From NCBI GenBank assembly GCA_002269645.1, contig NIVC01000542.1, positions 298,609 through 362,608 on the forward strand: a stretch of 64,000 bases of DNA, in the 5' to 3' direction. The stretch is from Macrostomum lignano (lineage: Eukaryota). Position 1 is the first letter of the stretch. The number at the start of each line of letters is the position of its first letter. Positions 1 through 64,000 of this stretch are shown here, piece after piece. The notes beneath the pieces were generated by a model that saw only the letters and a list, made by a program, of their open reading frames with translations, ran no database searches and had not been told where the DNA came from. A program made the position numbers and the translations under genes.

Positions 1-2660
1 ACCGATTTCACTATAACTGACTACAGCAGATGTGCTGGCATGGACGTTACCCTCTGCTGAGACTACAATGGCGTCGTCTTCTTGGATATTCACTCGGCAC
101 TTTCGGCACACAGATACACCGATTTCGACACTTGAACTCTTATCAATCTTTTCGGCTGCACGATTCTCGACCTCAGCACTAGTGTCAGCATCTAGATTCC
201 GTTCTGATGCATGCGACAATACATTATCTTGGAGACACTCTGTGCCTGTGCTGGCATCAATTTTACCGCCAGACGATCCATAACCGACCTCACCGTGCTG
301 GAATTCAGTGTTAGTACTGGCGTCTACTATCCGTTCAGATGAACCTGAACCTGCATCAGCCTGGAAAAGCACTGCACTTGAGCTAGAATCGACTTTTCCG
401 TCAGTAGTTCCAGAACCGATTTCGCTATAACTGACTGCAGCAACTGTACTGGCATCGACGTTGTCATCCGTTGAGCCTACACTGGCGTCGATTAGAATAC
501 ACTCCGCACTCGAGCTAGCATCGACTTTTCCAGCACATGATCCTGAGCCTATCTCACTATACTCAACTTCAGCTCTAGTGCTGGCATCTACTTTCCTTTC
601 AGATGAACCTAAACCTGCATCAGCCTGGAAAAGCACTGCACTTGAGCTAGAATCGACTTTTCCGTCAGTAGTTCCAGAACCGATTTCGCTATAACTGATT
701 GCAGCAACTGTACTGGCATCGACATTGTCATCCGTTGAGCCTACACTGGCGTCGATTAGAATACACTCCGCACTCGAGCTAGCATCGACTTTTCCAGCAC
801 ATGATCCTGAGCCTATCTCACTATACTCAACTTCAGCTCTAGTGCTGGCATCTACTTTCCTTTCAGATGAACCTGAACCTGCATCAGCCTGGAAAAGCAC
901 TGCACTTGAGCTAGAATCGACTTTTCCGTCAGTAGTTCCAGAACCGATTTCGATATAACTGACTGCAGCAACTGTACTGGCATCGACGTTGTCATCCGTT
1001 GAGCCTACACTGGCGTCGATTAGAATACACTCCGCACTCGAGCTAGCATCGACTTTTCCGTCAATAGATCCAGGACCGATTTCACTATAACTGACTACAG
1101 CAGATGTGCTGGCATGGACGTTACCCTCTGCTGAGACTACAATGGCGTCGTCTTCTTGGATATTCACTCGGCACTTTCGGCACACAGATACACCGATTTC
1201 GACACTTGAACTCTTATCAATCTTTTCGGCTGCACGATTCTCGACCTCAGCACTAGTGTCAGCATCTAGATTCCGTTCTGATGCATGCGACAATACATTA
1301 TCTTGGAGACACTCTGTGCCTGTGCTGGCATCAATTTTACCGCCAGACGATCCATAACCGACCTCACCGTGCTGGAATTCAGTGTTAGTACTGGCGTCTA
1401 CTATCCGTTCAGATGAACCTGAACCTGCATCAGCCTGGAAAAGCACTGCACTTGAGCTAGAATCGACTTTTCCGTCAGTAGTTCCAGAACCGATTTCGCT
1501 ATAACTGACTGCAGCAACTGTACTGGCATCGACATTGTCATCCGTTGAGCCTACACTGGCGTCGATTAGAATACACTCCGCACTCGAGCTAGCATCGACT
1601 TTTCCAGCACATGATCCTGAGCCGATCTCACTATGCTCAACTTCAGCTCTAGTGCTGGCATCTACTTTCCTTTCAGATGAACCTGAACCTGCATCAGCCT
1701 GGAAAAGCACTGCACTTGAGCTAGAATCGACTTTTCCGTCAGTAGATCCAGGACCAATTTCCCTATAACTGACTGCAGCAACTGTGCTGGAGTCGGCAGC
1801 ACGATTCTCAACCTCAGCACTAGTGTCAGCATCCAGATTCCGTTCTGATGCATGCGACAATACATTATCTTGGAGACACTCTGTGCCTGTGCTGGCATCA
1901 ATTTTACCGTCAGACGATCCATAACCGACCTCACCGTGCTGGAATTCAGTGTTAGTACTGGCATCTACTTTCCTTTCAGATGAACCTGAACCTGCATCAG
2001 CCTGGAAAAGCACTGCACTTGAGCTAGAATCGACTTTTCCGTCAGTAGTTCCAGAACCGATTTCGCTATAACTGATTGCAGCAACTGTACTGGCATCGAC
2101 TTTGTCATCCGTTGAGCCTACACTGGCGTCGATTAGAATACACTCCGCACTCGAGCTAGCATCGACTTTTCCGTCAATAGATCCAGAACCGATTTCGCTA
2201 TAACTGACTGCAGCAACTGTACTGGCATCGACGTTACCCTCTGCTGAGACTACAATGGCGTCGTCTTCTTGGATATTCACTCGGCACTTTCGGCACACAG
2301 ATACACCGATTTCGACACTTGAACTCTTATCAATCTTTTCGGCTGCACGATTCTCGACCTCAGCACTAGTGTCAGCATCTAGATTCCGTTCTGATGCATG
2401 CGACAATACATTATCTTGGCGAAATCCTGTGCCTGTGCTGGCATCAATTTTATCGCCAGACGATCCATAACTGACCTGGAATTCAGTGTTAGTTCTGGCA
2501 TCTACTTCCTTTTCAGATGAACCTGAACCTGCATCAGCCTGAAAAAGCACTGCACTTGAGCTAGAATCGACTTTTCTGTCAGTAGATTTAGAACTAATTT
2601 TACTATGCATGTAATTGACTGCAGCACCAGTGCTGGTATCAACGCTGCTGTTTGATGAGT
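1..2660 (-). repeat. Coding repeat block A: 66-nt (22-aa) units in 264-nt and 1074-nt higher-order repeats
   Basis: Units such as KVDASTRAEVEYSEIGSGSCAG / KVDASSSAECILIDASVGSTDD / NVDASTVAAVSYSEIGSGTTDG / KVDSSSSAVLFQADAGSGSSER. Shadow ORFs recur at offsets 264 (461 to 725) and 1074 (32 to 1106, 461 to 1535). Confidence 0.93.
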
Positions 2661-5600
2661 CTATACTTACATCTATGTTGAGACCCTCAGCATTCAAACT
2701 AGAATCAAGCTTACTATGTTGAGCTTCAGCTTCCGATGAACCTGAGCTTGCATCACTATGGAGAAGCTCTGTACTTAAGCCCGCAGTGGCCTTTCTGTCA
2801 GGTGATCCAGAACCGAGCCCACTGTGCTCGATATCAGCTCCAGTGATGGAGGAAACTGTTTTTTCTGAATTTAGGCAAAGAGCATGGTTGGGCACATCCA
2901 ACTCCTCAGTAATTTGACTACTGGCTTCAGTAGTTGTAGGTAGTGCATAGCAGCAGAAGTCTTTTGAAATAACATTCGAGTCTTGTGTTGGCGTCTCCTC
3001 GTCACAGGAAAAAACAAGCGCGGATGGTGCACTAAATCCAGAATCTTTCAAGTGAGGGGAATTAAGAGCATCAAATAAGCGCCGCTGTGAGATCGTATTA
3101 GGAGTAGAGTAAGTAGGGACTTCTGAATCATTCGAATACACAGAAGTTTGTGCTGCAGAATCAATCAGCTTAAGCGCAGTGCTTGTGCCTTTGCATTCGT
3201 GCAAAACTTCTTGTGGTGCATTTTCGATGTCGACTTGGTCGGTCGATTCTAGCAAAGCAGACTGAAGTGATGATTTCTCTGATGCGAGTTGATCTAATCT
3301 AAGATTCTGACTTTTTACTGTTTTTAACAACTCTTTTAAGGCATTTTTATAGTAGCTGAGGCTTTGAATACCTTCTACGCATTGACTATACAAAGTAGTG
3401 CCTTCGTTAGATTCTTGATTATCCGTTTGCGAAGAAGCATTTGCCGTAATGACAGTGGTATCTGAACCAGCATAATAAGCATTCGTCAGATTTTTAAGCT
3501 CCTCTGAAAAAGATTCGCGGAAAAAGGATGAATCCGTCTCTAGTCTGGCAACGATTGCCTTTAAATCTTTTGTCTCAGACAAAAGAGACTCAATCCGAGC
3601 ATTATTACTTTCTAACTCAGAGCGTTGCTCTTCAATTCGGATATCTCTATAATTTAATTCTGAATTTAAACTTAAAATCAACTCGTCTTGTTGTCTTATT
3701 TGCTCAGACAACAGAACATTTTTAGACTCCAGTTCATTTGCCTCTCTACGAATTTCTGCAAGATCTTGTGCGAGAACGTCGCGTTCAGCGGCAACTTCAA
3801 TCAACGAATTTTTCAAATATGTGGGACTTGCTTCAGTCTCGTCATCAAAAGGCTTGCAGGATAGAGAATCTCCCCAGTTAGGATCTAAACCGGATGGATT
3901 AGACGATGAGCGAGTCTCTAGCTGTTGTTGAAAGGTAAAAGCTCGATTTTCAGCATCTGTGAGTTTCTCTTCAATTTGCAGCTTTTCTTCATAGACTTTA
4001 GTTTGAGAGTCCAAAAGCTCTTGGAACTCTGATTCGGTTGCTCTCAGTGTAGTTTCTAACTTCTTATTCTTTTGCTCAATTTTACGCTGTTCTTCTTGAA
4101 GAGCAGCTTTTTCAATTGACATTTCTTTGATCGTATCATTTGCCGCAAGAATTTGCTGCGCCTGGTGCTCCTTATTTTCCTGCAGGATAGCCTCTGCTGA
4201 TTTTACCTCGGCTATTAGTTGGTGCAATGTGGACAATTCTGATTTCATGGAATCTATATGAGCCTTCAATTGGTCCTGCTCCGCCACAGCATTCTTTTTT
4301 GCAGCTAGAAGGGCATCACTTTCGGCCTTCAATTGGCTATTTAATTGCTCAGTCGAACTAAGTGATTCCTGCAATTTAGAATTATTAATGGCTATTGATG
4401 ACGTTTCGTGTCTCAAAATTTCTAACCGCGCTTCTAGAACTTCCTTTTCTTCCATTAACGATCGATTTGTCGCACTAAGAATGCGCTCACGCTCGGCAAC
4501 TAAGTCAATTGTCTGCTCAAGTTCGGCCGATCGGTTTACAAGAGCTTCAAGCTTCTTGCGCATTGTCTCTTTCTCTTTTAGCGCATTTTCATACAAGTCT
4601 TGAAGTTGGCGAAATTCAAATTTAGAGTTAGGGCTCTCTAAAAACGAATAATCTGGTCCAATGTGTTGAATATCAGATGAAACAGAATAAAAATCGTCTT
4701 CAGATTCATCGACATCGGAGTGCAAATTCAACGTGTTTGCTGCGACCGAGTTCCAGGCAATTTGCCCGATCTCAACAACTCTTTGATGGGTATCTTCTGA
4801 TGAAGCTGATGTAGCTGGCATGACTGGTGAATCCGTTTGACAGAAGGCATCACAGGACAGGGAAACAACTGCGAGGCAACTTTCAGACTGAGAAATTAAT
4901 CGTGTGTTTAGAGCCACCTTGTCTAAACAGCGACTATTCCATCTAGGGCCGATAAAAGAGGATAACAAAAAGTCTAAACCAGATTGCCTCTTTGAACCAC
5001 TCCAATTAGCTGTATTAGTTAAATCCTCATGAATAACTGGTTTCTTGAGTGAAGCAGATGCCTTAGTAGACGATTCTAAGGGTTGATTCTCTGATTCCTG
5101 ACGTAGCAAATGAAGATCACTCATGCTTAGGGACGGCTTCAACTTATCTTTAGCGAAAATATATGAACTTGTGACAAGAGTATCTGTTAAATAAGGTTTT
5201 TCAGTTGGGCCACTCGAGGCAACAGCCAATTCAAGTTTTGTGCTCGCGCTTGTCTCAATTCTCTCGTCAGTGAATCCACTGGAAGCATAAGAAAATTCGA
5301 TCTTTGTGCTTGTGCTTGCGTCGATACTTTTTTTAGTTGGACCACTCGATGCATCTGCAAATCCGAGTTTTGCGCTGCTGCTGCCATCAACTCTCTCTTC
5401 GCTTAGTCCACTAGATGCATCAGCAATGTTGACTTTTGCGCTTGTGCTTGCGTCAACACCTTCTTGAGTAAAACCACTTGGTGCATCAGCAATGTTGACT
5501 TTTGCGCTTGTGCTTGCGTCGATACTTTCTTTAGTTGCACTACTCGACGCATCAGCAACTTCGAGTTTTGCGCTGGTGCTGGCATCAACTCTCTTTTCGC

Positions 5601-8600
5601 CTAGTCCGCTCGATGCATCAGCATACTCGAGTTTTGCGTCTGTGCTGGCATCAGCTCTCTCGTCGCTTAGTCCGCTCGATGCATCAGCAAATTCGAGCTT
5701 TACGTCTGTGCAGGCATCAGCTCTCTCTTTGCTTAGTCCGCTCGATGCATCTGCAAATTCGAGCTTTGCGTCTGTGCTGGCATCAGTCCTCTCTTTGCTT
5801 AGTCCGCTCGATGCATCAGCAAATTCGAGCTTTGCGCTAGTGCTGGCATGAACTCTTTCTTCGCTTAGTCCGCTCGATGCATCAACAAATTCGAGCTTTA
5901 AGCTTGTGCTGACATCAGCTCTCTCTTCGCTTAGTCCGCTCGATGCATCAGCAATGTTGACTTTTGTGCTTGTGCTTGCGTCGATACTTTCTTTAGTTGG
6001 ACTACTCGACGCATCAGCAACTTCGAGTTTTGCGCTGGTGCTGGCATCAACTTTCTCGTCGCTTAGTCCGCTCGATGCATCGGCAAATTCGAGCTTTGCG
6101 TCTGTGCTGGCATCAGCTCTCTCTTCGCTTAGTCCACTGGATGCATCAGCAAATTCGAGCTTTGCGTCTGTGCTGGCATCAGTTCTCTCTTTGCTTAGTC
6201 CGCTCGATGCATCTGCAAATTCGAGCTTTGCGCTGGTGCTGGCATCAACTTTCTCGTCGCTTAGTCCGCTCGATGCATCGGCAAATTCGAGCTTTGCGTC
6301 TGTGCTGGCATCAGTTCTCTCTTTGCTTAGTCCGCTCGATGCATCAGCAAATTCGAGCTTTGCGTCTGTGCTGGCATCAGTTCTCTCTTTGCTTAGTCCG
6401 CTCGATGCATCTGCAAATTCGAGCTTTGCGCTGGTGCTGGCATCAACTCTCTCTTCGCCTAGTCCGCTAGATGCATCAGCATACTCGAGTTTTGCGTCTG
6501 TGCTTGCATCAGTTCTCTCTTTGCTTAGTCCGCTAGATGCATCAGCAACTTCGAGTTTTGCGCTGGTGCTGGCATCAACTTTCTCGTCGCTTAGTACGCT
6601 CGATGCATTTGCAAATTCGAGCTTTACTTCTGTGCTGGCATCAGCTCTCTCTTCGCTTAGTCCGCTCGATGCATCAGCAACTTCGAGTTTTGCGCTGGTG
6701 CTGGCATGAACTCTCTCTTCGCTTAGTCCGCTCGATGCATCAGCAAATTCGAGCTTTACGTCTGTGCAGGCATCAGCTCTCTCTTTGCTTAGTCCGCTCG
6801 ATGCATCTGCAAATTCGAGCTTTGCGTCTGTGCTGGCATCAGCTCTCTCTTTGTTTAGTCCACTGGATGCATCAGCAATTTTGACTTTTGCGCTTGTGCT
6901 TGCGTCGATACTTTCTTTAGTTGCACTACTCGACGCATCAACAACTTCGAGTTTTGCGCTGGTGCTGGCATCAACTCTCTCGTCGCTTAGTACGCTCGAT
7001 GCATTTGCAAATTCGAGCTTTACTTCTGTGCTGGCATCAGCTCTCTCTTCGCTTAGTCCGCTCGATGCATCAGCAACTTCGAGTTTTGCGCTGGTGCTGG
7101 CATGAACTCTGTCTTCGCTTAGTCCGCTCGATGCATCAGCTCTCTCTTCGCTTAGTCCGCTCGATGCATCTGCAAATTCGAGCTTTGCGTCTGTGCAGGC
7201 ATCAGCTCTCTCTTTGCTTAGTCCGCTCGATGCATCTGCAAATTCGAGCTTTACGTCTGTGCAGGCATCAGCTCTCTCTTTGCTTAGTCCGCTCGATGCA
7301 TCAGCAAATTCGAGCTTTGCGTCTGTGCTGGCATCAGTTCTCTCTTTGCTTAGTCCGCTCGATGCATCTGCAAATTCGAGCTTTGCGCTGGTGCTGGCAT
7401 CAACTCTCTCTTCGCCTAGTCCGCTAGATGCATCAGCATACTCGAGTTTTGCGTCTGTGCTGGCATCAGTTCTCTCTTTGCTTAGTCCGCTAGATGCATC
7501 AGCAACTTCGAGTTTTGCGCTGGTGCTGGCATCAACTTTCTCGTCGCTTAGTACGCTCGATGCATTTGCAAATTCGAGCTTTACTTCTGTGCTGGCATCA
7601 GCTCTCTCTTCGCTTAGTCCGCTCGATGCATCAGCAACTTCGAGTTTTGCGCTGGTGCTGGCATGAACTCTCTCTTCGCTTAGTCCGCTCGATGCATCAG
7701 CAAATTCGAGCTTTACGTCTGTGCAGGCATCAGCTCTCTCTTTGCTTAGTCCGCTCGATGCATCTGCAAATTCGAGCTTTGCGTCTGTGCTGGCATCAGC
7801 TCTCTCTTTGTTTAGTCCACTGGATGCATCAGCAATTTTGACTTTTGCGCTTGTGCTTGCGTCGATACTTTCTTTAGTTGCACTACTCGACGCATCAACA
7901 ACTTCGAGTTTTGCGCTGGTGCTGGCATCAACTCTCTCGTCGCTTAGTACGCTCGATGCATTTGCAAATTCGAGCTTTACTTCTGTGCTGGCATCAGCTC
8001 TCTCTTCGCTTAGTCCGCTCGATGCATCAGCAACTTCGAGTTTTGCGCTGGTGCTGGCATGAACTCTGTCTTCGCTTAGTCCGCTCGATGCATCAGCTCT
8101 CTCTTCGCTTAGTCCGCTCGATGCATCTGCAAATTCGAGCTTTGCGTCTGTGCAGGCATCAGCTCTCTCTTTGCTTAGTCCGCTCGATGCATCTGCAAAT
8201 TCGAGCTTTACGTCTGTGCAGGCATCAGCTCTCTCTTTGCTTAGTCCGCTCGATGCATCTGCAAATTTGAGCTTTGCGTCTGTGCTGGCATCAGCTCTCT
8301 CTTTGCTTAGTCCACTGGATGCATCAGCAATGTTGACTTTTGAGCTTGTGCTTGCGTCGATACTTTCTTTAGTTGCACTACTCGAAGCATCAGCAACTTC
8401 GAGTTTTGCGCTGGTGCTGGCATTAACTCTGTCTTCGCCTAGTCCGCTAGATGCATCAGCAATGTTGCCTCTTGCGTCTGTGCTGGCATCCGCTCTCTCG
8501 TCGCTTAGTCCGCTCGATGCATCAGCAAATTCGAGCTTTGCGCTTGTGCTGACATCAGCTCTCTCTTCGCTTAGTCCGCTCGATGCATCAGCAAATTCGA

Positions 8601-11600
8601 GCTTTGCGCTGGTGCTGACATCAGCTCTCTCTTCGCTTCGTCCGCTCGATGCATCAACAAATTCGAGTTTTGCGCTTGTGCTGGCCTCAGCTTTCTCTTC
8701 GCTTAGTCCGCTCGATGCATCAGCAAATTCGAGTTTTGCGCTGGTGCTGGCATGGCTTGTGCCTGCATTTTGAGCTAAATTTTCCTCTTTTTGTCCAATT
8801 ATTTTTCGATTCGTATGATCTATACTTAGAACAGGCGGCATGCTTGCTGAAATGAGAATATTGGGTAAGCTCTCACATCTTCTGATTTGAAATGTTTTGG
8901 ACGAGAGCCTGATAAATTCGTTGGTTTCTGTTTGAAGTCCAAATAGCGCACTTCTTTTTCGCTGCGTATATTCGTCTATTTGATGTGGAACACCGAAATC
9001 GCTTGTTTCGTGAAGTGCATAGCCACTACTATTTATAAGGCCAACAGTTTCCGATGTGCATGTATACTCTAAATCATGCGAGAACTCGTTTTCTTCGAAA
9101 AATTCCTCACATTGAGCGAGGGCTGTAGTACTAACATGGTGATGCTGAGAACTCGTATCTACTAAGAAACTCTGTAACTTTTCTCGAAGTATCTCCATAT
9201 TTTGTTCCTGACTTTGATTTAATTCTACCAGTTGTACTAATTTTGAGTCCTTAATGCGCAAAAGCTCCTCAAGGTATGTATTCTGGCGACGGATTTCGGA
9301 TTCTGATTGCAACGCTCGGTCGTGGCTAGAAATAAGGTGATCAAGCTCATCTAGTATATTGAATTCGGATTTTTGCTGCCCTCTTTTAAATGGTGCTCTC
9401 AAAAATGTGCGATCTTTGAGTTGCCTCGAAATAGTTTCAAGAATACATTTTTTCTCAAGAACGTCCAACGATAAGCGATCAAGTCTAGCCAATAAGTCTC
9501 CGTTTTCAGATGGCAGCAGTCCAATATGCTGATTGAAGTCCTTTGATACTTTTTCGCCCACTTTATCAATTTCGGTCTGCAAACAGGTCAATCGATCAAC
9601 GAGCTGTTTGATGTGATTACTAGCCTGAGAAAGATTTACGTCCTTAGTTTCTGACTCAGCTCGTAAGGCTTGCCGCTCATCAGAGAGTCGACATACTTCC
9701 AACTCAAATTCATCAATAAGGGATCGTGTAAAATCAAGCGCTTCTTTGAGACCTCTGTTCTCATCAGATAGACTGATATTCTGGTTAGACAGAGTGAAAA
9801 CTTGCATATTTAGGCCACGAAGGACAACTTTCATCTCTTCGTTGTATCGTTCCACGAAGGTTTGGTGGCTTAGAACTTCTGTCTGTGTTTCAACAGACAC
9901 AGAATTGCGAGCGGTCACATTAAAAGCTCTTAAGGTGGTGTCCAACTCAAATGTTGCGTCACCTTGAACATAATCATGCATGACTTCCATTTGAAGTGAG
10001 CTTGGTGCAGAGACAGCATGATTCTTTGCCTCGTCGGATTGGAAATATGTTGGTACTTCAAGAACTGATTCACTAGCTGCTCCGAATCTCGGTTGTGTCA
10101 TTAAGGCTGCATCAAATTGTCTGAAAACCGTCTCGGCACAGGCAGGATCTGATGTTACAAAGCCGCTTTCTGAGAGGCTCTTAACTGTTGGAAAATCCAC
10201 TTTTCTCTCCGCAATGGAAGCGCTTTCTCTTGCCGGGTCATTATTATCAGAAACAGATGCCTGGTCGTGAAAAAAACCGCGAGAATTTTCAGTCCGAGAA
10301 GGAACACAAGTACTGGATGGATCAGTGCCTGAAGTCATATTTTCTGCATACTGAATATCCGGTGCAGTAAAGTATTCTGTGTTTGTGTGAGCATCAACGG
10401 TCATGATTGCACAATCAACTGAAGAATCGGATAGCAGAGGCTTGCGAAATTCTAAACTAGCATCTAATGCAGCACCGCTTCTTTCTTGCAAACCACTAGC
10501 GTTTGAACTTGGAAATATTGGCTGAGCACCTGAAGAATTAAAAGCACTTGTAAACAATTCTTTGCAACTGCGAGTTTTTCTCATTGCACTTTGAGTACTA
10601 GCATCTGACACAATGAATGTATGAGCTGCGCCTAAGGCACCTTGATCAGCTGCTTGAGCGGAATCAGAACTATTTTTTTGCTGCATCTTTCGCTCCTTCA
10701 TATGTAGTACAACAGGGACCGTAGACTCATTGTCGGCTTCAATTTTAAACTTACTGTTTTGAGCGCCAAAAAATTCGCGAACACTATCTGAGCTATATGC
10801 AAAAGCACATTGAACGCTAGCATCAAGCATTTCTGCAGCAACTGTGAATCCAGGGAAACCAGAGTCCAATTCTATATCGGTACTCGCATCAATCAGAATA
10901 GCTTTGTCTGTAACCGAATACGCATCGCAAAAAAGCGGATGTACTACAGTATGATCAACTAGATCAAAAGAATGTTTCGGTGCTGATGAAGCATCAGTGT
11001 TTTTTTGGCTGTCCATTAACAATTTAGCTTTGGAAATTCCCAGCTCTGAGTCCATGCTTGCATCGCTGCTAGAAACAATTGTGCATGCATCACGACTTTG
11101 AAAAGCATCGGTTGAAACACATACACTAGTAACTCTGATTGAACAATCCACTTCTGCATTGACTAGCGCTTGATTAAAACTCTCGGTGCTTGCATCAACC
11201 AACACACGCGTGTCGGCTTCCATTTTCGCGGTCGTACTTGCATCGCTAGTTGCTTTTATTTCTCTCCATACAAAGCCACTATCAAGGAGTGCAGTCGAGG
11301 TAGTAGTAGCTTCATTGCCTTTAATAGCATCGCTAACTTTGGAGGTACCTTGATAATGTGTAGCTATATCAGCAGGTCGTCGTAAATCAGAGCTCTCAAA
11401 GACTTGTGCTAGGCTTTCTTGATGAGCTGCCATCTCGGTGCCATCTGTACTTGCTTCAAATCTTTCCAATTGTGGCGTGCATACTTTTATATCTTTTCCT
11501 TTAACTCCTTCACCGCCCGCGCACTGAGTGGCTTCAGCGAAATTATCAAAAGGTGTATCCGTGCCTACGTCCATGGAGCCACTAAAACAAGAATCAGTAA

Positions 11601-13467
11601 TAGTTCCTGTTGAAGTACGATTTGGCGTGTTGGTGCTTGTCTCTGTCATGCGAATTAATTCTGTGGATAAATCTGCATTTCTTACTGTCAATGAACAGTC
11701 AATAGCTGCATCTTTCACAATCTTTGGCTCACAGTTTGTACCAGCATCGGATATCTCAATGGTCTCTGTGGATGCATATGAACTTGACAATACGACCGTA
11801 CATTCAATGGCTGCATCGTGAACAACAATTTCATCGCAATTGGTAGCTTCTTCAATACGCTCAGCACCGCAGCTAGCGTTTTTAACTTGAATAGTACATT
11901 CAGAAGCAGCTTCTCTTCTAGAAGGGCATTCACAGTCTGTACTTGCGTCAGACATCAGAAGGACATCCGTCGAAATGCTCACTTCTTTTGCATTTTTTAC
12001 AGACTGGACAGCTTTTTCGCAGCAAGAGAACTCTATATCTCTTCCAACAATTGCGTCAGATACTAGCGGATGCTCTGTGGAAACGGCAACACTGATGAGC
12101 AGATTAGAACATGTTACAGATGCTTCGACACTTGAAACTTCGTTGAACACAGTAGATGCATCAGAAGTATCAGAAACGTCTGTTGACGTGTAGCGGCTGC
12201 TAAACTGCCTGATGTTGTCCACAGAGACATCCTGTTTAAGGACTTGTTGTTGGCATTCTATAGATGCATCACAAAGTTCTAAAGAGGTTAGAGTAGCTAC
12301 ATCAACGCTGTTAAAACATGGGACACATTCAACTGCGGCGTTACATGTCCGCTCGCGTCCTGTAGCAATGTCAGTAGTAAGCAGTGGACCAGTCTCGTCC
12401 GTCAAAGTACCAACTGCAGCTGTGGTAGTTTTCATGTATTCTGTACTCTTTTCGAGCTTATGGGGCCGATCTGATGAAACATTAAAAACGGCTGACGGTA
12501 CTGCAGACTCGGCAACAACTGTATGCATACACATCTCTTCAGAATCCAAATTTGTTACATTTTCTTGAATTTTGACTTCACCTTGAGTAAGATTTTTGAC
12601 TCGAATGCCGGAAACACTGCTGTCCTTATCAAGGTAGTCGCGAGAGCTTGCCATGTATGTGAACATGGGGGCTTCCCACTGGGTGCCCTGGTCACACATG
12701 CCACGTTTTTGCCCACGACTATTTATTTCGGCTATGAATTCTTCTGCAGCGGAATCTTCAATACAATCGGCACTCTTGCTAGGTCGAAGAGGCTGTGTTG
12801 GACCAGCGGCAGAAATAGAAACCCTTCGCTGGCTTTCTAGGAATACATCGAGCGACTTTGACAGTGACCGAGAAAGTGAGGCTACTTTCTGCTGGAACTC
12901 AGCGACCTCAGACGCAGCAGATTTGTTCAAACTTGACTGGCTAGAAGCGGCAGATGCAAATGCTGCTGACTGCTCAATGCAAGCGAGGGATATCACGCCC
13001 GGCAGCTGATCTCCGATCCCCGGGTAGGAACGGCTCGGATGCAGCTTCCCACCGGGCCGCCAATCTATGTTGCGGCTGTCCCCGCGCAGGCAGTTTCGAC
13101 TGAGACTGAGAATCTCTGAGTCGAGCTCCAAGTATCGCTTCAGATGGTCCAGCTGCGAATCATGCAGTTCAAAGGCTTGGATGTCTGAAACAAGCGACTG
13201 AACTTTCGCCTCGGTATCGGAGAGCCCGGAGGAAAGGCTACAGCGTTGGCGCAGGCATGCACAGTATTCAAGCCGATCTGACTTGACCATAGCGAGAAAG
13301 CTGGACAGGCTGGCATCGGAATCCTCCTGCCGTCTGATGGCGCTGCTGTCGCCGCCGCCGTTGAGGTCGCAGACAACCCGCACGAGGCGCTCGATGGTCT
13401 CCTGTCCGAGCAGCATGGCGGCTGTGGCGTTGCGGATGCACGAGTCTTCCTCGAGCTCGCTGTGAAT
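1..13467 (-). CDS. Giant coding exon (at least 4,489 codons, open past the left edge) of a coiled-coil and Asp/Ala/Ser/Thr-repeat protein
   Basis: Hand translation of the minus frame aligned with + codons 1-3 is open from 13467 (IHSELEEDSCIRNATAAMLLG..) to about 11400 and at every spot check (8761, 6061, 5161, 4381, 2521, 301, 1). The ORF track lists no minus ORF in this frame, as expected if it never meets a stop. Acceptor ttggcttcag| at 13468, phase 0. Confidence 0.92.
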   Translation of the reverse strand, partial: MHSELEEDSCIRNATAAMLLGQETIERLVRVVCDLNGGGDSSAIRRQEDSDASLSSFLAMVKSDRLEYCACLRQRCSLSSGLSDTEAKVQSLVSDIQAFELHDSQLDHLKRYLELDSEILSLSRNCLRGDSRNIDWRPGGKLHPSRSYPGIGDQLPGVISLACIEQSAAFASAASSQSSLNKSAASEVAEFQQKVASLSRSLSKSLDVFLESQRRVSISAAGPTQPLRPSKSADCIEDSAAEEFIAEINSRGQKRGMCDQGTQWEAPMFTYMASSRDYLDKDSSVSGIRVKNLTQGEVKIQENVTNLDSEEMCMHTVVAESAVPSAVFNVSSDRPHKLEKSTEYMKTTTAAVGTLTDETGPLLTTDIATGRERTCNAAVECVPCFNSVDVATLTSLELCDASIECQQQVLKQDVSVDNIRQFSSRYTSTDVSDTSDASTVFNEVSSVEASVTCSNLLISVAVSTEHPLVSDAIVGRDIEFSCCEKAVQSVKNAKEVSISTDVLLMSDASTDCECPSRREAASECTIQVKNASCGAERIEEATNCDEIVVHDAAIECTVVLSSSYASTETIEISDAGTNCEPKIVKDAAIDCSLTVRNADLSTELIRMTETSTNTPNRTSTGTITDSCFSGSMDVGTDTPFDNFAEATQCAGGEGVKGKDIKVCTPQLERFEASTDGTEMAAHQESLAQVFESSDLRRPADIATHYQGTSKVSDAIKGNEATTTSTALLDSGFVWREIKATSDASTTAKMEADTRVLVDASTESFNQALVNAEVDCSIRVTSVCVSTDAFQSRDACTIVSSSDASMDSELGISKAKLLMDSQKNTDASSAPKHSFDLVDHTVVHPLFCDAYSVTDKAILIDASTDIELDSGFPGFTVAAEMLDASVQCAFAYSSDSVREFFGAQNSKFKIEADNESTVPVVLHMKERKMQQKNSSDSAQAADQGALGAAHTFIVSDASTQSAMRKTRSCKELFTSAFNSSGAQPIFPSSNASGLQERSGAALDASLEFRKPLLSDSSVDCAIMTVDAHTNTEYFTAPDIQYAENMTSGTDPSSTCVPSRTENSRGFFHDQASVSDNNDPARESASIAERKVDFPTVKSLSESGFVTSDPACAETVFRQFDAALMTQPRFGAASESVLEVPTYFQSDEAKNHAVSAPSSLQMEVMHDYVQGDATFELDTTLRAFNVTARNSVSVETQTEVLSHQTFVERYNEEMKVVLRGLNMQVFTLSNQNISLSDENRGLKEALDFTRSLIDEFELEVCRLSDERQALRAESETKDVNLSQASNHIKQLVDRLTCLQTEIDKVGEKVSKDFNQHIGLLPSENGDLLARLDRLSLDVLEKKCILETISRQLKDRTFLRAPFKRGQQKSEFNILDELDHLISSHDRALQSESEIRRQNTYLEELLRIKDSKLVQLVELNQSQEQNMEILREKLQSFLVDTSSQHHHVSTTALAQCEEFFEENEFSHDLEYTCTSETVGLINSSGYALHETSDFGVPHQIDEYTQRKRSALFGLQTETNEFIRLSSKTFQIRRCESLPNILISASMPPVLSIDHTNRKIIGQKEENLAQNAGTSHASTSAKLEFADASSGLSEEKAEASTSAKLEFVDASSGRSEERADVSTSAKLEFADASSGLSEERADVSTSAKLEFADASSGLSDERADASTDARGNIADASSGLGEDRVNASTSAKLEVADASSSATKESIDASTSSKVNIADASSGLSKERADASTDAKLKFADASSGLSKERADACTDVKLEFADASSGLSKERADACTDAKLEFADASSGLSEERADASSGLSEDRVHASTSAKLEVADASSGLSEERADASTEVKLEFANASSVLSDERVDASTSAKLEVVDASSSATKESIDASTSAKVKIADASSGLNKERADASTDAKLEFADASSGLSKERADACTDVKLEFADASSGLSEERVHASTSAKLEVADASSGLSEERADASTEVKLEFANASSVLSDEKVDASTSAKLEVADASSGLSKERTDASTDAKLEYADASSGLGEERVDASTSAKLEFADASSGLSKERTDASTDAKLEFADASSGLSKERADACTDVKLEFADASSGLSKERADACTDAKLEFADASSGLSEERADASSGLSEDRVHASTSAKLEVADASSGLSEERADASTEVKLEFANASSVLSDERVDASTSAKLEVVDASSSATKESIDASTSAKVKIADASSGLNKERADASTDAKLEFADASSGLSKERADACTDVKLEFADASSGLSEERVHASTSAKLEVADASSGLSEERADASTEVKLEFANASSVLSDEKVDASTSAKLEVADASSGLSKERTDASTDAKLEYADASSGLGEERVDASTSAKLEFADASSGLSKERTDASTDAKLEFADASSGLSKERTDASTDAKLEFADASSGLSDEKVDASTSAKLEFADASSGLSKERTDASTDAKLEFADASSGLSEERADASTDAKLEFADASSGLSDEKVDASTSAKLEVADASSSPTKESIDASTSTKVNIADASSGLSEERADVSTSLKLEFVDASSGLSEERVHASTSAKLEFADASSGLSKERTDASTDAKLEFADASSGLSKERADACTDVKLEFADASSGLSDERADASTDAKLEYADASSGLGEKRVDASTSAKLEVADASSSATKESIDASTSAKVNIADAPSGFTQEGVDASTSAKVNIADASSGLSEERVDGSSSAKLGFADASSGPTKKSIDASTSTKIEFSYASSGFTDERIETSASTKLELAVASSGPTEKPYLTDTLVTSSYIFAKDKLKPSLSMSDLHLLRQESENQPLESSTKASASLKKPVIHEDLTNTANWSGSKRQSGLDFLLSSFIGPRWNSRCLDKVALNTRLISQSESCLAVVSLSCDAFCQTDSPVMPATSASSEDTHQRVVEIGQIAWNSVAANTLNLHSDVDESEDDFYSVSSDIQHIGPDYSFLESPNSKFEFRQLQDLYENALKEKETMRKKLEALVNRSAELEQTIDLVAERERILSATNRSLMEEKEVLEARLEILRHETSSIAINNSKLQESLSSTEQLNSQLKAESDALLAAKKNAVAEQDQLKAHIDSMKSELSTLHQLIAEVKSAEAILQENKEHQAQQILAANDTIKEMSIEKAALQEEQRKIEQKNKKLETTLRATESEFQELLDSQTKVYEEKLQIEEKLTDAENRAFTFQQQLETRSSSNPSGLDPNWGDSLSCKPFDDETEASPTYLKNSLIEVAAERDVLAQDLAEIRREANELESKNVLLSEQIRQQDELILSLNSELNYRDIRIEEQRSELESNNARIESLLSETKDLKAIVARLETDSSFFRESFSEELKNLTNAYYAGSDTTVITANASSQTDNQESNEGTTLYSQCVEGIQSLSYYKNALKELLKTVKSQNLRLDQLASEKSSLQSALLESTDQVDIENAPQEVLHECKGTSTALKLIDSAAQTSVYSNDSEVPTYSTPNTISQRRLFDALNSPHLKDSGFSAPSALVFSCDEETPTQDSNVISKDFCCYALPTTTEASSQITEELDVPNHALCLNSEKTVSSITGADIEHSGLGSGSPDRKATAGLSTELLHSDASSGSSEAEAQHSKLDSSLNAEGLNIDVSIDSSNSSVDTSTGAAVNYMHSKISSKSTDRKVDSSSSAVLFQADAGSGSSEKEVDARTNTEFQVSYGSSGDKIDASTGTGFRQDNVLSHASERNLDADTSAEVENRAAEKIDKSSSVEIGVSVCRKCRVNIQEDDAIVVSAEGNVDASTVAAVSYSEIGSGSIDGKVDASSSAECILIDASVGSTDDKVDASTVAAISYSEIGSGTTDGKVDSSSSAVLFQADAGSGSSERKVDASTNTEFQHGEVGYGSSDGKIDASTGTECLQDNVLSHASERNLDADTSAEVENRAADSSTVAAVSYREIGPGSTDGKVDSSSSAVLFQADAGSGSSERKVDASTRAEVEHSEIGSGSCAGKVDASSSAECILIDASVGSTDDNVDASTVAAVSYSEIGSGTTDGKVDSSSSAVLFQADAGSGSSERIVDASTNTEFQHGEVGYGSSGGKIDASTGTECLQDNVLSHASERNLDADTSAEVENRAAEKIDKSSSVEIGVSVCRKCRVNIQEDDAIVVSAEGNVHASTSAVVSYSEIGPGSIDGKVDASSSAECILIDASVGSTDDNVDASTVAAVSYIEIGSGTTDGKVDSSSSAVLFQADAGSGSSERKVDASTRAEVEYSEIGSGSCAGKVDASSSAECILIDASVGSTDDNVDASTVAAISYSEIGSGTTDGKVDSSSSAVLFQADAGLGSSERKVDASTRAEVEYSEIGSGSCAGKVDASSSAECILIDASVGSTDDNVDASTVAAVSYSEIGSGTTDGKVDSSSSAVLFQADAGSGSSERIVDASTNTEFQHGEVGYGSSGGKIDASTGTECLQDNVLSHASERNLDADTSAEVENRAAEKIDKSSSVEIGVSVCRKCRVNIQEDDAIVVSAEGNVHASTSAVVSYSEIG
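5220..8760 (-). repeat. Coding repeat block B: about 53 copies of a 66-nt (22-aa) unit, with a 957-nt internal duplication
   Basis: Consensus SEERADASTDAKLEFADASSGL. Shadow ORFs recur at offset 957 (6537 to 7494, 6764 to 7721, 6921 to 7878); 957 nt = 14.5 units, in frame. Confidence 0.95.
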
Positions 13468-13552
13468 CTGAAGCCAATTTAGAATATATTTTTTGCTATC
13501 AACAGTAAAATAAAAAAATGAAATCCCAACGGTCAGAACAGTGTTAGAGAAC

Positions 13553-13720
13553 CTTGGAAATTTTGTCGAATAGGTTCTTCATCTCCTCGAACACGACAGT
13601 CCGCTGCATCTCCAGGTCGATGTTCAGTTTTTCGTTGACAGCCGATAGCGACTTGACCTGCGCCGTGAGCTTCTGAATTGCCAGGTCGCGCTGCTCCAGC
13701 TCAGAGTTGAGGATGCGCAA
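13553..13720 (-). CDS. Internal exon of the giant gene (56 codons, coiled coil)
   Basis: actaaacag|LRILNSELEQRDLAIQKLTAQVKSLSAVNEKLNIDLEMQRTVVFEEMKNLFDKISK|gt; phase 0 at both ends; 85-nt intron to the giant exon. Confidence 0.85.
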
Positions 13721-13906
13721 CTGTTTAGTTGGGGGGGGGGGGGATTTGAGCGGCAGTTTTAGTACGACTCAGCCGGATGCCAACCACTGTAGAATTCACC
13801 AGCTCCCAAATGACAATTTTCTTACAAAATATCCATATAAAAATCTATTATTTTGATATAAAAATGAGCAAAAAACGATAGCAGAAACGAGCTGCACTCC
13901 ACTCAC

Positions 13907-14001
13907 AGTGTTGGCATCCGCGGCCAGCTCATCTTCGCTATGCTCGGAGCAGATGGCTGTGTCTGGCGAGGCCTGCACGAGGGAAGGGGCACAAGTCATG
14001 G
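13907..14001 (-). CDS. Possible alternative or first exon of the giant gene
   Basis: tttcag|CC ATG ..MTCAPSLVQASPDTAICSEHSEDELAADANT|gtgagt; strong phase-0 donor compatible with exon 13553-13720, but its acceptor phase does not match exon 14078-14166. Confidence 0.5.
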
Positions 14002-14077
14002 CTGAAACTCAATTCTTCATTCAGAGCTAGTTTGGTTTTTCTTCAATTAAATGGCTTTTATAGTTCAAAAAACTCAC

Positions 14078-14166
14078 AACGCGAAACTGGCTTTCCACCG
14101 AATGGGCCGTCTCATAGCGGCCAAACAGCTCCCTGAGCTTGTGGTACTGGCTGATCACATAGCCGT
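14078..14166 (-). CDS. Upstream exon of the giant gene
   Basis: Polypyrimidine tract then tag|..GYVISQYHKLRELFGRYETAHSVESQFRV|gtgagt; phase-0 donor fits exon 13553-13720. Further upstream exons were not identified. Confidence 0.65.
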
Positions 14167-14299
14167 CTACTCGGTTAGACTTGAGGGGCGAGAGAGGGAA
14201 ATGGAAAATTAATTCTGCGCCAGTCAATCATTGTGACCGAGCATTCACCTGCCAGAAAGCTTTTGAAAGCTCAATTTTCCTCTCTCATATAGCATAGCT

Positions 14300-17200
14300 T
14301 GTTAGAAAACCTGAATCTATTTGCAAATATATTGTATAAACACTAAAGCTCACTTCAGACAAAAGTTTTGCAAGCTCAGAGATATTTTCAAGGAGGACTG
14401 GTGTGTCAACTTCAGACATCAGTCATGGCTTGCTGGAAAATGAAAAACAAAACTATTGATAATAATGGGCATATGTGCACTTTTATTTGATTATGACAAG
14501 GTACTATAAATAACAAAGACAACAATATCTCCATAAGCCCTATGCTAATATTTGATTGTTGGATAACCAGTTTTATCTCAAATATCATTTACAAAGAATG
14601 GAAAGTTAGAAAATAAAAGAATAGAATAAAAATAAAAGTGTATGATTACTATAAGAAGCTGCTTTTGTATAATTCATCATTTTTTTCAATTTTACATCCT
14701 AGTATTGTTGCAAATACTTTTAGATCTTTGCTAAAAGAGATTTTAACAAACATTCCAATAATAGTATACTAATTAGGTATTATTGTATAGTAAAAAAATT
14801 TCTGATACCATAGCTATTATTTACAAATTAAACAATATAGCTTTATTAATATTTTCAGTACTAGAAAATATGAGCATACAACTTATCTTTTAAAACTTTT
14901 TCTTAAACTATTGATATTTTTCATCTGATCTTTATTAATGTAAAAAATATTTAACATATAGTTGAGTTAGGATTTATATAGACTTTGTTATTTATATTAT
15001 AGTACATATAGTACTTGGCTATAAAAATGATATGTAAATAACAATTTTTATACACCTAAAAAAGAATGGCAAGTTAATTATAGATACCTTTAAAGCCCTT
15101 TATCCAAAAGTTAGCTTAATAACAGAGATTATGCAAAGATTATGCCTTAAGAACAAAATATTTCTCATATACATACTAAGCTTTTTAGACCAATGAATTC
15201 CTAAGACTAATATAAGCCAATCAAAATATTATATTATTATATAATAACTTTTAATTGCCAACCCAAATTCATAACAAACATAGTCAGAATATCATATATG
15301 ATCTCTAATATAATATTAGCTATTTATTATACTAAAATGCAAAAAGTTTCAGCAATTGGCGTATAACTTTTTTGTTAAAATTTAATTGCAACATTTTTGA
15401 TCAGATGACTAGTGTCACAATAAGTCTATTTGTATATCTTTAGCTTATTACATGAATTTGTTATTTTACTAGACTTATTTAATTATAATATTGTATGTTT
15501 TTTCAGCCTTAAAATGGAAAACATATTGCTCAGTGGCAATTTTGTTTTCATGAGGTCACTGCTTGGCGAGAATGCCACAAAAATTCACCTTGACTTGGTT
15601 CAAGTCACAGAAGGTCAGGCCCTTTTGTATTGTACTGTTGTCTACTAGATTTAATCAACTAGTGCTAGCCTATGCTTTATGACTAATAATACTTGTTTTG
15701 GAAAACTAATTGTATCTATAACTAAGCAAAACATTGTGGCAATGCGGGAGCTAATGAACTTAAATTCAAATATTGCATGAACATCTTAGCCTTTGCAAGG
15801 TCATTGCTGGCTAGTTGCCTTATGTGCTGACTATTAAGCCTTGAAGCAGAAGCAAAAGAAAGTTTCATATAGCCAAGAATTTCTATCCTACTTTGGTGAA
15901 AGTGGTACCAAGCAACTTATTGACATTGTGACAGGTAATAAAGAATGGTTTTATTATATTGTCTTTGGTCCTTGGTTCTTATAAGGCAAATGGTAGACAA
16001 TAAGCTTAAGGTTATACTGCAACCACCTTAAAGCCTTAGCCCTAACTTGGAACCTTGTGACTTTCTTAATTGGAATAAGTTAAACAATGTGGATGGTTGT
16101 CTATCACCTATTAAATATTTTTCAGTGTCATATTGTGCAGATTTAAGAAGGCAAGCAATATTGTGTTGCAATAGAGGGTAGTATCACATTTTATGGCATG
16201 CTGCAATTGATAAGTGACAATGCTAGAAGTGTGGCCAGATTAATGTGGTGCAATACTATAGGAATAATGTAAGTATCATTTAAGACTTTGAATATAGAGT
16301 TTTAGAATGTTTAGAATGTTTCAAAATATTGGTTACCATCTATTATTTTCTACCATGCTTCATACTTTTTCAAATTATAATTTTTTGCATTATGCATTGG
16401 AACAATGTTGCATTGCATTGTACTTTTTTATACTTTTGTCTTGTTTACTGTGCATTTGAACTACTTTATTTTGCATTGGTGTTGTGGATCTATTTTTTAA
16501 TTACTTTAAGAGATAACTTCTGAGCCTTCTCAAAGCTAATAGAATACAGGGTAGGGTACCATTTTTTTAGCAACCTTAAGATCTAGTTTGCTGTATCAAT
16601 TTAGAGCTCAAGACTATGCTAGCTATTGAGTATTGTGTAGCCTTTAAGGCATGGATTTACTATCATCAGAAATGCATAGAGCAAGGCAAAGATCATATAG
16701 AAGGACTTTATTTGAGTTTTAAACATAACTAAAATATTTTAATATTTAGTTTTATTTTTCTACAAGCAAAGAATGTTTAGAAATTCTTTTTCATATAAAT
16801 GACTTGGTATCTTAATTTCATACTATTAAGTTAAGTAATATATTCTATACTTATAGACTTAATTATTGGAATAAATTTATTTCATAATATCTTTAGTTTT
16901 AGGTGTATTTGATAATTGTTTTTATATAAGAAAAGCCTAATATAGCATAGATAATATTTAATAACAAATAATACTTTAATAAGTTCTTCCTTATAGTTCT
17001 TAAAAGGAAGGCTAATCTTATATCTGATTATATTAATTGTCATATTAAATATTGTTAGGCTAATAAACTGAAATGCTATTTATTTTTTATAGATTCTAAA
17101 AATAATCAAATCTATAAAGATTGTTTTTATAGGCTACCTTAAATTAAAAGGCTAAAATAGAATCTATTTAACATTTATTCTATTTAATAATAAAATTAGT

Positions 17201-17480
17201 TAGATAACAACAAATTTTTCCTAGTTCTTATTTTAACATAAATAGAATTAATGCAAAATAATTGAAATATATTCTATATAGAAAAAAGTGAACCTATTCA
17301 TACAACTTTCATTAAAGATATAACTTATACAATGTATATAAGAGTATATATATAGAAGGGTGGGATACATATGATATACATCTATGCACATGCAATATTT
17401 AGCATTAGAAAAACCTTTTCAAAGGAATTTCATAAAAAAGAATATAATACTTTACAGTACCAATGATATATAATTAAATA
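14300..17480. other. AT-rich, nearly CpG-free block of decayed transposon sequence
   Basis: About 3 CpG seen by eye in about 3 kb (near 15360, 15567, 15745); abundant TA/TAG/CTA; contains a mariner relic. Confidence 0.75.
15773..16232 (+). pseudogene. Internally deleted, hypermutated mariner (DD34D) transposase relic
   Basis: 15773-15832 reads LHEHLSLCKVIAG*LPYVLT (mariner LHEHLGxRKxxARWVP[H/R]xLT); 15925-15957 IVTGNKEWFYY (IVTGDExWxYY); 16038-16064 SPNLEPCDF (SPDLAPCDF). Motif order is correct but spacing is short. Confidence 0.8.
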
Positions 17481-17510
17481 TACATGCGTGACCTTGGGAA
17501 TCACTTGGCA

Positions 17511-17921
17511 ATTTCTATTGGCAACATGCACATATAATTCGCTATTGGCTAAGAGCAGTCACGTGACTATTATTCTCATACATGCGCAACAGTCGGCCGA
17601 GTCGGCCGATCCGGCCGACCGATTTGGCGGCCAATCAAGGAAGTCGCAAAAATGCCCACCCAAAAAATAACCGAAGTAGTAGTACTAAGTAGCTGACGAG
17701 GCATTTTAGCTTAATAAAACAGTCATAGTTACTCCTGCCGTTTACCCAAAGTTGCGTTAATTTTGCTTTTGGGTTTTTTTATATGTAAGTCGCATTTTTG
17801 GCCAAAAACTATGTCGCATTTTTGTTAAAACTAAGTCGCACGGCTGACCGAATTTTGGAGGTTGCACATGTATGATTATTCTGTCTAATAGCAACTTAAA
17901 TGTGTGTTGCCAATAGAAATG
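17511..17921. mobile_element. Non-autonomous transposon-like element with 16-bp inverted repeats and repeated GTCGCA motifs; CpG-rich copy
   Basis: atttctattggcaaca near 17511 is inverted to tgttgccaatagaaat at 17906-17921; interior is homologous (reverse complement) to 58887-59165. Confidence 0.6.
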
Positions 17922-19033
17922 GCTGGGAAAATCCTTAGGTTGCTCCCAAGCATTATAACAAGTGTTCAATTTAATGTGCCTTCTTTCATATTATATTAGG
18001 GCCTGTAACTTAATAATAAAATAGGCTAGACATCATGCCCATCAAAACCTGTCTTGTACACTTTTTAAACCTGTGCTAAATGCAACACTAAGGCCTATTT
18101 ACTATAAACCTAAATAATAGTACATGTTTTTTTTCTTCTAACTCTATGCAAGAAGTCTATGCTGGATCTGTCTAGGCCTAATTATGTATAAAATTGACTT
18201 TCTATTTGGGCATCAGCAATTATGAGCAGCTAAGCTAAGCTACAGAAGCTTTTACTGTATATAGTCTATATAGACTAACTAGAAAAAAGGTAGCTCATGC
18301 CTCATGCAAGGCCATACTAAACAAGTTGAATAATTTTAAGCTTTTAAAGGTGGGTGCCTTATGCCAGACATAACCCTAAGACATAACCTAAGAATAAGAT
18401 TAATGTAAGGAGATAGCTAAATTCTTTAACCAATACTCAAACATACTCAAACCTACTCACAACGGGTATCCCTCACAGTCACAACCATACTACACTTAAC
18501 AGTACAGATAATAATGCAGGTGCCGGTTACATTATTGGCGAAAGTGTCTTTTCGCCGAAATGACTGTAACCCAACTATGCAGCTACGCGGTTCAAACAGC
18601 CATATTAAATATGAAGTTTTACAGTTCTACAGGCAATATACTAATATAATTGTCACTGCCAGTGCTGCTGCAGGACAGGACCGTACGTACAACTAAAGCA
18701 AAAATGAAAAAAATGCTTACGAAAATGGAAGTCAAAATAATAAGATATGTTTCTTCGTTAACAATAAATTTTTCTCTTTGCAATAGTATAAATATTGAAT
18801 TTCCTTAATAAAGTCACTAGATGACAGCCCAAAAAATAAGCCATAATGTTCCTTTATTTTTGTCTTGTTTATACGCATTTAAGCCGGTGTTTTTTAGACT
18901 GTTAACTCAACTGTTGACTTGCAAATGAAATATAGCAAAAGGTAACATTATGATACAATGGGTCCTCGCTTTAGCAATTTTAAGTTGTATGAGGTTTTAA
19001 TTTTAAGGACCACTGTATATGGTCCTTTGTATA

Positions 19034-19211
19034 CCCGTACAGAAATCCGACGTCGGCGACGTCTTGTTGCCGATGTTTCCGACGTAATGGCAGATACATT
19101 TTGACGTCCGTCGATATGTAACATAATAAGCACATATTTATTGTCATCCGACGTCGATAGACGTCAAGAACGTCGCAGCCAGACGTCGCTGACGCCGGAC
19201 TGCTGTACGAG
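19034..19211. mobile_element. 178-bp MITE with about 55-bp imperfect TIRs rich in GACGTC (CMC/EnSpm-like)
   Basis: Termini cccgtacag .. ctgtacgag; flanked by ata on both sides (19031-33, 19212-14); inner arms cagaaatccgacgtcggcgacgtc vs rc cagcagtccggcgtcagcgacgtc. Confidence 0.65.
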
Positions 19212-19942
19212 ATATGACATTCGATCGTCGTCTAAACTTCCACAACCACATGTATCTCTACATGTACATCTGACTGCTGCATACATATAGAATAGAGCTG
19301 CCAACAATAAGCTGTATACGGATCACTCGGAATAATGCTTTGCACCAGTGCGTGGGCGGCACTAATTCAAATTAGGTGGCCTCCGGCAGCAACTTCAAAG
19401 TGGAATTTGTTGAAGCGAGGGAAGCCTCGCATGCAGCATGCGGCTCCTGTGATGTCAAAACCATCAGATGTCAGCTTCTTAAACTGTTATTTGGGGGCTG
19501 CGGAGGGTGCATTCTCTTGATTTTCCGTAAACATGGTGGCACAGCAGCCGCTTCATTTAGCCATTCAGGCGCATCCGAGTAAACAATCTGGACTGTCAAG
19601 CATGAAGTGTCTGCACGGAGCGGCTGTTCCTGCAGGACTGACTTCAGTCAATAAGAGCCGGTTCTTTGTGTCAATTTGTCTATTATAGTATTGGCCAAAC
19701 ACTCCGAAAACGACTGCAGCAGTAGCCAACTGGCTTCTTACGGAGTTGTTGCTAAACTTTACAAGGGTTCAGTGGATTGCTATAAAAAGACAGGCGGCTG
19801 TGCTTTGAAGTTTTGCAGAGCAAGCATGAAGAGCTAAAAAAATAACTGCATGGCCGGAGGCCCAAAAGATGGAAGAAAACTTTCGCCCTATTCGCCTGAT
19901 TCGAGTCAATTTGTCGGGACTTTATAATGTTCAACCGTGTTT

Positions 19943-20405
19943 GGGAATTTGGCAGGGAATCCATCGGGAATTTTCCAGGGAATCCATAGGAAATTTGGTA
20001 GGGAATCCATAGGGAATTTGGTCCGGGAATCTATAGGGAATTTGGCAGGGAATACATAGGCAATTTGGCAGGGAATACATAGGGAATTCGGCAGGGAATC
20101 CATAGAGAATTCGGCAGGGAATCCATAGGGAATTTGGCAGGAAATCCATAGGCAATTTGGCAGGGAATCCATAGGGAATTCGGCAGGGAATCCATAGGGA
20201 ATTCGGCAGGGAATCCATAGGGAATTTGGCAGGGAATCCATAGGGAATTCGGCAGGGAATCCATAGAGAATTCGGCAGGGAATCCATAGGGAATTCGGCA
20301 GGGAATCCATAGGGAATTCGGCAGGGAATCCATAGGCAATTTGGCAGGGAATCCTTAAGGAATTTGGCAGGGAATCCATCGGGAATTTGGCAGAGAATCC
20401 ATAGG
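19943..20405. repeat. 23-nt minisatellite, about 20 copies
   Basis: Unit ggcagggaatccatagggaatt(t/c). Confidence 0.95.
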
Positions 20406-21258
20406 TAAGGAATGTATGAAAGGTATGAAAGGTATGTCCCAGCATAGTACGAGCTCACATCAAAATATGCTTTTTCGGAGTTTCAGTTTTTTGTGTAGCT
20501 AAACTAAATTGACATGCCCCTCGCTGCCAGAAAACAAAAACTGAGACGAAAACGAGTTTTTCAATGGCAGTCACGAGCCATGAGTAGGAAAGAACGGGGG
20601 CAAGGGATGCTAAAAGTGAAGATCGAGCAAAACACAAATAACTGGCTCAGATTAGCATTTCACTCTTTCCTCCAATGGCCGCTGCCCTCAAAATAAAGAC
20701 CATAGACGATTAACTAAACTTTGGATATACAGTATGAATATCTTGTGCGTGAGCACTAACATCCGACAGTGGAAAAAAATTTCGCAGCTGAACTTGGAAA
20801 GCGAAAGAGGAGAGCAGGGTCAGAAAGGAAGTAAAGATAGGGAGAGTGGGCAGTGGGATGAAGAAAGAAGGAATAGCAGAAGAGGAAGGAGAAAATGAGA
20901 AAAAGACGGAGAAAAACAACCGTTATATACTAAAGAAGCGTAAAAAGGAACTACAGGAACAGCATGGGACCATCTCAAAGGTTATTTATATACCGATTAG
21001 TTTCAAAAGTTTTGAGGGGAAAATGAATGAGCAAGAGGAAATTCACGTGGCCTTGTGGCAGCCATCCGATGCTTATGCAATGCAGGGGTCAGTCAGGGAC
21101 AGGGAAGCCTGTAGGGAGCTGGGCTCGCCGCCGATCCAACGCAGCCAATGAGCCGCGCTCGAGAGCCCCTGCGCTGCCCAATCCTCACCTGCTGACTTCC
21201 GAAACTTTGCCAGCCCAAAAATGCGTTCCTGCAGCCAGCAACAAAGTGAACCATTTTC

Positions 21259-21607
21259 ATGACCAACGCAAGCAGCCGCGGAATGCATTCTGTGGACAGC
21301 CATTGCCGTCACCCAGCTCAGCCTCTGGTTTTCCAGTTTCCCCAGCATTATTACCAGCATCAGCATCTGCAGCACCTGCAGCCTCATCCGCAGCTCTGGC
21401 CCAGCTGCTCTTGCTGCTCCAGCAGCCCCGTCTGCAAGCGGCCGCCGGTCCAGGCCGCCTTCCGAGCTGCGCCACCCGGCCAGAAGGCCGCCTCTGGCGA
21501 CGAGGCTGTCCGGGATGCGCCACCTCCGGGAACGCCAGCTGCGGAATTTGCCGCCACCACGCCGGCCTTCAAGTGGCTGAGCGTCCGCCGACCAGCAGCT
21601 TCTCATG
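21259..21607 (+). CDS. Hox1: labial/Hox1-class homeobox gene, exon 1
   Basis: Q/H-rich ORF ending in hexapeptide AFKWLSVRR (Hox1 type TFDWMKVKR); donor CATG|gtgagg, phase 1. Start ATG is the first in this frame and is not proven. Confidence 0.82.
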
Positions 21608-21617
21608 GTGAGGAAAA

Positions 21618-21862
21618 GAAAAACAAACAAATAGAAAAACAAACAAATAGAAAAACAAACAAATAGAAAAACAAACAAATAGAAAAACAAACAAATAGAA
21701 AAACAAACAAATAGAAAAACAAACAAATAGAAAAACAAACAAATAGAAAAACAAACAAATAGAAAAACAAACAAATAGCAAACAAATAGAAAAACAAACA
21801 AATAGAAAAACAAACAAATAGAAAAACAAACAAATAGAAAAACAAACAAATAGAAAAACAAA
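21618..21862. repeat. 16-nt tandem repeat, about 15 copies, in the Hox1 intron
   Basis: Unit gaaaaacaaacaaata; starts 10 nt after the donor. Confidence 0.95.
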
Positions 21863-22576
21863 TTAAGATTGAGAAACTTGTGGATCAACTGTGTGAAAAG
21901 CCATTCGCTCCTGCTTGATTCGAATTTAAAGCAAGTTTTCCCATGTGCTGGCTGTGCACCTTTGCACCTGCCTGTACATAACGGACCAGTTAATGAGTTC
22001 AGTCGGTTTGATCCGGGGCTTTGCTTGGGGCTTCCTTGACCGGATTTCATTGAGGAATGTACGACACTCTTTTATCGTGCCGTAGCTAAACAGAAAAATT
22101 CAAAGAGTCATCCACTCAAGAAGTACACAAAGAGGAAAATTCACTCAAGCGATATAAGAAAACGGAGATCGAGAACCTTTGGATGCCAGACCAGAGACAG
22201 AGACTTAAGGGAGTCTTTGTTCAACGTCTATGCTTCTCGGGCTTTACTTGTCACCCACCTGTCCGCCTCCCACCTCTTGCTCCCGCTTCTCTGGCTCCAT
22301 CAGTCGCTCAGCCGCCCACACATCTGTGGAGCGTCTCATTAGGTCCCGAGCCATGCACAGCTTCCCCCGAGCCTCAAGCGGGCAGGCGGTAGTGCGCCTG
22401 TTCAGGAAGACTCGGGACGTCCCCCCCATCTGCCAGTTGCCTGACTTTCGTGCCGGCCTCTCCAAAATGAGCTCTCGACTTTGGGGAGTTCACTGAGCAC
22501 TTTACTCTGTTATGATTTTTAGGCGCCTAAGCTTTAAGTATTCTCGATCGGATGCAGAGAATTCACCTGGTCATGT

Positions 22577-23479
22577 GGTCATGCGATGCACAGTGAGCTG
22601 TGTTGGTCATGCGATGCACAGTGAGCTGTGTTGGTCATGCGATGCACAGTGAGCTGTGTTGGTCATGCGATGCACAGTGAGCTGTGTTGGTCATGCGATG
22701 CACAGTGAGCTGTGTTGATCATGCGATGCACAGTGAGCTGTGTTGGTCATGCGATGCACAGTGAGCTGTGTTGGTCATGCGATGCACAATGAGTTGTGTT
22801 GGTCATGCGATGCACAGTGAGCTGTGTTGGTCATGCGATGCACAGTGAGCTGTGTTGGTCATGCGATGCACAGTGAGCTGTGTTGGTCATGCGATGCACA
22901 GTGAGCTTTGTTGGTCATGCGATGCACAGTGAGTTGTGTTGGTCATGCGATGCACAGTGAGTTGTGTTGGTCATGCGATGCACAGTGAGTTGTGTTGGTC
23001 ATGCGATGCACAGTGAGCTGTGTTGGTCATGCGATGCACAGTGAGCTGTGTTGGTCATGCGATGCACAGTGAGCTGTGTTGGTCATGCGATGCACAGTGA
23101 GTTGTGTTGGTCATGCGATGCACAGTGAGTTGTGTTGGTCATGCGATGCACAGTGAGCTGTGTTGGTCATGCGATGCACAGTGAGCTGTGTTGGTCATGC
23201 GATGCACAGTGAGCTGTGTTGGTCATGCGATGCACAGTGAGCTGTGTTGGTCATGCGATGCACAGTGAGCTGTGTTGGTCATGCGATGCACAGTGAGCTG
23301 TGTTGGTCATGCGATGCACAGTGAGCTGTGTTGGTCATGCGATGCACAGTGAGCTGTGTTGGTCATGCGATGCACAGTGAGCTGTGTTGGTCATGCGATG
23401 CACAGTGAGCTGTGTTGGTCATGCGATGCACAGTGAGTTGTGTTGGTCATGCGATGCACAGTGAGCTGTCTTGGTCATG
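22577..23479. repeat. 28-nt minisatellite, about 32 copies, in the Hox1 intron
   Basis: Unit ggtcatgcgatgcacagtgagctgtgtt; ends about 31 nt before the acceptor. Confidence 0.97.
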
Positions 23480-23510
23480 AATTGCCAGATTTTTTAAAAA
23501 CAATTTTTAG

Positions 23511-23779
23511 AAGTTGAGAAACGGCATGAAGAAAAAGCATTGGGACTGCATCATCATCATCATCAGCAGCAGCAGCAGCAGTCCAGGACGAGTTTCAGCA
23601 ACAGACAGCTGACTGAGCTGGAGAAGGAGTTCCACTTCAGCCGGTACCTCACCAGGGCGCGCCGCCTGGAGATCGCAGCCGGGCTGGGCCTCTCCGAGGC
23701 GCAGGTGAAGATCTGGTTCCAGAACCGGCGAATGAAGGACAAGCGGCGTCAGCGGGAGCTGCTGCTGACGCATCGATGA
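23511..23779 (+). CDS. Hox1: labial/Hox1-class homeobox gene, exon 2 (homeodomain)
   Basis: tttttag| phase 1 matches exon 1; [55 protein letters not shown]; TELEKEFHF and RARR are paralog-group-1 diagnostic. Spliced product 205 aa. Confidence 0.93.
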
Positions 23780-24020
23780 CGCCTCGTTTAACACCCCGCT
23801 TGACACCCCGCTAAAGCCAGGCGCCCTTAACTTGCAACCCTTTTTCTGTTTCCTACACTCTGATCGGCACTCTTCTTTTAATATAAATTCTTTCAATTGT
23901 GACGACAAAAATATACTAAAGCATTGTTTTTCAGCTTCATTCACCCAGATAACCAATGCAGTGCTAGCCGTCTTCTTGTTGCTGACGTTGTACCCACACA
24001 GGCGTCTGAGTACATGGGTA

Positions 24021-25870
24021 CCCTCTTTTAGTTTTCCTCATCTCTGTCTTTTAGTTTCCCTCTTTCCCTGTCTTTTAGTTTCCCTCTTTCCCTGTCTTTT
24101 AGTTTCCCTCTTTCCCTGTCTTTTAGTTTCCCTCTTTCCCTGTCTTTTAGTTTCCCTCTTTCCCTGTCTTTTAGTTTCCCTCTTTCCCTACCTTTTAGTT
24201 TCCCTCTTTCCCTGTCTTTAAGTTTCCCTCTTTCCCTACCTTTTAGTTTCCTTCTTTCCCTGTCTTTTAGTTTCCCTCTTTCCCTGTCTTTTAGTTTCCC
24301 TCTTTCCCTACCTTTTAGTTTCCCTCTTTCCCTGTCTTTTAGTTTCCCTCTTTCCCTACCTTTTAGTTTCCCTCTTTCCCTGTCTTTTAGTTTCCCTCTT
24401 TCCCTGTCTTTTAGTTTCCCTCTTTCCCTGTCTTTTAGTTTCCCTCTTCCCCTGTCTTTTAGTTTCCCTCTTCCCCTGCCTTTTAGTTTCCCTCTTCCCT
24501 GTCTTTTAGTTTCCCTCTTTCCCTGTCTTTTAGTTTCCCTCTTTCCCTACCTTTTAGTTTCCCTCTTTCCCTGTCTTTTAGTTTCCCTCTTTCCCTGTCT
24601 TTTAGTTTCCCTCTTTCCCTGTCTTTTAGTTTCCCTCTTTCCCTGTCTTTTAGTTTCCCTCTTTCCCTGTCTTTTAGTTTCCCTCTTTCCCTACCTTTTA
24701 GTTTCCCTCTTTCCCTGTCTTTTAGTTTCCCTCTTTCCCTGTCTTTTAGTTTCCCTCTTTCCCTGTCTTTTAGTTTCCCTCTTTCCCTGTCTTTTAGTTT
24801 CCCTCTTTCCCTGTCTTTTAGTTTCCCTCTTTCCCTGTCTTTTAGTTTCCCTCTTCCCCTGTCTTTTAGTTTCCCTCTTCCCTGTCTTTTAGTTTCCCTC
24901 TTTCCCTGTCTTTTAGTTTCCCTCTTTCCCTACCTTTTAGTTTCCCTCTTTCCCTGTCTTTTAGTTTCCCTCTTTCCCTGTCTTTTAGTTTCCCTCTTCC
25001 CCTGTCTTTTAGTTTCCCTCTTCCCCTGCCTTTTAGTTTCCCTCTTCCCTGTCTTTTAGTTTCCCTCTTTCCCTGTCTTTTAGTTTCCCTCTTTCCCTGC
25101 CTTTTAGTTTCCCTCTTTCCCTGTCTTTTAGTTTCCCTCTTTCCCTACCTTTTAGTTTCCCTCTTTCCCTGTCTTTTAGTTTCCCTCTTTCCCTGTCTTT
25201 TAGTTTCCCTCTTTCCCTGTCTTTTAGTTTTCCTCATCTCTGTCTTTTAGTTTCCCTCTTTCCCTGTCTTTTAGTTTCCCTCTTTCCCTACCTTTTAGTT
25301 TCCCTCTTCCCCTGTCTTTTAGTTTTCCTCATCTCTGTCTTTTAGTTTCCCTCTTTCCCTGTCTTTTAGTTTCCCTCTTTCCCTACCTTTTAGTTTTCCT
25401 CTTCCCCTGTCTTTTAGTTTTCCTCTTTCCCTACCTTTTAGTTTCCCTCTTTCCCTGCCTTTTAGTTTCCCTCTTTCCCTGCCTTTTAGTTTCCCTCTTT
25501 CCCTGTCTTTTAGTTTCCCTCTTTCCCTACCTTTTAGTTTCCCTCTTCCCCTGTCTTTTAGTTTTCCTCATCTCTGTCTTTTAGTTTCCCTCTTTCCCTG
25601 TCTTTTAGTTTCCCTCTTTCCCTGTCTTTTAGTTTCCCTCTTTCCCTACCTTTTAGTTTCCCTCTTCCCCTGTCTTTTAGTTTTCCTCATCTCTGTCTTT
25701 TAGTTTCCCTCTTTCCCTGTCTTTTAGTTTCCCTCTTTCCCTACCTTTTAGTTTTCCTCTTCCCCTGTCTTTTAGTTTTCCTCTTTCCCTACCTTTTAGT
25801 TTCCCTCTTTCCCTGCCTTTTAGTTTCCCTCTTTCCCTGCCTTTTAGTTTCCCTCTTTCCCTGTCTTTTA
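24021..25870. repeat. 24-nt pyrimidine-rich satellite, left segment
   Basis: Unit ctgtcttttagtttccctctttcc with recurrent variants (ctacc, ttttcctcatctctg). Confidence 0.97.
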
Positions 25871-25899
25871 AATAAAGCTTAAGATCAACATTTATGGCG

Positions 25900-25945
25900 A
25901 AAACTAACGCGTTTCAACCCACTAGGGCCGTCGTCAGGGTATATT
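25900..25945 (-). ncRNA. Minimal type-I hammerhead ribozyme-like motif at the PLE 3' end
   Basis: Minus strand CTGACGA-C-GGCCC-TAGT-GGGTT-GAAAC-GCGTT: both core boxes, stem II and palindromic AACGCGTT stem III; stem I pairing is weak. Confidence 0.6.
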
Positions 25946-26157
25946 TTATCACTGAACGAAACACTCAATATAAATAAGCAAACGATTGTACTATCTCAAG
26001 TGTCAAATTGAAAACGGGAGGGTAACCAATGTACGAAAAACATAAAAAACTAGGGGTTGGAGTTAAGCAAGAATAATGAGAGAGAGAGAGAGAGAGAGAG
26101 AAGGCAAACAGATGTAAAAAAAAAACAAAATGTACGCGCAACAAAAAATAGTCAAAC

Positions 26158-27924
26158 TCAAAACACCCTAAGAAGGTGGCCCGCACCACTATGTAGCAAT
26201 TGCACATTGAGACTGGGATTTTGAGCTTTGATGTGCAGCGCTTCAAGAATGCTAAGCTTGAATTCAGAGTTAGCACGGTCGATAATTTTAAACAATCCAA
26301 TCTGTTCTCTGTCACAGCAGCCCTTGCATTCCAGAAGGTGGTCCTGGATAGCAGATTTTTTCAGCCAATGCTCCCTAACTCTGGTGTGCAGGTGTCTTTT
26401 GGTTTTTCCCACGTAAGAGATATTCTGATCTTCAGAACAACGAAATTTATAGACTACACCTGCACCTAGAGCACGAGGAACACGGGACTTGAGATTGCTG
26501 ACAAATTGACCCACCTTGGCAGTGCGAAAGACAATCCTAATCGGAGTGTTGTACCATTTCCGAAAAGATCTCTCAAGCTTCTTTTTCAACAAGATAGACG
26601 GGATACCATAGAACGGCAAGATCATCACGGGGTCATCCGGCTTTTTACTATGATTCTGTTGCAGTCTGCCAGTAACCTTATCAGTGACAAACTTGAAAAT
26701 CAACCGACTAATGAGATTTTTTGGGTATCCGTTCATACTGAAAATCCTAGTCAAATTTTTCACCTCCTCATCAAACGCAGCCCAGGAACTACACAGAGAG
26801 TAAGCTCTGTGCAGGATACAATGGATCAGGCCAATATTCCACTGTTTCGGACAGAGGGCATTGAAATTCAACAGTAAACCAGTAAACGTGGGCTTGCGAT
26901 AAACCCGAGTAGAGACTTGGCCACTGCTCAGATCAACCTCAACATCGAGAAACGGAAGTTTTTTACCTCCCATCTCAACGGTGAATTGGATGTTGCTGTG
27001 GGTTGAATTCAGAGCCCGAAAAAACTCTTGGTACTTAGCCCGGTCATCAAAAATGACAAAAGTGTCATCGACATAGCACTTGTAGAAAGTTGGCGCACAC
27101 TCAAGCGACATCCACTCCGTTTCCCAGTGCGCCATGCAAACATTGGCCAGAGTAGGAGCAAGCGGGCTTCCCATGGCACAACCATCAATCTGGCGATAAT
27201 ATTTGTCATCAAACATGAAGATGCCAGAGGTAGCGAAGCCTAACAACTTTTTGAACACAGTCTTTGGTAACCCAGGCGGATTCATATTGTACACATGATC
27301 AGTGGCGAGATCAATAGCCAGCTTCAAAGGGACATTGGTAAAAAGCGAAGTCACGTCAAAACTGCAGAGAAAATCCTCACTTTTCGGACTGATTTGACTC
27401 AAGGCTTGAATGAACTGGCAATTAGAGTTGACGGAGAATTCCTTTGGTATGCATGGTTTGATCAGAGAATCCAAGTATCTGGCCAGTTCATACTCAGCAG
27501 TGTTAATCGTAGACACAATCGGTCTCAGCGGTTTGTCAGGTTTGTGAACTTTGCAAAGGCCGTACAGCTGGCCAGGTTGGCTGCCATTCGGCATAATGCG
27601 CTTAAGAATCTCATTGCTAAGATGCTGCTTGGCATGGGTCCTCAAAAAAGTCTGAAGAGATCTCTCAGCTTTGAGAACAGGATGAGCCATAGTGACCTCA
27701 CTCACAGTTCCAAGACATTGAAATTTAGCCTGATCCTGCACAATGCAATTAAGCTTATTCTTGTAGTCATCACTATCCATGATAGCAACGCCGTAGCCTT
27801 TGTCATAGCCAACAACCTTGATATTGTCATTCCCTTTAAGCTGCTTCAGCGTCTGATGAAAAAGCCTGTTCTGCTTACTAGAAATGCTGTTCTGAGCCCT
27901 AGACAAACTGGTCAAAATCAACAA
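26158..27924 (-). CDS. Penelope-like reverse transcriptase with GIY-YIG endonuclease (N-terminus truncated or frameshifted)
   Basis: DKG, GQLYGLCKVHK, PLRPIVS, FDVTSLFTNVP, GCAMGSPLAP, YVDD, LPFLDV, VYRKPT, YVGKTKRHLHTRVREH, EALHI. Confidence 0.93.
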   Translation of the reverse strand: MLILTSLSRAQNSISSKQNRLFHQTLKQLKGNDNIKVVGYDKGYGVAIMDSDDYKNKLNCIVQDQAKFQCLGTVSEVTMAHPVLKAERSLQTFLRTHAKQHLSNEILKRIMPNGSQPGQLYGLCKVHKPDKPLRPIVSTINTAEYELARYLDSLIKPCIPKEFSVNSNCQFIQALSQISPKSEDFLCSFDVTSLFTNVPLKLAIDLATDHVYNMNPPGLPKTVFKKLLGFATSGIFMFDDKYYRQIDGCAMGSPLAPTLANVCMAHWETEWMSLECAPTFYKCYVDDTFVIFDDRAKYQEFFRALNSTHSNIQFTVEMGGKKLPFLDVEVDLSSGQVSTRVYRKPTFTGLLLNFNALCPKQWNIGLIHCILHRAYSLCSSWAAFDEEVKNLTRIFSMNGYPKNLISRLIFKFVTDKVTGRLQQNHSKKPDDPVMILPFYGIPSILLKKKLERSFRKWYNTPIRIVFRTAKVGQFVSNLKSRVPRALGAGVVYKFRCSEDQNISYVGKTKRHLHTRVREHWLKKSAIQDHLLECKGCCDREQIGLFKIIDRANSEFKLSILEALHIKAQNPSLNVQLLHSGAGHLLRVF

Positions 27925-28038
27925 TCAAACGATTCCTAAAATTGTCATGCAAGCGGTGCGGGCCCCCATCCTGAGTACAAGAACGAGGAGTGCACTTACT
28001 AACCAAGGTCTCAAACTCAGCAGCAATGTGAAGTTTAA

Positions 28039-30020
28039 CCCTGTCTTTTAGTTTCCCTCTTTCCCTACCTTTTAGTTTCCCTCTTCCCTGTCTTTTAGTT
28101 TCCCTCTTTCCCTGTCTTTTAGTTTCCCTCTTTCCCTACCTTTTAGTTTCCCTCTTTCCCTGTCTTTTAGTTTCCCTCTTTCCCTACCTTTTAGTTTCCC
28201 TCTTCCCCTGTCTTTTAGTTTCCCTCTTCCCCTGTCTTTTAGTTTCCCTCTTTCCCTGTCTTTTAGTTTCCCTCTTCCCCTGCCTTTTAGTTTCCCTCTT
28301 TCCCTACCTTTTAGTTTTCCTCTTCCCCTGTCTTTTAGTTTCCCTCTTTCCCTGTCTTTTAGTTTCCCTCTTCCCCTGCCTTTTAGTTTCCCTCTTTCCC
28401 TACCTTTTAGTTTCCCTCTTCCCCTGCCTTTTAGTTTCCCTCTTTCCCTACCTTTTAGTTTCCCTCTTCCCCTGTCTTTTAGTTTCCCTCTTTCCCTACC
28501 TTTTAGTTTCCCTCTTCCCCTGCCTTTTAGTTTCCCTCTTTCCCTGCCTTTTAGTTTCCCTCTTCGACTGTCTTTTAGTTTCCCTCTTTCCCTACCTTTT
28601 AGTTTCCCTCTTCCCCTGTCTTTTAGTTTTCCTCATCTCTGTCTTTTAGTTTCCCTCTTTCCCTGTCTTTTAGTTTCCCTCTTTCCCTGTCTTTTAGTTT
28701 CCCTCTTTCCCTGTCTTTTAGTTTCCCTCTTTCCCTACCTTTTAGTTTCCCTCTTCCCCTGTCTTTTAGTTTTCCTCATCTCTGTCTTTTAGTTTCCCTC
28801 TTTCCCTGCCTTTTAGTTTCCCTCTTTCCCTGCCTTTTAGTTTCCCTCTTCCCCTGCCTTTTAGTTTCCCTCTTCCCCTGCCTTTTAGTTTCCCTCTTCC
28901 CCTGCCTTTTAGTTTCGCTCTTCCCCTGTCTTTTAGTTTCCCTCTTTCCCTACCTTTTAGTTTCCCTCTTCCCCTGTCTTTTAGTTTCCCTCTTCCCCTG
29001 CCTTTTAGCTTCCCTCTTCCCTGTCTTTTAGTTTCCCTCTTCCCTGTCTTTTAGCTTCGCTCTTCCACTGTCTTTTTCTTCCCCTGCCTTTTAGTTTCGC
29101 TCTTCCCCTGCCTTTTAGTTTCCCTCTTTCCCTGTCTTTTAGCTTCGCTCTTCCACTGTCTTTTTCTTCCCCTGCCTTTTAGTTTCGCTCTTCCCCTGCC
29201 TTTTAGTTTCCCTCTTTCCCTGTCTTTTAGTTTCCCTCTTTCCCTGTCTTTTAGTTTCGCTCTTCCACTGTCTTTTTCTTCCCCTGCCTTTTAGTTTCGC
29301 TCTTCCCCTGCCTTTTAGTTTCCCTCTTTCCCTGTCTTTTAGTTTCCCTCTTTCCCTGTCTTTTAGTTTCCCTCTTTCCCTGTCTTTTAGTTTCGCTCTT
29401 CCACTGTCTTTTTCTTCCCCTGCCTTTTAGTTTCGCTCTTCCCCTGCCTTTTAGTTTCCCTCTTTCTCTGTCTTTTAGTTTCCCTCTTTCCCTGTCTTTT
29501 AGTTTCGCTCTTCCACTGTCTTTTTCTTCCCCTGCCTTTTAGTTTCGCTCTTCCCCTGCCTTTTAGTTTCCCTCTTTCCCTGTCTTTTAGTTTCCCTCTT
29601 TCCCTGTCTTTTAGTTTCCCTCTTCCCTGTCTTTTAGTTTCTTTCTTCCCCTGCCTTTTAGTTTCCCTCTTCCCTGTCTTTTAGTTTCGCTCTTCCCCTG
29701 CCTTTTAGTTTCCCTCTTTCCCTGTCTTTTAGTTTCCCTCTTTCCCAGCCTTTTAGTTTCCCTCTTTCCCAGCCTTTTAGTTTCCCTCTTTCCCTGTCTT
29801 TTAGTTTCCCTCTTTCCCTGTCTTTTAGTTTCCCTCTTTCCCAGCCTTTTAGTTTCCCTCTTTCCCTGTCTTTTAGTTTCCCTCTTTCCCTGTCTTTTAG
29901 TTTCCCTCTTCCCCTGTCTTTAAGTTTCGCTCTTCCACTGTCTATTAGTTTCCCTCTTCCCCTGTCTTTTAGCTTCCCTCTTTCCGAGTCTTTTAGTTTC
30001 CCTCTTCCCTGTCTTTCAGT
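28039..30020. repeat. 24-nt satellite, right segment, degenerating distally
   Basis: Same unit as the left segment; new variants (tttcgctcttccactgtctttttt) from about 29050. Confidence 0.96.
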
Positions 30021-30025
30021 TTATA

Positions 30026-30261
30026 CTAGCAATCTAGTGCCCCCCTCTGGGGCGGCCAATAAGCAAGGGACGAAAATTATTTATGTGAATCCTATTTAGT
30101 TGCCTTGACATCTTGGCAATTCCCCCAAGTCTCGACATCTCAACAAATCCCCCCAAGCCTTGACATCTCAGCAATTCCCCCCAAGCCTTGACATCTCAGC
30201 AATTCCCCCCAAGCCTTGACATCTCAGCAATTCCCCCAAGCCTTGACATCTCAGCAATTCC
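30026..30261 (-). mobile_element. Helitron-like 3' end carrying six 27-28-nt repeats
   Basis: Minus strand gccccagaggggggc hairpin (30039-30053), 9-nt spacer, CTAG|T at 30026; repeats ccccaagccttgacatctcagcaatt at 30102-30261; no 5' TC end found. Confidence 0.5.
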
Positions 30262-31009
30262 GCCAGTTTCCCTCTTTCCCAGTCTTTCAGTTTGCCACTT
30301 TCGCCTTTTAGTTTGCCGCCTCTCTTGCTCCTTAAAGATGCATTTATTTTATTAAGCTTGCAGCTGCTAAACAAAGTGGATGAAGAGTTTTCGAAGGCTC
30401 GTTGACTTGACTCTACGCAAGAGATTCTGTTAGTAGCTGAATCTCGGCACTTTGCTCCCGCTGACAGGTCGGCATTTTCAACGCCCAGCAAAGCCGGATC
30501 AGACGGCGGGCCCAGCTGTCTATCCCCCACCCCCCGCCATCCTTCTTGCCCGGTTCAGCGCCATTTAATGTGTATAAAAAGGTTGGAGGCCGGCACTGCG
30601 GCCAAGCCGCTGATGGATGAGCCGGCCAACCGGCCTTGACGGCTACCGGCCGCCCCGCAATGAAAACCCGCGGCCTCTGTGGCCGATTGGCGACAACAGG
30701 CGATTCGTCATGGCGGCCGCCCCGGCCTCATCGCGATGCCTATCGCGGTGCCAGTGGCGGCGCATTCAGCACGCGCGAGTGTTGCTGCCGAGAGGAATGC
30801 CAGGAGACCGTCCACCCGCCTTGGCGACTGATTGGGGCCATCTATCATCTCCCTAGCTGTTGCTTCTAAGCCGATTCTGCTATCTGAAAGCTTGATTTGC
30901 TCACCAATTTCTTTTTGCCGTTTCTTCAGTCTTTTGACTTTACCTTTCGTTTTTTAGTTCCTGCTTTGCTTAATTGTTTCATGATTTTGTTCCTTTGCTC
31001 GTCTTCGGA

Positions 31010-31800
31010 CCCAGCTCAGAGATAAGCTGTTAGCTAGCTCAGTCCTCTGCCCCAGCTCAGAGACCAGCTGTTAGCTAGCTCAGTACTCTGCCCCAGCTCA
31101 GAGACCAGCTGTTAGCTAGCTCAGTACTCTGCCCCAGCTCAGAGACCAGCTGTTAGCTAGCTCAGTACTCTGCCCCAGCTCAGAGACCAGCTGTTAGCTA
31201 GCTCAGTACTCTGCCCCAGCTCAGAGACCAGCTGTTAGCTAGCTCAGTACTCTGCCCCAGCTCAGAGACCAGCTGTTAGCTAGCTCAGTACTCTGCCCCA
31301 GCTCAGAGACCAGCTGTTAGCTAGCTCAGTACTCTGCCCAGCTCAGAGACCAGCTGTTAGCTAGCTCAGTACTCTGCCCAGCTCAGAGACCAGCCGTTAG
31401 CTAGCTCAGTACTCTGCCCCAGCTCAGAGACCAGCTGTTAGCTAGCTCAGTACTCTGCCCCAGCTCAGAGACCAGCTGTTAGCTAGCTCAGTACTCTGCC
31501 CCAGCTCAGAGACCAGCTGTTAGCTAGCTCAGTACTCTGCCCCAGCTCAGAGACCAGCTGTTAGCTAGCTCAGTACTCTGCCCAGCTCAGAGACCAGCTG
31601 TTAGCTAGCTCAGTACTCTGCCCCAGCTCAGAGACCAGCTGTTAGCTAGCTCAGTACTCTGCCCCAGCTCAGAGACCAGCTGTTAGCTAGCTCAGTACTC
31701 TGCTTAGCTCAGAGACCAGCTGTTAGCTAGCTCAGTACTCTGCCCAGCTCAAAGACCAGCTGTTAGCTAGCTCAGTACTCTGCTTCAGCTCAGAGATCAG
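31010..31800. repeat. 41-nt minisatellite, about 19 copies
   Basis: Unit cccagctcagagaccagctgttagctagctcagtactctgc. Confidence 0.97.
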
Positions 31801-33460
31801 CCTCTCATTTTTTGTAAGAATAAAAAATCTAAAAAACATTCTTCCGCGTGTTGCAGGTCCTGAGGGTCCGTCCTGTCGGTGTTGGCTTTCTGATTGCGCC
31901 ACACCAAGTTTCGCTCATTTGCTTGCGCAGCTACTGTCAGTAGTAGGCGAGGTCTCGTAAGAGGCTATTTCGTAATGTCTCACACTGGGAAAAGTGCATG
32001 AGGCGACGAGGCGGAAGGAGAGCTGCCGTCGATGAAGCAGCTCCGGCCCAGCTTCTCGTCCCCAACTCTGCGGTGTCTCGTGTTTGCCAAGAATTGCATC
32101 GACTCTGCTACCGTGAGGAAATTCGCTGGCGCAGAGAGCGAGTTGACCCTGCCTGCTCAGACCGCCGCCTCACTCACAGTGCCAAGGCGGGAATGAGAAC
32201 CCGAGCGAGTTGGGCGGGCCCGCGGGGGCGCCCAGGTGCTTCTTAGGAAATGAAGTTTTCTCGAGTTCGGGAAACGCTGGACGGTCTTTAGGCGACAGAG
32301 AGGCCGAGGTTCCCCAGACCGAGGCGGGGGTTAATGAAGTCCTGATGAACAATTTGCGCCACCAACACCCGAGGGAGCCGGCGCTTTTGAAGGCCGATTG
32401 CAGACGTTAGCGAAAATATTTTGAGAAAGTCTGGCCCGTTTTCCTTCCTAACCAACTGAAGGTTTTTTTAATATATTCGAGTCTTGCCTGCCATTGAATT
32501 AACCTCCAGACCCTATTATTACTCCTCAATGAAAAGCCTTCCCTCAGTCTGTCAGTTCTTCATCTTTTTTGTCCAGCTTTCCAGCAGCGCTGCACGGGCT
32601 TCAGTGCCCCTCAGCTACTCAACAGGCAGCCAGCTGCCCCTCTGCTGCATCATTTCCCCGCTGCAGTCTCCGTTAGGGGAGAAGAATCCCGCAAAGCTGC
32701 CCCGAATCCCCGGGGCGTCCCCAGCTCCCCACTCGCAGGCCTGTAATTAATAAACTCGAGAAGAGAGGCAGCGAGTCCTTTGCTCCGCTTCCCAGCTTCC
32801 CGTATCCCTCTCTACCCTACTTCATCTCAGAATGCTGCACACTTTGAATGATGAAGCTCTCCCGAGTTCTGCTACGAACTCTTCGAGCTCACAAACTGCC
32901 GCTCACCCGGTGACTTCGGCGGGGACTCACGCTGGCTAAAGGTGATTGATGCAGCCGCGGTTCTCCATGTGAATAAATCAGCCTCATCACTGCTGGCCGC
33001 ATGCCGTCGGCACAGGACCTGCACGCAAAGCGCGACTCGCTTTTGTCTTTTGGCGCTGTTGTCCTGGGTCAGCGTCCTTGGCAAACGGCTGCGCCAGTGC
33101 GCAAACAACTGCATGAGCAACTTTGATTGGACTGATGACCAAGTAAATCTCTATATCGGATCTGAGTGATGTGACTTTTTTGAAATAAATAAAACACAAT
33201 GGGTTTGCATGGTGGGGGTACAGAGCGAATGTCTACTGCAGCTCTGAGTGCATGTTTCCATATTCACTCACCTGTTCAAGTGAGTTTTAATCTGTATTTA
33301 GCGTGTCTAAGCTAAGCATGATGAAATGTACTTTACTTATCCAATACACTAAAAAATGTTCAGATTTAGAGTTGTGCAAAAACGTAACGAAAAATTCATT
33401 CGATCTTTTCGTGTCTGATTTCTCTGGTAAAATTTCACGTATGCAGCCACACTGCTTCAG

Positions 33461-34642
33461 TTTCCTCCCATCCGCCTAAGTCGGTTGCAGCTTCCTCCCA
33501 TCCGCCTAAGTCGGTTGCAGCTCCCTCCCATCCGCCTAAGTCGGTTGCAGCTCCCTCCCATCCGCCTAAGTCGGTGTTTGCAGCTCCCTCCTATCCGCCT
33601 AAGTCGGTTGCAGCTTCCTCCCATCCGCCTAAGTCGGTTGCAGCTTCCTCCCATCCGCCTAAGTCGGTTGCAGCTTCCTCCCATCCGCCTAAGTCGGTTG
33701 CAGCTTCCTCCCATCCGCCTAAGTCGGTTGCAGCTCCCTCCCATCCGCCTAAGTCGGTTGCAGCTCCCTCCCATCCGCCTAAGTCGGTGTTTGCAGCTCC
33801 CTCCTATCCGCCTAAGTCGGTTGCAGCTTCCTCCCATCCGCCTAAGTCGGTTGCAGCTTCCTCCCATCCGCCTAAGTCGGTTGCAGCTTCCTCCCATCCG
33901 CCTAAGTCGGTTGCAGCTTCCTCCCATCCGCCTAAGTCGGTTGCAGCTTCCTCCCATCCGCCTAAGTCGGTGTTTGCAGCTCCCTCCCATCCGCCTAAGT
34001 CGGTTGCAGCTCCCTCCCATCCGCCTAAGTCGGTTGCAGCTCCCTCCCATCCGCCTAAGTCGGTGTTTGCAGCTCCCTCCCATCCGCCTAAGTCGGTGTT
34101 TGCAGCTCCCTCCTATCCGCCTAAGTCGGTTGCAGCTTCCTCCCATCCGCCTAAGTCGGTGTTTGCAGCTCCCTCCCATCCGCCTAAGTCGGTGTTTGCA
34201 GCTCCCTCCCATCCGCCTAAGTCGGTGTTTGCAGCTCCCTCCTATCCGCCTAACCCGGTGTTTGCAGCTCCCTCTCATCCGCCTAAGTCAGTGTTTGCAG
34301 CTCCCTCCTATCCGCCTAAGTCGGTTGCAGCTCCCTCCCATCCGTTTAAGTCGGTTGCAGCTCCCTCCCATCCGCCTAAGTCGTTGTTTGCAGCTCCCTC
34401 CCATCCGCCTAAGTCGGTTGCAGCTCCCTCCCATCCGCTTAAGTCGGTTGCAGCTCCCTCCAATCCGCCTAAGTCGTTGTTTGCAGCTCCCTCCCATCCG
34501 CCTAAGTCGGTTGCAGCTCCCTCCCATCCGCCTAAGTCGGTTGCAGCTCCCTCCTATCCGCCTAAGTCGGTGTTTGCAGCTCCCTCTTATCCGCCTAAGT
34601 CGGTGTTTGCAGCTCCCTCCTATCCGCCTAAGTCGGTTGCAG
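33461..34642. repeat. 30/33-nt minisatellite, about 38 copies; all length variants in frame
   Basis: Unit ttgcagct(c/t)cctcc(c/t)atccgcctaagtcgg with optional tgt. Confidence 0.97.
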
Positions 34643-34789
34643 AGAGAGAAACTTGACAACTGTAATACTTTCATACACTTTAGTGAATCGTTCCTGTTGC
34701 TCTCACATGGCTAAAATTATACATCTGACATCAAGGTAAAACATCAAAGGTCCAGTCCCAAATCAGGAACTGCCAAACGCTGAAATGAT

Positions 34790-35242
34790 TTATTCCTGCT
34801 CCTGAATGGCGCTCAAGTTCTGCAGGACGCTGAAATCGAAGGAGCGCCTGCGCTGCCGGCTGCTGTCCACGGGCAGCGGCATCGTGTCGATGGCCACCTT
34901 TTGCGCCGGCTCCGGCAGGCACTCTAGAAGGCTGCCAGCGCCCGCTGCCTCCTGCTGATGTCGGAGACTGAGGTCCCGCAGCCGGTTCTGAATCTGCTGC
35001 TGCTGCTGCTGCTGCTGTGGGCCGCCCTCGCCCAGAAGGTCCTCGTGCACCGAGGGCAGCGAGCGCGAGCGCCGGGACCTAGCAGTCGGTGGAGACAGTT
35101 GCAGCTGATGCTGGGAGTGTGGCGCCTCCTGCTGTTGCTGTCTGCTGCGATGCGCCACCGCCACTTCGGTCTCCTCCTCGTCTGGTGGCCCGGCGGCCTC
35201 TACCTCGATGCGGATGCCCGCAGGGCAGGCCGTCGACTGCAT
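34790..35242 (-). CDS. Short disordered protein (150 aa from ATG 35242) or terminal exon
   Basis: GC3-rich ORF with poly-Q, RSRSLP, RRRSF and C-terminal LSAIQEQE; AATAAA overlaps the stop; possible acceptor ccgctag| at 35273. Confidence 0.6.
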   Translation of the reverse strand: MQSTACPAGIRIEVEAAGPPDEEETEVAVAHRSRQQQQEAPHSQHQLQLSPPTARSRRSRSLPSVHEDLLGEGGPQQQQQQQQIQNRLRDLSLRHQQEAAGAGSLLECLPEPAQKVAIDTMPLPVDSSRQRRRSFDFSVLQNLSAIQEQE

Positions 35243-36809
35243 CGGCTGATGAGGCAAGCACTCGCTGGGATTCTAGCGGTAGAGCACCCTTCCTCCTGCG
35301 ATGCTAATCAGGCGGTGGCTCGCTGCCTTTAATTGCTGGCTCAGCTTCTTCGCGATCGCTGCCTCCCTTCTTGCTGCCGCAGAGTCCCGATTCGCCTCTC
35401 CACGCCCTTTCTCTCTCGCCTGTGTCTGAGCTTCGCAGTGAGTGGCGGGTATAAATGCAAATTTAATGACCCGGAGAGAGGGGCGGCGGAGAGGCTGGGG
35501 GGACAGCAGCAGCTCTCTCCCGATCCACACCCGCCTTCCCTTCGCCACGCTCTGCTGAGGCTGAGGCGTTTTCGGCAGGAGGCCAGAAGACACAGTCTGA
35601 ATCTAGATTGATTCAAAAGCTCGATAGCCTTGCCAAGAATTTGAGTAAGGGTGAGGATGAGGTAAAAGGGGCTCGAAGAAGGAAGAACTACTGCAGAGAG
35701 GCTGGCTCTCAGGACAGTGCGGGAACAGAGAGCTGGAGCGGCTGCTGCTGCCCGCTAGATGTGCCCGGCTGCGCTAAAGATTGGCGAGGAGGGAATCGAA
35801 GGAGTCAAGGCAAAGAGATAAAAGGGGGCAGGGGATGCGCGCTGAGGGCCTCAGGAAGCAGGAAGCTTCTTTCGCCTGCCTGCTTGTCCTCAGCTAAATT
35901 GAGGCCGGGCGAGATGGGCCGGAGATGCAGCGGACTGATACTCTCTGGTCTTTTGAGGGAGCAAAAGCTGCTCGAACCGAGGAGGCGAGATCGAGAGGAG
36001 CGCCTTTGTAAATCGAGGCAGCTCTGCCCCCCCCATGCTTGTCCCTTTATGCCTCGCGATCCCCGTCCAGCTCCCGCGGTGCCTGCAGATCCACCCTGCG
36101 TTTCTGCTGCAGCTGGAAATTCGGAAAAGGCGGGGGGACTTTCTACTGCACCGGGGCAGCACGGGAGGAATGAAACCGGAGATCAGAAACGCAAGGATAT
36201 TCAGAGCTGAATTGCTCACAGCTCAAAGAGTGGAGCTGATCCCGCCGGTCTGCCCTCTGAGATTTTGAGCTGCCGAGGGGGAAAATTGAATCCAGACTCC
36301 CTACCGCCCCATCGGCATAAATCGGCTTAGCGCGGCTTAGCCCTGCGGCCCGATTTGATGTCCGCTGTGTGGGCGGGGTCTTCATTAATTATCAATCGGG
36401 TTGGCTGGAATGGACCTAGAAAATCTGGCCAGTCAGTCCTGTGGGACTTAAGCAATAAAACTCGTATGAATTTTTGCTCAAGCCAGGGGCCTAACGCGCA
36501 TCTATGCTGACTTTTTGCGTTTTTCGGTATGGAACCGCGCTGCACTACTACAAGTAGTCAAAATGATACGATACTCGAGTAGTAGAAGTCCAGATCGTCA
36601 AGAAGTCAACAATTCACAATAATAAATGTATTTGAATTCGGGCTGCATTTCAACAAGACCGCCCCGTCAGAAACAAAGGCTCGAACAAAGGAGCATTCAG
36701 AGTGAAATAAGCGTACAAGCTATTAATTAATGCGCGCAGGGAACAAATTGAAACGGGCCCAGGTAACATATAATATATTATCTGAGTAAATAAAGCCAGA
36801 TAAGAGAGA

Positions 36810-37070
36810 GAGAGGCGTGCAGGATACGGTAGAGGGTCAGAGCCAAGTTGTATTACAGCTCCAGTAGTTCAAGTAGCGCAAGGTATGAGGACCACAGTCA
36901 GCCGGCTACGGTGGGATCCACGCTAGAATTGCGTAAGCATATCTGAGTAACAGTAGGTACAGTAAAGCACACCCGTTGTTACGCGAAAAGTCTACAGCCC
37001 ATACATAAATAGCAGTCGTGGCATTGGGATCTTTGCTGGGATGACGGCAAAATTACATTACAATTCCGAG
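36810..37070 (-). mobile_element. Degenerate LINE fragment (post-RT region)
   Basis: Reads ..ALLYLLLRYAYAILAWIP.. and ..LELLEL*YNLALTLYRILH, resembling LINE LYxxxxRxxLEYxxxxWxP and DLxxLYKIL; ends in (CT)n. Confidence 0.3.
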
Positions 37071-37521
37071 AGGACAAAATAGCTGAGGACGATGAACTGA
37101 GATGCTGCTCCATGTCAGTGACATAATTTTTACTTTTTGCTGATGGTTGCTCTCACTGAATGATCATCATTTAAAGGCCAATTTAGCAATAGGACAGGAA
37201 TCATTGTGCGCAAAGGAGGAATCTTGTACAAGCTTAGTAAAAGCAGGGCGAAGGTAATCAGAAAAATTTCCAGTCTAATTTCGCATGTTTATAATTAGTT
37301 TCTGGCGCAGATCTCACGACATGGAAAAACAGCTCACGTTGGCATCAGACAGCTGGGAGTTCAGGACTGGTGCAGGCCAAGGGTAGGGACGGGAAGCAAC
37401 GAGTGAACAGGTCAGTGCAGAGCGATGAGTTGTCGCTCCGAATTCGATGCGCATGGACAAAAGGAAATGGCGTGCATAACTATGGAAATACGAGGGCATG
37501 CAGGGTAGTCGCGCTCGGGCG

Positions 37522-37820
37522 TCACTGCAGGGTGTAGGAGGTCTCTGCCTCCGTGCACCTCGAAGCCGATCGCATGTAGAAGGCCAGGATGTAGCGGTAG
37601 GAGCGGCGCGGCAGCTGCAGCTCGGACCGGACCTCCCCGGAGAGGATCTGAGCCAGGGGCTCATCGGCTGAGCGGCCGGGGCAACTGACGTCGCAGATGA
37701 GCGGCACGGTGCCGAACTTGCTGTACGGCTCGATCTGGACGCTCTGCTCGGTGATGCGGATGCACAGCAGGTTCTTGGACTCAGTCGACTTGTCGGGCAG
37801 GATAGAGAAGCAGAAAACGC
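37522..37820 (-). CDS. Membrane-anchored protein, exon 3
   Basis: atccgcag| phase 1; GVFCFSILPDKSTESKNLLCIRITE..SYTLQ*. Confidence 0.68.
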
Positions 37821-38210
37821 CTGCGGATTTTGTGTTATCAGATCGGGATTTCAAGCTGATTTGGGAGCCAAATTCGCGCAGTCAATAGGTTGCTTAGCAC
37901 CATCTGTCTCCAGCCCCCTCACTGGCGCACACATGACAATTCGAAGTGCCAGTGCTAGTTTTGAGCAGCTGGTCCTGTAGACTCTTTGTAATGATCAGCC
38001 TCACATTTCCCTTGCTCAGGAAGTTCGTATTCATTCAATATTTGTCCAATATTCAACTTGAACAATTGGAACGCCCTCTACGATCCTGGCACACCTTCCA
38101 AACTTTCTTCTGGTTTCCCGCCTGAATCGCTACTAAGCTCAATTAATCTAATTAGCCTTGCTTCTTGAGCTTCATATTACGCGCCCCAGGCTCCCTGAAT
38201 GCACTCTCAC

Positions 38211-38437
38211 CATTCAGCGGCATGGCTTGGACATCTTCGGTGAGCCGACGACGCAGAGTGGTCTGAAAATCATCCTGGACGATGGCGGCTTCCATGGAGC
38301 GGCCGGACAGGTTGCTGGCGAGAACGCGCTCGGCTTCGATGCGCAGGCTCAGCAGCTGAAAGCCGTCCGCAGCGATGTTGCTGCGGTTATCAATGCCCAG
38401 TTTCGAGTTCCTGCTGTTGCCTGTGGCCACCCGAATT
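38211..38437 (-). CDS. Membrane-anchored protein, exon 2
   Basis: ccccacag| phase 2 to G|gtgag phase 1; bridges the phases of exons 1 and 3 exactly. Confidence 0.68.
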
Positions 38438-39179
38438 CTGTGGGGCGATTTTGAAACTCCGAGATCCATGGCAGCTCACGAACTAGGAAATAGCCTATCT
38501 TCTGCTCGACCGACCAACACAAAAATTATCAACAAAAACGTTTTGGAATAAACTAATGAGGCATTGGCGACACATGTAAATGCATGAGCGATCCGTCAAA
38601 ATGCATTGGTAGTCAACAGAGCAATTTACCATAAGCTCTTTGTTATCTTAGGCCATTAGGCCATTATCTTATGCCTTTGTTATCTTAAGCTACTCAACTC
38701 ACCGTAACAATTCTTTGTCAGAAAGCTGTAGTCAAGTACTCGATTAGATACACATAGCTCCAGGCTGGTTTCGACTGCTTAGTCACATGTACATGCGCTT
38801 TTGATGCCGGCACAAATGCGGCACAGACTCCAGACTCCAATAGCGCATCTGGCATTCCCGAACTCTTGGCGCCAATCCAGAGAAATCCCAACCCTCAGCA
38901 ATACTACCGGCTCTAATACTCGTACTTAGTAACAGACCTATCATTGGTCATTCTGGAAGTCTTTCAAAACTAGATAGTGTACAGGTACTTATACAATTTT
39001 TCGCACGCTGATAGCTGATACTGTATTAGTGTAGCTGGGTTCCTCTCTGGGGCTCTCTTTGCTTCATTCAAGTTGTGTACGAGTTTAATTAACACGAGTA
39101 TAAATTCGAATGGAACTTCAGCCTAAAATCGAACTGGTTTTGCTTAGGAATCAAGGCAAGAATAATCGTATCTTCTTAC

Positions 39180-39730
39180 CTGAAGTATTTTCCCGGGGCT
39201 CGGTCAAAATTTACCGTCTTTTGAAGTCGACCCGAAAATACCTGCCGTTCCATCAGGTGGCGGCTTCCGGTGTACAGCACGGGTTTTATCTTCCAAATCA
39301 TAACTTGAGCGCTGTCGTTCCTCATTACAGGCCGGATGGACACTTCAGTCGGCATCACTTTCAATTCGACGGACACCTGCTCAAAATGAGCGTTGACAGA
39401 CGATGCAAAAATCCGGTAGGCATTAGTACCCTGGATAAACTTCTGCTGCCACTGGTCGCTGGAGACGAGCTGAAAGCCCTTGTCGGTGCTAGTGGCCTCC
39501 AGGCGCATTGGCTTGTCCTCCAGGTTAGTAATCTGAATCGTATCGTCCAGAACCACGAGCTCCACGTCACAGCTGTAGGATGCCCTGGCGGAGGCGGTGA
39601 TGTCGCTCTGAATCCCACCGAATCCGGCGGCCTGAGATCTGTTCTTTAGAAACAGAGCCACAGCTAGCATCAGCAAGATGGCGAAGGTGCCAACAGAGAT
39701 AATGAAGAAGATCACGGTCGACGTAGACAT
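39180..39730 (-). CDS. Membrane-anchored protein, exon 1 (spliced total 358 aa)
   Basis: MSTS then hydrophobic TVIFFIISVGTFAILLMLAVALFL followed by KNR; donor AG|gtaag, phase 2. Confidence 0.75.
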
Positions 39731-40203
39731 TCTTTTTTAATTTAGACAAGTCGATTTTTCTCCACTGATTTCTTAAATAGCTTATAACCTGCTGTTAAGC
39801 ATGGACTGCTTAGCAAGTGTCTGTTAGCTGCTGAGAAATTTAAGCTTGGCCCATAAACAAATTTAGCTGATGTCTTCATGTCACATCATGACAAATCTTT
39901 TTTTTTAGCTTTCGGCTTCTGACCAAAGTAAACTTTATAAGTGCACTGTAGTTCCAAACTGAATGAAAATTTATTTTATCGACCATAGACTAATGTGATA
40001 CAAAGTGAGCTCTTCAGTTTTGTCTATGGTCAAAGCACCAAAAAGTCAGGAAATGATTCAAAATCGCAGTTGAGGCCATCCCTGTCTATAGCTTGCTTTT
40101 AAATTATGACCGAGCCTAAACTCCGTCAATACATGCAGTGTTTGTGATTGATTTCGCGGACGCACGCAAACTAGCGGAGAAAAAAAACTTTGTTGGTTGC
40201 ATA

Positions 40204-40566
40204 CAAAGAGTATTGAGGTCGCCTAGTATAGAGTGCCAATAAGGATGAAAATCTGAAGCCGATTTTTAGAATCCACCCACCCCCTCCGGTCACCAAGCTT
40301 TTTAGTCTATGGCACAAGTTGTGTATCGACGACGGCAACTGAGTCTGGTGACTGAGCGCGATTTTGTCTTGCTTATTTGATACATGCATTTTCTAAGTGT
40401 GAAATGTCTTATATTTCTGAGCATCGGCTTTGTACACCATTCTAGCCACAACTTGTGCCATAGATTAAAAAGCTTGGTGACCGGAGGGGGTGGGTGGATT
40501 CTAAAAATCGGCTTCAGATTTTCATCCTTATTGGCACTCTATACTAGGCGACCTCAATATTCTTTG
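40204..40566. mobile_element. 363-bp foldback MITE, 120-bp TIRs, 8-bp TSD (P-superfamily-like CAAAG termini)
   Basis: Arms 40204-40323 and 40447-40566 differ at 2 positions; gttgcata on both flanks (40196-203, 40567-74). Confidence 0.88.
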
Positions 40567-40796
40567 GTTGCATATATTGATAGTTTATGGCAAATGGCAG
40601 ATCGATTTATCGCTACGTGCACGAGTGCCATAGACTATTCACGCACGAAGGAACTAAGCGGTAGTAGATTCATTGATTTATTGGCGAAGCCTTCTCCTGA
40701 TTTTAGCCATGGACAGATGAAATGGAATTTACCTTACGGCTAGGAGGGGGAAGACAGCTAAAACTGACATGGCTTTTACACGAAGCTGGAGTTTTA

Positions 40797-41409
40797 TATA
40801 CTGTCCGTCAAAAGTTCCGGAACCCTTGCTACGATGTCTTCTAGCGGACATAATTTCAGTCCGTTTCAATTGTAACTTGATTCAAATGAAAGCTGTGGAT
40901 CTCAGCTCCATGATGTGGTCAAGAAAAAGTTTATTCGGAGTAGCGCGTGTGAACAGGCCAGTGTTACGTACATAAAGGTCAGAGAAAAAAAGTGAGGAAA
41001 AGACAAACAAGCAATTGTTTTTTACTCTTTTTTACTCTCCCATGAAAGCTGACTGCACAAGAATCCATAAGAGCCTGTTGATTTCAACACAAGTTTTGGC
41101 CATAGACTAATGTTAGCCAGGCTGAACACTGCGCGCAAACCGATTCCTTCCCATGTGTGTTTGCTCCATAGACTCAGCAACCATAGACAATTGCTTGTTT
41201 GTCTTTTCCTCACTTTTTTTTCTCTAACCTTTATGTACATAACACTGGCCTGTTCACACGCGCTCCTTCGAATAAACTTTTTCTTGACCACATCATGGAG
41301 CTGAGAACCGCAGCTTTCATTTGAATCAAGTTACAATTGAAACGGACTGAAATCATGTCCGCTAGAAGACATCGTAGCAAGGGTTCCGGAACTTTTGACG
41401 GACAGTATA
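40797..41409. repeat. About 220-bp inverted repeat, probably a second foldback element
   Basis: 40797-41018 is inverted to 41186-41409 with few mismatches; TA-rich outer ends; three CCATAGAC motifs in or at the edge of the spacer. Confidence 0.85.
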
Positions 41410-41860
41410 GAATAAGACTATAAGTGATTGCAAGAGCGGTGACTTAAAGTCTGGTTGGGGCCAGAAAGATGAGATGAGACATGAAAGACAAGAGCCAAAT
41501 GTGTCTCGAACCACTAGACTTGACCTCTCTAAATTACCAAATGAAATGATTTTGCGTCTTACGGATTCGGAGATACCCTCGTAGACCAGGCTTTGGACTG
41601 GCATGGAGTGACGGCGCTGCATGGTTGATGAGCAACTGGGTATCTCTGGAAATTTTGACAAAGATCTAGACGAGGCAAGAAAAAGATTCTTCGAATTGTT
41701 ACCGGATTCCGAATTCCGAATACCGAATGAATTATCAAAGATTCTTTGATGGACCTGGCTAGTGTAAATGAAGTCAAGTCGCTTATTTTGGAGTAAACTC
41801 AATTGAGGCAAAACCCTCCACGCTCTGTATTTTTATAGGCCAAGGGGCGCGGTGGCCCAC

Positions 41861-41892
41861 GGGTTAGGGTTAGGGTTAGGGTTAGGGTTAGG
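41861..41892 (+). repeat. Interstitial telomeric repeat (GGGTTA)5
   Basis: gggttagggttagggttagggttagggttagg. Confidence 0.9.
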
Positions 41893-44385
41893 CGCATGTA
41901 CATTACGGTACGTACTGTTAACTACTTGCAGGGCCTCGCTTCGCCTCGTTCGGAAGTTTGTTTCAGCATATCCGCCGGCGTTGAAGTTCAGAGACTTCCT
42001 GTACGAAGGAGAATCTGAATAACATAACTGTGCTAATTTCTACGGGACGTTAAAGAGGCATTTGGCAAGATCTGAACGACGCCACATCTGACAGTAGTGT
42101 TACACTAAGTACATGTATCATCTTGTCCTGATGTACCGGTATAGTCGTACATGCAGTGACTTTGCTGTGTTTTCTTATCGCCAAAATCAATTGCAATGTA
42201 CGTATATATAATATCCAGGACCACGAAGAGGCAAGTTTTTTTCGGTCCTGAAATCAGCATGCACCCAGTCAAATAAACAATTTTTCAATAAATTGCATTG
42301 ATTCATGATAGTGGTAACAGACAGACCCGAATCCAGAAAATTTTAGAGGCGCGGGGCCCGCCGGGAGGCAACCTGCGAAAATGATATAGTGTCACTATTG
42401 TAGGTCCAAAAATTGTTTCAGTTGAGGGGGCCATGGCTCGCTGGACCAGAGTAACACAACAAACTTAAATTTTAATACAATGAAAGACGATTCAGATTAA
42501 TAAAATAATTAAAAATTTAATTACAACCAACAAAAATAGTTATAATTTTAACAAAGTCAAAAGTAATTTTGCTCCAAAGATAAAAATTATATGTCAAATT
42601 ACTCCTACTTAGTGACTATTAGCTTAAAAAGCTGTTTATTTTTTAATTTAAAAATCATATTTGCAGCTGAGCACTATGTACAAATGAAAAACCATCTAAT
42701 CACTCTTATTCCACGAAACTGGTCCTCTAATGAAGGCTCAAGTCCTAGGCCTACTTGAAGTTGTAGGAGTAGACCAAGACTATTTAAGTTGAGTCGTCCT
42801 TGTTATAGAGTTGAGCGTTGGCATAACCCTAATGGGTGGTTCTTTTAAGCATCATCTTTTGAAATTGAAGTTAGGCCCTATCATCCAGAAAATTCAAATT
42901 TATTATGAGTGAGCCCTACGCCTATTTGTAGGTCTTAAGGTCTACGAACCCTATGACTTGATTTGTTGTTTTTGCTGTTTAGGTGTTTTGTGTGATAAAT
43001 TAGGCCTATAAATAAAAAAGATTACATTTTTCTATTTAAATTTTTGGCCTAATCATTCCTGCATGTCCTAAGCCTATAGCCACCTTCCGGCTTCTGCCCC
43101 GGCCCACCTAAACTTCTAAAGAAATGATTTATTTATTTTTTTTAATCAAGTTAGGCTTAAGACTAGGCCTAGACAGGATATAGAGGAATAGTTTTGGATT
43201 CCCACTCTAAATTATTATAACTTTTTTTCGCACTTTTTAGCCAATGGCAGGCCAACCTGCAATGCCCACAACCATTTACCATTGTATCTTCTGCAGAGCT
43301 TTAGAACAGCTTTGTCCTGTGCAATCTGGCTGTCAATCACTGGACTAAAGGTATCTGTATCTGTACAATGGTTATGGGCACTGTAGGTTGGCCTGCCATC
43401 AGCTGAAAAGTTCAAAAAAGTTAAATTAATTTTGAGTAGGAATCTGAAACTATGCCAATATAGATACCCTATCAAGAGATTATTTATTTGTTAATTCTAA
43501 TATAAATGATATTAGACCTTAGTTAAGTCAAACTTGGAGTTAGACTAGGGCCTAACTAGTAAACCAAAAGCTTATTTATATAGTTTATAAAAGAAAGGCA
43601 TTTTATGATTTTACTAATCTGTATTCTACATTTAATATGCCATCTATTAGGCCTAGACCTACGTATATAATAATATATTTTTTGTGAATAATATAATACT
43701 TTATAAATAACAATGGATCTTTTATTTAATTTTATCTTAATTAACTAATTAACTAATAAACAACTAATAAATAAACAATTAACTAACAATATATTTAGCA
43801 ACTAATTTTTATTTTCTATTGAAGTGTTTGTACTTTGTCTAGTTGGTCTGGAGATAGCCTGGCAGGTCTTGAAATCCTACCACTGCCACCAGTGAAGTAC
43901 ACACTGTTGTTTGCTTTCCAACCAGTCATTTAGGCTATTGGCCAACTCTCCTAGGAAGCCTCCTAGTTGCTCTTAGTAGCATTGGTTTGGTAGATGCTGC
44001 CACCAGCTTGCTTGGATCTTGTTCTTCAATGAGGGAGACTGCGAGCTAAGCAAAATAAACAAGACTCAGGAAATCAGCATGCCATGTAGATTTGACAATT
44101 AGCACCGGTGCATACCTCATCAGCAGTCTTGCTAGGCTCAAGTGCAGGGATTGGGAACTGTGCTAGTTCTCATTAGCTTGGTTGAGATTATCTGCACAAG
44201 CTCAGTCACATAGTCAAAGATGGATCCAAAATTAGAATGGAGTTTGCAAAGGCTAGCGCAAGATGCGCAAGTCTTATAAGTCAGGACAATGCTTAGTCCA
44301 AACTTATAAAATGAAGGGCAGTCAAGAGATAGGTGAGAGGAAAGGTCAGAATAGAACCAGGGTTGCCAAAACAAAGGCACGAGAG

Positions 44386-45935
44386 TAGTGATGGATCAAA
44401 ATTCGATTTTGATTTTGATATTCCAAATTTCAAAACTAATTTTGCATCAAAATAATTTCAATTTCAATTTCGAATTTTGACACCATTCATCAAAAATCAT
44501 TTTGAAATTTTGGTTATATTTTAACAATTTAGACATTGATGATCATGCTACACAAGTAAGAAAATCTATAGGAAGTGAAAGGAAGTGCGGTTCAAAGACT
44601 CAGTGGGGAGGTGAGAATTGCCTTTTCTACAAGAAAAGATTATGCGGGGCACACGCTTTTCCAGGCCTTGTGCTGCACCCACCTCAACCTCCACAAACCC
44701 ACTGGCTGAACTCATTGGCGTGGATTTTAATTGGCTAAAGACTTAAAGCCTTAATGAAATGGATATAGCTTAAACAGCTTTGGATATAGCTTAAGCTTAA
44801 ATAGCTTAAATGCTTAAATAGCAGTGAAGTATAATATAACTTCTGGCTGATTCCATATAAGCATGGTCGTAACATGACAGGCTATTTTTACTTATAAAAT
44901 GAAATATAATAATAGAATATACTAAACCAATATTTTAAAGGAAAGATAATTTTGTCAAAAATATTTTTATAGAGTTTCATGTAGATATCATCATTAGTAT
45001 AGATGCTATTAAACCTTGAATGGCACTTATGGTTGTAACAACAGGATTTTTGACATATAGAAACTAAAAAACAAAATTTTTGATATTTTGCAATACATTT
45101 TTTAAAATTTGACTAAGAAAATCTTTAGTAATCATACTCTTTTTGTAGAATATATAAACTCAAAAAGGCAACAAAGATACAAAAGAAAAGGCAGCCTTAT
45201 GGTCGTAACATTATGGTCGTAACATATTTTTTTCTGTCAATTCAGTAACTTTAAGGTACCAATATATTAAAAATATAATAGATTATTTGGTCACCAATAC
45301 TTTTATCTGATGATGCAAGTACTATACTTTTATCTATAGTTTGTTTCAACCTTCCAAAGCTTTCTATTTGTTTTTAAAAGGTACACAAACTTAATGATGT
45401 CTTTTGCTTAGAAAAATGTCTAAATTTTTACAAAAATGACTTTTTGCCACTTGATAGCATACTAATCTAACATTTTATCATTCATTTATTCTTAGATTGT
45501 AGATATTACACATAAAAAACATTTGGTAAAAAAATTGGCTGATAAGGCAATGGCAAGCAAAAATATTGACTTTTTTCTATTTTCCAAAAATGTCCATCTT
45601 ATATGGAATGAGCCTTCTACTATATTTCTATGTACGAGTTTAAAATACATAATACACCAGCATTTTCTATTTCGTATTTTTAAAGTAAGTTAAATCTTAA
45701 GTATTCTGGTTTAAACATATCAAATATACTTTTTATAAAACATGTAAGCTCATACATGCAAAGGCAAGGTGTTAACCTTTTTGCATGATTAGCAAAAAAG
45801 TAAAAATTTGTTAAGCTCAAAAAAATTCGATTTCAATTTCAATTTCGATTTCAATTTCAATTTCGATTTCAATTCCAAGGAACCAAAAAAATTGATTTCG
45901 ATTTTGATTTGAAAAATAATTTCGATCCATCACTA
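44386..45935. mobile_element. Non-autonomous hAT-like element (1,550 bp)
   Basis: TIR tagtgatggatc(a/g)aaatt; 8-bp TSD cacgagag (44378-85, 45936-43); subterminal (tttcga)n repeats. Confidence 0.9.
44845..45614. mobile_element. 770-bp DNA transposon nested in the hAT element, 4-bp TSD
   Basis: TIR ggct(g/c)attccatataag; TSD ttct (44841-44, 45615-18). A 4-bp TSD is Sola-like, superfamily uncertain. Confidence 0.75.
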
Positions 45936-47165
45936 CACGAGAGGCCCATACTTATAGGATAGCAGATTGATTTCACCATACAGTGCAATCCCCCATTGCA
46001 CCAGAGTACGCAAGGCTGCTCTCACTGCGCCCCCAACCTGAACCTGGCATGATTCAGTTCTATTTTTAGAAACAAGTGTGACGCCTGGCTGGGGAGGCAA
46101 GATCACTATTCCTAATTTAGAAACTGACACCCAAGATTGCACAAGGTGGCACAAGAAAAGGACAGAGTGCCTAGGGCACATGATCTGCTATTGTACAAGT
46201 TGGAAGGAGAGTACAGCCTGAACACTGAACTCAGACTAAACAAATGCAGCCATACAAGAAAGGGGGAGAGAGGCCAGATAGACAATGAACCAAGAGCAAG
46301 CTAAGCGGAGGAGCTCAGACACTGGGAAGGTGGAGGAACCAGAAAAAGGGGGCAAAGGAGGAAATACAAGTAGCCAAAAGGACAAATAGGGCCAAAGGGA
46401 AAAGGAGAGGGAGAAAGGGAAATGAGAGGGAGAGAGAGAGCTGCAACCAGTGGCAGTCAACAGCTCAAAGGCCGCAGGGAATTGCTAACAAAACTGGGGC
46501 ACCTAATACTAAATTAGTGCTCACTTTACTAGCACTTTTAGTTATGATATTCTCTCGAGTGAAACATTATAAATAAGAAGTACACATACAAATACATATA
46601 AGTTCTGGAACACAATCATTTTAAGACAATTTTTGTATTTAAATGCTTATCATCCTCTAAAACTAAAATAGTATACAAAGTGCTCATTTTACATAGTTCC
46701 ATGATTACTTGAAAGCTACATTGACAAGAAGTTCTATAGTTTCAGAACAAAATCATTTTAAGGCAGTTTTTATATTTAAATGATTGTTATCCAAAATTAA
46801 TATAATACACAAAGTGCTATTATAAGTAATATTTATACAAATAGGCCAATATAATCACAAGTAAATTTAAAAAGTCAATTAGACCTATTAAAAATATAAT
46901 ATTATTAAAATAAACACAATATGATTAGATATTATAAGCTATAGCCATGATTTATAAGTACTTGATATAACTACAATTCAATTATAATATATAATATATT
47001 ATTATATTATAATAATAATATACAAAATTTGCCAAAAGAAAGGCATGAGAGGCCTGTACTTATAGGATAGCAGATTGATTTCACCATACAGTGCAATCTC
47101 CCATTGCACCAGAGTACGCAAGGCTGCTTTCACTGCGCCCCCAACCTGGCATGATTCAGTTCTAT
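45936..47165 (+). repeat. About 125-bp direct repeat pair (45936-46065 and 47044-47165)
   Basis: Five substitutions, all C/T or G/A, plus one 6-nt indel; the first copy is the hAT target site. Confidence 0.9.
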
Positions 47166-47980
47166 TGTAGTTATATCAAGTACTTATAAATCATATATAT
47201 ATATATATATATATAGGTCAAACAGTGGCTATATGAGCTACCATGTATTGTTAGGCATCATAACATTTAATTCTGTGTTATTTGTAATAGTTTCTAGAAG
47301 GTCATACCAATCGATAGCCTTATTTTGTCTAGTCAATGTTGTTGGTCTAGTTTAGGAAAAAATGTGACAAATATCCATGTTTCCTATAAGCTTGACTTTG
47401 ATAATAGCTTTCTAAGGTAAAAATTGTATTCTTAACTAATATCAAGAATAGACTAAGATAGACTGAAACATTTAAACAACTCTAGCAACTTCTTGGTCTT
47501 TACTATCACTATAATTACTCATATTATCATAGAAAAGATAATAAATGCTAGCATAATTCAAAAATGCAGATTGGATATTGTTAGGCTCTAGCTAAGAAAG
47601 ATATTGAAAAATTCACCAAAATACTCTTGTCATGCTAATAATAAATTTAGAAGTGTATTAATCCAACCCATAGAGATACAATGCAGAAAAACCAATGAAT
47701 AAAGATAGTTTAAACTTGTAATAAGTCTATATACCCTTTGGCCTTAAAAAGCATGTCTTTACATGTGTTGTGTCTAACAATTGAAGCCAAACTTGTCTAT
47801 ATAGATCTTTAAACTATGATTATTGTACTGTATCACTACTCACAATAGGAACAATGCTATTCCAGATTTGCCAATGAATTTCTCTCTATTAACAACCTTT
47901 TATAAGCTTTGTTATATACAATAGCCTTTCAAGGTACTAACCAATTGTTGCAATGGAAACCTCATGCTTGTTAAGATATT

Positions 47981-48174
47981 GGGCTGTATGTAGAAAGCTC
48001 TGTCTAGGGTAGTCTGGTCTTGAAAAGCTAGTCTGGACTTGGATTTGGTATGCAGAAACACAAAGTTAGACTGGTCTACTATAGACAGAACTAGGGTAGC
48101 TAGACCATAGACCATAGACTGAACTACCCAAGTCCGGACTAGCTAGTCTGGACTAAGCTTTCTGCATATAGCCC
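47981..48174. mobile_element. 194-bp PIF/Harbinger-like MITE
   Basis: TIR gggct(g/a)tatg(t/c)agaaagct; 3-bp TSD att. Confidence 0.75.
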
Positions 48175-48465
48175 ATTGAGTATATAATCTAGTTTTCAAC
48201 TCAGCTAAAGTCATACTTAAGTTTGTTTTAATGGTTTCTTCAATGAAATCTAGCATCTCTTTTAAACCTAAGTAAATGAGACCTCCCTTATAATTTGTTA
48301 CAATTGGCTGAAAATAGATGCTTTACAAATTTGTACTTAATGGTTGGCAGCTGTTAGAACTGATTGACTATATATTGGAAGTACATGCAAACTGTTAAAA
48401 TTTGTATTGTAGTTTGTTGAAACTGGTTGAAAACCAAAGCTGCCACAGCCAAAAAGGGTCAGAAT

Positions 48466-48759
48466 CAGATGCCAAACCTATTAAAATTGGTTGCAGGTAT
48501 TTCAAAACTGAAAGTGAAAAGGTGTATGGTTTAATTAACTTTATACTAATGGAATCCCATATGCAGATGCCAAACCTATTAAAATTGGTTACAGGTATTT
48601 CAAAACTGAAAGTGAAAAGGTGTATGGTTTAATTAACTTTATACTAATGGAATCCCATATGCAGATGCCAAACCTATTAAAATTGGTTACAGGTATTTCA
48701 AAACTGAAAGTGAAAAGGTGTATGGTTTAATTAACTTTATACTAATGGAATCCCATATG
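48466..48759. repeat. 98-bp tandem triplication
   Basis: cagatgccaaacctattaaaattgg.. at 48466, 48564, 48662. Confidence 0.93.
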
Positions 48760-49478
48760 CTAAAAATGAGTTTTTTGGGTATGCAGTAGATTTCAGAAAA
48801 AAATTCAGACAAATATTCTAAAGTGGAGTATAAGATGTTTTGTCTAGAGTTTTTATTTAAGTAAGTCTTTTTGTCTAAGAAAGATTGTCATTTGAAAAGT
48901 ATAATATTTTATCTTAACTTTGGGAATTAGTCTAAAAATACTTAATTTCATTTATAATCTCATTTTAGCCACAATTTGTATTCTACCATTTTGGGCTTGT
49001 AGTCTAGATCATAATAAATTTATTCTAGGAACAAATTCTCAATATGCATGGCAATGCATGGGGAAAAGAAATAAAACATTAGAGTGTTGCAACTGGCTAC
49101 TGGAGCAAAGAAGTATTTTTAAAATTAAGTTGCATGGCCAGTGTAAACTAGTATGGTTTTGAATGTGTGACTTACCAACCAAGGCTTTTCTAAGGCTAAA
49201 TGTGCACAGGCACATATTGCAACCCAAAAAATCATAAGTTTTTATTTTACACTAGAAATTTCTAGCATAATTGGCTAGTGGTTTGTTTTAAACTTATATG
49301 TGACTGTTTTATATGTAGTGACTGTTTCACATAGCCAGTGAGTCAATATACACAACTAAATCTTATCCAGATTTAAATGAGACACAAAAATCTTCTTTCT
49401 TGTTTTGTCAGATCCCCAATGCACAACTTTCTCTAACTCGCGCTTATCTCCTGCTCCTCAGCTCTTAGCGGTCTCAAC

Positions 49479-49973
49479 ATGCCCGACTACCTCGGTGCCG
49501 ACCAGCGCAAGGTGAAGGACGACAAAGCCTCCGCCGTGCCCGCCAAGGACCTGGACGAGGGCGACATCGCCCTGATGAAGACCTACGGCGCTGCTCCGTA
49601 CAGCGAGGAGACCAAGAAGTGCCAGGAGGACATGGACGCCATCATGAAGCGAGTCATCGAGCTGACGGGCATCAAGGAGTCCGACACGGGCCTGGCGCCG
49701 CCCGCCCACTGGGACCTGGCAGCGGACAAGCTCGCCCTGCAGAACGAGACCCCGCTGCAGGTGGCCCGCTGCACAAAGATCATCAACGCGGATTCAGACG
49801 ACCCGAAGTACATCATCAACGTGAAGCAGTACGCCAAGTTTGTCTCCAACCTGGCTGACACCGTCGCTCCCACCGACATCGAGGAGGGCATGCGGGTCGG
49901 CGTGGACCGGAACAAATTTCAGATCCACATCCCGCTGCCGCCCAAAATTGATCCCAGCGTCACCATGATGCAG
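49479..49973 (+). CDS. PSMC2: 26S proteasome ATPase Rpt1, exon 1
   Basis: [41 protein letters not shown]|gtgcga. Confidence 0.97.
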
Positions 49974-50015
49974 GTGCGATTAGAACCCATGTGCTTCGTT
50001 TCGAGTATTAGGTAT

Positions 50016-50567
50016 CCGGCCCTCAGTTCTTCTGCGTGCATTGCTGCCCCAGCCCTCAGTTCTTCAGCATCCATTGCTGCCCGAGCCCTCAGTTCTTCAG
50101 CATCCATTGCTGTCCCAGCCCTCAGTTCTTCAGCATCCATTGCTGCCCCTGCTGCCCCAGCCCTCAGTTCTTCAGCATCCATTGCTGCCCCAGCCCTCAG
50201 TTCTTCAGCATCCATTGCTGCCCCAGCCCTCAGTTCTTCAGCATCCATTGCTGCCCCAGCCCTCAGTTCTTCAGCATCCATTGCTGCCCCTGCTGCCCCA
50301 GCCCTCAGTTCTTCAGCATCCATTGCTGCCCAGCCCTCAGTTCTTCAGCATCCATTGCTGCCCCAGCCCTCAGTTCTTCAGCATCCATTGCTGCCCCAGC
50401 CCTCAGTTCTTCAGCATCCATTGCTGCCCCAGCCCTCAGTTCTTCAGCATCCATTGCTGCCCAGCCCTCAGTTCTTCAGCATCCATTGCTGCCCCAGCCC
50501 TCAGTTCTTCAGCATCCATTGCTGCCCCAGCCCTCAGTTCTTCAGCATGCATTGCTGCCCCAGCCTC
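50016..50567. repeat. 33-nt (32 and 42 variants) minisatellite in PSMC2 intron 1
   Basis: Unit ccagccctcagttcttcagcatccattgctgcc. Confidence 0.96.
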
Positions 50568-50642
50568 TTTATGATTGGCCTCAAAACTTACGCTTTGCCG
50601 TGTGCGCCCCAGCTTCACCAGTCCGTTTCCTTGCCCGCTTAG

Positions 50643-51373
<731 letters not shown>

Positions 51374-51407
51374 CAGCAGGTGTACCTGTGGACCCTCCGC
51401 CCCGCAG

Positions 51408-51761
51408 GTGCTAATGGCCACGAACCGGCCGGACACGTTGGACCCGGCGCTGGTCCGGCCAGGCCGGCTGGACCGGAAGGTGGAGTTCAGCCTGCCGGAC
51501 ATGGAGGGCCGCACCAACATCTTCCGCATCCACGCGCGCGCCATGTCCGTGGAGAAGGACATCCGGTATGAGCTGCTGGCCCGGCTGACGCCCAACAGCA
51601 CCGGCGCAGAGATCCGGTCGGTGTGCACCGAGGCCGGCATGTTCGCCATCCGCGCCAGGCGCAAGATGGCCACTGAGAAGGACTTCCTCGAGGCCGTCAA
51701 CAAAGTGATCAAGGCGTACGCCAAGTTCTCCGCCACGCCCAAGTACATGACTTACAACTAG
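51408..51761 (+). CDS. PSMC2: 26S proteasome ATPase Rpt1, exon 3 (spliced total 433 aa)
   Basis: ccgcag|[37 protein letters not shown]. Confidence 0.98.
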
Positions 51762-52407
51762 ATAACTGCTGTACTCTGTCACCATGGTTACCAACTCAAC
51801 CAGTTGAAAGTTCGGGTAGCGTCTCTTTATTTCGTACAATGTATATCCTGCAGTAGTGGATTTTCTGTTTACCGCAATAGCAAGCGCTGGTTCGTACGCT
51901 CGGAGCAGCAAACGGACTCAGCTGTAGAGTTGCCCGCAATCTCTCACGATTCTGTTAATTCCCCTGGAGTCCTCTGACAGTTTTGCCCAGCTGTGAACCA
52001 ACTGCGCCCTAATTGAATAATAATACTTATGCGGTTTTCTGTACCACTCACTTTTCGGCTTGTATTCCAGCTAATTCACCCCAACTACATGGGCCCTACA
52101 TTATTAATACTGCTAGTTATGCCTTTCCACTGATATGCTTTGGTGTTCAAATAATTTGTGGTCTGAATAATTAGAACTCCTGCGAATGTACGAAAACCTT
52201 AATAACATGCTTTTTGCCGCGCTGCGTTTTGCTTTCCAAGCGCTGCTGTCCTGCACAGCCTCAGCCTTTCTTCGTGGCTTATTTTGTAACTGCTTTAGTG
52301 AGAGTATAGGAGGAGTTCCGAAGATTTATGACATCGACAAGTGCTAAACCATTCTCAGTCTGTAGTATTCACATGACCAGTCTGCTGCATTTACTTTCCC
52401 CAATCCG

Positions 52408-54054
52408 CAGCATTCACTGTCCTTAGTCTGCAGCATTCACATAGGCAGTCTGCAGAATTCACATAGACAGTCTGCAGAATTCACATAGACAGTCTGCAGC
52501 ATTCACATAGGCAGTCTGCAGCATTCACATAGGCAGTCTGCAGCATTCACATAGGCAGTCTGCAGAATTCACATAGGCAGTCTGCAGAATTCACATAGGC
52601 AGTCTGCAGCATTCACATAGGCAGTCTGCATCATTCACATAGGCAGTCTGCATCATTCACATAGGCATTCTGCAGCATTCATAATCCTTAGTCTGCAGAA
52701 TTCACAGTCCTTAGTCTAACATTCAACATTCACAGTACCAGCCTGCTGCATTCAGAGTCATTCACCGTAGTAGCCTGCTGCATTCACAGTACCAGCCTGC
52801 TGCATTCACAGTACCAGCCTGCTACATTCATAGTCATTCACCGTAGTAGCCTGCTGCATTCACAGTACCAGCCTGCTGCATTCATAGTCATTCACCGTAG
52901 TAGCCTGCTGCATTCACAGTACCAGCCTGCTGCATTCACAGTACCAGCCTGCTACATTCATAGTCATTCACAGTACCAGCCTGCTACATTCAAGGTCATT
53001 CACAATACCAGCCTGCTACATTCACAGTACCAGCCTGCTGCATTCACAGTACCAGCCTGCTACATTCACAGTACCAGCCTGCTGCATTCATAGTCATTCA
53101 CAGTACCAGCCTGCTGCATTCATAGTCATTCACAGTACCAGCCTGCTGCATTCATAGTCATTCACAGTACCAGCCTGCTGCATTCATAGTCATTCACAGT
53201 ACCAGCCTGCTGCATTCATAGTCATTCACAGTACCAGCCTGCTACATTCACCTGCTACATTCATAGTCATTCACAGTACCAGCCTGCTGCATTCATAGTC
53301 ATTCACAATACCAGCCTGCTACATTCACCTGCTACATTCATAGTCATTCACAATACCAGCCTGCTACATTCACCTGCTACATTCATAGTCATTCACAATA
53401 CCAGCCTGCTACATTCACCTGCTACATTCATAGTCATTCGCAATACCAGCCTGCTACATTCACCTGCTACATTCATAGTCATTCGCAATACCAGCCTGCT
53501 ACATTCATAGTCATTCACAATACCAGCCTGCTACATTCATAGTCATTCACAATACCAGCCTGCTGCATTCACCTGCTACATTCATAGTCATTCACAGTAC
53601 CAGCCTGCTACATTCATAGTCATTCACAGTACCAGCCTGCTACATTCATAGTCATTCACAATACCAGCCTGCTACATTCATAGTCATTCACAATACCAGC
53701 CTGCTACATTCATAGTCATTCACAATACCAGCCTGCTGCATTCACCTGCTACATTCATAGTCATTCACAGTACCAGCCTGCTACATTCATAGTCATTCAC
53801 AGTACCAGCCTGCTACATTCATAGTCATTCACAGTACCAGCCTGCAACATTCACAGTACCAGCCTGCTACATTCACAGTACCAGCCTGCTACATTCACAG
53901 TACCAGCCTGCTACATTCACAGTACCAGCCTGCTACATTCACAGTACCAGCCTGCAACATTCACAGTACCAGCCTGCTACATTCACAGTACCAGCCTGCT
54001 ACATTCACAGTACCAGCCTGCTACATTCACAGTACCAGCCTGCTACATTCACAG
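52408..54054. repeat. Compound 22-nt-based minisatellite
   Basis: Type A cattcacataggcagtctgcag (52408-52700) grading into type B attcacagtaccagcctgctac with short inserts such as attcatagtc (52727-54054). Confidence 0.95.
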
Positions 54055-54064
54055 TCCCGAATCC

Positions 54065-54456
54065 ATGCTCCAGATCTCCATGACAAAGCCGCCTTCCCAG
54101 GCCACGCCAGCGCCGCAGCAAACGCAGGCTCGTCGTCACGCCCTTCGCCCGGCGCTGCGCAAGTCGGCGCTGACTGCCTTGGCGGCGGTCGGCCGGCGGG
54201 CGCCCCGCTGCCTGAGCCAGTGCGTGGTGCGCAGCCTGCGGGAGAACAACCGGGCCCTGGCCCAGGAGCGCGGCTGCCACCTGGCGGAGATCGCGCAGCT
54301 CAACCAGCAGGTTCGCCACCTGCAGGCGGAGAACCTGCGGCTCCAGCAGCAAGTGACTGCGCTGAAGGAGGGCGCCGGGGGGCAGCAGCAGCTGCTCGGC
54401 GGCTCCCTCTATGAGCTGCACTCTCACAATGTGCGCGCTCTGGACTGCCTGTACAG
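54065..54456 (+). CDS. Shugoshin-like protein, exon 1 (may be preceded by an upstream exon via the acceptor at 54054)
   Basis: SLRENNRALAQE..LNQQVRHLQAENLRLQQQV resembles the shugoshin N-terminal coiled coil (NNxxLAxAL); donor AG|gtgggc, phase 2. Confidence 0.65.
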
Positions 54457-54695
54457 GTGGGCAACCCGCTGCTCCTCATCCTTTGAGGCGTTTCACAACC
54501 GCTCTAGTGAAAGTAACCAGCCCGAAATTTTGGATAGTGTGAAATTTGTAGCTTGTGAAAGCAAACTATCTTGCTTCTACTTCTCTCGTGGTCACCTCAG
54601 TTGCTGGGCCACCGCCACCCTCCCAGATTCCCATTCCCTTGCTAATACAGCTTCATCTTTAGCAGTTCCACTGCCCCACTACCCGCCTGGCTCAG

Positions 54696-55113
54696 GTCGG
54701 TCACAGCCAGCCAGAAGCTGTTGGCCACTGTCGAGTCCGAGTACGAACGACCGCTGGAAGCCTCGGTGGCCACCATCGGTGAGCAGCTCAGCGTGTTGCT
54801 CACGGCCTACACGGATCCGTTCTCACAGCGAGACCTGATCCGCCGCAGCCCCCTGCGGCCGCTCAACTTTACCTCGGCCTGCAGCCAGCAGACGGCAGCT
54901 GCGGCTGCGGCGTCGTCAGGACCGTCAGCCGAGGCGTCGCTGTTTGCTGCGCAGCCGGCGTCGAAACCGGAGCTGCCGAAACCGGAGCTGCCGAAACCGG
55001 AGCTGCCGGAACAGAAGCCGCCGAAACCGGAGCCGCCGAAACCGGAGCTGCCGAAACCGGAGCTGCCGGAACAGAAGCCGTCAAAACCGGGGCCACCGAA
55101 ACAGAGAAAACAG
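54696..55113 (+). CDS. Shugoshin-like protein, exon 2 (contains KPELP repeats)
   Basis: ggctcag| phase 2; ends CAG|gtgctg, phase 0. Confidence 0.7.
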
Positions 55114-55395
55114 GTGCTGTTGTCGTTTTTTATTTTGTTTGAATTCGCGATTTATTCGTAGCCCAAAGTTAATTCTAGAAGTGATTTTCTTTAAAATTTT
55201 TGTGGCTTGAATTCGAAAGCAGCGCCTTGTCGATCCTTATGGAGCAAAGAAGATTGTCGAACAGTTCCGTCGCATCAATTTTTTCGGTTTTATCTTCAGC
55301 CTGGTAACCTATCGTCAGAAGGTTATTGAATGTTGGTGATCTTGAAGTACCTGCGGCTATTAAGCTACTGTAAATAATTGAATTCCTTTTGTCAG

Positions 55396-55842
55396 GAGCC
55401 GCAACCGGAAGCCAAGCCGCAAGCTGCTAAATCCGCCGTTAAGCGGCGTAACTCAGCCGCCAAAGCCGCCAAGGAGCCGCCGGCCGAGGACCCGTTCTCG
55501 AGTCGTCCGCGTCTTACGCGAACGCCGCCTCGACCGTCGGGCGCCGCTGGCGGAGGCGCTGCGGCCGGTCGAGCCAAACGCGGCGCCGCCAAGCGGGCGC
55601 CTGCACCGGCCGCTTCGCTGGCGACGGCTGCGGCTTCAACGGCGGCTCCGCCAAAGCGCCGCGCCCGACGCGAAGTTGTTGTCGACGTCAAGGTGGAGTC
55701 TTGCGCCGCTGGCGACGACGTTTTTGAGCCGCGCAGCAGCGTTGTCGACGGCGCCGGGCTGCCGCCAACGCTGCAGGGCTTCCGCGACGGGCAGCAGCGC
55801 CAGAGGCCGCTGCGCAGGGGACGCCGTGCCGCTGCAAAGTGA
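55396..55842 (+). CDS. Shugoshin-like protein, exon 3 (basic, disordered)
   Basis: tttgtcag| phase 0; ends RPLRRGRRAAAK*. Confidence 0.7.
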   Translation, partial: EPQPEAKPQAAKSAVKRRNSAAKAAKEPPAEDPFSSRPRLTRTPPRPSGAAGGGAAAGRAKRGAAKRAPAPAASLATAAASTAAPPKRRARREVVVDVKVESCAAGDDVFEPRSSVVDGAGLPPTLQGFRDGQQRQRPLRRGRRAAAK

Positions 55843-57066
55843 TGTTGGGAGTTGCTCAGCCCGCTCTGTTTCCGGTTTAGTTAAAAAAACTTTGTAAAAC
55901 CGAGTCTCTTGTATTGATAAGTAGGCAGTTTTGCATGGCTTTTCGGTTATTTACATTTTTATTTCTACGAGTGAATCCAATAATATGTAACTTGATTGTA
56001 AATAATGCGGTGCTGTCTCACTTGCTACATTGGTACTTCAGGCACAGCTCAACAAAAAGTACTAGCGCTGCACACTAATATTTATGTTTTGCATGCTTTT
56101 GGTATGCACTGAATTATGTACTACATGTCTTCTGTTGAACTATTACGCTCGTAATATGCATTTCTTTAGTCTCTATTTAGTGTGAATGACATTCACGTTT
56201 CTATGGTTCTGCACTGCATTGATATTTTATCGTAATTTTATTTTCTTTTTTTTCAAAAGTAAGGAAGGCGTACTTAAATGATTTGTACTAATGTTTTAAA
56301 CGTTGGTTACTTTAACAATTAATTGCATTAAATATAATCAATTGGTCAAACCGCTATTCTCCTTTATCTATTTATTTTTATAGCGTTATCCAATTATATT
56401 TAAATGTGCTGGTTTTTGTTTTGTTCCTGGTTGTATTTAAGCATTAAGTTTATCAAGTACGTATACTTAAAAAATGATGTTAGACCAAGTTATAATAATT
56501 ATGAAAAACAGTAACAATAATAATTACCGCAAGGTTATGGGCGCCTTTGGAATAATGCTCTAGACGACGAAGTCCCACAACCAGGGCTAATGCAAATTTG
56601 CCTATTTCGCTGACTCCTGAGCACATGCCAGTACAAGAAAGGTACCATTGTTTAGTACATGCCTGTTTAGTTTTGTTTAGTTTTTGCCTAGTACCACTAT
56701 ACTGTACTGTGAATACTACAATCATCAATCGTCCTTGTACTTAAGTGGGTGTATATGTCCCCAGGCATGTTATGATGATCAACGCGGGTTGATCCGTGCA
56801 GTGTTTAAAACAAATTTCTTTTTTTCTGAGACTAAGTTGTAGATATTTTCTTGTTAACAATGATTGAAAAAAGTACATTTTTTATTTATACGTTTTATAT
56901 ATTATAAGTAGGCTTATATTTGCTAAAGGTTTTAATTTCGGCTTAAACTACAGAAGACTTTCTATTAAATATTGTTAACATAAATTTTACTTCAGCGAAA
57001 GAAAAACCCAAATTTCGGTGAAACACTAATTATTAGCATTGTAAGTCTGTTTCTCTGTTTAAAGCA

Positions 57067-57289
57067 ATGAGTGTGTGCCGAAGAGCTGCTATAACAGCTA
57101 ATTCTTCATTGGCAAAGGTAGCTTCGATCCCTACTCCCTTTTCTAAAAGCCCAATTCCTTTTTTGCCTCCACCCAAGCATGTAAAATTCGATTATGGTGT
57201 CCAAGTTGCTCTTACTCGTCAAAGAGCAAAATCATTTTCACCATTTCTATCTACACCTACGAACATGTCTGTCATTGCTGGTTTTCAAG
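57067..57289 (+). CDS. UQCRFS1: Rieske Fe-S protein, exon 1 (mitochondrial presequence)
   Basis: MSVCRRAAITANSSLAK..SVIAGFQ G|gtaaat; basic, Ser-rich, almost acid-free; phase 1 matches the acceptor at 60818 giving ..[15 protein letters not shown]. Confidence 0.72.
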
Positions 57290-57892
57290 GTAAATTATTG
57301 ACACATTGTAATAATATGAAGATGAAGTCATCACACTTGGCTTACATTTACAATCACATGTATTTCGTTTCTATCCCCACATTTTGAGCAAATACTCGAA
57401 TATTAATCTGTGGTACAATTAGTTGTGCCAACCAATTGCCATTGGCAACTAATGACCAATTTATTCCATAATTTTTGTACTAATGCCAAGGTAAAGCAAA
57501 GACAAGTAAAATTACAAGTAAATCAAGTAAGATAAGTAGAAATTTCTGATTAAATGATGCAAGTTCAAAGAAAATCAGTTGAGCTATTTTTTCTAAAATT
57601 GATCACATGCACATATACTAATATACAATTTTTAGTATATGGATTTATTTATTTAGAAATTGAAATCAATATATCATCATATTCTGTCATTCATATGCTA
57701 AAAGTAAGATTAAGAACACAAGAGCAATAAAAAGGCAAAAATCAAATTAGAATAATGTATATGAAAATGAATTTTAGATTTAAATTAAATTCTTACTGTA
57801 GTGTATATTATGTATAGATAGGTATAGCCTATTTTGGCAAAATATTTTTTGGCAAAAAAGTTTTTGTGAAGTGATTTTTTAGTTTACATCCA

Positions 57893-58389
57893 CACTCTCA
57901 AATCTGTTATATGGTACGCCGGAAAAAATGACCCTTTACACCATAAATGTAAGTTTACGCCAGAAAAAAATTTTGTACATGTATATGTACGCTGGAATGA
58001 AATTGCAACGTTACGCCTAATTGAAACTCAAATTTTAGGTCCCTTTTCTTTTTGAGTAAAATTACTTTTTACTTTAATAAACACGAAAATCTGAGAATAA
58101 ATAAATAGTAACTGTTGTATAGTGTTTCTTGTTTTGTATTTTGTTTTAACATTTTGTTCATAAAAACATTTTTAAACGTTTTTTGTACGTCAATTAAATA
58201 TATAATACGTGAATATGTCATTTTATATGTCTACTGCCACGCCAGACATCTACGCCAGACACCGATATGCCGGCGCAGTGGCGCACAATTGGCATAGCTG
58301 TTGTGTTACGCCAGATGTTATACGCCAAGCATTTTTTAAGGTCTACTGTACGCCGGAATTTTCCGGCGTATATGTAAGATTCGGGAGTG
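57893..58389. mobile_element. About 500-bp MITE with CACTC termini and TACGCCGG motifs
   Basis: cactctcaaatct..tacgccggaaaa vs rc cactcccgaatct..tacgccggaaaa; no clear TSD. Confidence 0.65.
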
Positions 58390-58886
58390 GAGGTTTACAT
58401 AGATATATACTTTTGGCAAAAAATGACCAGTTTGACAAAAGGATAGGCTACTTATAACTTATAACTACAAATATACTACTTTGATAATTGTAACTTTAAA
58501 ATATTATTTATTGACTGCCTTGCACATATTTTCAATTTATACATTTAAAAACTCACAACTTAGCTAGTATGGTAGCTATGTTATATAGTATATGCTTATA
58601 GTGCAATTGATAGATTAGGGATAACAGTGTGGTTTTTTAGTTCCAGTTTTTTATTTTACTTTGAAATCTTGTTGTAATGGAATAACACCTAAAAATAACA
58701 TTTTACTAATCATATCATATATGACAATAAAATAGTCTGTTAAAGTTCATCTTTTATCATTTTGACTTTTTGAAACAATAGATACTTTGTTCTTTTCTGA
58801 AGCTTGGATTAATCTCAACAAATCATTCATTAAAATGGGCTAGCTTTAGACAAAATGGTCACTATAAAAGTAAACTCAGTTAGTAT

Positions 58887-59165
58887 ATCATACATATGCA
58901 ACCCTACTGATTTACATTGGCTATGTGACTTACTTTTTGACAAAAAATGTGACTTACCTATAAAAGAAACCAAAAGCATAATTAATATAATTTTGGGTAA
59001 ATGGCTAGAGTAACTATAACTGTCTTATTAGGGCTAAATGCCTCATCATCTAATCAGTACTTCATTTATATTCTTTGGAATAGGCATTTTTTGTGACTTA
59101 CCCCTGGTCCACCACAATTTTCGGTAGCCAGATCGGCCAGGTCAGCCAATATGGGCAAATGCAGT
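58887..59165 (-). mobile_element. Hypermutated copy of the element at 17511-17921
   Basis: Aligns to the reverse complement of about 17575-17875 with loss of most CpGs. Confidence 0.8.
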
Positions 59166-60818
59166 AGATAGAAACTTAGTAAGGCTTACTAATTTCTAAT
59201 AAAATAATTAAATATACAAAAATAAAAGATAGCCACAAAGATTCTTCATTATAGAATAGGCAATGGCTAATTTGTTCAATTTATATAGCTAGCTTAAACT
59301 TTGAGCTTCAATATTTGCTATTTAAATAAGCTAAATTTTAGATTTTTAGATTTTATATTTTATAATAAAATCATAGATATGCAATAGATAAAGGCCATTG
59401 GCATAGTCAAGAAAGTGGCTTTTGCCATAGAAAATTCTAGCATATAAGTGTTATAGCACTAATGACTAATAGTGCATTTTATTCTTGTAAGATATTCCCA
59501 TAGACATGCTGGGAGATTTGTACTTTATAGGTATAGGCTTAAAGCTAGTGAATGCTAGCTAGAAAATATACAAGTGCATTATAGAGCTAAGAGCTCATTT
59601 TGAGTTTTGAACACATAGTAATTTGTATCTCACAACTTCATTCTAGTTTATCAAAGAAGCATAGAACACAACAATAGGGGGTCCTTAATATACTTGGTTA
59701 GTGTACATATATAATCATAAGACCTTAAAGTCTAGTGCACACTGGGCTCTTTTGTGCATATAAGAGTAATGCAAAACAGTTTTGGCTAATTTTTGTAGAT
59801 AAATATAGTTATTTATCAATTTATCTAGTGTTTTAATTGTTTAATTTCTATATATGTTTTATAAGAGTTATAATACAACAAAAAGTAGCTTATTCTGGCA
59901 TACAAAAATTTGTTAGTGTATACTAGCATACAAAATTTATATCTCAAAGCTACATTCAGTATAGATTGGCATACACTAATGCACACTAATATCAATGACA
60001 TATACTTCAGCACCATCAGAGAAGATTCTATCTATGGTTCCCATTTTTTGAAAATGCAAGTAAAGTTTCTCAATGTTTACAAATAACAGAACTTAGCCAT
60101 ATTGCAGCAGACTTAAATTGAAGAATAAGATAGAGGAGCAGTTGCAAGGGTTGTATAGATTAAGGCTACTCCAATCAGTTTTCTTATATCATTATGTTTT
60201 TTACTTTTCAATGGTATACTAAGCTTTCATGGTCCTTTAATCTTGATAATTAAGGAAGCTAAAAAAATGGTACAATATGCATTAGACTGCCAGTTGTCAA
60301 TTAGTCACTGTTTCAGTTTTCATCTTTTAGTAACTAACAACTAGAATGCTATTGGAAATTTTTTATTTAGAAAAAATAGTTACATTTAACAGATTTGAAG
60401 TTTTACAAAGTATAACTTTTTTATATTAATTATATATAGATTCTGTTTAACTATGATAAAACTAAAAAAACTTGAAATTTATGTGATTTAAGACAAATGG
60501 TTAGTTTTGTAGTTTTATTTATATTATATAACTAATAAATCCTGTATAGCTTACTAATAAAATATTGGCTGGTACATTAATGATATTGTAGTGCAGGGCG
60601 AAAAAATGGAACCTATCTACTCATACCAGTTTAACTGTTGGCTTTCTTATTTTCATGCAATTTAGCTCGTAAGATCTATATAAGTAAATCTATGTAAAAT
60701 AATTTTATGTCCTATGACTGTTTAAATAGCCAGCATTTGCAACTGGCCTGTGGTAGCTCAACATAGTAACATCTTGAGTAAGTGATAATCTATTCATATT
60801 TTATTGCTGTCACCCCAG

Positions 60819-61436
60819 GCGGGCAGCAGGTTCGCTACGCCCACACGGACGTGTGCAAGTACCCCAACTTCGATTACTACCGCCGCGACTCCACGCGCGA
60901 TCCAACCAAGAGCCAATCCGAGACCGAGGTTGACCGCAAGATGGTCAGCTACCTTGTGGTCGGCGTTGGCCTCTCCGTGTTCGCCGTGGGCGCCAAGCAG
61001 CTGGTGCGGGCCACGGTGAACTTCCTGAACCCCAGCAAGGCGGTGCTGGCCGTGTCCAAGCTGGAGGTGGACCTGGCCAGCATTCCGAAGGCAAGAACGC
61101 CGCGTGTTCAAGTGGCGCGAGAAGCCGCTGTTCATCCGGCACCGCACGGACGCGGAGGTCGACTCCGTTGCCAGCGTGTCGTTGGAGGAGCTGCGCGACC
61201 CCGAGACTGACCAGGATCGGGTGAAGGACCCGAAGTTCCTGGTGCTGCTGGGCATCTGCACCCACCTGGGCTGCGTGCCGATCTCGCACGCAGGCGAGTA
61301 CGGCGGCTACTACTGCCCCTGCCACGGCTCGCACTATGACGCCAGCGGCCGTATCAGGAAGGGCCGGCGCGCCGCTCAACCTGGAGGTGCCGCCCTACAG
61401 CATCAGCGACAGTGGCGTGTGCTGGTTGTCGGCTGA
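60819..61436 (+). CDS. UQCRFS1: Rieske Fe-S protein, exon 2 (three indel clusters)
   Basis: VRYAHTD, TM helix, [14 protein letters not shown], [14 protein letters not shown] and PLNLEVP appear across three reading frames. Confidence 0.9.
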
Positions 61437-62186
61437 GCGCCCCGGCTTCTGGCCGGACTCCCGAGCTGGTCACCGCAAGAATTGTAACCCCCAGGACCGC
61501 GGTTTCAAGCTTGTGTGCGAGTCTAGACAGGAGTTCGGGCGCGCTAACAGTAGCTAAATAGTTTTAGATTTGTCCCCAGCGAACTCCCCAGACCCATCCT
61601 AGCTCTTTGATTTTGGTTTAACTGTTGCGCTCGCAGTGACCTGTTTGCTGCCCTCATTCTGTCCAGCTATAATGAGAGGCCGCACGCGTACCATACTACT
61701 TACCGTATCGACTCTGCTAGTAGTGCGTCTGCTTAGATTAACAAAATATTCTAAACAAATTTGTCTTATTAAGTCTCAGTTCGCTCACCTGGTTTCTACG
61801 TGTTTGCTGGATCAGCACTCAAACACCAGCTTAGGTGAGTTTTATTGCGAAAGCTTATCCGACCGCGCTAATAACGTTAGTGACGAGTTTTCTGCGGCTG
61901 TTTTTGTCGAGTGAAAAGTAAAGAAAGGCGAGCAAAGTCTTAAATATACGATAATATATAATATTCCTCATGCAGTGAACATCCCTCCCTCCTAATAAAA
62001 CTTTCTGGCACCCCGGATCTTTGCTTTGAGATTCGTAAATCCGGACGAATGACCATATTGTTTATTGAATTTAATATGGACTCCAAATAGCAGATTTTGT
62101 ACCAGTTTTGAAGACAATTAAAGTAGCAGTAAGTTGCTCACTCCGGACTACTCTGCGCCTTATACAGAAGCAGTTGCCATTGTTTG

Positions 62187-63925
62187 TTAAGCAGTTTCTC
62201 TTGCTTCTCTGGCCACCGGTAATGCGGAGGAACCGGGAAATTCGTGGGCAGGCAGTGGGTGTGGCAAACTAAGTGCGGTACATTTTAGTTTTCCATGCTG
62301 CAAAAGGGACACTTGGTTCCGACGGTCGCCTCGCGGGAAGCAGGGTCTGGTAAATTAGCCATGGCCCCGGAAGGTCATTGTGATCGAGCCTCCGAGTTTT
62401 ATTCAGATTGGTGGTAGCTGGAGGTGTTCGCCTACCTAGTCTTGTGTCGGGTGCCCGCCCCGTCGGCTATTTCGGTGATTAATGACTCTGCAGGGGATGA
62501 AGACCATGGTCGCTGAGAGTCTGCGACCGGGCCAGGATTGCCATGGGGGTTGATACTTCATTTGAGTTGGCGCCAGTATCAGTACCATGGGCGCCAGTAT
62601 CAGTAACCATGGCGCCAGTATCAGTACCATGGGCGCCAGTATCAATACCATGGGCGCCAGTATCAGTACCATGGGCGCCAGTATCAGTAACCATGGCGCC
62701 AGTATCAGTACCATGGGCGCCAGTATCAGTACCATGGGCGCCAGTATCAGTACCATGGGCCAGTATCAGTACCATGGGCCGCCAGTATCAGTACCATGGG
62801 CGCCAGTATCAATACCATGGGGGCCAGTATTAGTACCATAGGCGCCAGTATCAGTACCATAGGCGCCAGTATTAGTACCATGGGCGCCAGTATCAACCCA
62901 TGGGCGCCAGTATCAGTACCCATTGGGCCGCCAGTATCAATACCATGGGCCGCCTGTATCAGTACCATTGGGGCCAGTATCAATACCATGGGGGCCAGTA
63001 TCAGTACCATAGGCGCCAGTATCAGTACCATGGGCGCCTGTATCAGTAACCATGGCGCCAGTATCAATACCATGGGCGCCAGTATCAGTACCATGGGCGC
63101 CAGTATCAGTAACCATGGCGCCAGTATCAGTACCATGGGCGCCAGTATCAATACCATGGGCGCCAGTATCAGTACCATGGGCGCCAGTATCAGTAACCAT
63201 GGCGCCAGTATCAGTACCATGGGCGCCAGTATCAGTACCATGGGCGCCAGTATCAATACCATGGCGCCAGTATCAATACCATGGGGGCCAGTATTAGTAC
63301 CATAGGCGCCAGTATCAGTACCATAGGCGCCAGTATCAACCCATGGGCGCCAGTATCAGTACCATTGGGCGCCAGTATCAATACCATGGGCGCCTGTATC
63401 AGTACCATGGGCGCCTGTATCAGTACCATTGGGGCCAGTATCAATACCATGGGGGCCAGTATCAGTACCATAGGCGCCAGTATCAGTACCATGGGCGCCA
63501 GTATCAGTACCATGGGCGCCAGTATCAACCCATGGGCGCCAGTATCAGTACCATGGGCGCCAGTATCAGTACCATATGGGCGCCAGTATCAATACCATGG
63601 GCGCCAGTATCGATCAGTACCATGGGCGCCAGTATCAGTACCATGGGCGCCAGTATCAGTACCATGGCGCCAGTATCAGTACCATGGGCGCCAGTATCAG
63701 TACCATGGCGCCAGTATCAGTACCATGGCGCCAGTATCAGTACCATGGCGCGCCAGTATCAGTACATGGGCGCCAGTATCAGTACCATTGGGCGCCAGTA
63801 TCAGTACCATGGGCAGTACTTGTAACTTTGGAGCGCCATAATCTGCTGTCAGCCGATGGGACATGGCGCCCCCTTACCTTCAAGCCGCCCACGGAAGGAA
63901 CTGCAGCCCTGGAGGCAAGGGGAAG
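62187..63925 (-). CDS. Partial gene of unknown function, putative last three exons (63878-63908/63925, 62436-62520, 62187-62346)
   Basis: Phase-consistent chain GAAG|gtaag, gtcgcag|..AG|gtaggc, 89-nt intron, ttaccag|..ETA*; no recognisable domain. Confidence 0.42.
62569..63817. repeat. 21-nt minisatellite, about 59 copies, with many 1-nt indels
   Basis: Unit gggcgccagtatcagtaccat; lies in the putative intron 62521-63877. Confidence 0.96.
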
Positions 63926-64000
63926 CTGGAAGAGTTTAACAAATTAGCATTTTGAGCCACCGCATGGGCAAACGATCTGTTTGTAGCGGCCATGCAGTTT

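Follow-up and report, generated by a model that had tools for sequence, protein, structure and literature searches.

Context-dependent C>T decay of an AT-rich block around a mariner-like relic in the flatworm Macrostomum lignano

Vertebrate-type CpG decay, driven by 5-methylcytosine (5mC), is gradual, strand-symmetric and proportional to age; it leads to near-total loss of CpG with an excess of TpG and CpA, in the presence of both DNMT1 and DNMT3. Mammalian DNMT3-type non-CpG methylation, found in oocytes, ES cells and neurons, falls on CpA, especially CAG and CAC, and is known as an epigenetic mark; we know of no case in which it is a visible driver of germline sequence decay. In Neurospora, RID-dependent RIP operates before meiosis in the sexual cycle. 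It produces burst-like C>T and G>A hypermutation that is triggered by duplication and falls overwhelmingly on CpA, with CpA and TpG depleted; non-CpG sites are hit in the order CpA>CpT>CpC, and what remains are AT-rich blocks of dead transposons (features as described in PMC12543289). A heterochromatin-dependent arm of RIP, acting through DIM-2 and DIM-5, mutates single-copy DNA between repeats; its trigger is flanking duplications and it operates within one sexual cycle (PMC12543289). M. lignano keeps DNMT1 and DNMT3 and has low 5mC, but its methylation pattern is unknown, as are methylation patterns in free-living flatworms according to a 2022 review (PMC11292947, PMC9246332).

The locus described here lies in a 64,000-nucleotide stretch of M. 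lignano contig NIVC01000542.1 (positions 298,609 to 362,608, forward strand), referred to as the window. It resembles vertebrate-type CpG decay in the near-total CpG loss with TpG and CpA excess, in its gradual, strand-symmetric and age-proportional course and in the presence of both enzymes, but the loss is restricted to AT-rich blocks of a mosaic genome, methylation of the locus is presumed, and the non-CpG tail is unusually strong, with CpA lost ~4-7 times as often as CpC; in human germline spectra, non-CpG C>T varies much less by 3' neighbour. With mammalian DNMT3-type methylation it shares the order CpG >> CpA > CpT > CpC and a mild CAG preference, although such methylation is putative in this flatworm. 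The type of change, the order among non-CpG sites and the AT-rich blocks of dead transposons are also those of Neurospora RIP, but here mutation does not depend on duplication, CpG rather than CpA is the main target, CpA sites persist, and the process is gradual instead of burst-like. Like the DIM-2/DIM-5 arm, which is a conventional DNA methyltransferase pathway, the effect is domain-wide and reaches non-repeated DNA in a repeat-rich, AT-rich block (PMC12543289); unlike that arm, it has no visible duplication trigger and builds up over evolutionary time.

Anatomy and composition of the relic

The window contains a mariner-like transposase remnant on the + strand (~15329-16740), the middle of which is deleted and which is split by a 465-bp foreign insert. 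In tblastn, an intact relative of 365 aa, encoded in the same genome, aligns to it (residues 3-177 with 15484-15957, E=1e-31, 44% identity), confirming the mariner relic that an earlier note on this DNA had recognised; the span given there, 15773-16232, falls in a real relic but understates its extent. Aligned to the relic, the relative has all four motifs (WVPH, TGDE, HDNA and SPDL), and it matches DDE_3, Transposase_1 (23.2 bits, cut-off 24) and HTH_48, all slightly under the Pfam cut-offs. Through this alignment the relic can be assigned to the mariner-like elements of the Tc1/mariner superfamily by its HTH N-terminus and its DDD catalytic domain motifs.

The left part of the relic (15329-15957, + strand) is defined by tblastn, by a codon check and by a DNA match to the family A consensus, which begins with consensus position 14 at 15339. 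It includes a decayed but recognisable left terminal inverted repeat (~15329-15362), the HTH N-terminal region, and the HLG..WVPH and TGDE motifs, with an in-frame TAG at 15812-15814. The ~100 codons between TGDE and the SPDL segment (residues 178-280 of the relative) are missing by deletion, and the HDNA region has gone with them. The next segment (15990-16100, + strand; residues 281-316 by tblastn, codons checked) carries the (Y)SPDL..CDF motif, which today reads *SLSPNLEPCDF. The insert (16100-16564) fills the gap between residues 316 and 318 of the relative and is a fragment of another repeat, positions 16068-16304 matching three sampled loci (L004-L006) at ~70%. The C-terminal part follows at 16565-16740 (+ strand), where residues 318-365 align with 16565-16708 at 63% identity and the DNA of 16516-16732 matches family consensus positions 1067-1281. 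Elements of this superfamily end in terminal inverted repeats and are flanked by a TA target-site duplication; the family consensus has inverted termini of ~33 bp, and the right end of the relic is without a recognisable terminal repeat. The only full-length genomic copies of the relic are its two subgenome homeologs, and it is probably an ancient insertion that was there before the three subgenomes of M. lignano diverged and has since been decaying in situ.

Most of the codon damage read from protein motifs in the earlier note holds when the relic is compared with the DNA consensus of its nearest family. These changes are TGG>TAG (W, 15812-15814), CAT>TAT (H), GGC>AGC (G, after T), GAT>AAT and GAG>AAA (D and E of TGDE, each after T) and GAC>AAC (D of SPDL, after T). 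A further call, an RW reading TGC TAG at 16221, fails because the position belongs to the insert, where D-N-A-R-S in a different frame (~16216) is the more natural reading. TpA-creating damage as a specific feature is weakly borne out in this copy: relative to the family consensus, C>T has occurred at 51% of CpG, 40% of CpA, 31% of CpC and 23% of CpT sites (CpA versus CpC+CpT odds ratio ~1.9), and the same motif stretches carry CpG, CpC and CpT transitions too. Choosing stop codons and changes 'after T' amounts to selection for TpA.

The relic sits in an AT-rich, CpG-depleted block (14001-18900; GC 0.31, CpG o/e 0.42), with CpG o/e of 0.00-0.14 around the relic. Within the relic CpG o/e is 0.06, CpA o/e 1.32 and TpA o/e 0.90, a strong CpG depletion with the matching TpG/CpA excess that characterises methylation-driven CpG decay. 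The RIP indices proposed as a check in the earlier note do not bear out RIP: TpA/ApT is 0.99, the composite index is -0.5, where RIP gives a positive value, and (CpA+TpG)/(ApC+GpT), the substrate index, is 1.49, where RIP requires depletion. A 300-kb sample behaves likewise: its windows below GC 0.30 have medians of 0.11 for CpG o/e, 1.25 for the substrate index and -0.22 for the composite.

Context and age dependence of C>T changes

The sample comprised the window and 74 loci, ~300 kb of the 764-Mb genome and mostly around mariners. Polarised C>T changes per opportunity in 24 copies of the nearest family are 0.28 at CpG, 0.072 at CpA, 0.043 at CpT and 0.019 at CpC; in three independent old copies they are 0.86, 0.235, 0.130 and 0.060 respectively, and this consensus-based tabulation by 3' neighbour upholds the expectation that CpA is changed more often than CpC or CpT. 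CpG is mutated 3-4 times more than CpA, and 96% of consensus CpG positions in family A are mutated. An unchanged neighbour was required and 22 consensus CpA sites that could be ancestral CpG were set aside; the CpA excess persists, and hidden ancestral CpG was rejected as its source. CAG is mildly raised among the CpA contexts and CTG is not, so that symmetric CWG (plant-like CHG) methylation was also rejected. Neither a 300-bp MITE family nor the repeat at 58923-59148 could be used as a further family, since their copies are too few and too short.

Mutation load follows transversions, which amount to 0.3-1.4% per site in less diverged copies and 2.8-5.2% in the four oldest. In the older copies, which carry many mutations, the two strands are affected alike. 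One young family C copy, whose flanks are AT-rich and poor in CpG (CpG o/e 0.07), carries six CpG and five CpA transitions and almost nothing else, the CpA-type changes forming a small cluster all on one strand; four of its five siblings have 0-1 CpA and 0-5 CpG changes. The fifth, L047, is a counter-example: it has one AT-rich flank and eight CpG transitions but only one CpA transition.

Changes in the opposite direction also depend on context. T>C at TpA is about twice that in other T contexts in old copies (0.052 versus 0.021-0.031, p=0.045) and is 0.133 versus 0.07-0.08 in the relic; at YpA in old copies, C>T (0.235) is far more frequent than T>C (0.052). The elevation of T>C at TpA is not accounted for by methylation and may point to an effect on YpA steps in general.

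The genome is triplicated throughout at 90-99% identity, and homeologs could be compared in both AT-rich and GC-rich DNA. These differences are unpolarised because the third homeolog is too close for polarising (the C542 and C3894 copies differ by ~0.4%, leaving only 68 polarised changes, which do not suffice for rates by context), and their direction is taken from the consensus-based family analysis. In the AT-rich stratum the differences are 0.259 at CpG, 0.086 at CpA, 0.051 at CpT and 0.013 at CpC (CpA versus CpC odds ratio 6.7, p=3e-11), and in the GC-rich stratum 0.097, 0.028, 0.031 and 0.020; the same pattern is seen again in three independent locus pairs. Tandem arrays, which had inflated the GC-rich CpC and CpT differences in a first pass, were masked and the test was repeated. 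Relative to CpC, the loss rates in AT-rich blocks are 12-20 times for CpG and 4-7 times for CpA, while adjoining GC-rich DNA is nearly without context effect.

Methyltransferases and alternative explanations

The loss of cytosines follows a context order, is restricted to AT-rich, CpG-poor DNA, is independent of copy number and is proportional to age. The genome contains 12 matches to PF00145, which group as DNMT1, DNMT2 and DNMT3 with three copies of each; DNMT1 has E=2e-64 to the PDB DNMT1 and DNMT3 has E=3e-18 to DNMT3A, and both maintenance and de novo enzymes, as needed for methylation-driven CpG decay, are thus encoded. The enzyme inventory called for in the earlier note is thereby borne out for DNMT1 and DNMT3 and not for RID-like or APOBEC genes: no fourth (RID/Masc1-type) methyltransferase was found among the 12 PF00145 matches, in a grouping made without phylogeny that a very divergent enzyme could escape, and APOBEC_N has no match in the genome.

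We consider it likely that the whole AT-rich block, as a presumed methylated domain, undergoes slow, strand-symmetric C>T decay in the order CpG >> CpA > CpT > CpC, possibly with DNMT3-type non-CpG methylation. The block would lose cytosines by this block-wide process atop a strong general GC-to-AT bias. AT-rich blocks would be germline-methylated domains, in which deamination of 5-methylcytosine would drive the loss of CpG and DNMT3-type non-CpG methylation would produce the CpA>CpT>CpC tail, this being the preference order of DNMT3 off CpG. Involvement of 5mC is an inference from sequence, most of all where methylation outside CpG is concerned. TpA stops such as TGG>TAG would then be expected end products of long decay, not the mark of a RIP-like defence.

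A regional bias independent of methylation seems to us rather unlikely. It would have AT-rich, presumably heterochromatic or late-replicating blocks undergo more pyrimidine-A transitions both ways through repair or replication, with CpG loss a separate matter, and it is favoured by the position of TpA as the highest T>C context in old copies and in the relic and by an effect that is block-wide and independent of copy number. Yet the CpA excess occurs exactly where CpG is strongly hypermutable, and the order CpA>CpT>CpC with a mild CAG preference fits the off-target preference of DNMT3. Local melting of AT-rich DNA was rejected: it would make the rate depend on the base 5' of the cytosine or on an A or T at +2, yet A/T has no advantage over G/C at either position, and CpC rates are no higher in AT-rich DNA.

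The proposal made in the earlier note, a repeat-targeted cytosine mutagenesis reaching CpA, stands in that the changes extend past CpG with a real CpA preference; as a RIP-like, repeat-targeted hypermutation it is largely refuted. It is very improbable that homology-triggered mutagenesis struck the mariner family while it was multi-copy and is inactive or weak today, even though non-CpG sites are changed in the same order as in Neurospora RIP, dead elements make up AT-rich blocks of the genome, and the CpA changes of one young copy form a small cluster on a single strand. CpG ranks highest as a target, and CpA and TpG are in excess rather than depleted. Duplication does not act as a trigger: ten sampled mariner-bearing units, 99.9-100% identical over 3.2 kb, are without such changes, many mariner frames of 350-410 aa are still open, and GC-rich DNA shows no CpA excess despite equal duplication between homeologs. 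Conversely, the flanks at 14050-15300 and 16760-17460, which have no genomic copy apart from the two homeologs, have the same order CpA>CpT>CpC, an outcome that had been named beforehand as refuting, and the context order is uniform across the block. Nor is the process burst-like, the load being proportional to transversions and the ratio of CpA transitions to transversions alike in copies 3-7% and 14-20% diverged; and only DNMT1, DNMT2 and DNMT3 are present among the PF00145 matches, with no RID/Masc1-type enzyme.

Editing by an AID/APOBEC-like single-strand DNA deaminase, which would agree with the predominance of C>T/G>A transitions and with the one-strand CpA changes of the young copy, deserves hardly any credence given the lack of an APOBEC_N match in the genome, the strand symmetry of the older copies, the absence of a 5'-T or WRC preference (ACA 0.095, CCA 0.081, GCA 0.081, TCA 0.083), and a cut-and-paste DNA transposon as target, for which a single-stranded cDNA stage is not obligatory.

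Decay of AT-rich blocks in M. lignano

Decay of methylated blocks can be put in a more specific form, which we regard as possible rather than probable. The M. lignano germline may methylate whole AT-rich blocks of old repeats at CpG and, substantially, at CpA (preferring CAG) and CpT, with deamination eroding whatever lands there. Such a process would parallel, in an animal and with domains as its targets, the heterochromatin-dependent arm of fungal RIP, and would build AT-rich 'isochores' of dead transposons beside unmethylated GC-rich DNA.

RIP in an animal would be a striking claim, and it matters that the claim does not stand. Sequence alone points instead to a sharp genomic mosaic in a flatworm with DNMT1 and DNMT3 retained and no published methylation map. 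We predict that in the first M. lignano methylome the AT-rich blocks of old repeats will be methylated and mCpA will be measurable. Decay of methylated blocks could also explain why base composition in the M. lignano genome is bimodal.

The relic and its compositional setting

The genome searched is an assembly of 764,410,778 bases in 5,269 contigs, in which the window occupies positions 298,609–362,608 of contig C542, and M. lignano is known to carry three subgenomes (S, L1 and L2). The animal host named in the earlier note is borne out by the M. lignano identity of the DNA, by the first coding exon (~175 codons; 49479–50642) of a PSMC2/Rpt1-like proteasome ATPase, and by a Penelope-like open reading frame on the minus strand (26158–27924) with RVT_1 and weak GIY-YIG matches. 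The exon, which starts at 49479, closely resembles the N-terminus of animal PSMC2/Rpt1 and continues directly into an intron formed by a 33-bp tandem array in which the frame stays open. The Penelope-like frame is flanked by two arrays of one 24-bp satellite (24024–25870 and 28039–30022) with extreme strand skew (GC skew -0.6, AT skew -0.75).

The window is a compositional mosaic, with low-GC blocks (GC ~0.30, CpG o/e 0–0.5) at 14001–18900, ~42300–48900 and ~56000–60900 alternating with DNA of GC 0.45–0.6 and CpG o/e ~0.8–1.0. The first block contains the decayed mariner-like relic, and also ~100 bp (17460–17570) of a short repeat that is very abundant, its candidate places in the genome exceeding 1,000 and some of its matches being paired in inverted orientation. 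Beyond this lies a CpG-rich, MITE-like element of 300 bp (17576–17876) with 14-bp inverted termini (CATACATGCGCAAC and GTTGCACATGTATG) and an 8-bp target duplication (ATTATTCT); related copies are present in at least nine sampled loci, and the insertion is very recent, as the homeolog on contig C3894, 99% identical, has an empty site.

With the intact 365-aa mariner-like ORF of locus L015, in the same genome, as query, the relic aligns in three segments: residues 3–177 with 15484–15957 (E=1e-31, 44% identity), 281–316 with 15990–16100, and 318–365 with 16565–16708. Residues 178–280 have thus been deleted and 465 bp (16100–16564) inserted, part of the insert matching another repeat (loci L004–L006) at ~70%. 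Alignment with the consensus of the related mariner family A covers consensus positions 14–1281 (15339–16732), and the left inverted terminus at ~15329 is recognisable though decayed. The L015 ORF scores marginally below the Pfam cut-offs for DDE_3, Transposase_1 (23.2 bits versus 24) and HTH_48, and in the family A consensus and L015 (980–2336) the aspartates of HHD and SPD are separated by 29 residues versus the canonical 34 of mariner; by this spacing and these scores theirs is a divergent Tc1/mariner lineage.

Cytosine loss by sequence context

The earlier note had identified damaged transposase codons as C>T or G>A changes that create TpA, and against the family A consensus these hold: GGC>AGC, TGG>TAG (15812–15814), CAT>TAT, GAT>AAT, GAG>AAA and GAC>AAC all do so. 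The TGC TAG at 16221 falls inside the foreign insert, outside the transposase frame, and the same motif stretches also contain CpG>TpG changes (CGC>TGC, GTC|G>ATT, TGC|G>TGT) plus CpC and CpT transitions. Over ~740 aligned sites, C has become T at 51% of CpG, 40% of CpA, 31% of CpC and 23% of CpT, and the reverse change is seen at 7–13%. Transitions are thus very strongly skewed from GC to AT in all contexts, with only a mild CpA excess.

In family A (consensus from 24 copies; 1,335 bp, GC 0.485), C>T per opportunity is 0.278 at CpG, 0.071–0.072 at CpA, 0.043 at CpT and 0.019 at CpC, rates that are robust to excluding possible ancestral-CpG CpA sites and to requiring an unchanged neighbour. 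Among unique events the odds ratio is 3.1 for CpA versus CpC (p=4e-7) and 2.2 for CpA versus CpT (p=3e-4). Three independent old lineages (L012, L025 and L030; 14–20% diverged, GC 0.37, CpG o/e ~0.07) give 0.86, 0.235, 0.130 and 0.060 in the same order. CpA therefore stands above CpC and CpT in consensus alignments, and the preference is real. C>T changes are matched by G>A (e.g. 26/26 at CpA in L025), and the load rises with transversions (0.3–1.4% per site where divergence is lower, 2.8–5.2% in the four oldest copies), which points to changes that built up gradually and not in a burst.

Among CpA triplets CAG mutates most readily, at 25/60 versus 36/154 for other CAN triplets in young and middle-aged family A copies, and at 0.118 versus 0.065–0.093 (p=0.06) in the AT-rich homeologous DNA described below. 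A symmetric CWG pattern was rejected since CTG is not raised, and no effect of the 5' neighbour on CpA mutability was seen in the homeolog data. T>C in the three old lineages is 0.052 at TpA, 0.031 at TpT and 0.021 at TpC, and in these lineages and the relic it is highest at TpA, about twice the other T contexts. Such an excess lies outside what cytosine methylation can explain and favours a methylation-independent regional bias at pyrimidine-A steps, the main rival to the methylation-based reading proposed below.

Location and copy number

Elsewhere in the genome the relic locus is present at full length only twice, on C3894 (98%) and C4169 (92%). Both copies keep colinearity with the window across more than 10 kb of flanking DNA, which makes them subgenome homeologs rather than transposed copies. 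The remaining matches, at no more than 77% identity over no more than 230 bp, are members of family A (~47 genomic matches). The order CpA>CpT>CpC holds in three parts of the 14001–18900 block: the relic (0.158, 0.076 and 0.047, respectively), 14050–15300 plus 16760–17460 (0.083, 0.055 and 0.015), and the remainder (0.217, 0.119 and 0.045). The second part matches only the two homeologs, and the presence of the same spectrum there, on small counts, tells against the repeat-targeting that the earlier note had proposed.

Five homeologous locus pairs were aligned with tandem arrays masked, and each site was assigned to a stratum by the GC content of a 301-column window. Differences between C and T per conserved C, which are unpolarised and borrow their direction from the polarised family data (C>T over T>C 4–5 fold), are 0.259 at CpG, 0.086 at CpA, 0.051 at CpT and 0.013 at CpC in the AT-rich stratum (11.4 kb; 0.0095 transversions per site), and 0.097, 0.028, 0.031 and 0.020 in the GC-rich stratum (5.7 kb; 0.0061), where 34 of the 61 CpG differences come from one mariner copy within an AT-rich block. 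The odds ratio for CpA versus CpC is 6.7 (p=3e-11) in the former and 1.4, not significant, in the 5.7 kb of the latter. Three independent pairs repeat the pattern (CpA 49/334, 43/340 and 23/309 versus CpC 3/124, 3/145 and 0/165). Since both strata are equally duplicated, homology is not the trigger. Against C4169, window positions 14001–21700 diverge by 7–13% in most of the AT-rich block, the excess being almost all C/T transitions, and mostly by ~2–8% in adjoining GC-rich DNA outside tandem arrays; published subgenome SNP divergence is ~2%.

Mariners are abundant and healthy: candidate Transposase_1 places number at least 1,404, and many of the 150 scored have open frames of 350–410 aa. Ten of the 16 sampled family B copies are 99.9–100% identical over 3.2 kb including flanks, with at most one change each, and a single CpA event was counted across the family (209 sites in each of 16 copies). 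On ten contigs (L051–L060) the family B copy lies within a larger unit, identical to this degree across the full 3.2 kb sampled and with the same in-frame TAG in all copies, which looks like a recently amplified non-autonomous composite. The eight family C copies are nearly clean except for insertion L042/L049, whose flanks have GC 0.30 and CpG o/e 0.07 and in which 6 CpG and 4–5 CpA transitions are accompanied by no more than one further change; in siblings whose flanks are GC-rich and normal in CpG, CpA changes number 0–1. The mutations are thus attracted by location, not by repetition as such. Five of the seven independent L042/L049 events are in CTG (CAG on the opposite strand), and all seven CpA-type changes are G>A on one strand, whereas old family A copies are strand-symmetric.

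A homology-triggered, RIP-like system is contradicted by several independent tests. Dinucleotide indices also contradict it: in the relic (CpG o/e 0.06, CpA o/e 1.32, TpA o/e 0.90, TpA/ApT 0.99, (CpA+TpG)/(ApC+GpT) 1.49) the CpA/TpG substrate of RIP is in excess instead of exhausted. Among 600 sampled 500-bp windows, the medians in the AT-richest class are 0.11 for CpG o/e, 1.25 for the substrate index and -0.22 for the composite index.

Methyltransferases and a proposed source of the decay

PF00145 matches in the genome correspond to three genes in three copies each, in keeping with the S, L1 and L2 subgenomes: DNMT1 (C3325, C866 and C112; E=2e-64 to PDB DNMT1, with a BAH-like exon upstream), DNMT2 (C33, C2943 and C2045; E=4e-26) and a DNMT3-like gene (C305, C2545 and C3236; E=3e-18 to DNMT3A). 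These matches yielded no fourth class, and the introns of all three genes are packed with GC-rich tandem arrays. APOBEC-type editing is contradicted by several independent tests, and APOBEC_N has zero matches in the genome. M. lignano is reported to keep DNMT1 and DNMT3 with low 5mC (PMC11292947), a review describes the methylation patterns of free-living flatworms as not yet known (PMC9246332), and no M. lignano methylome was found in the literature searched.

The relic is an old insertion decaying inside a block that loses cytosines in the order CpG >> CpA > CpT > CpC, a loss that is slow, falls evenly on both strands and does not depend on copy number. The simplest cause, we infer, would be that DNMT1 and DNMT3 methylate AT-rich blocks in the germline and deamination follows, the CpA>CpT>CpC tail stemming from off-CpG activity of DNMT3. 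The observation behind the earlier note was largely right, but its headline of RIP-like, repeat-targeted hypermutation in an animal is unsupported. The narrower idea, that cytosine mutagenesis at this locus extends to CpA, possibly via DNMT3, is supported.
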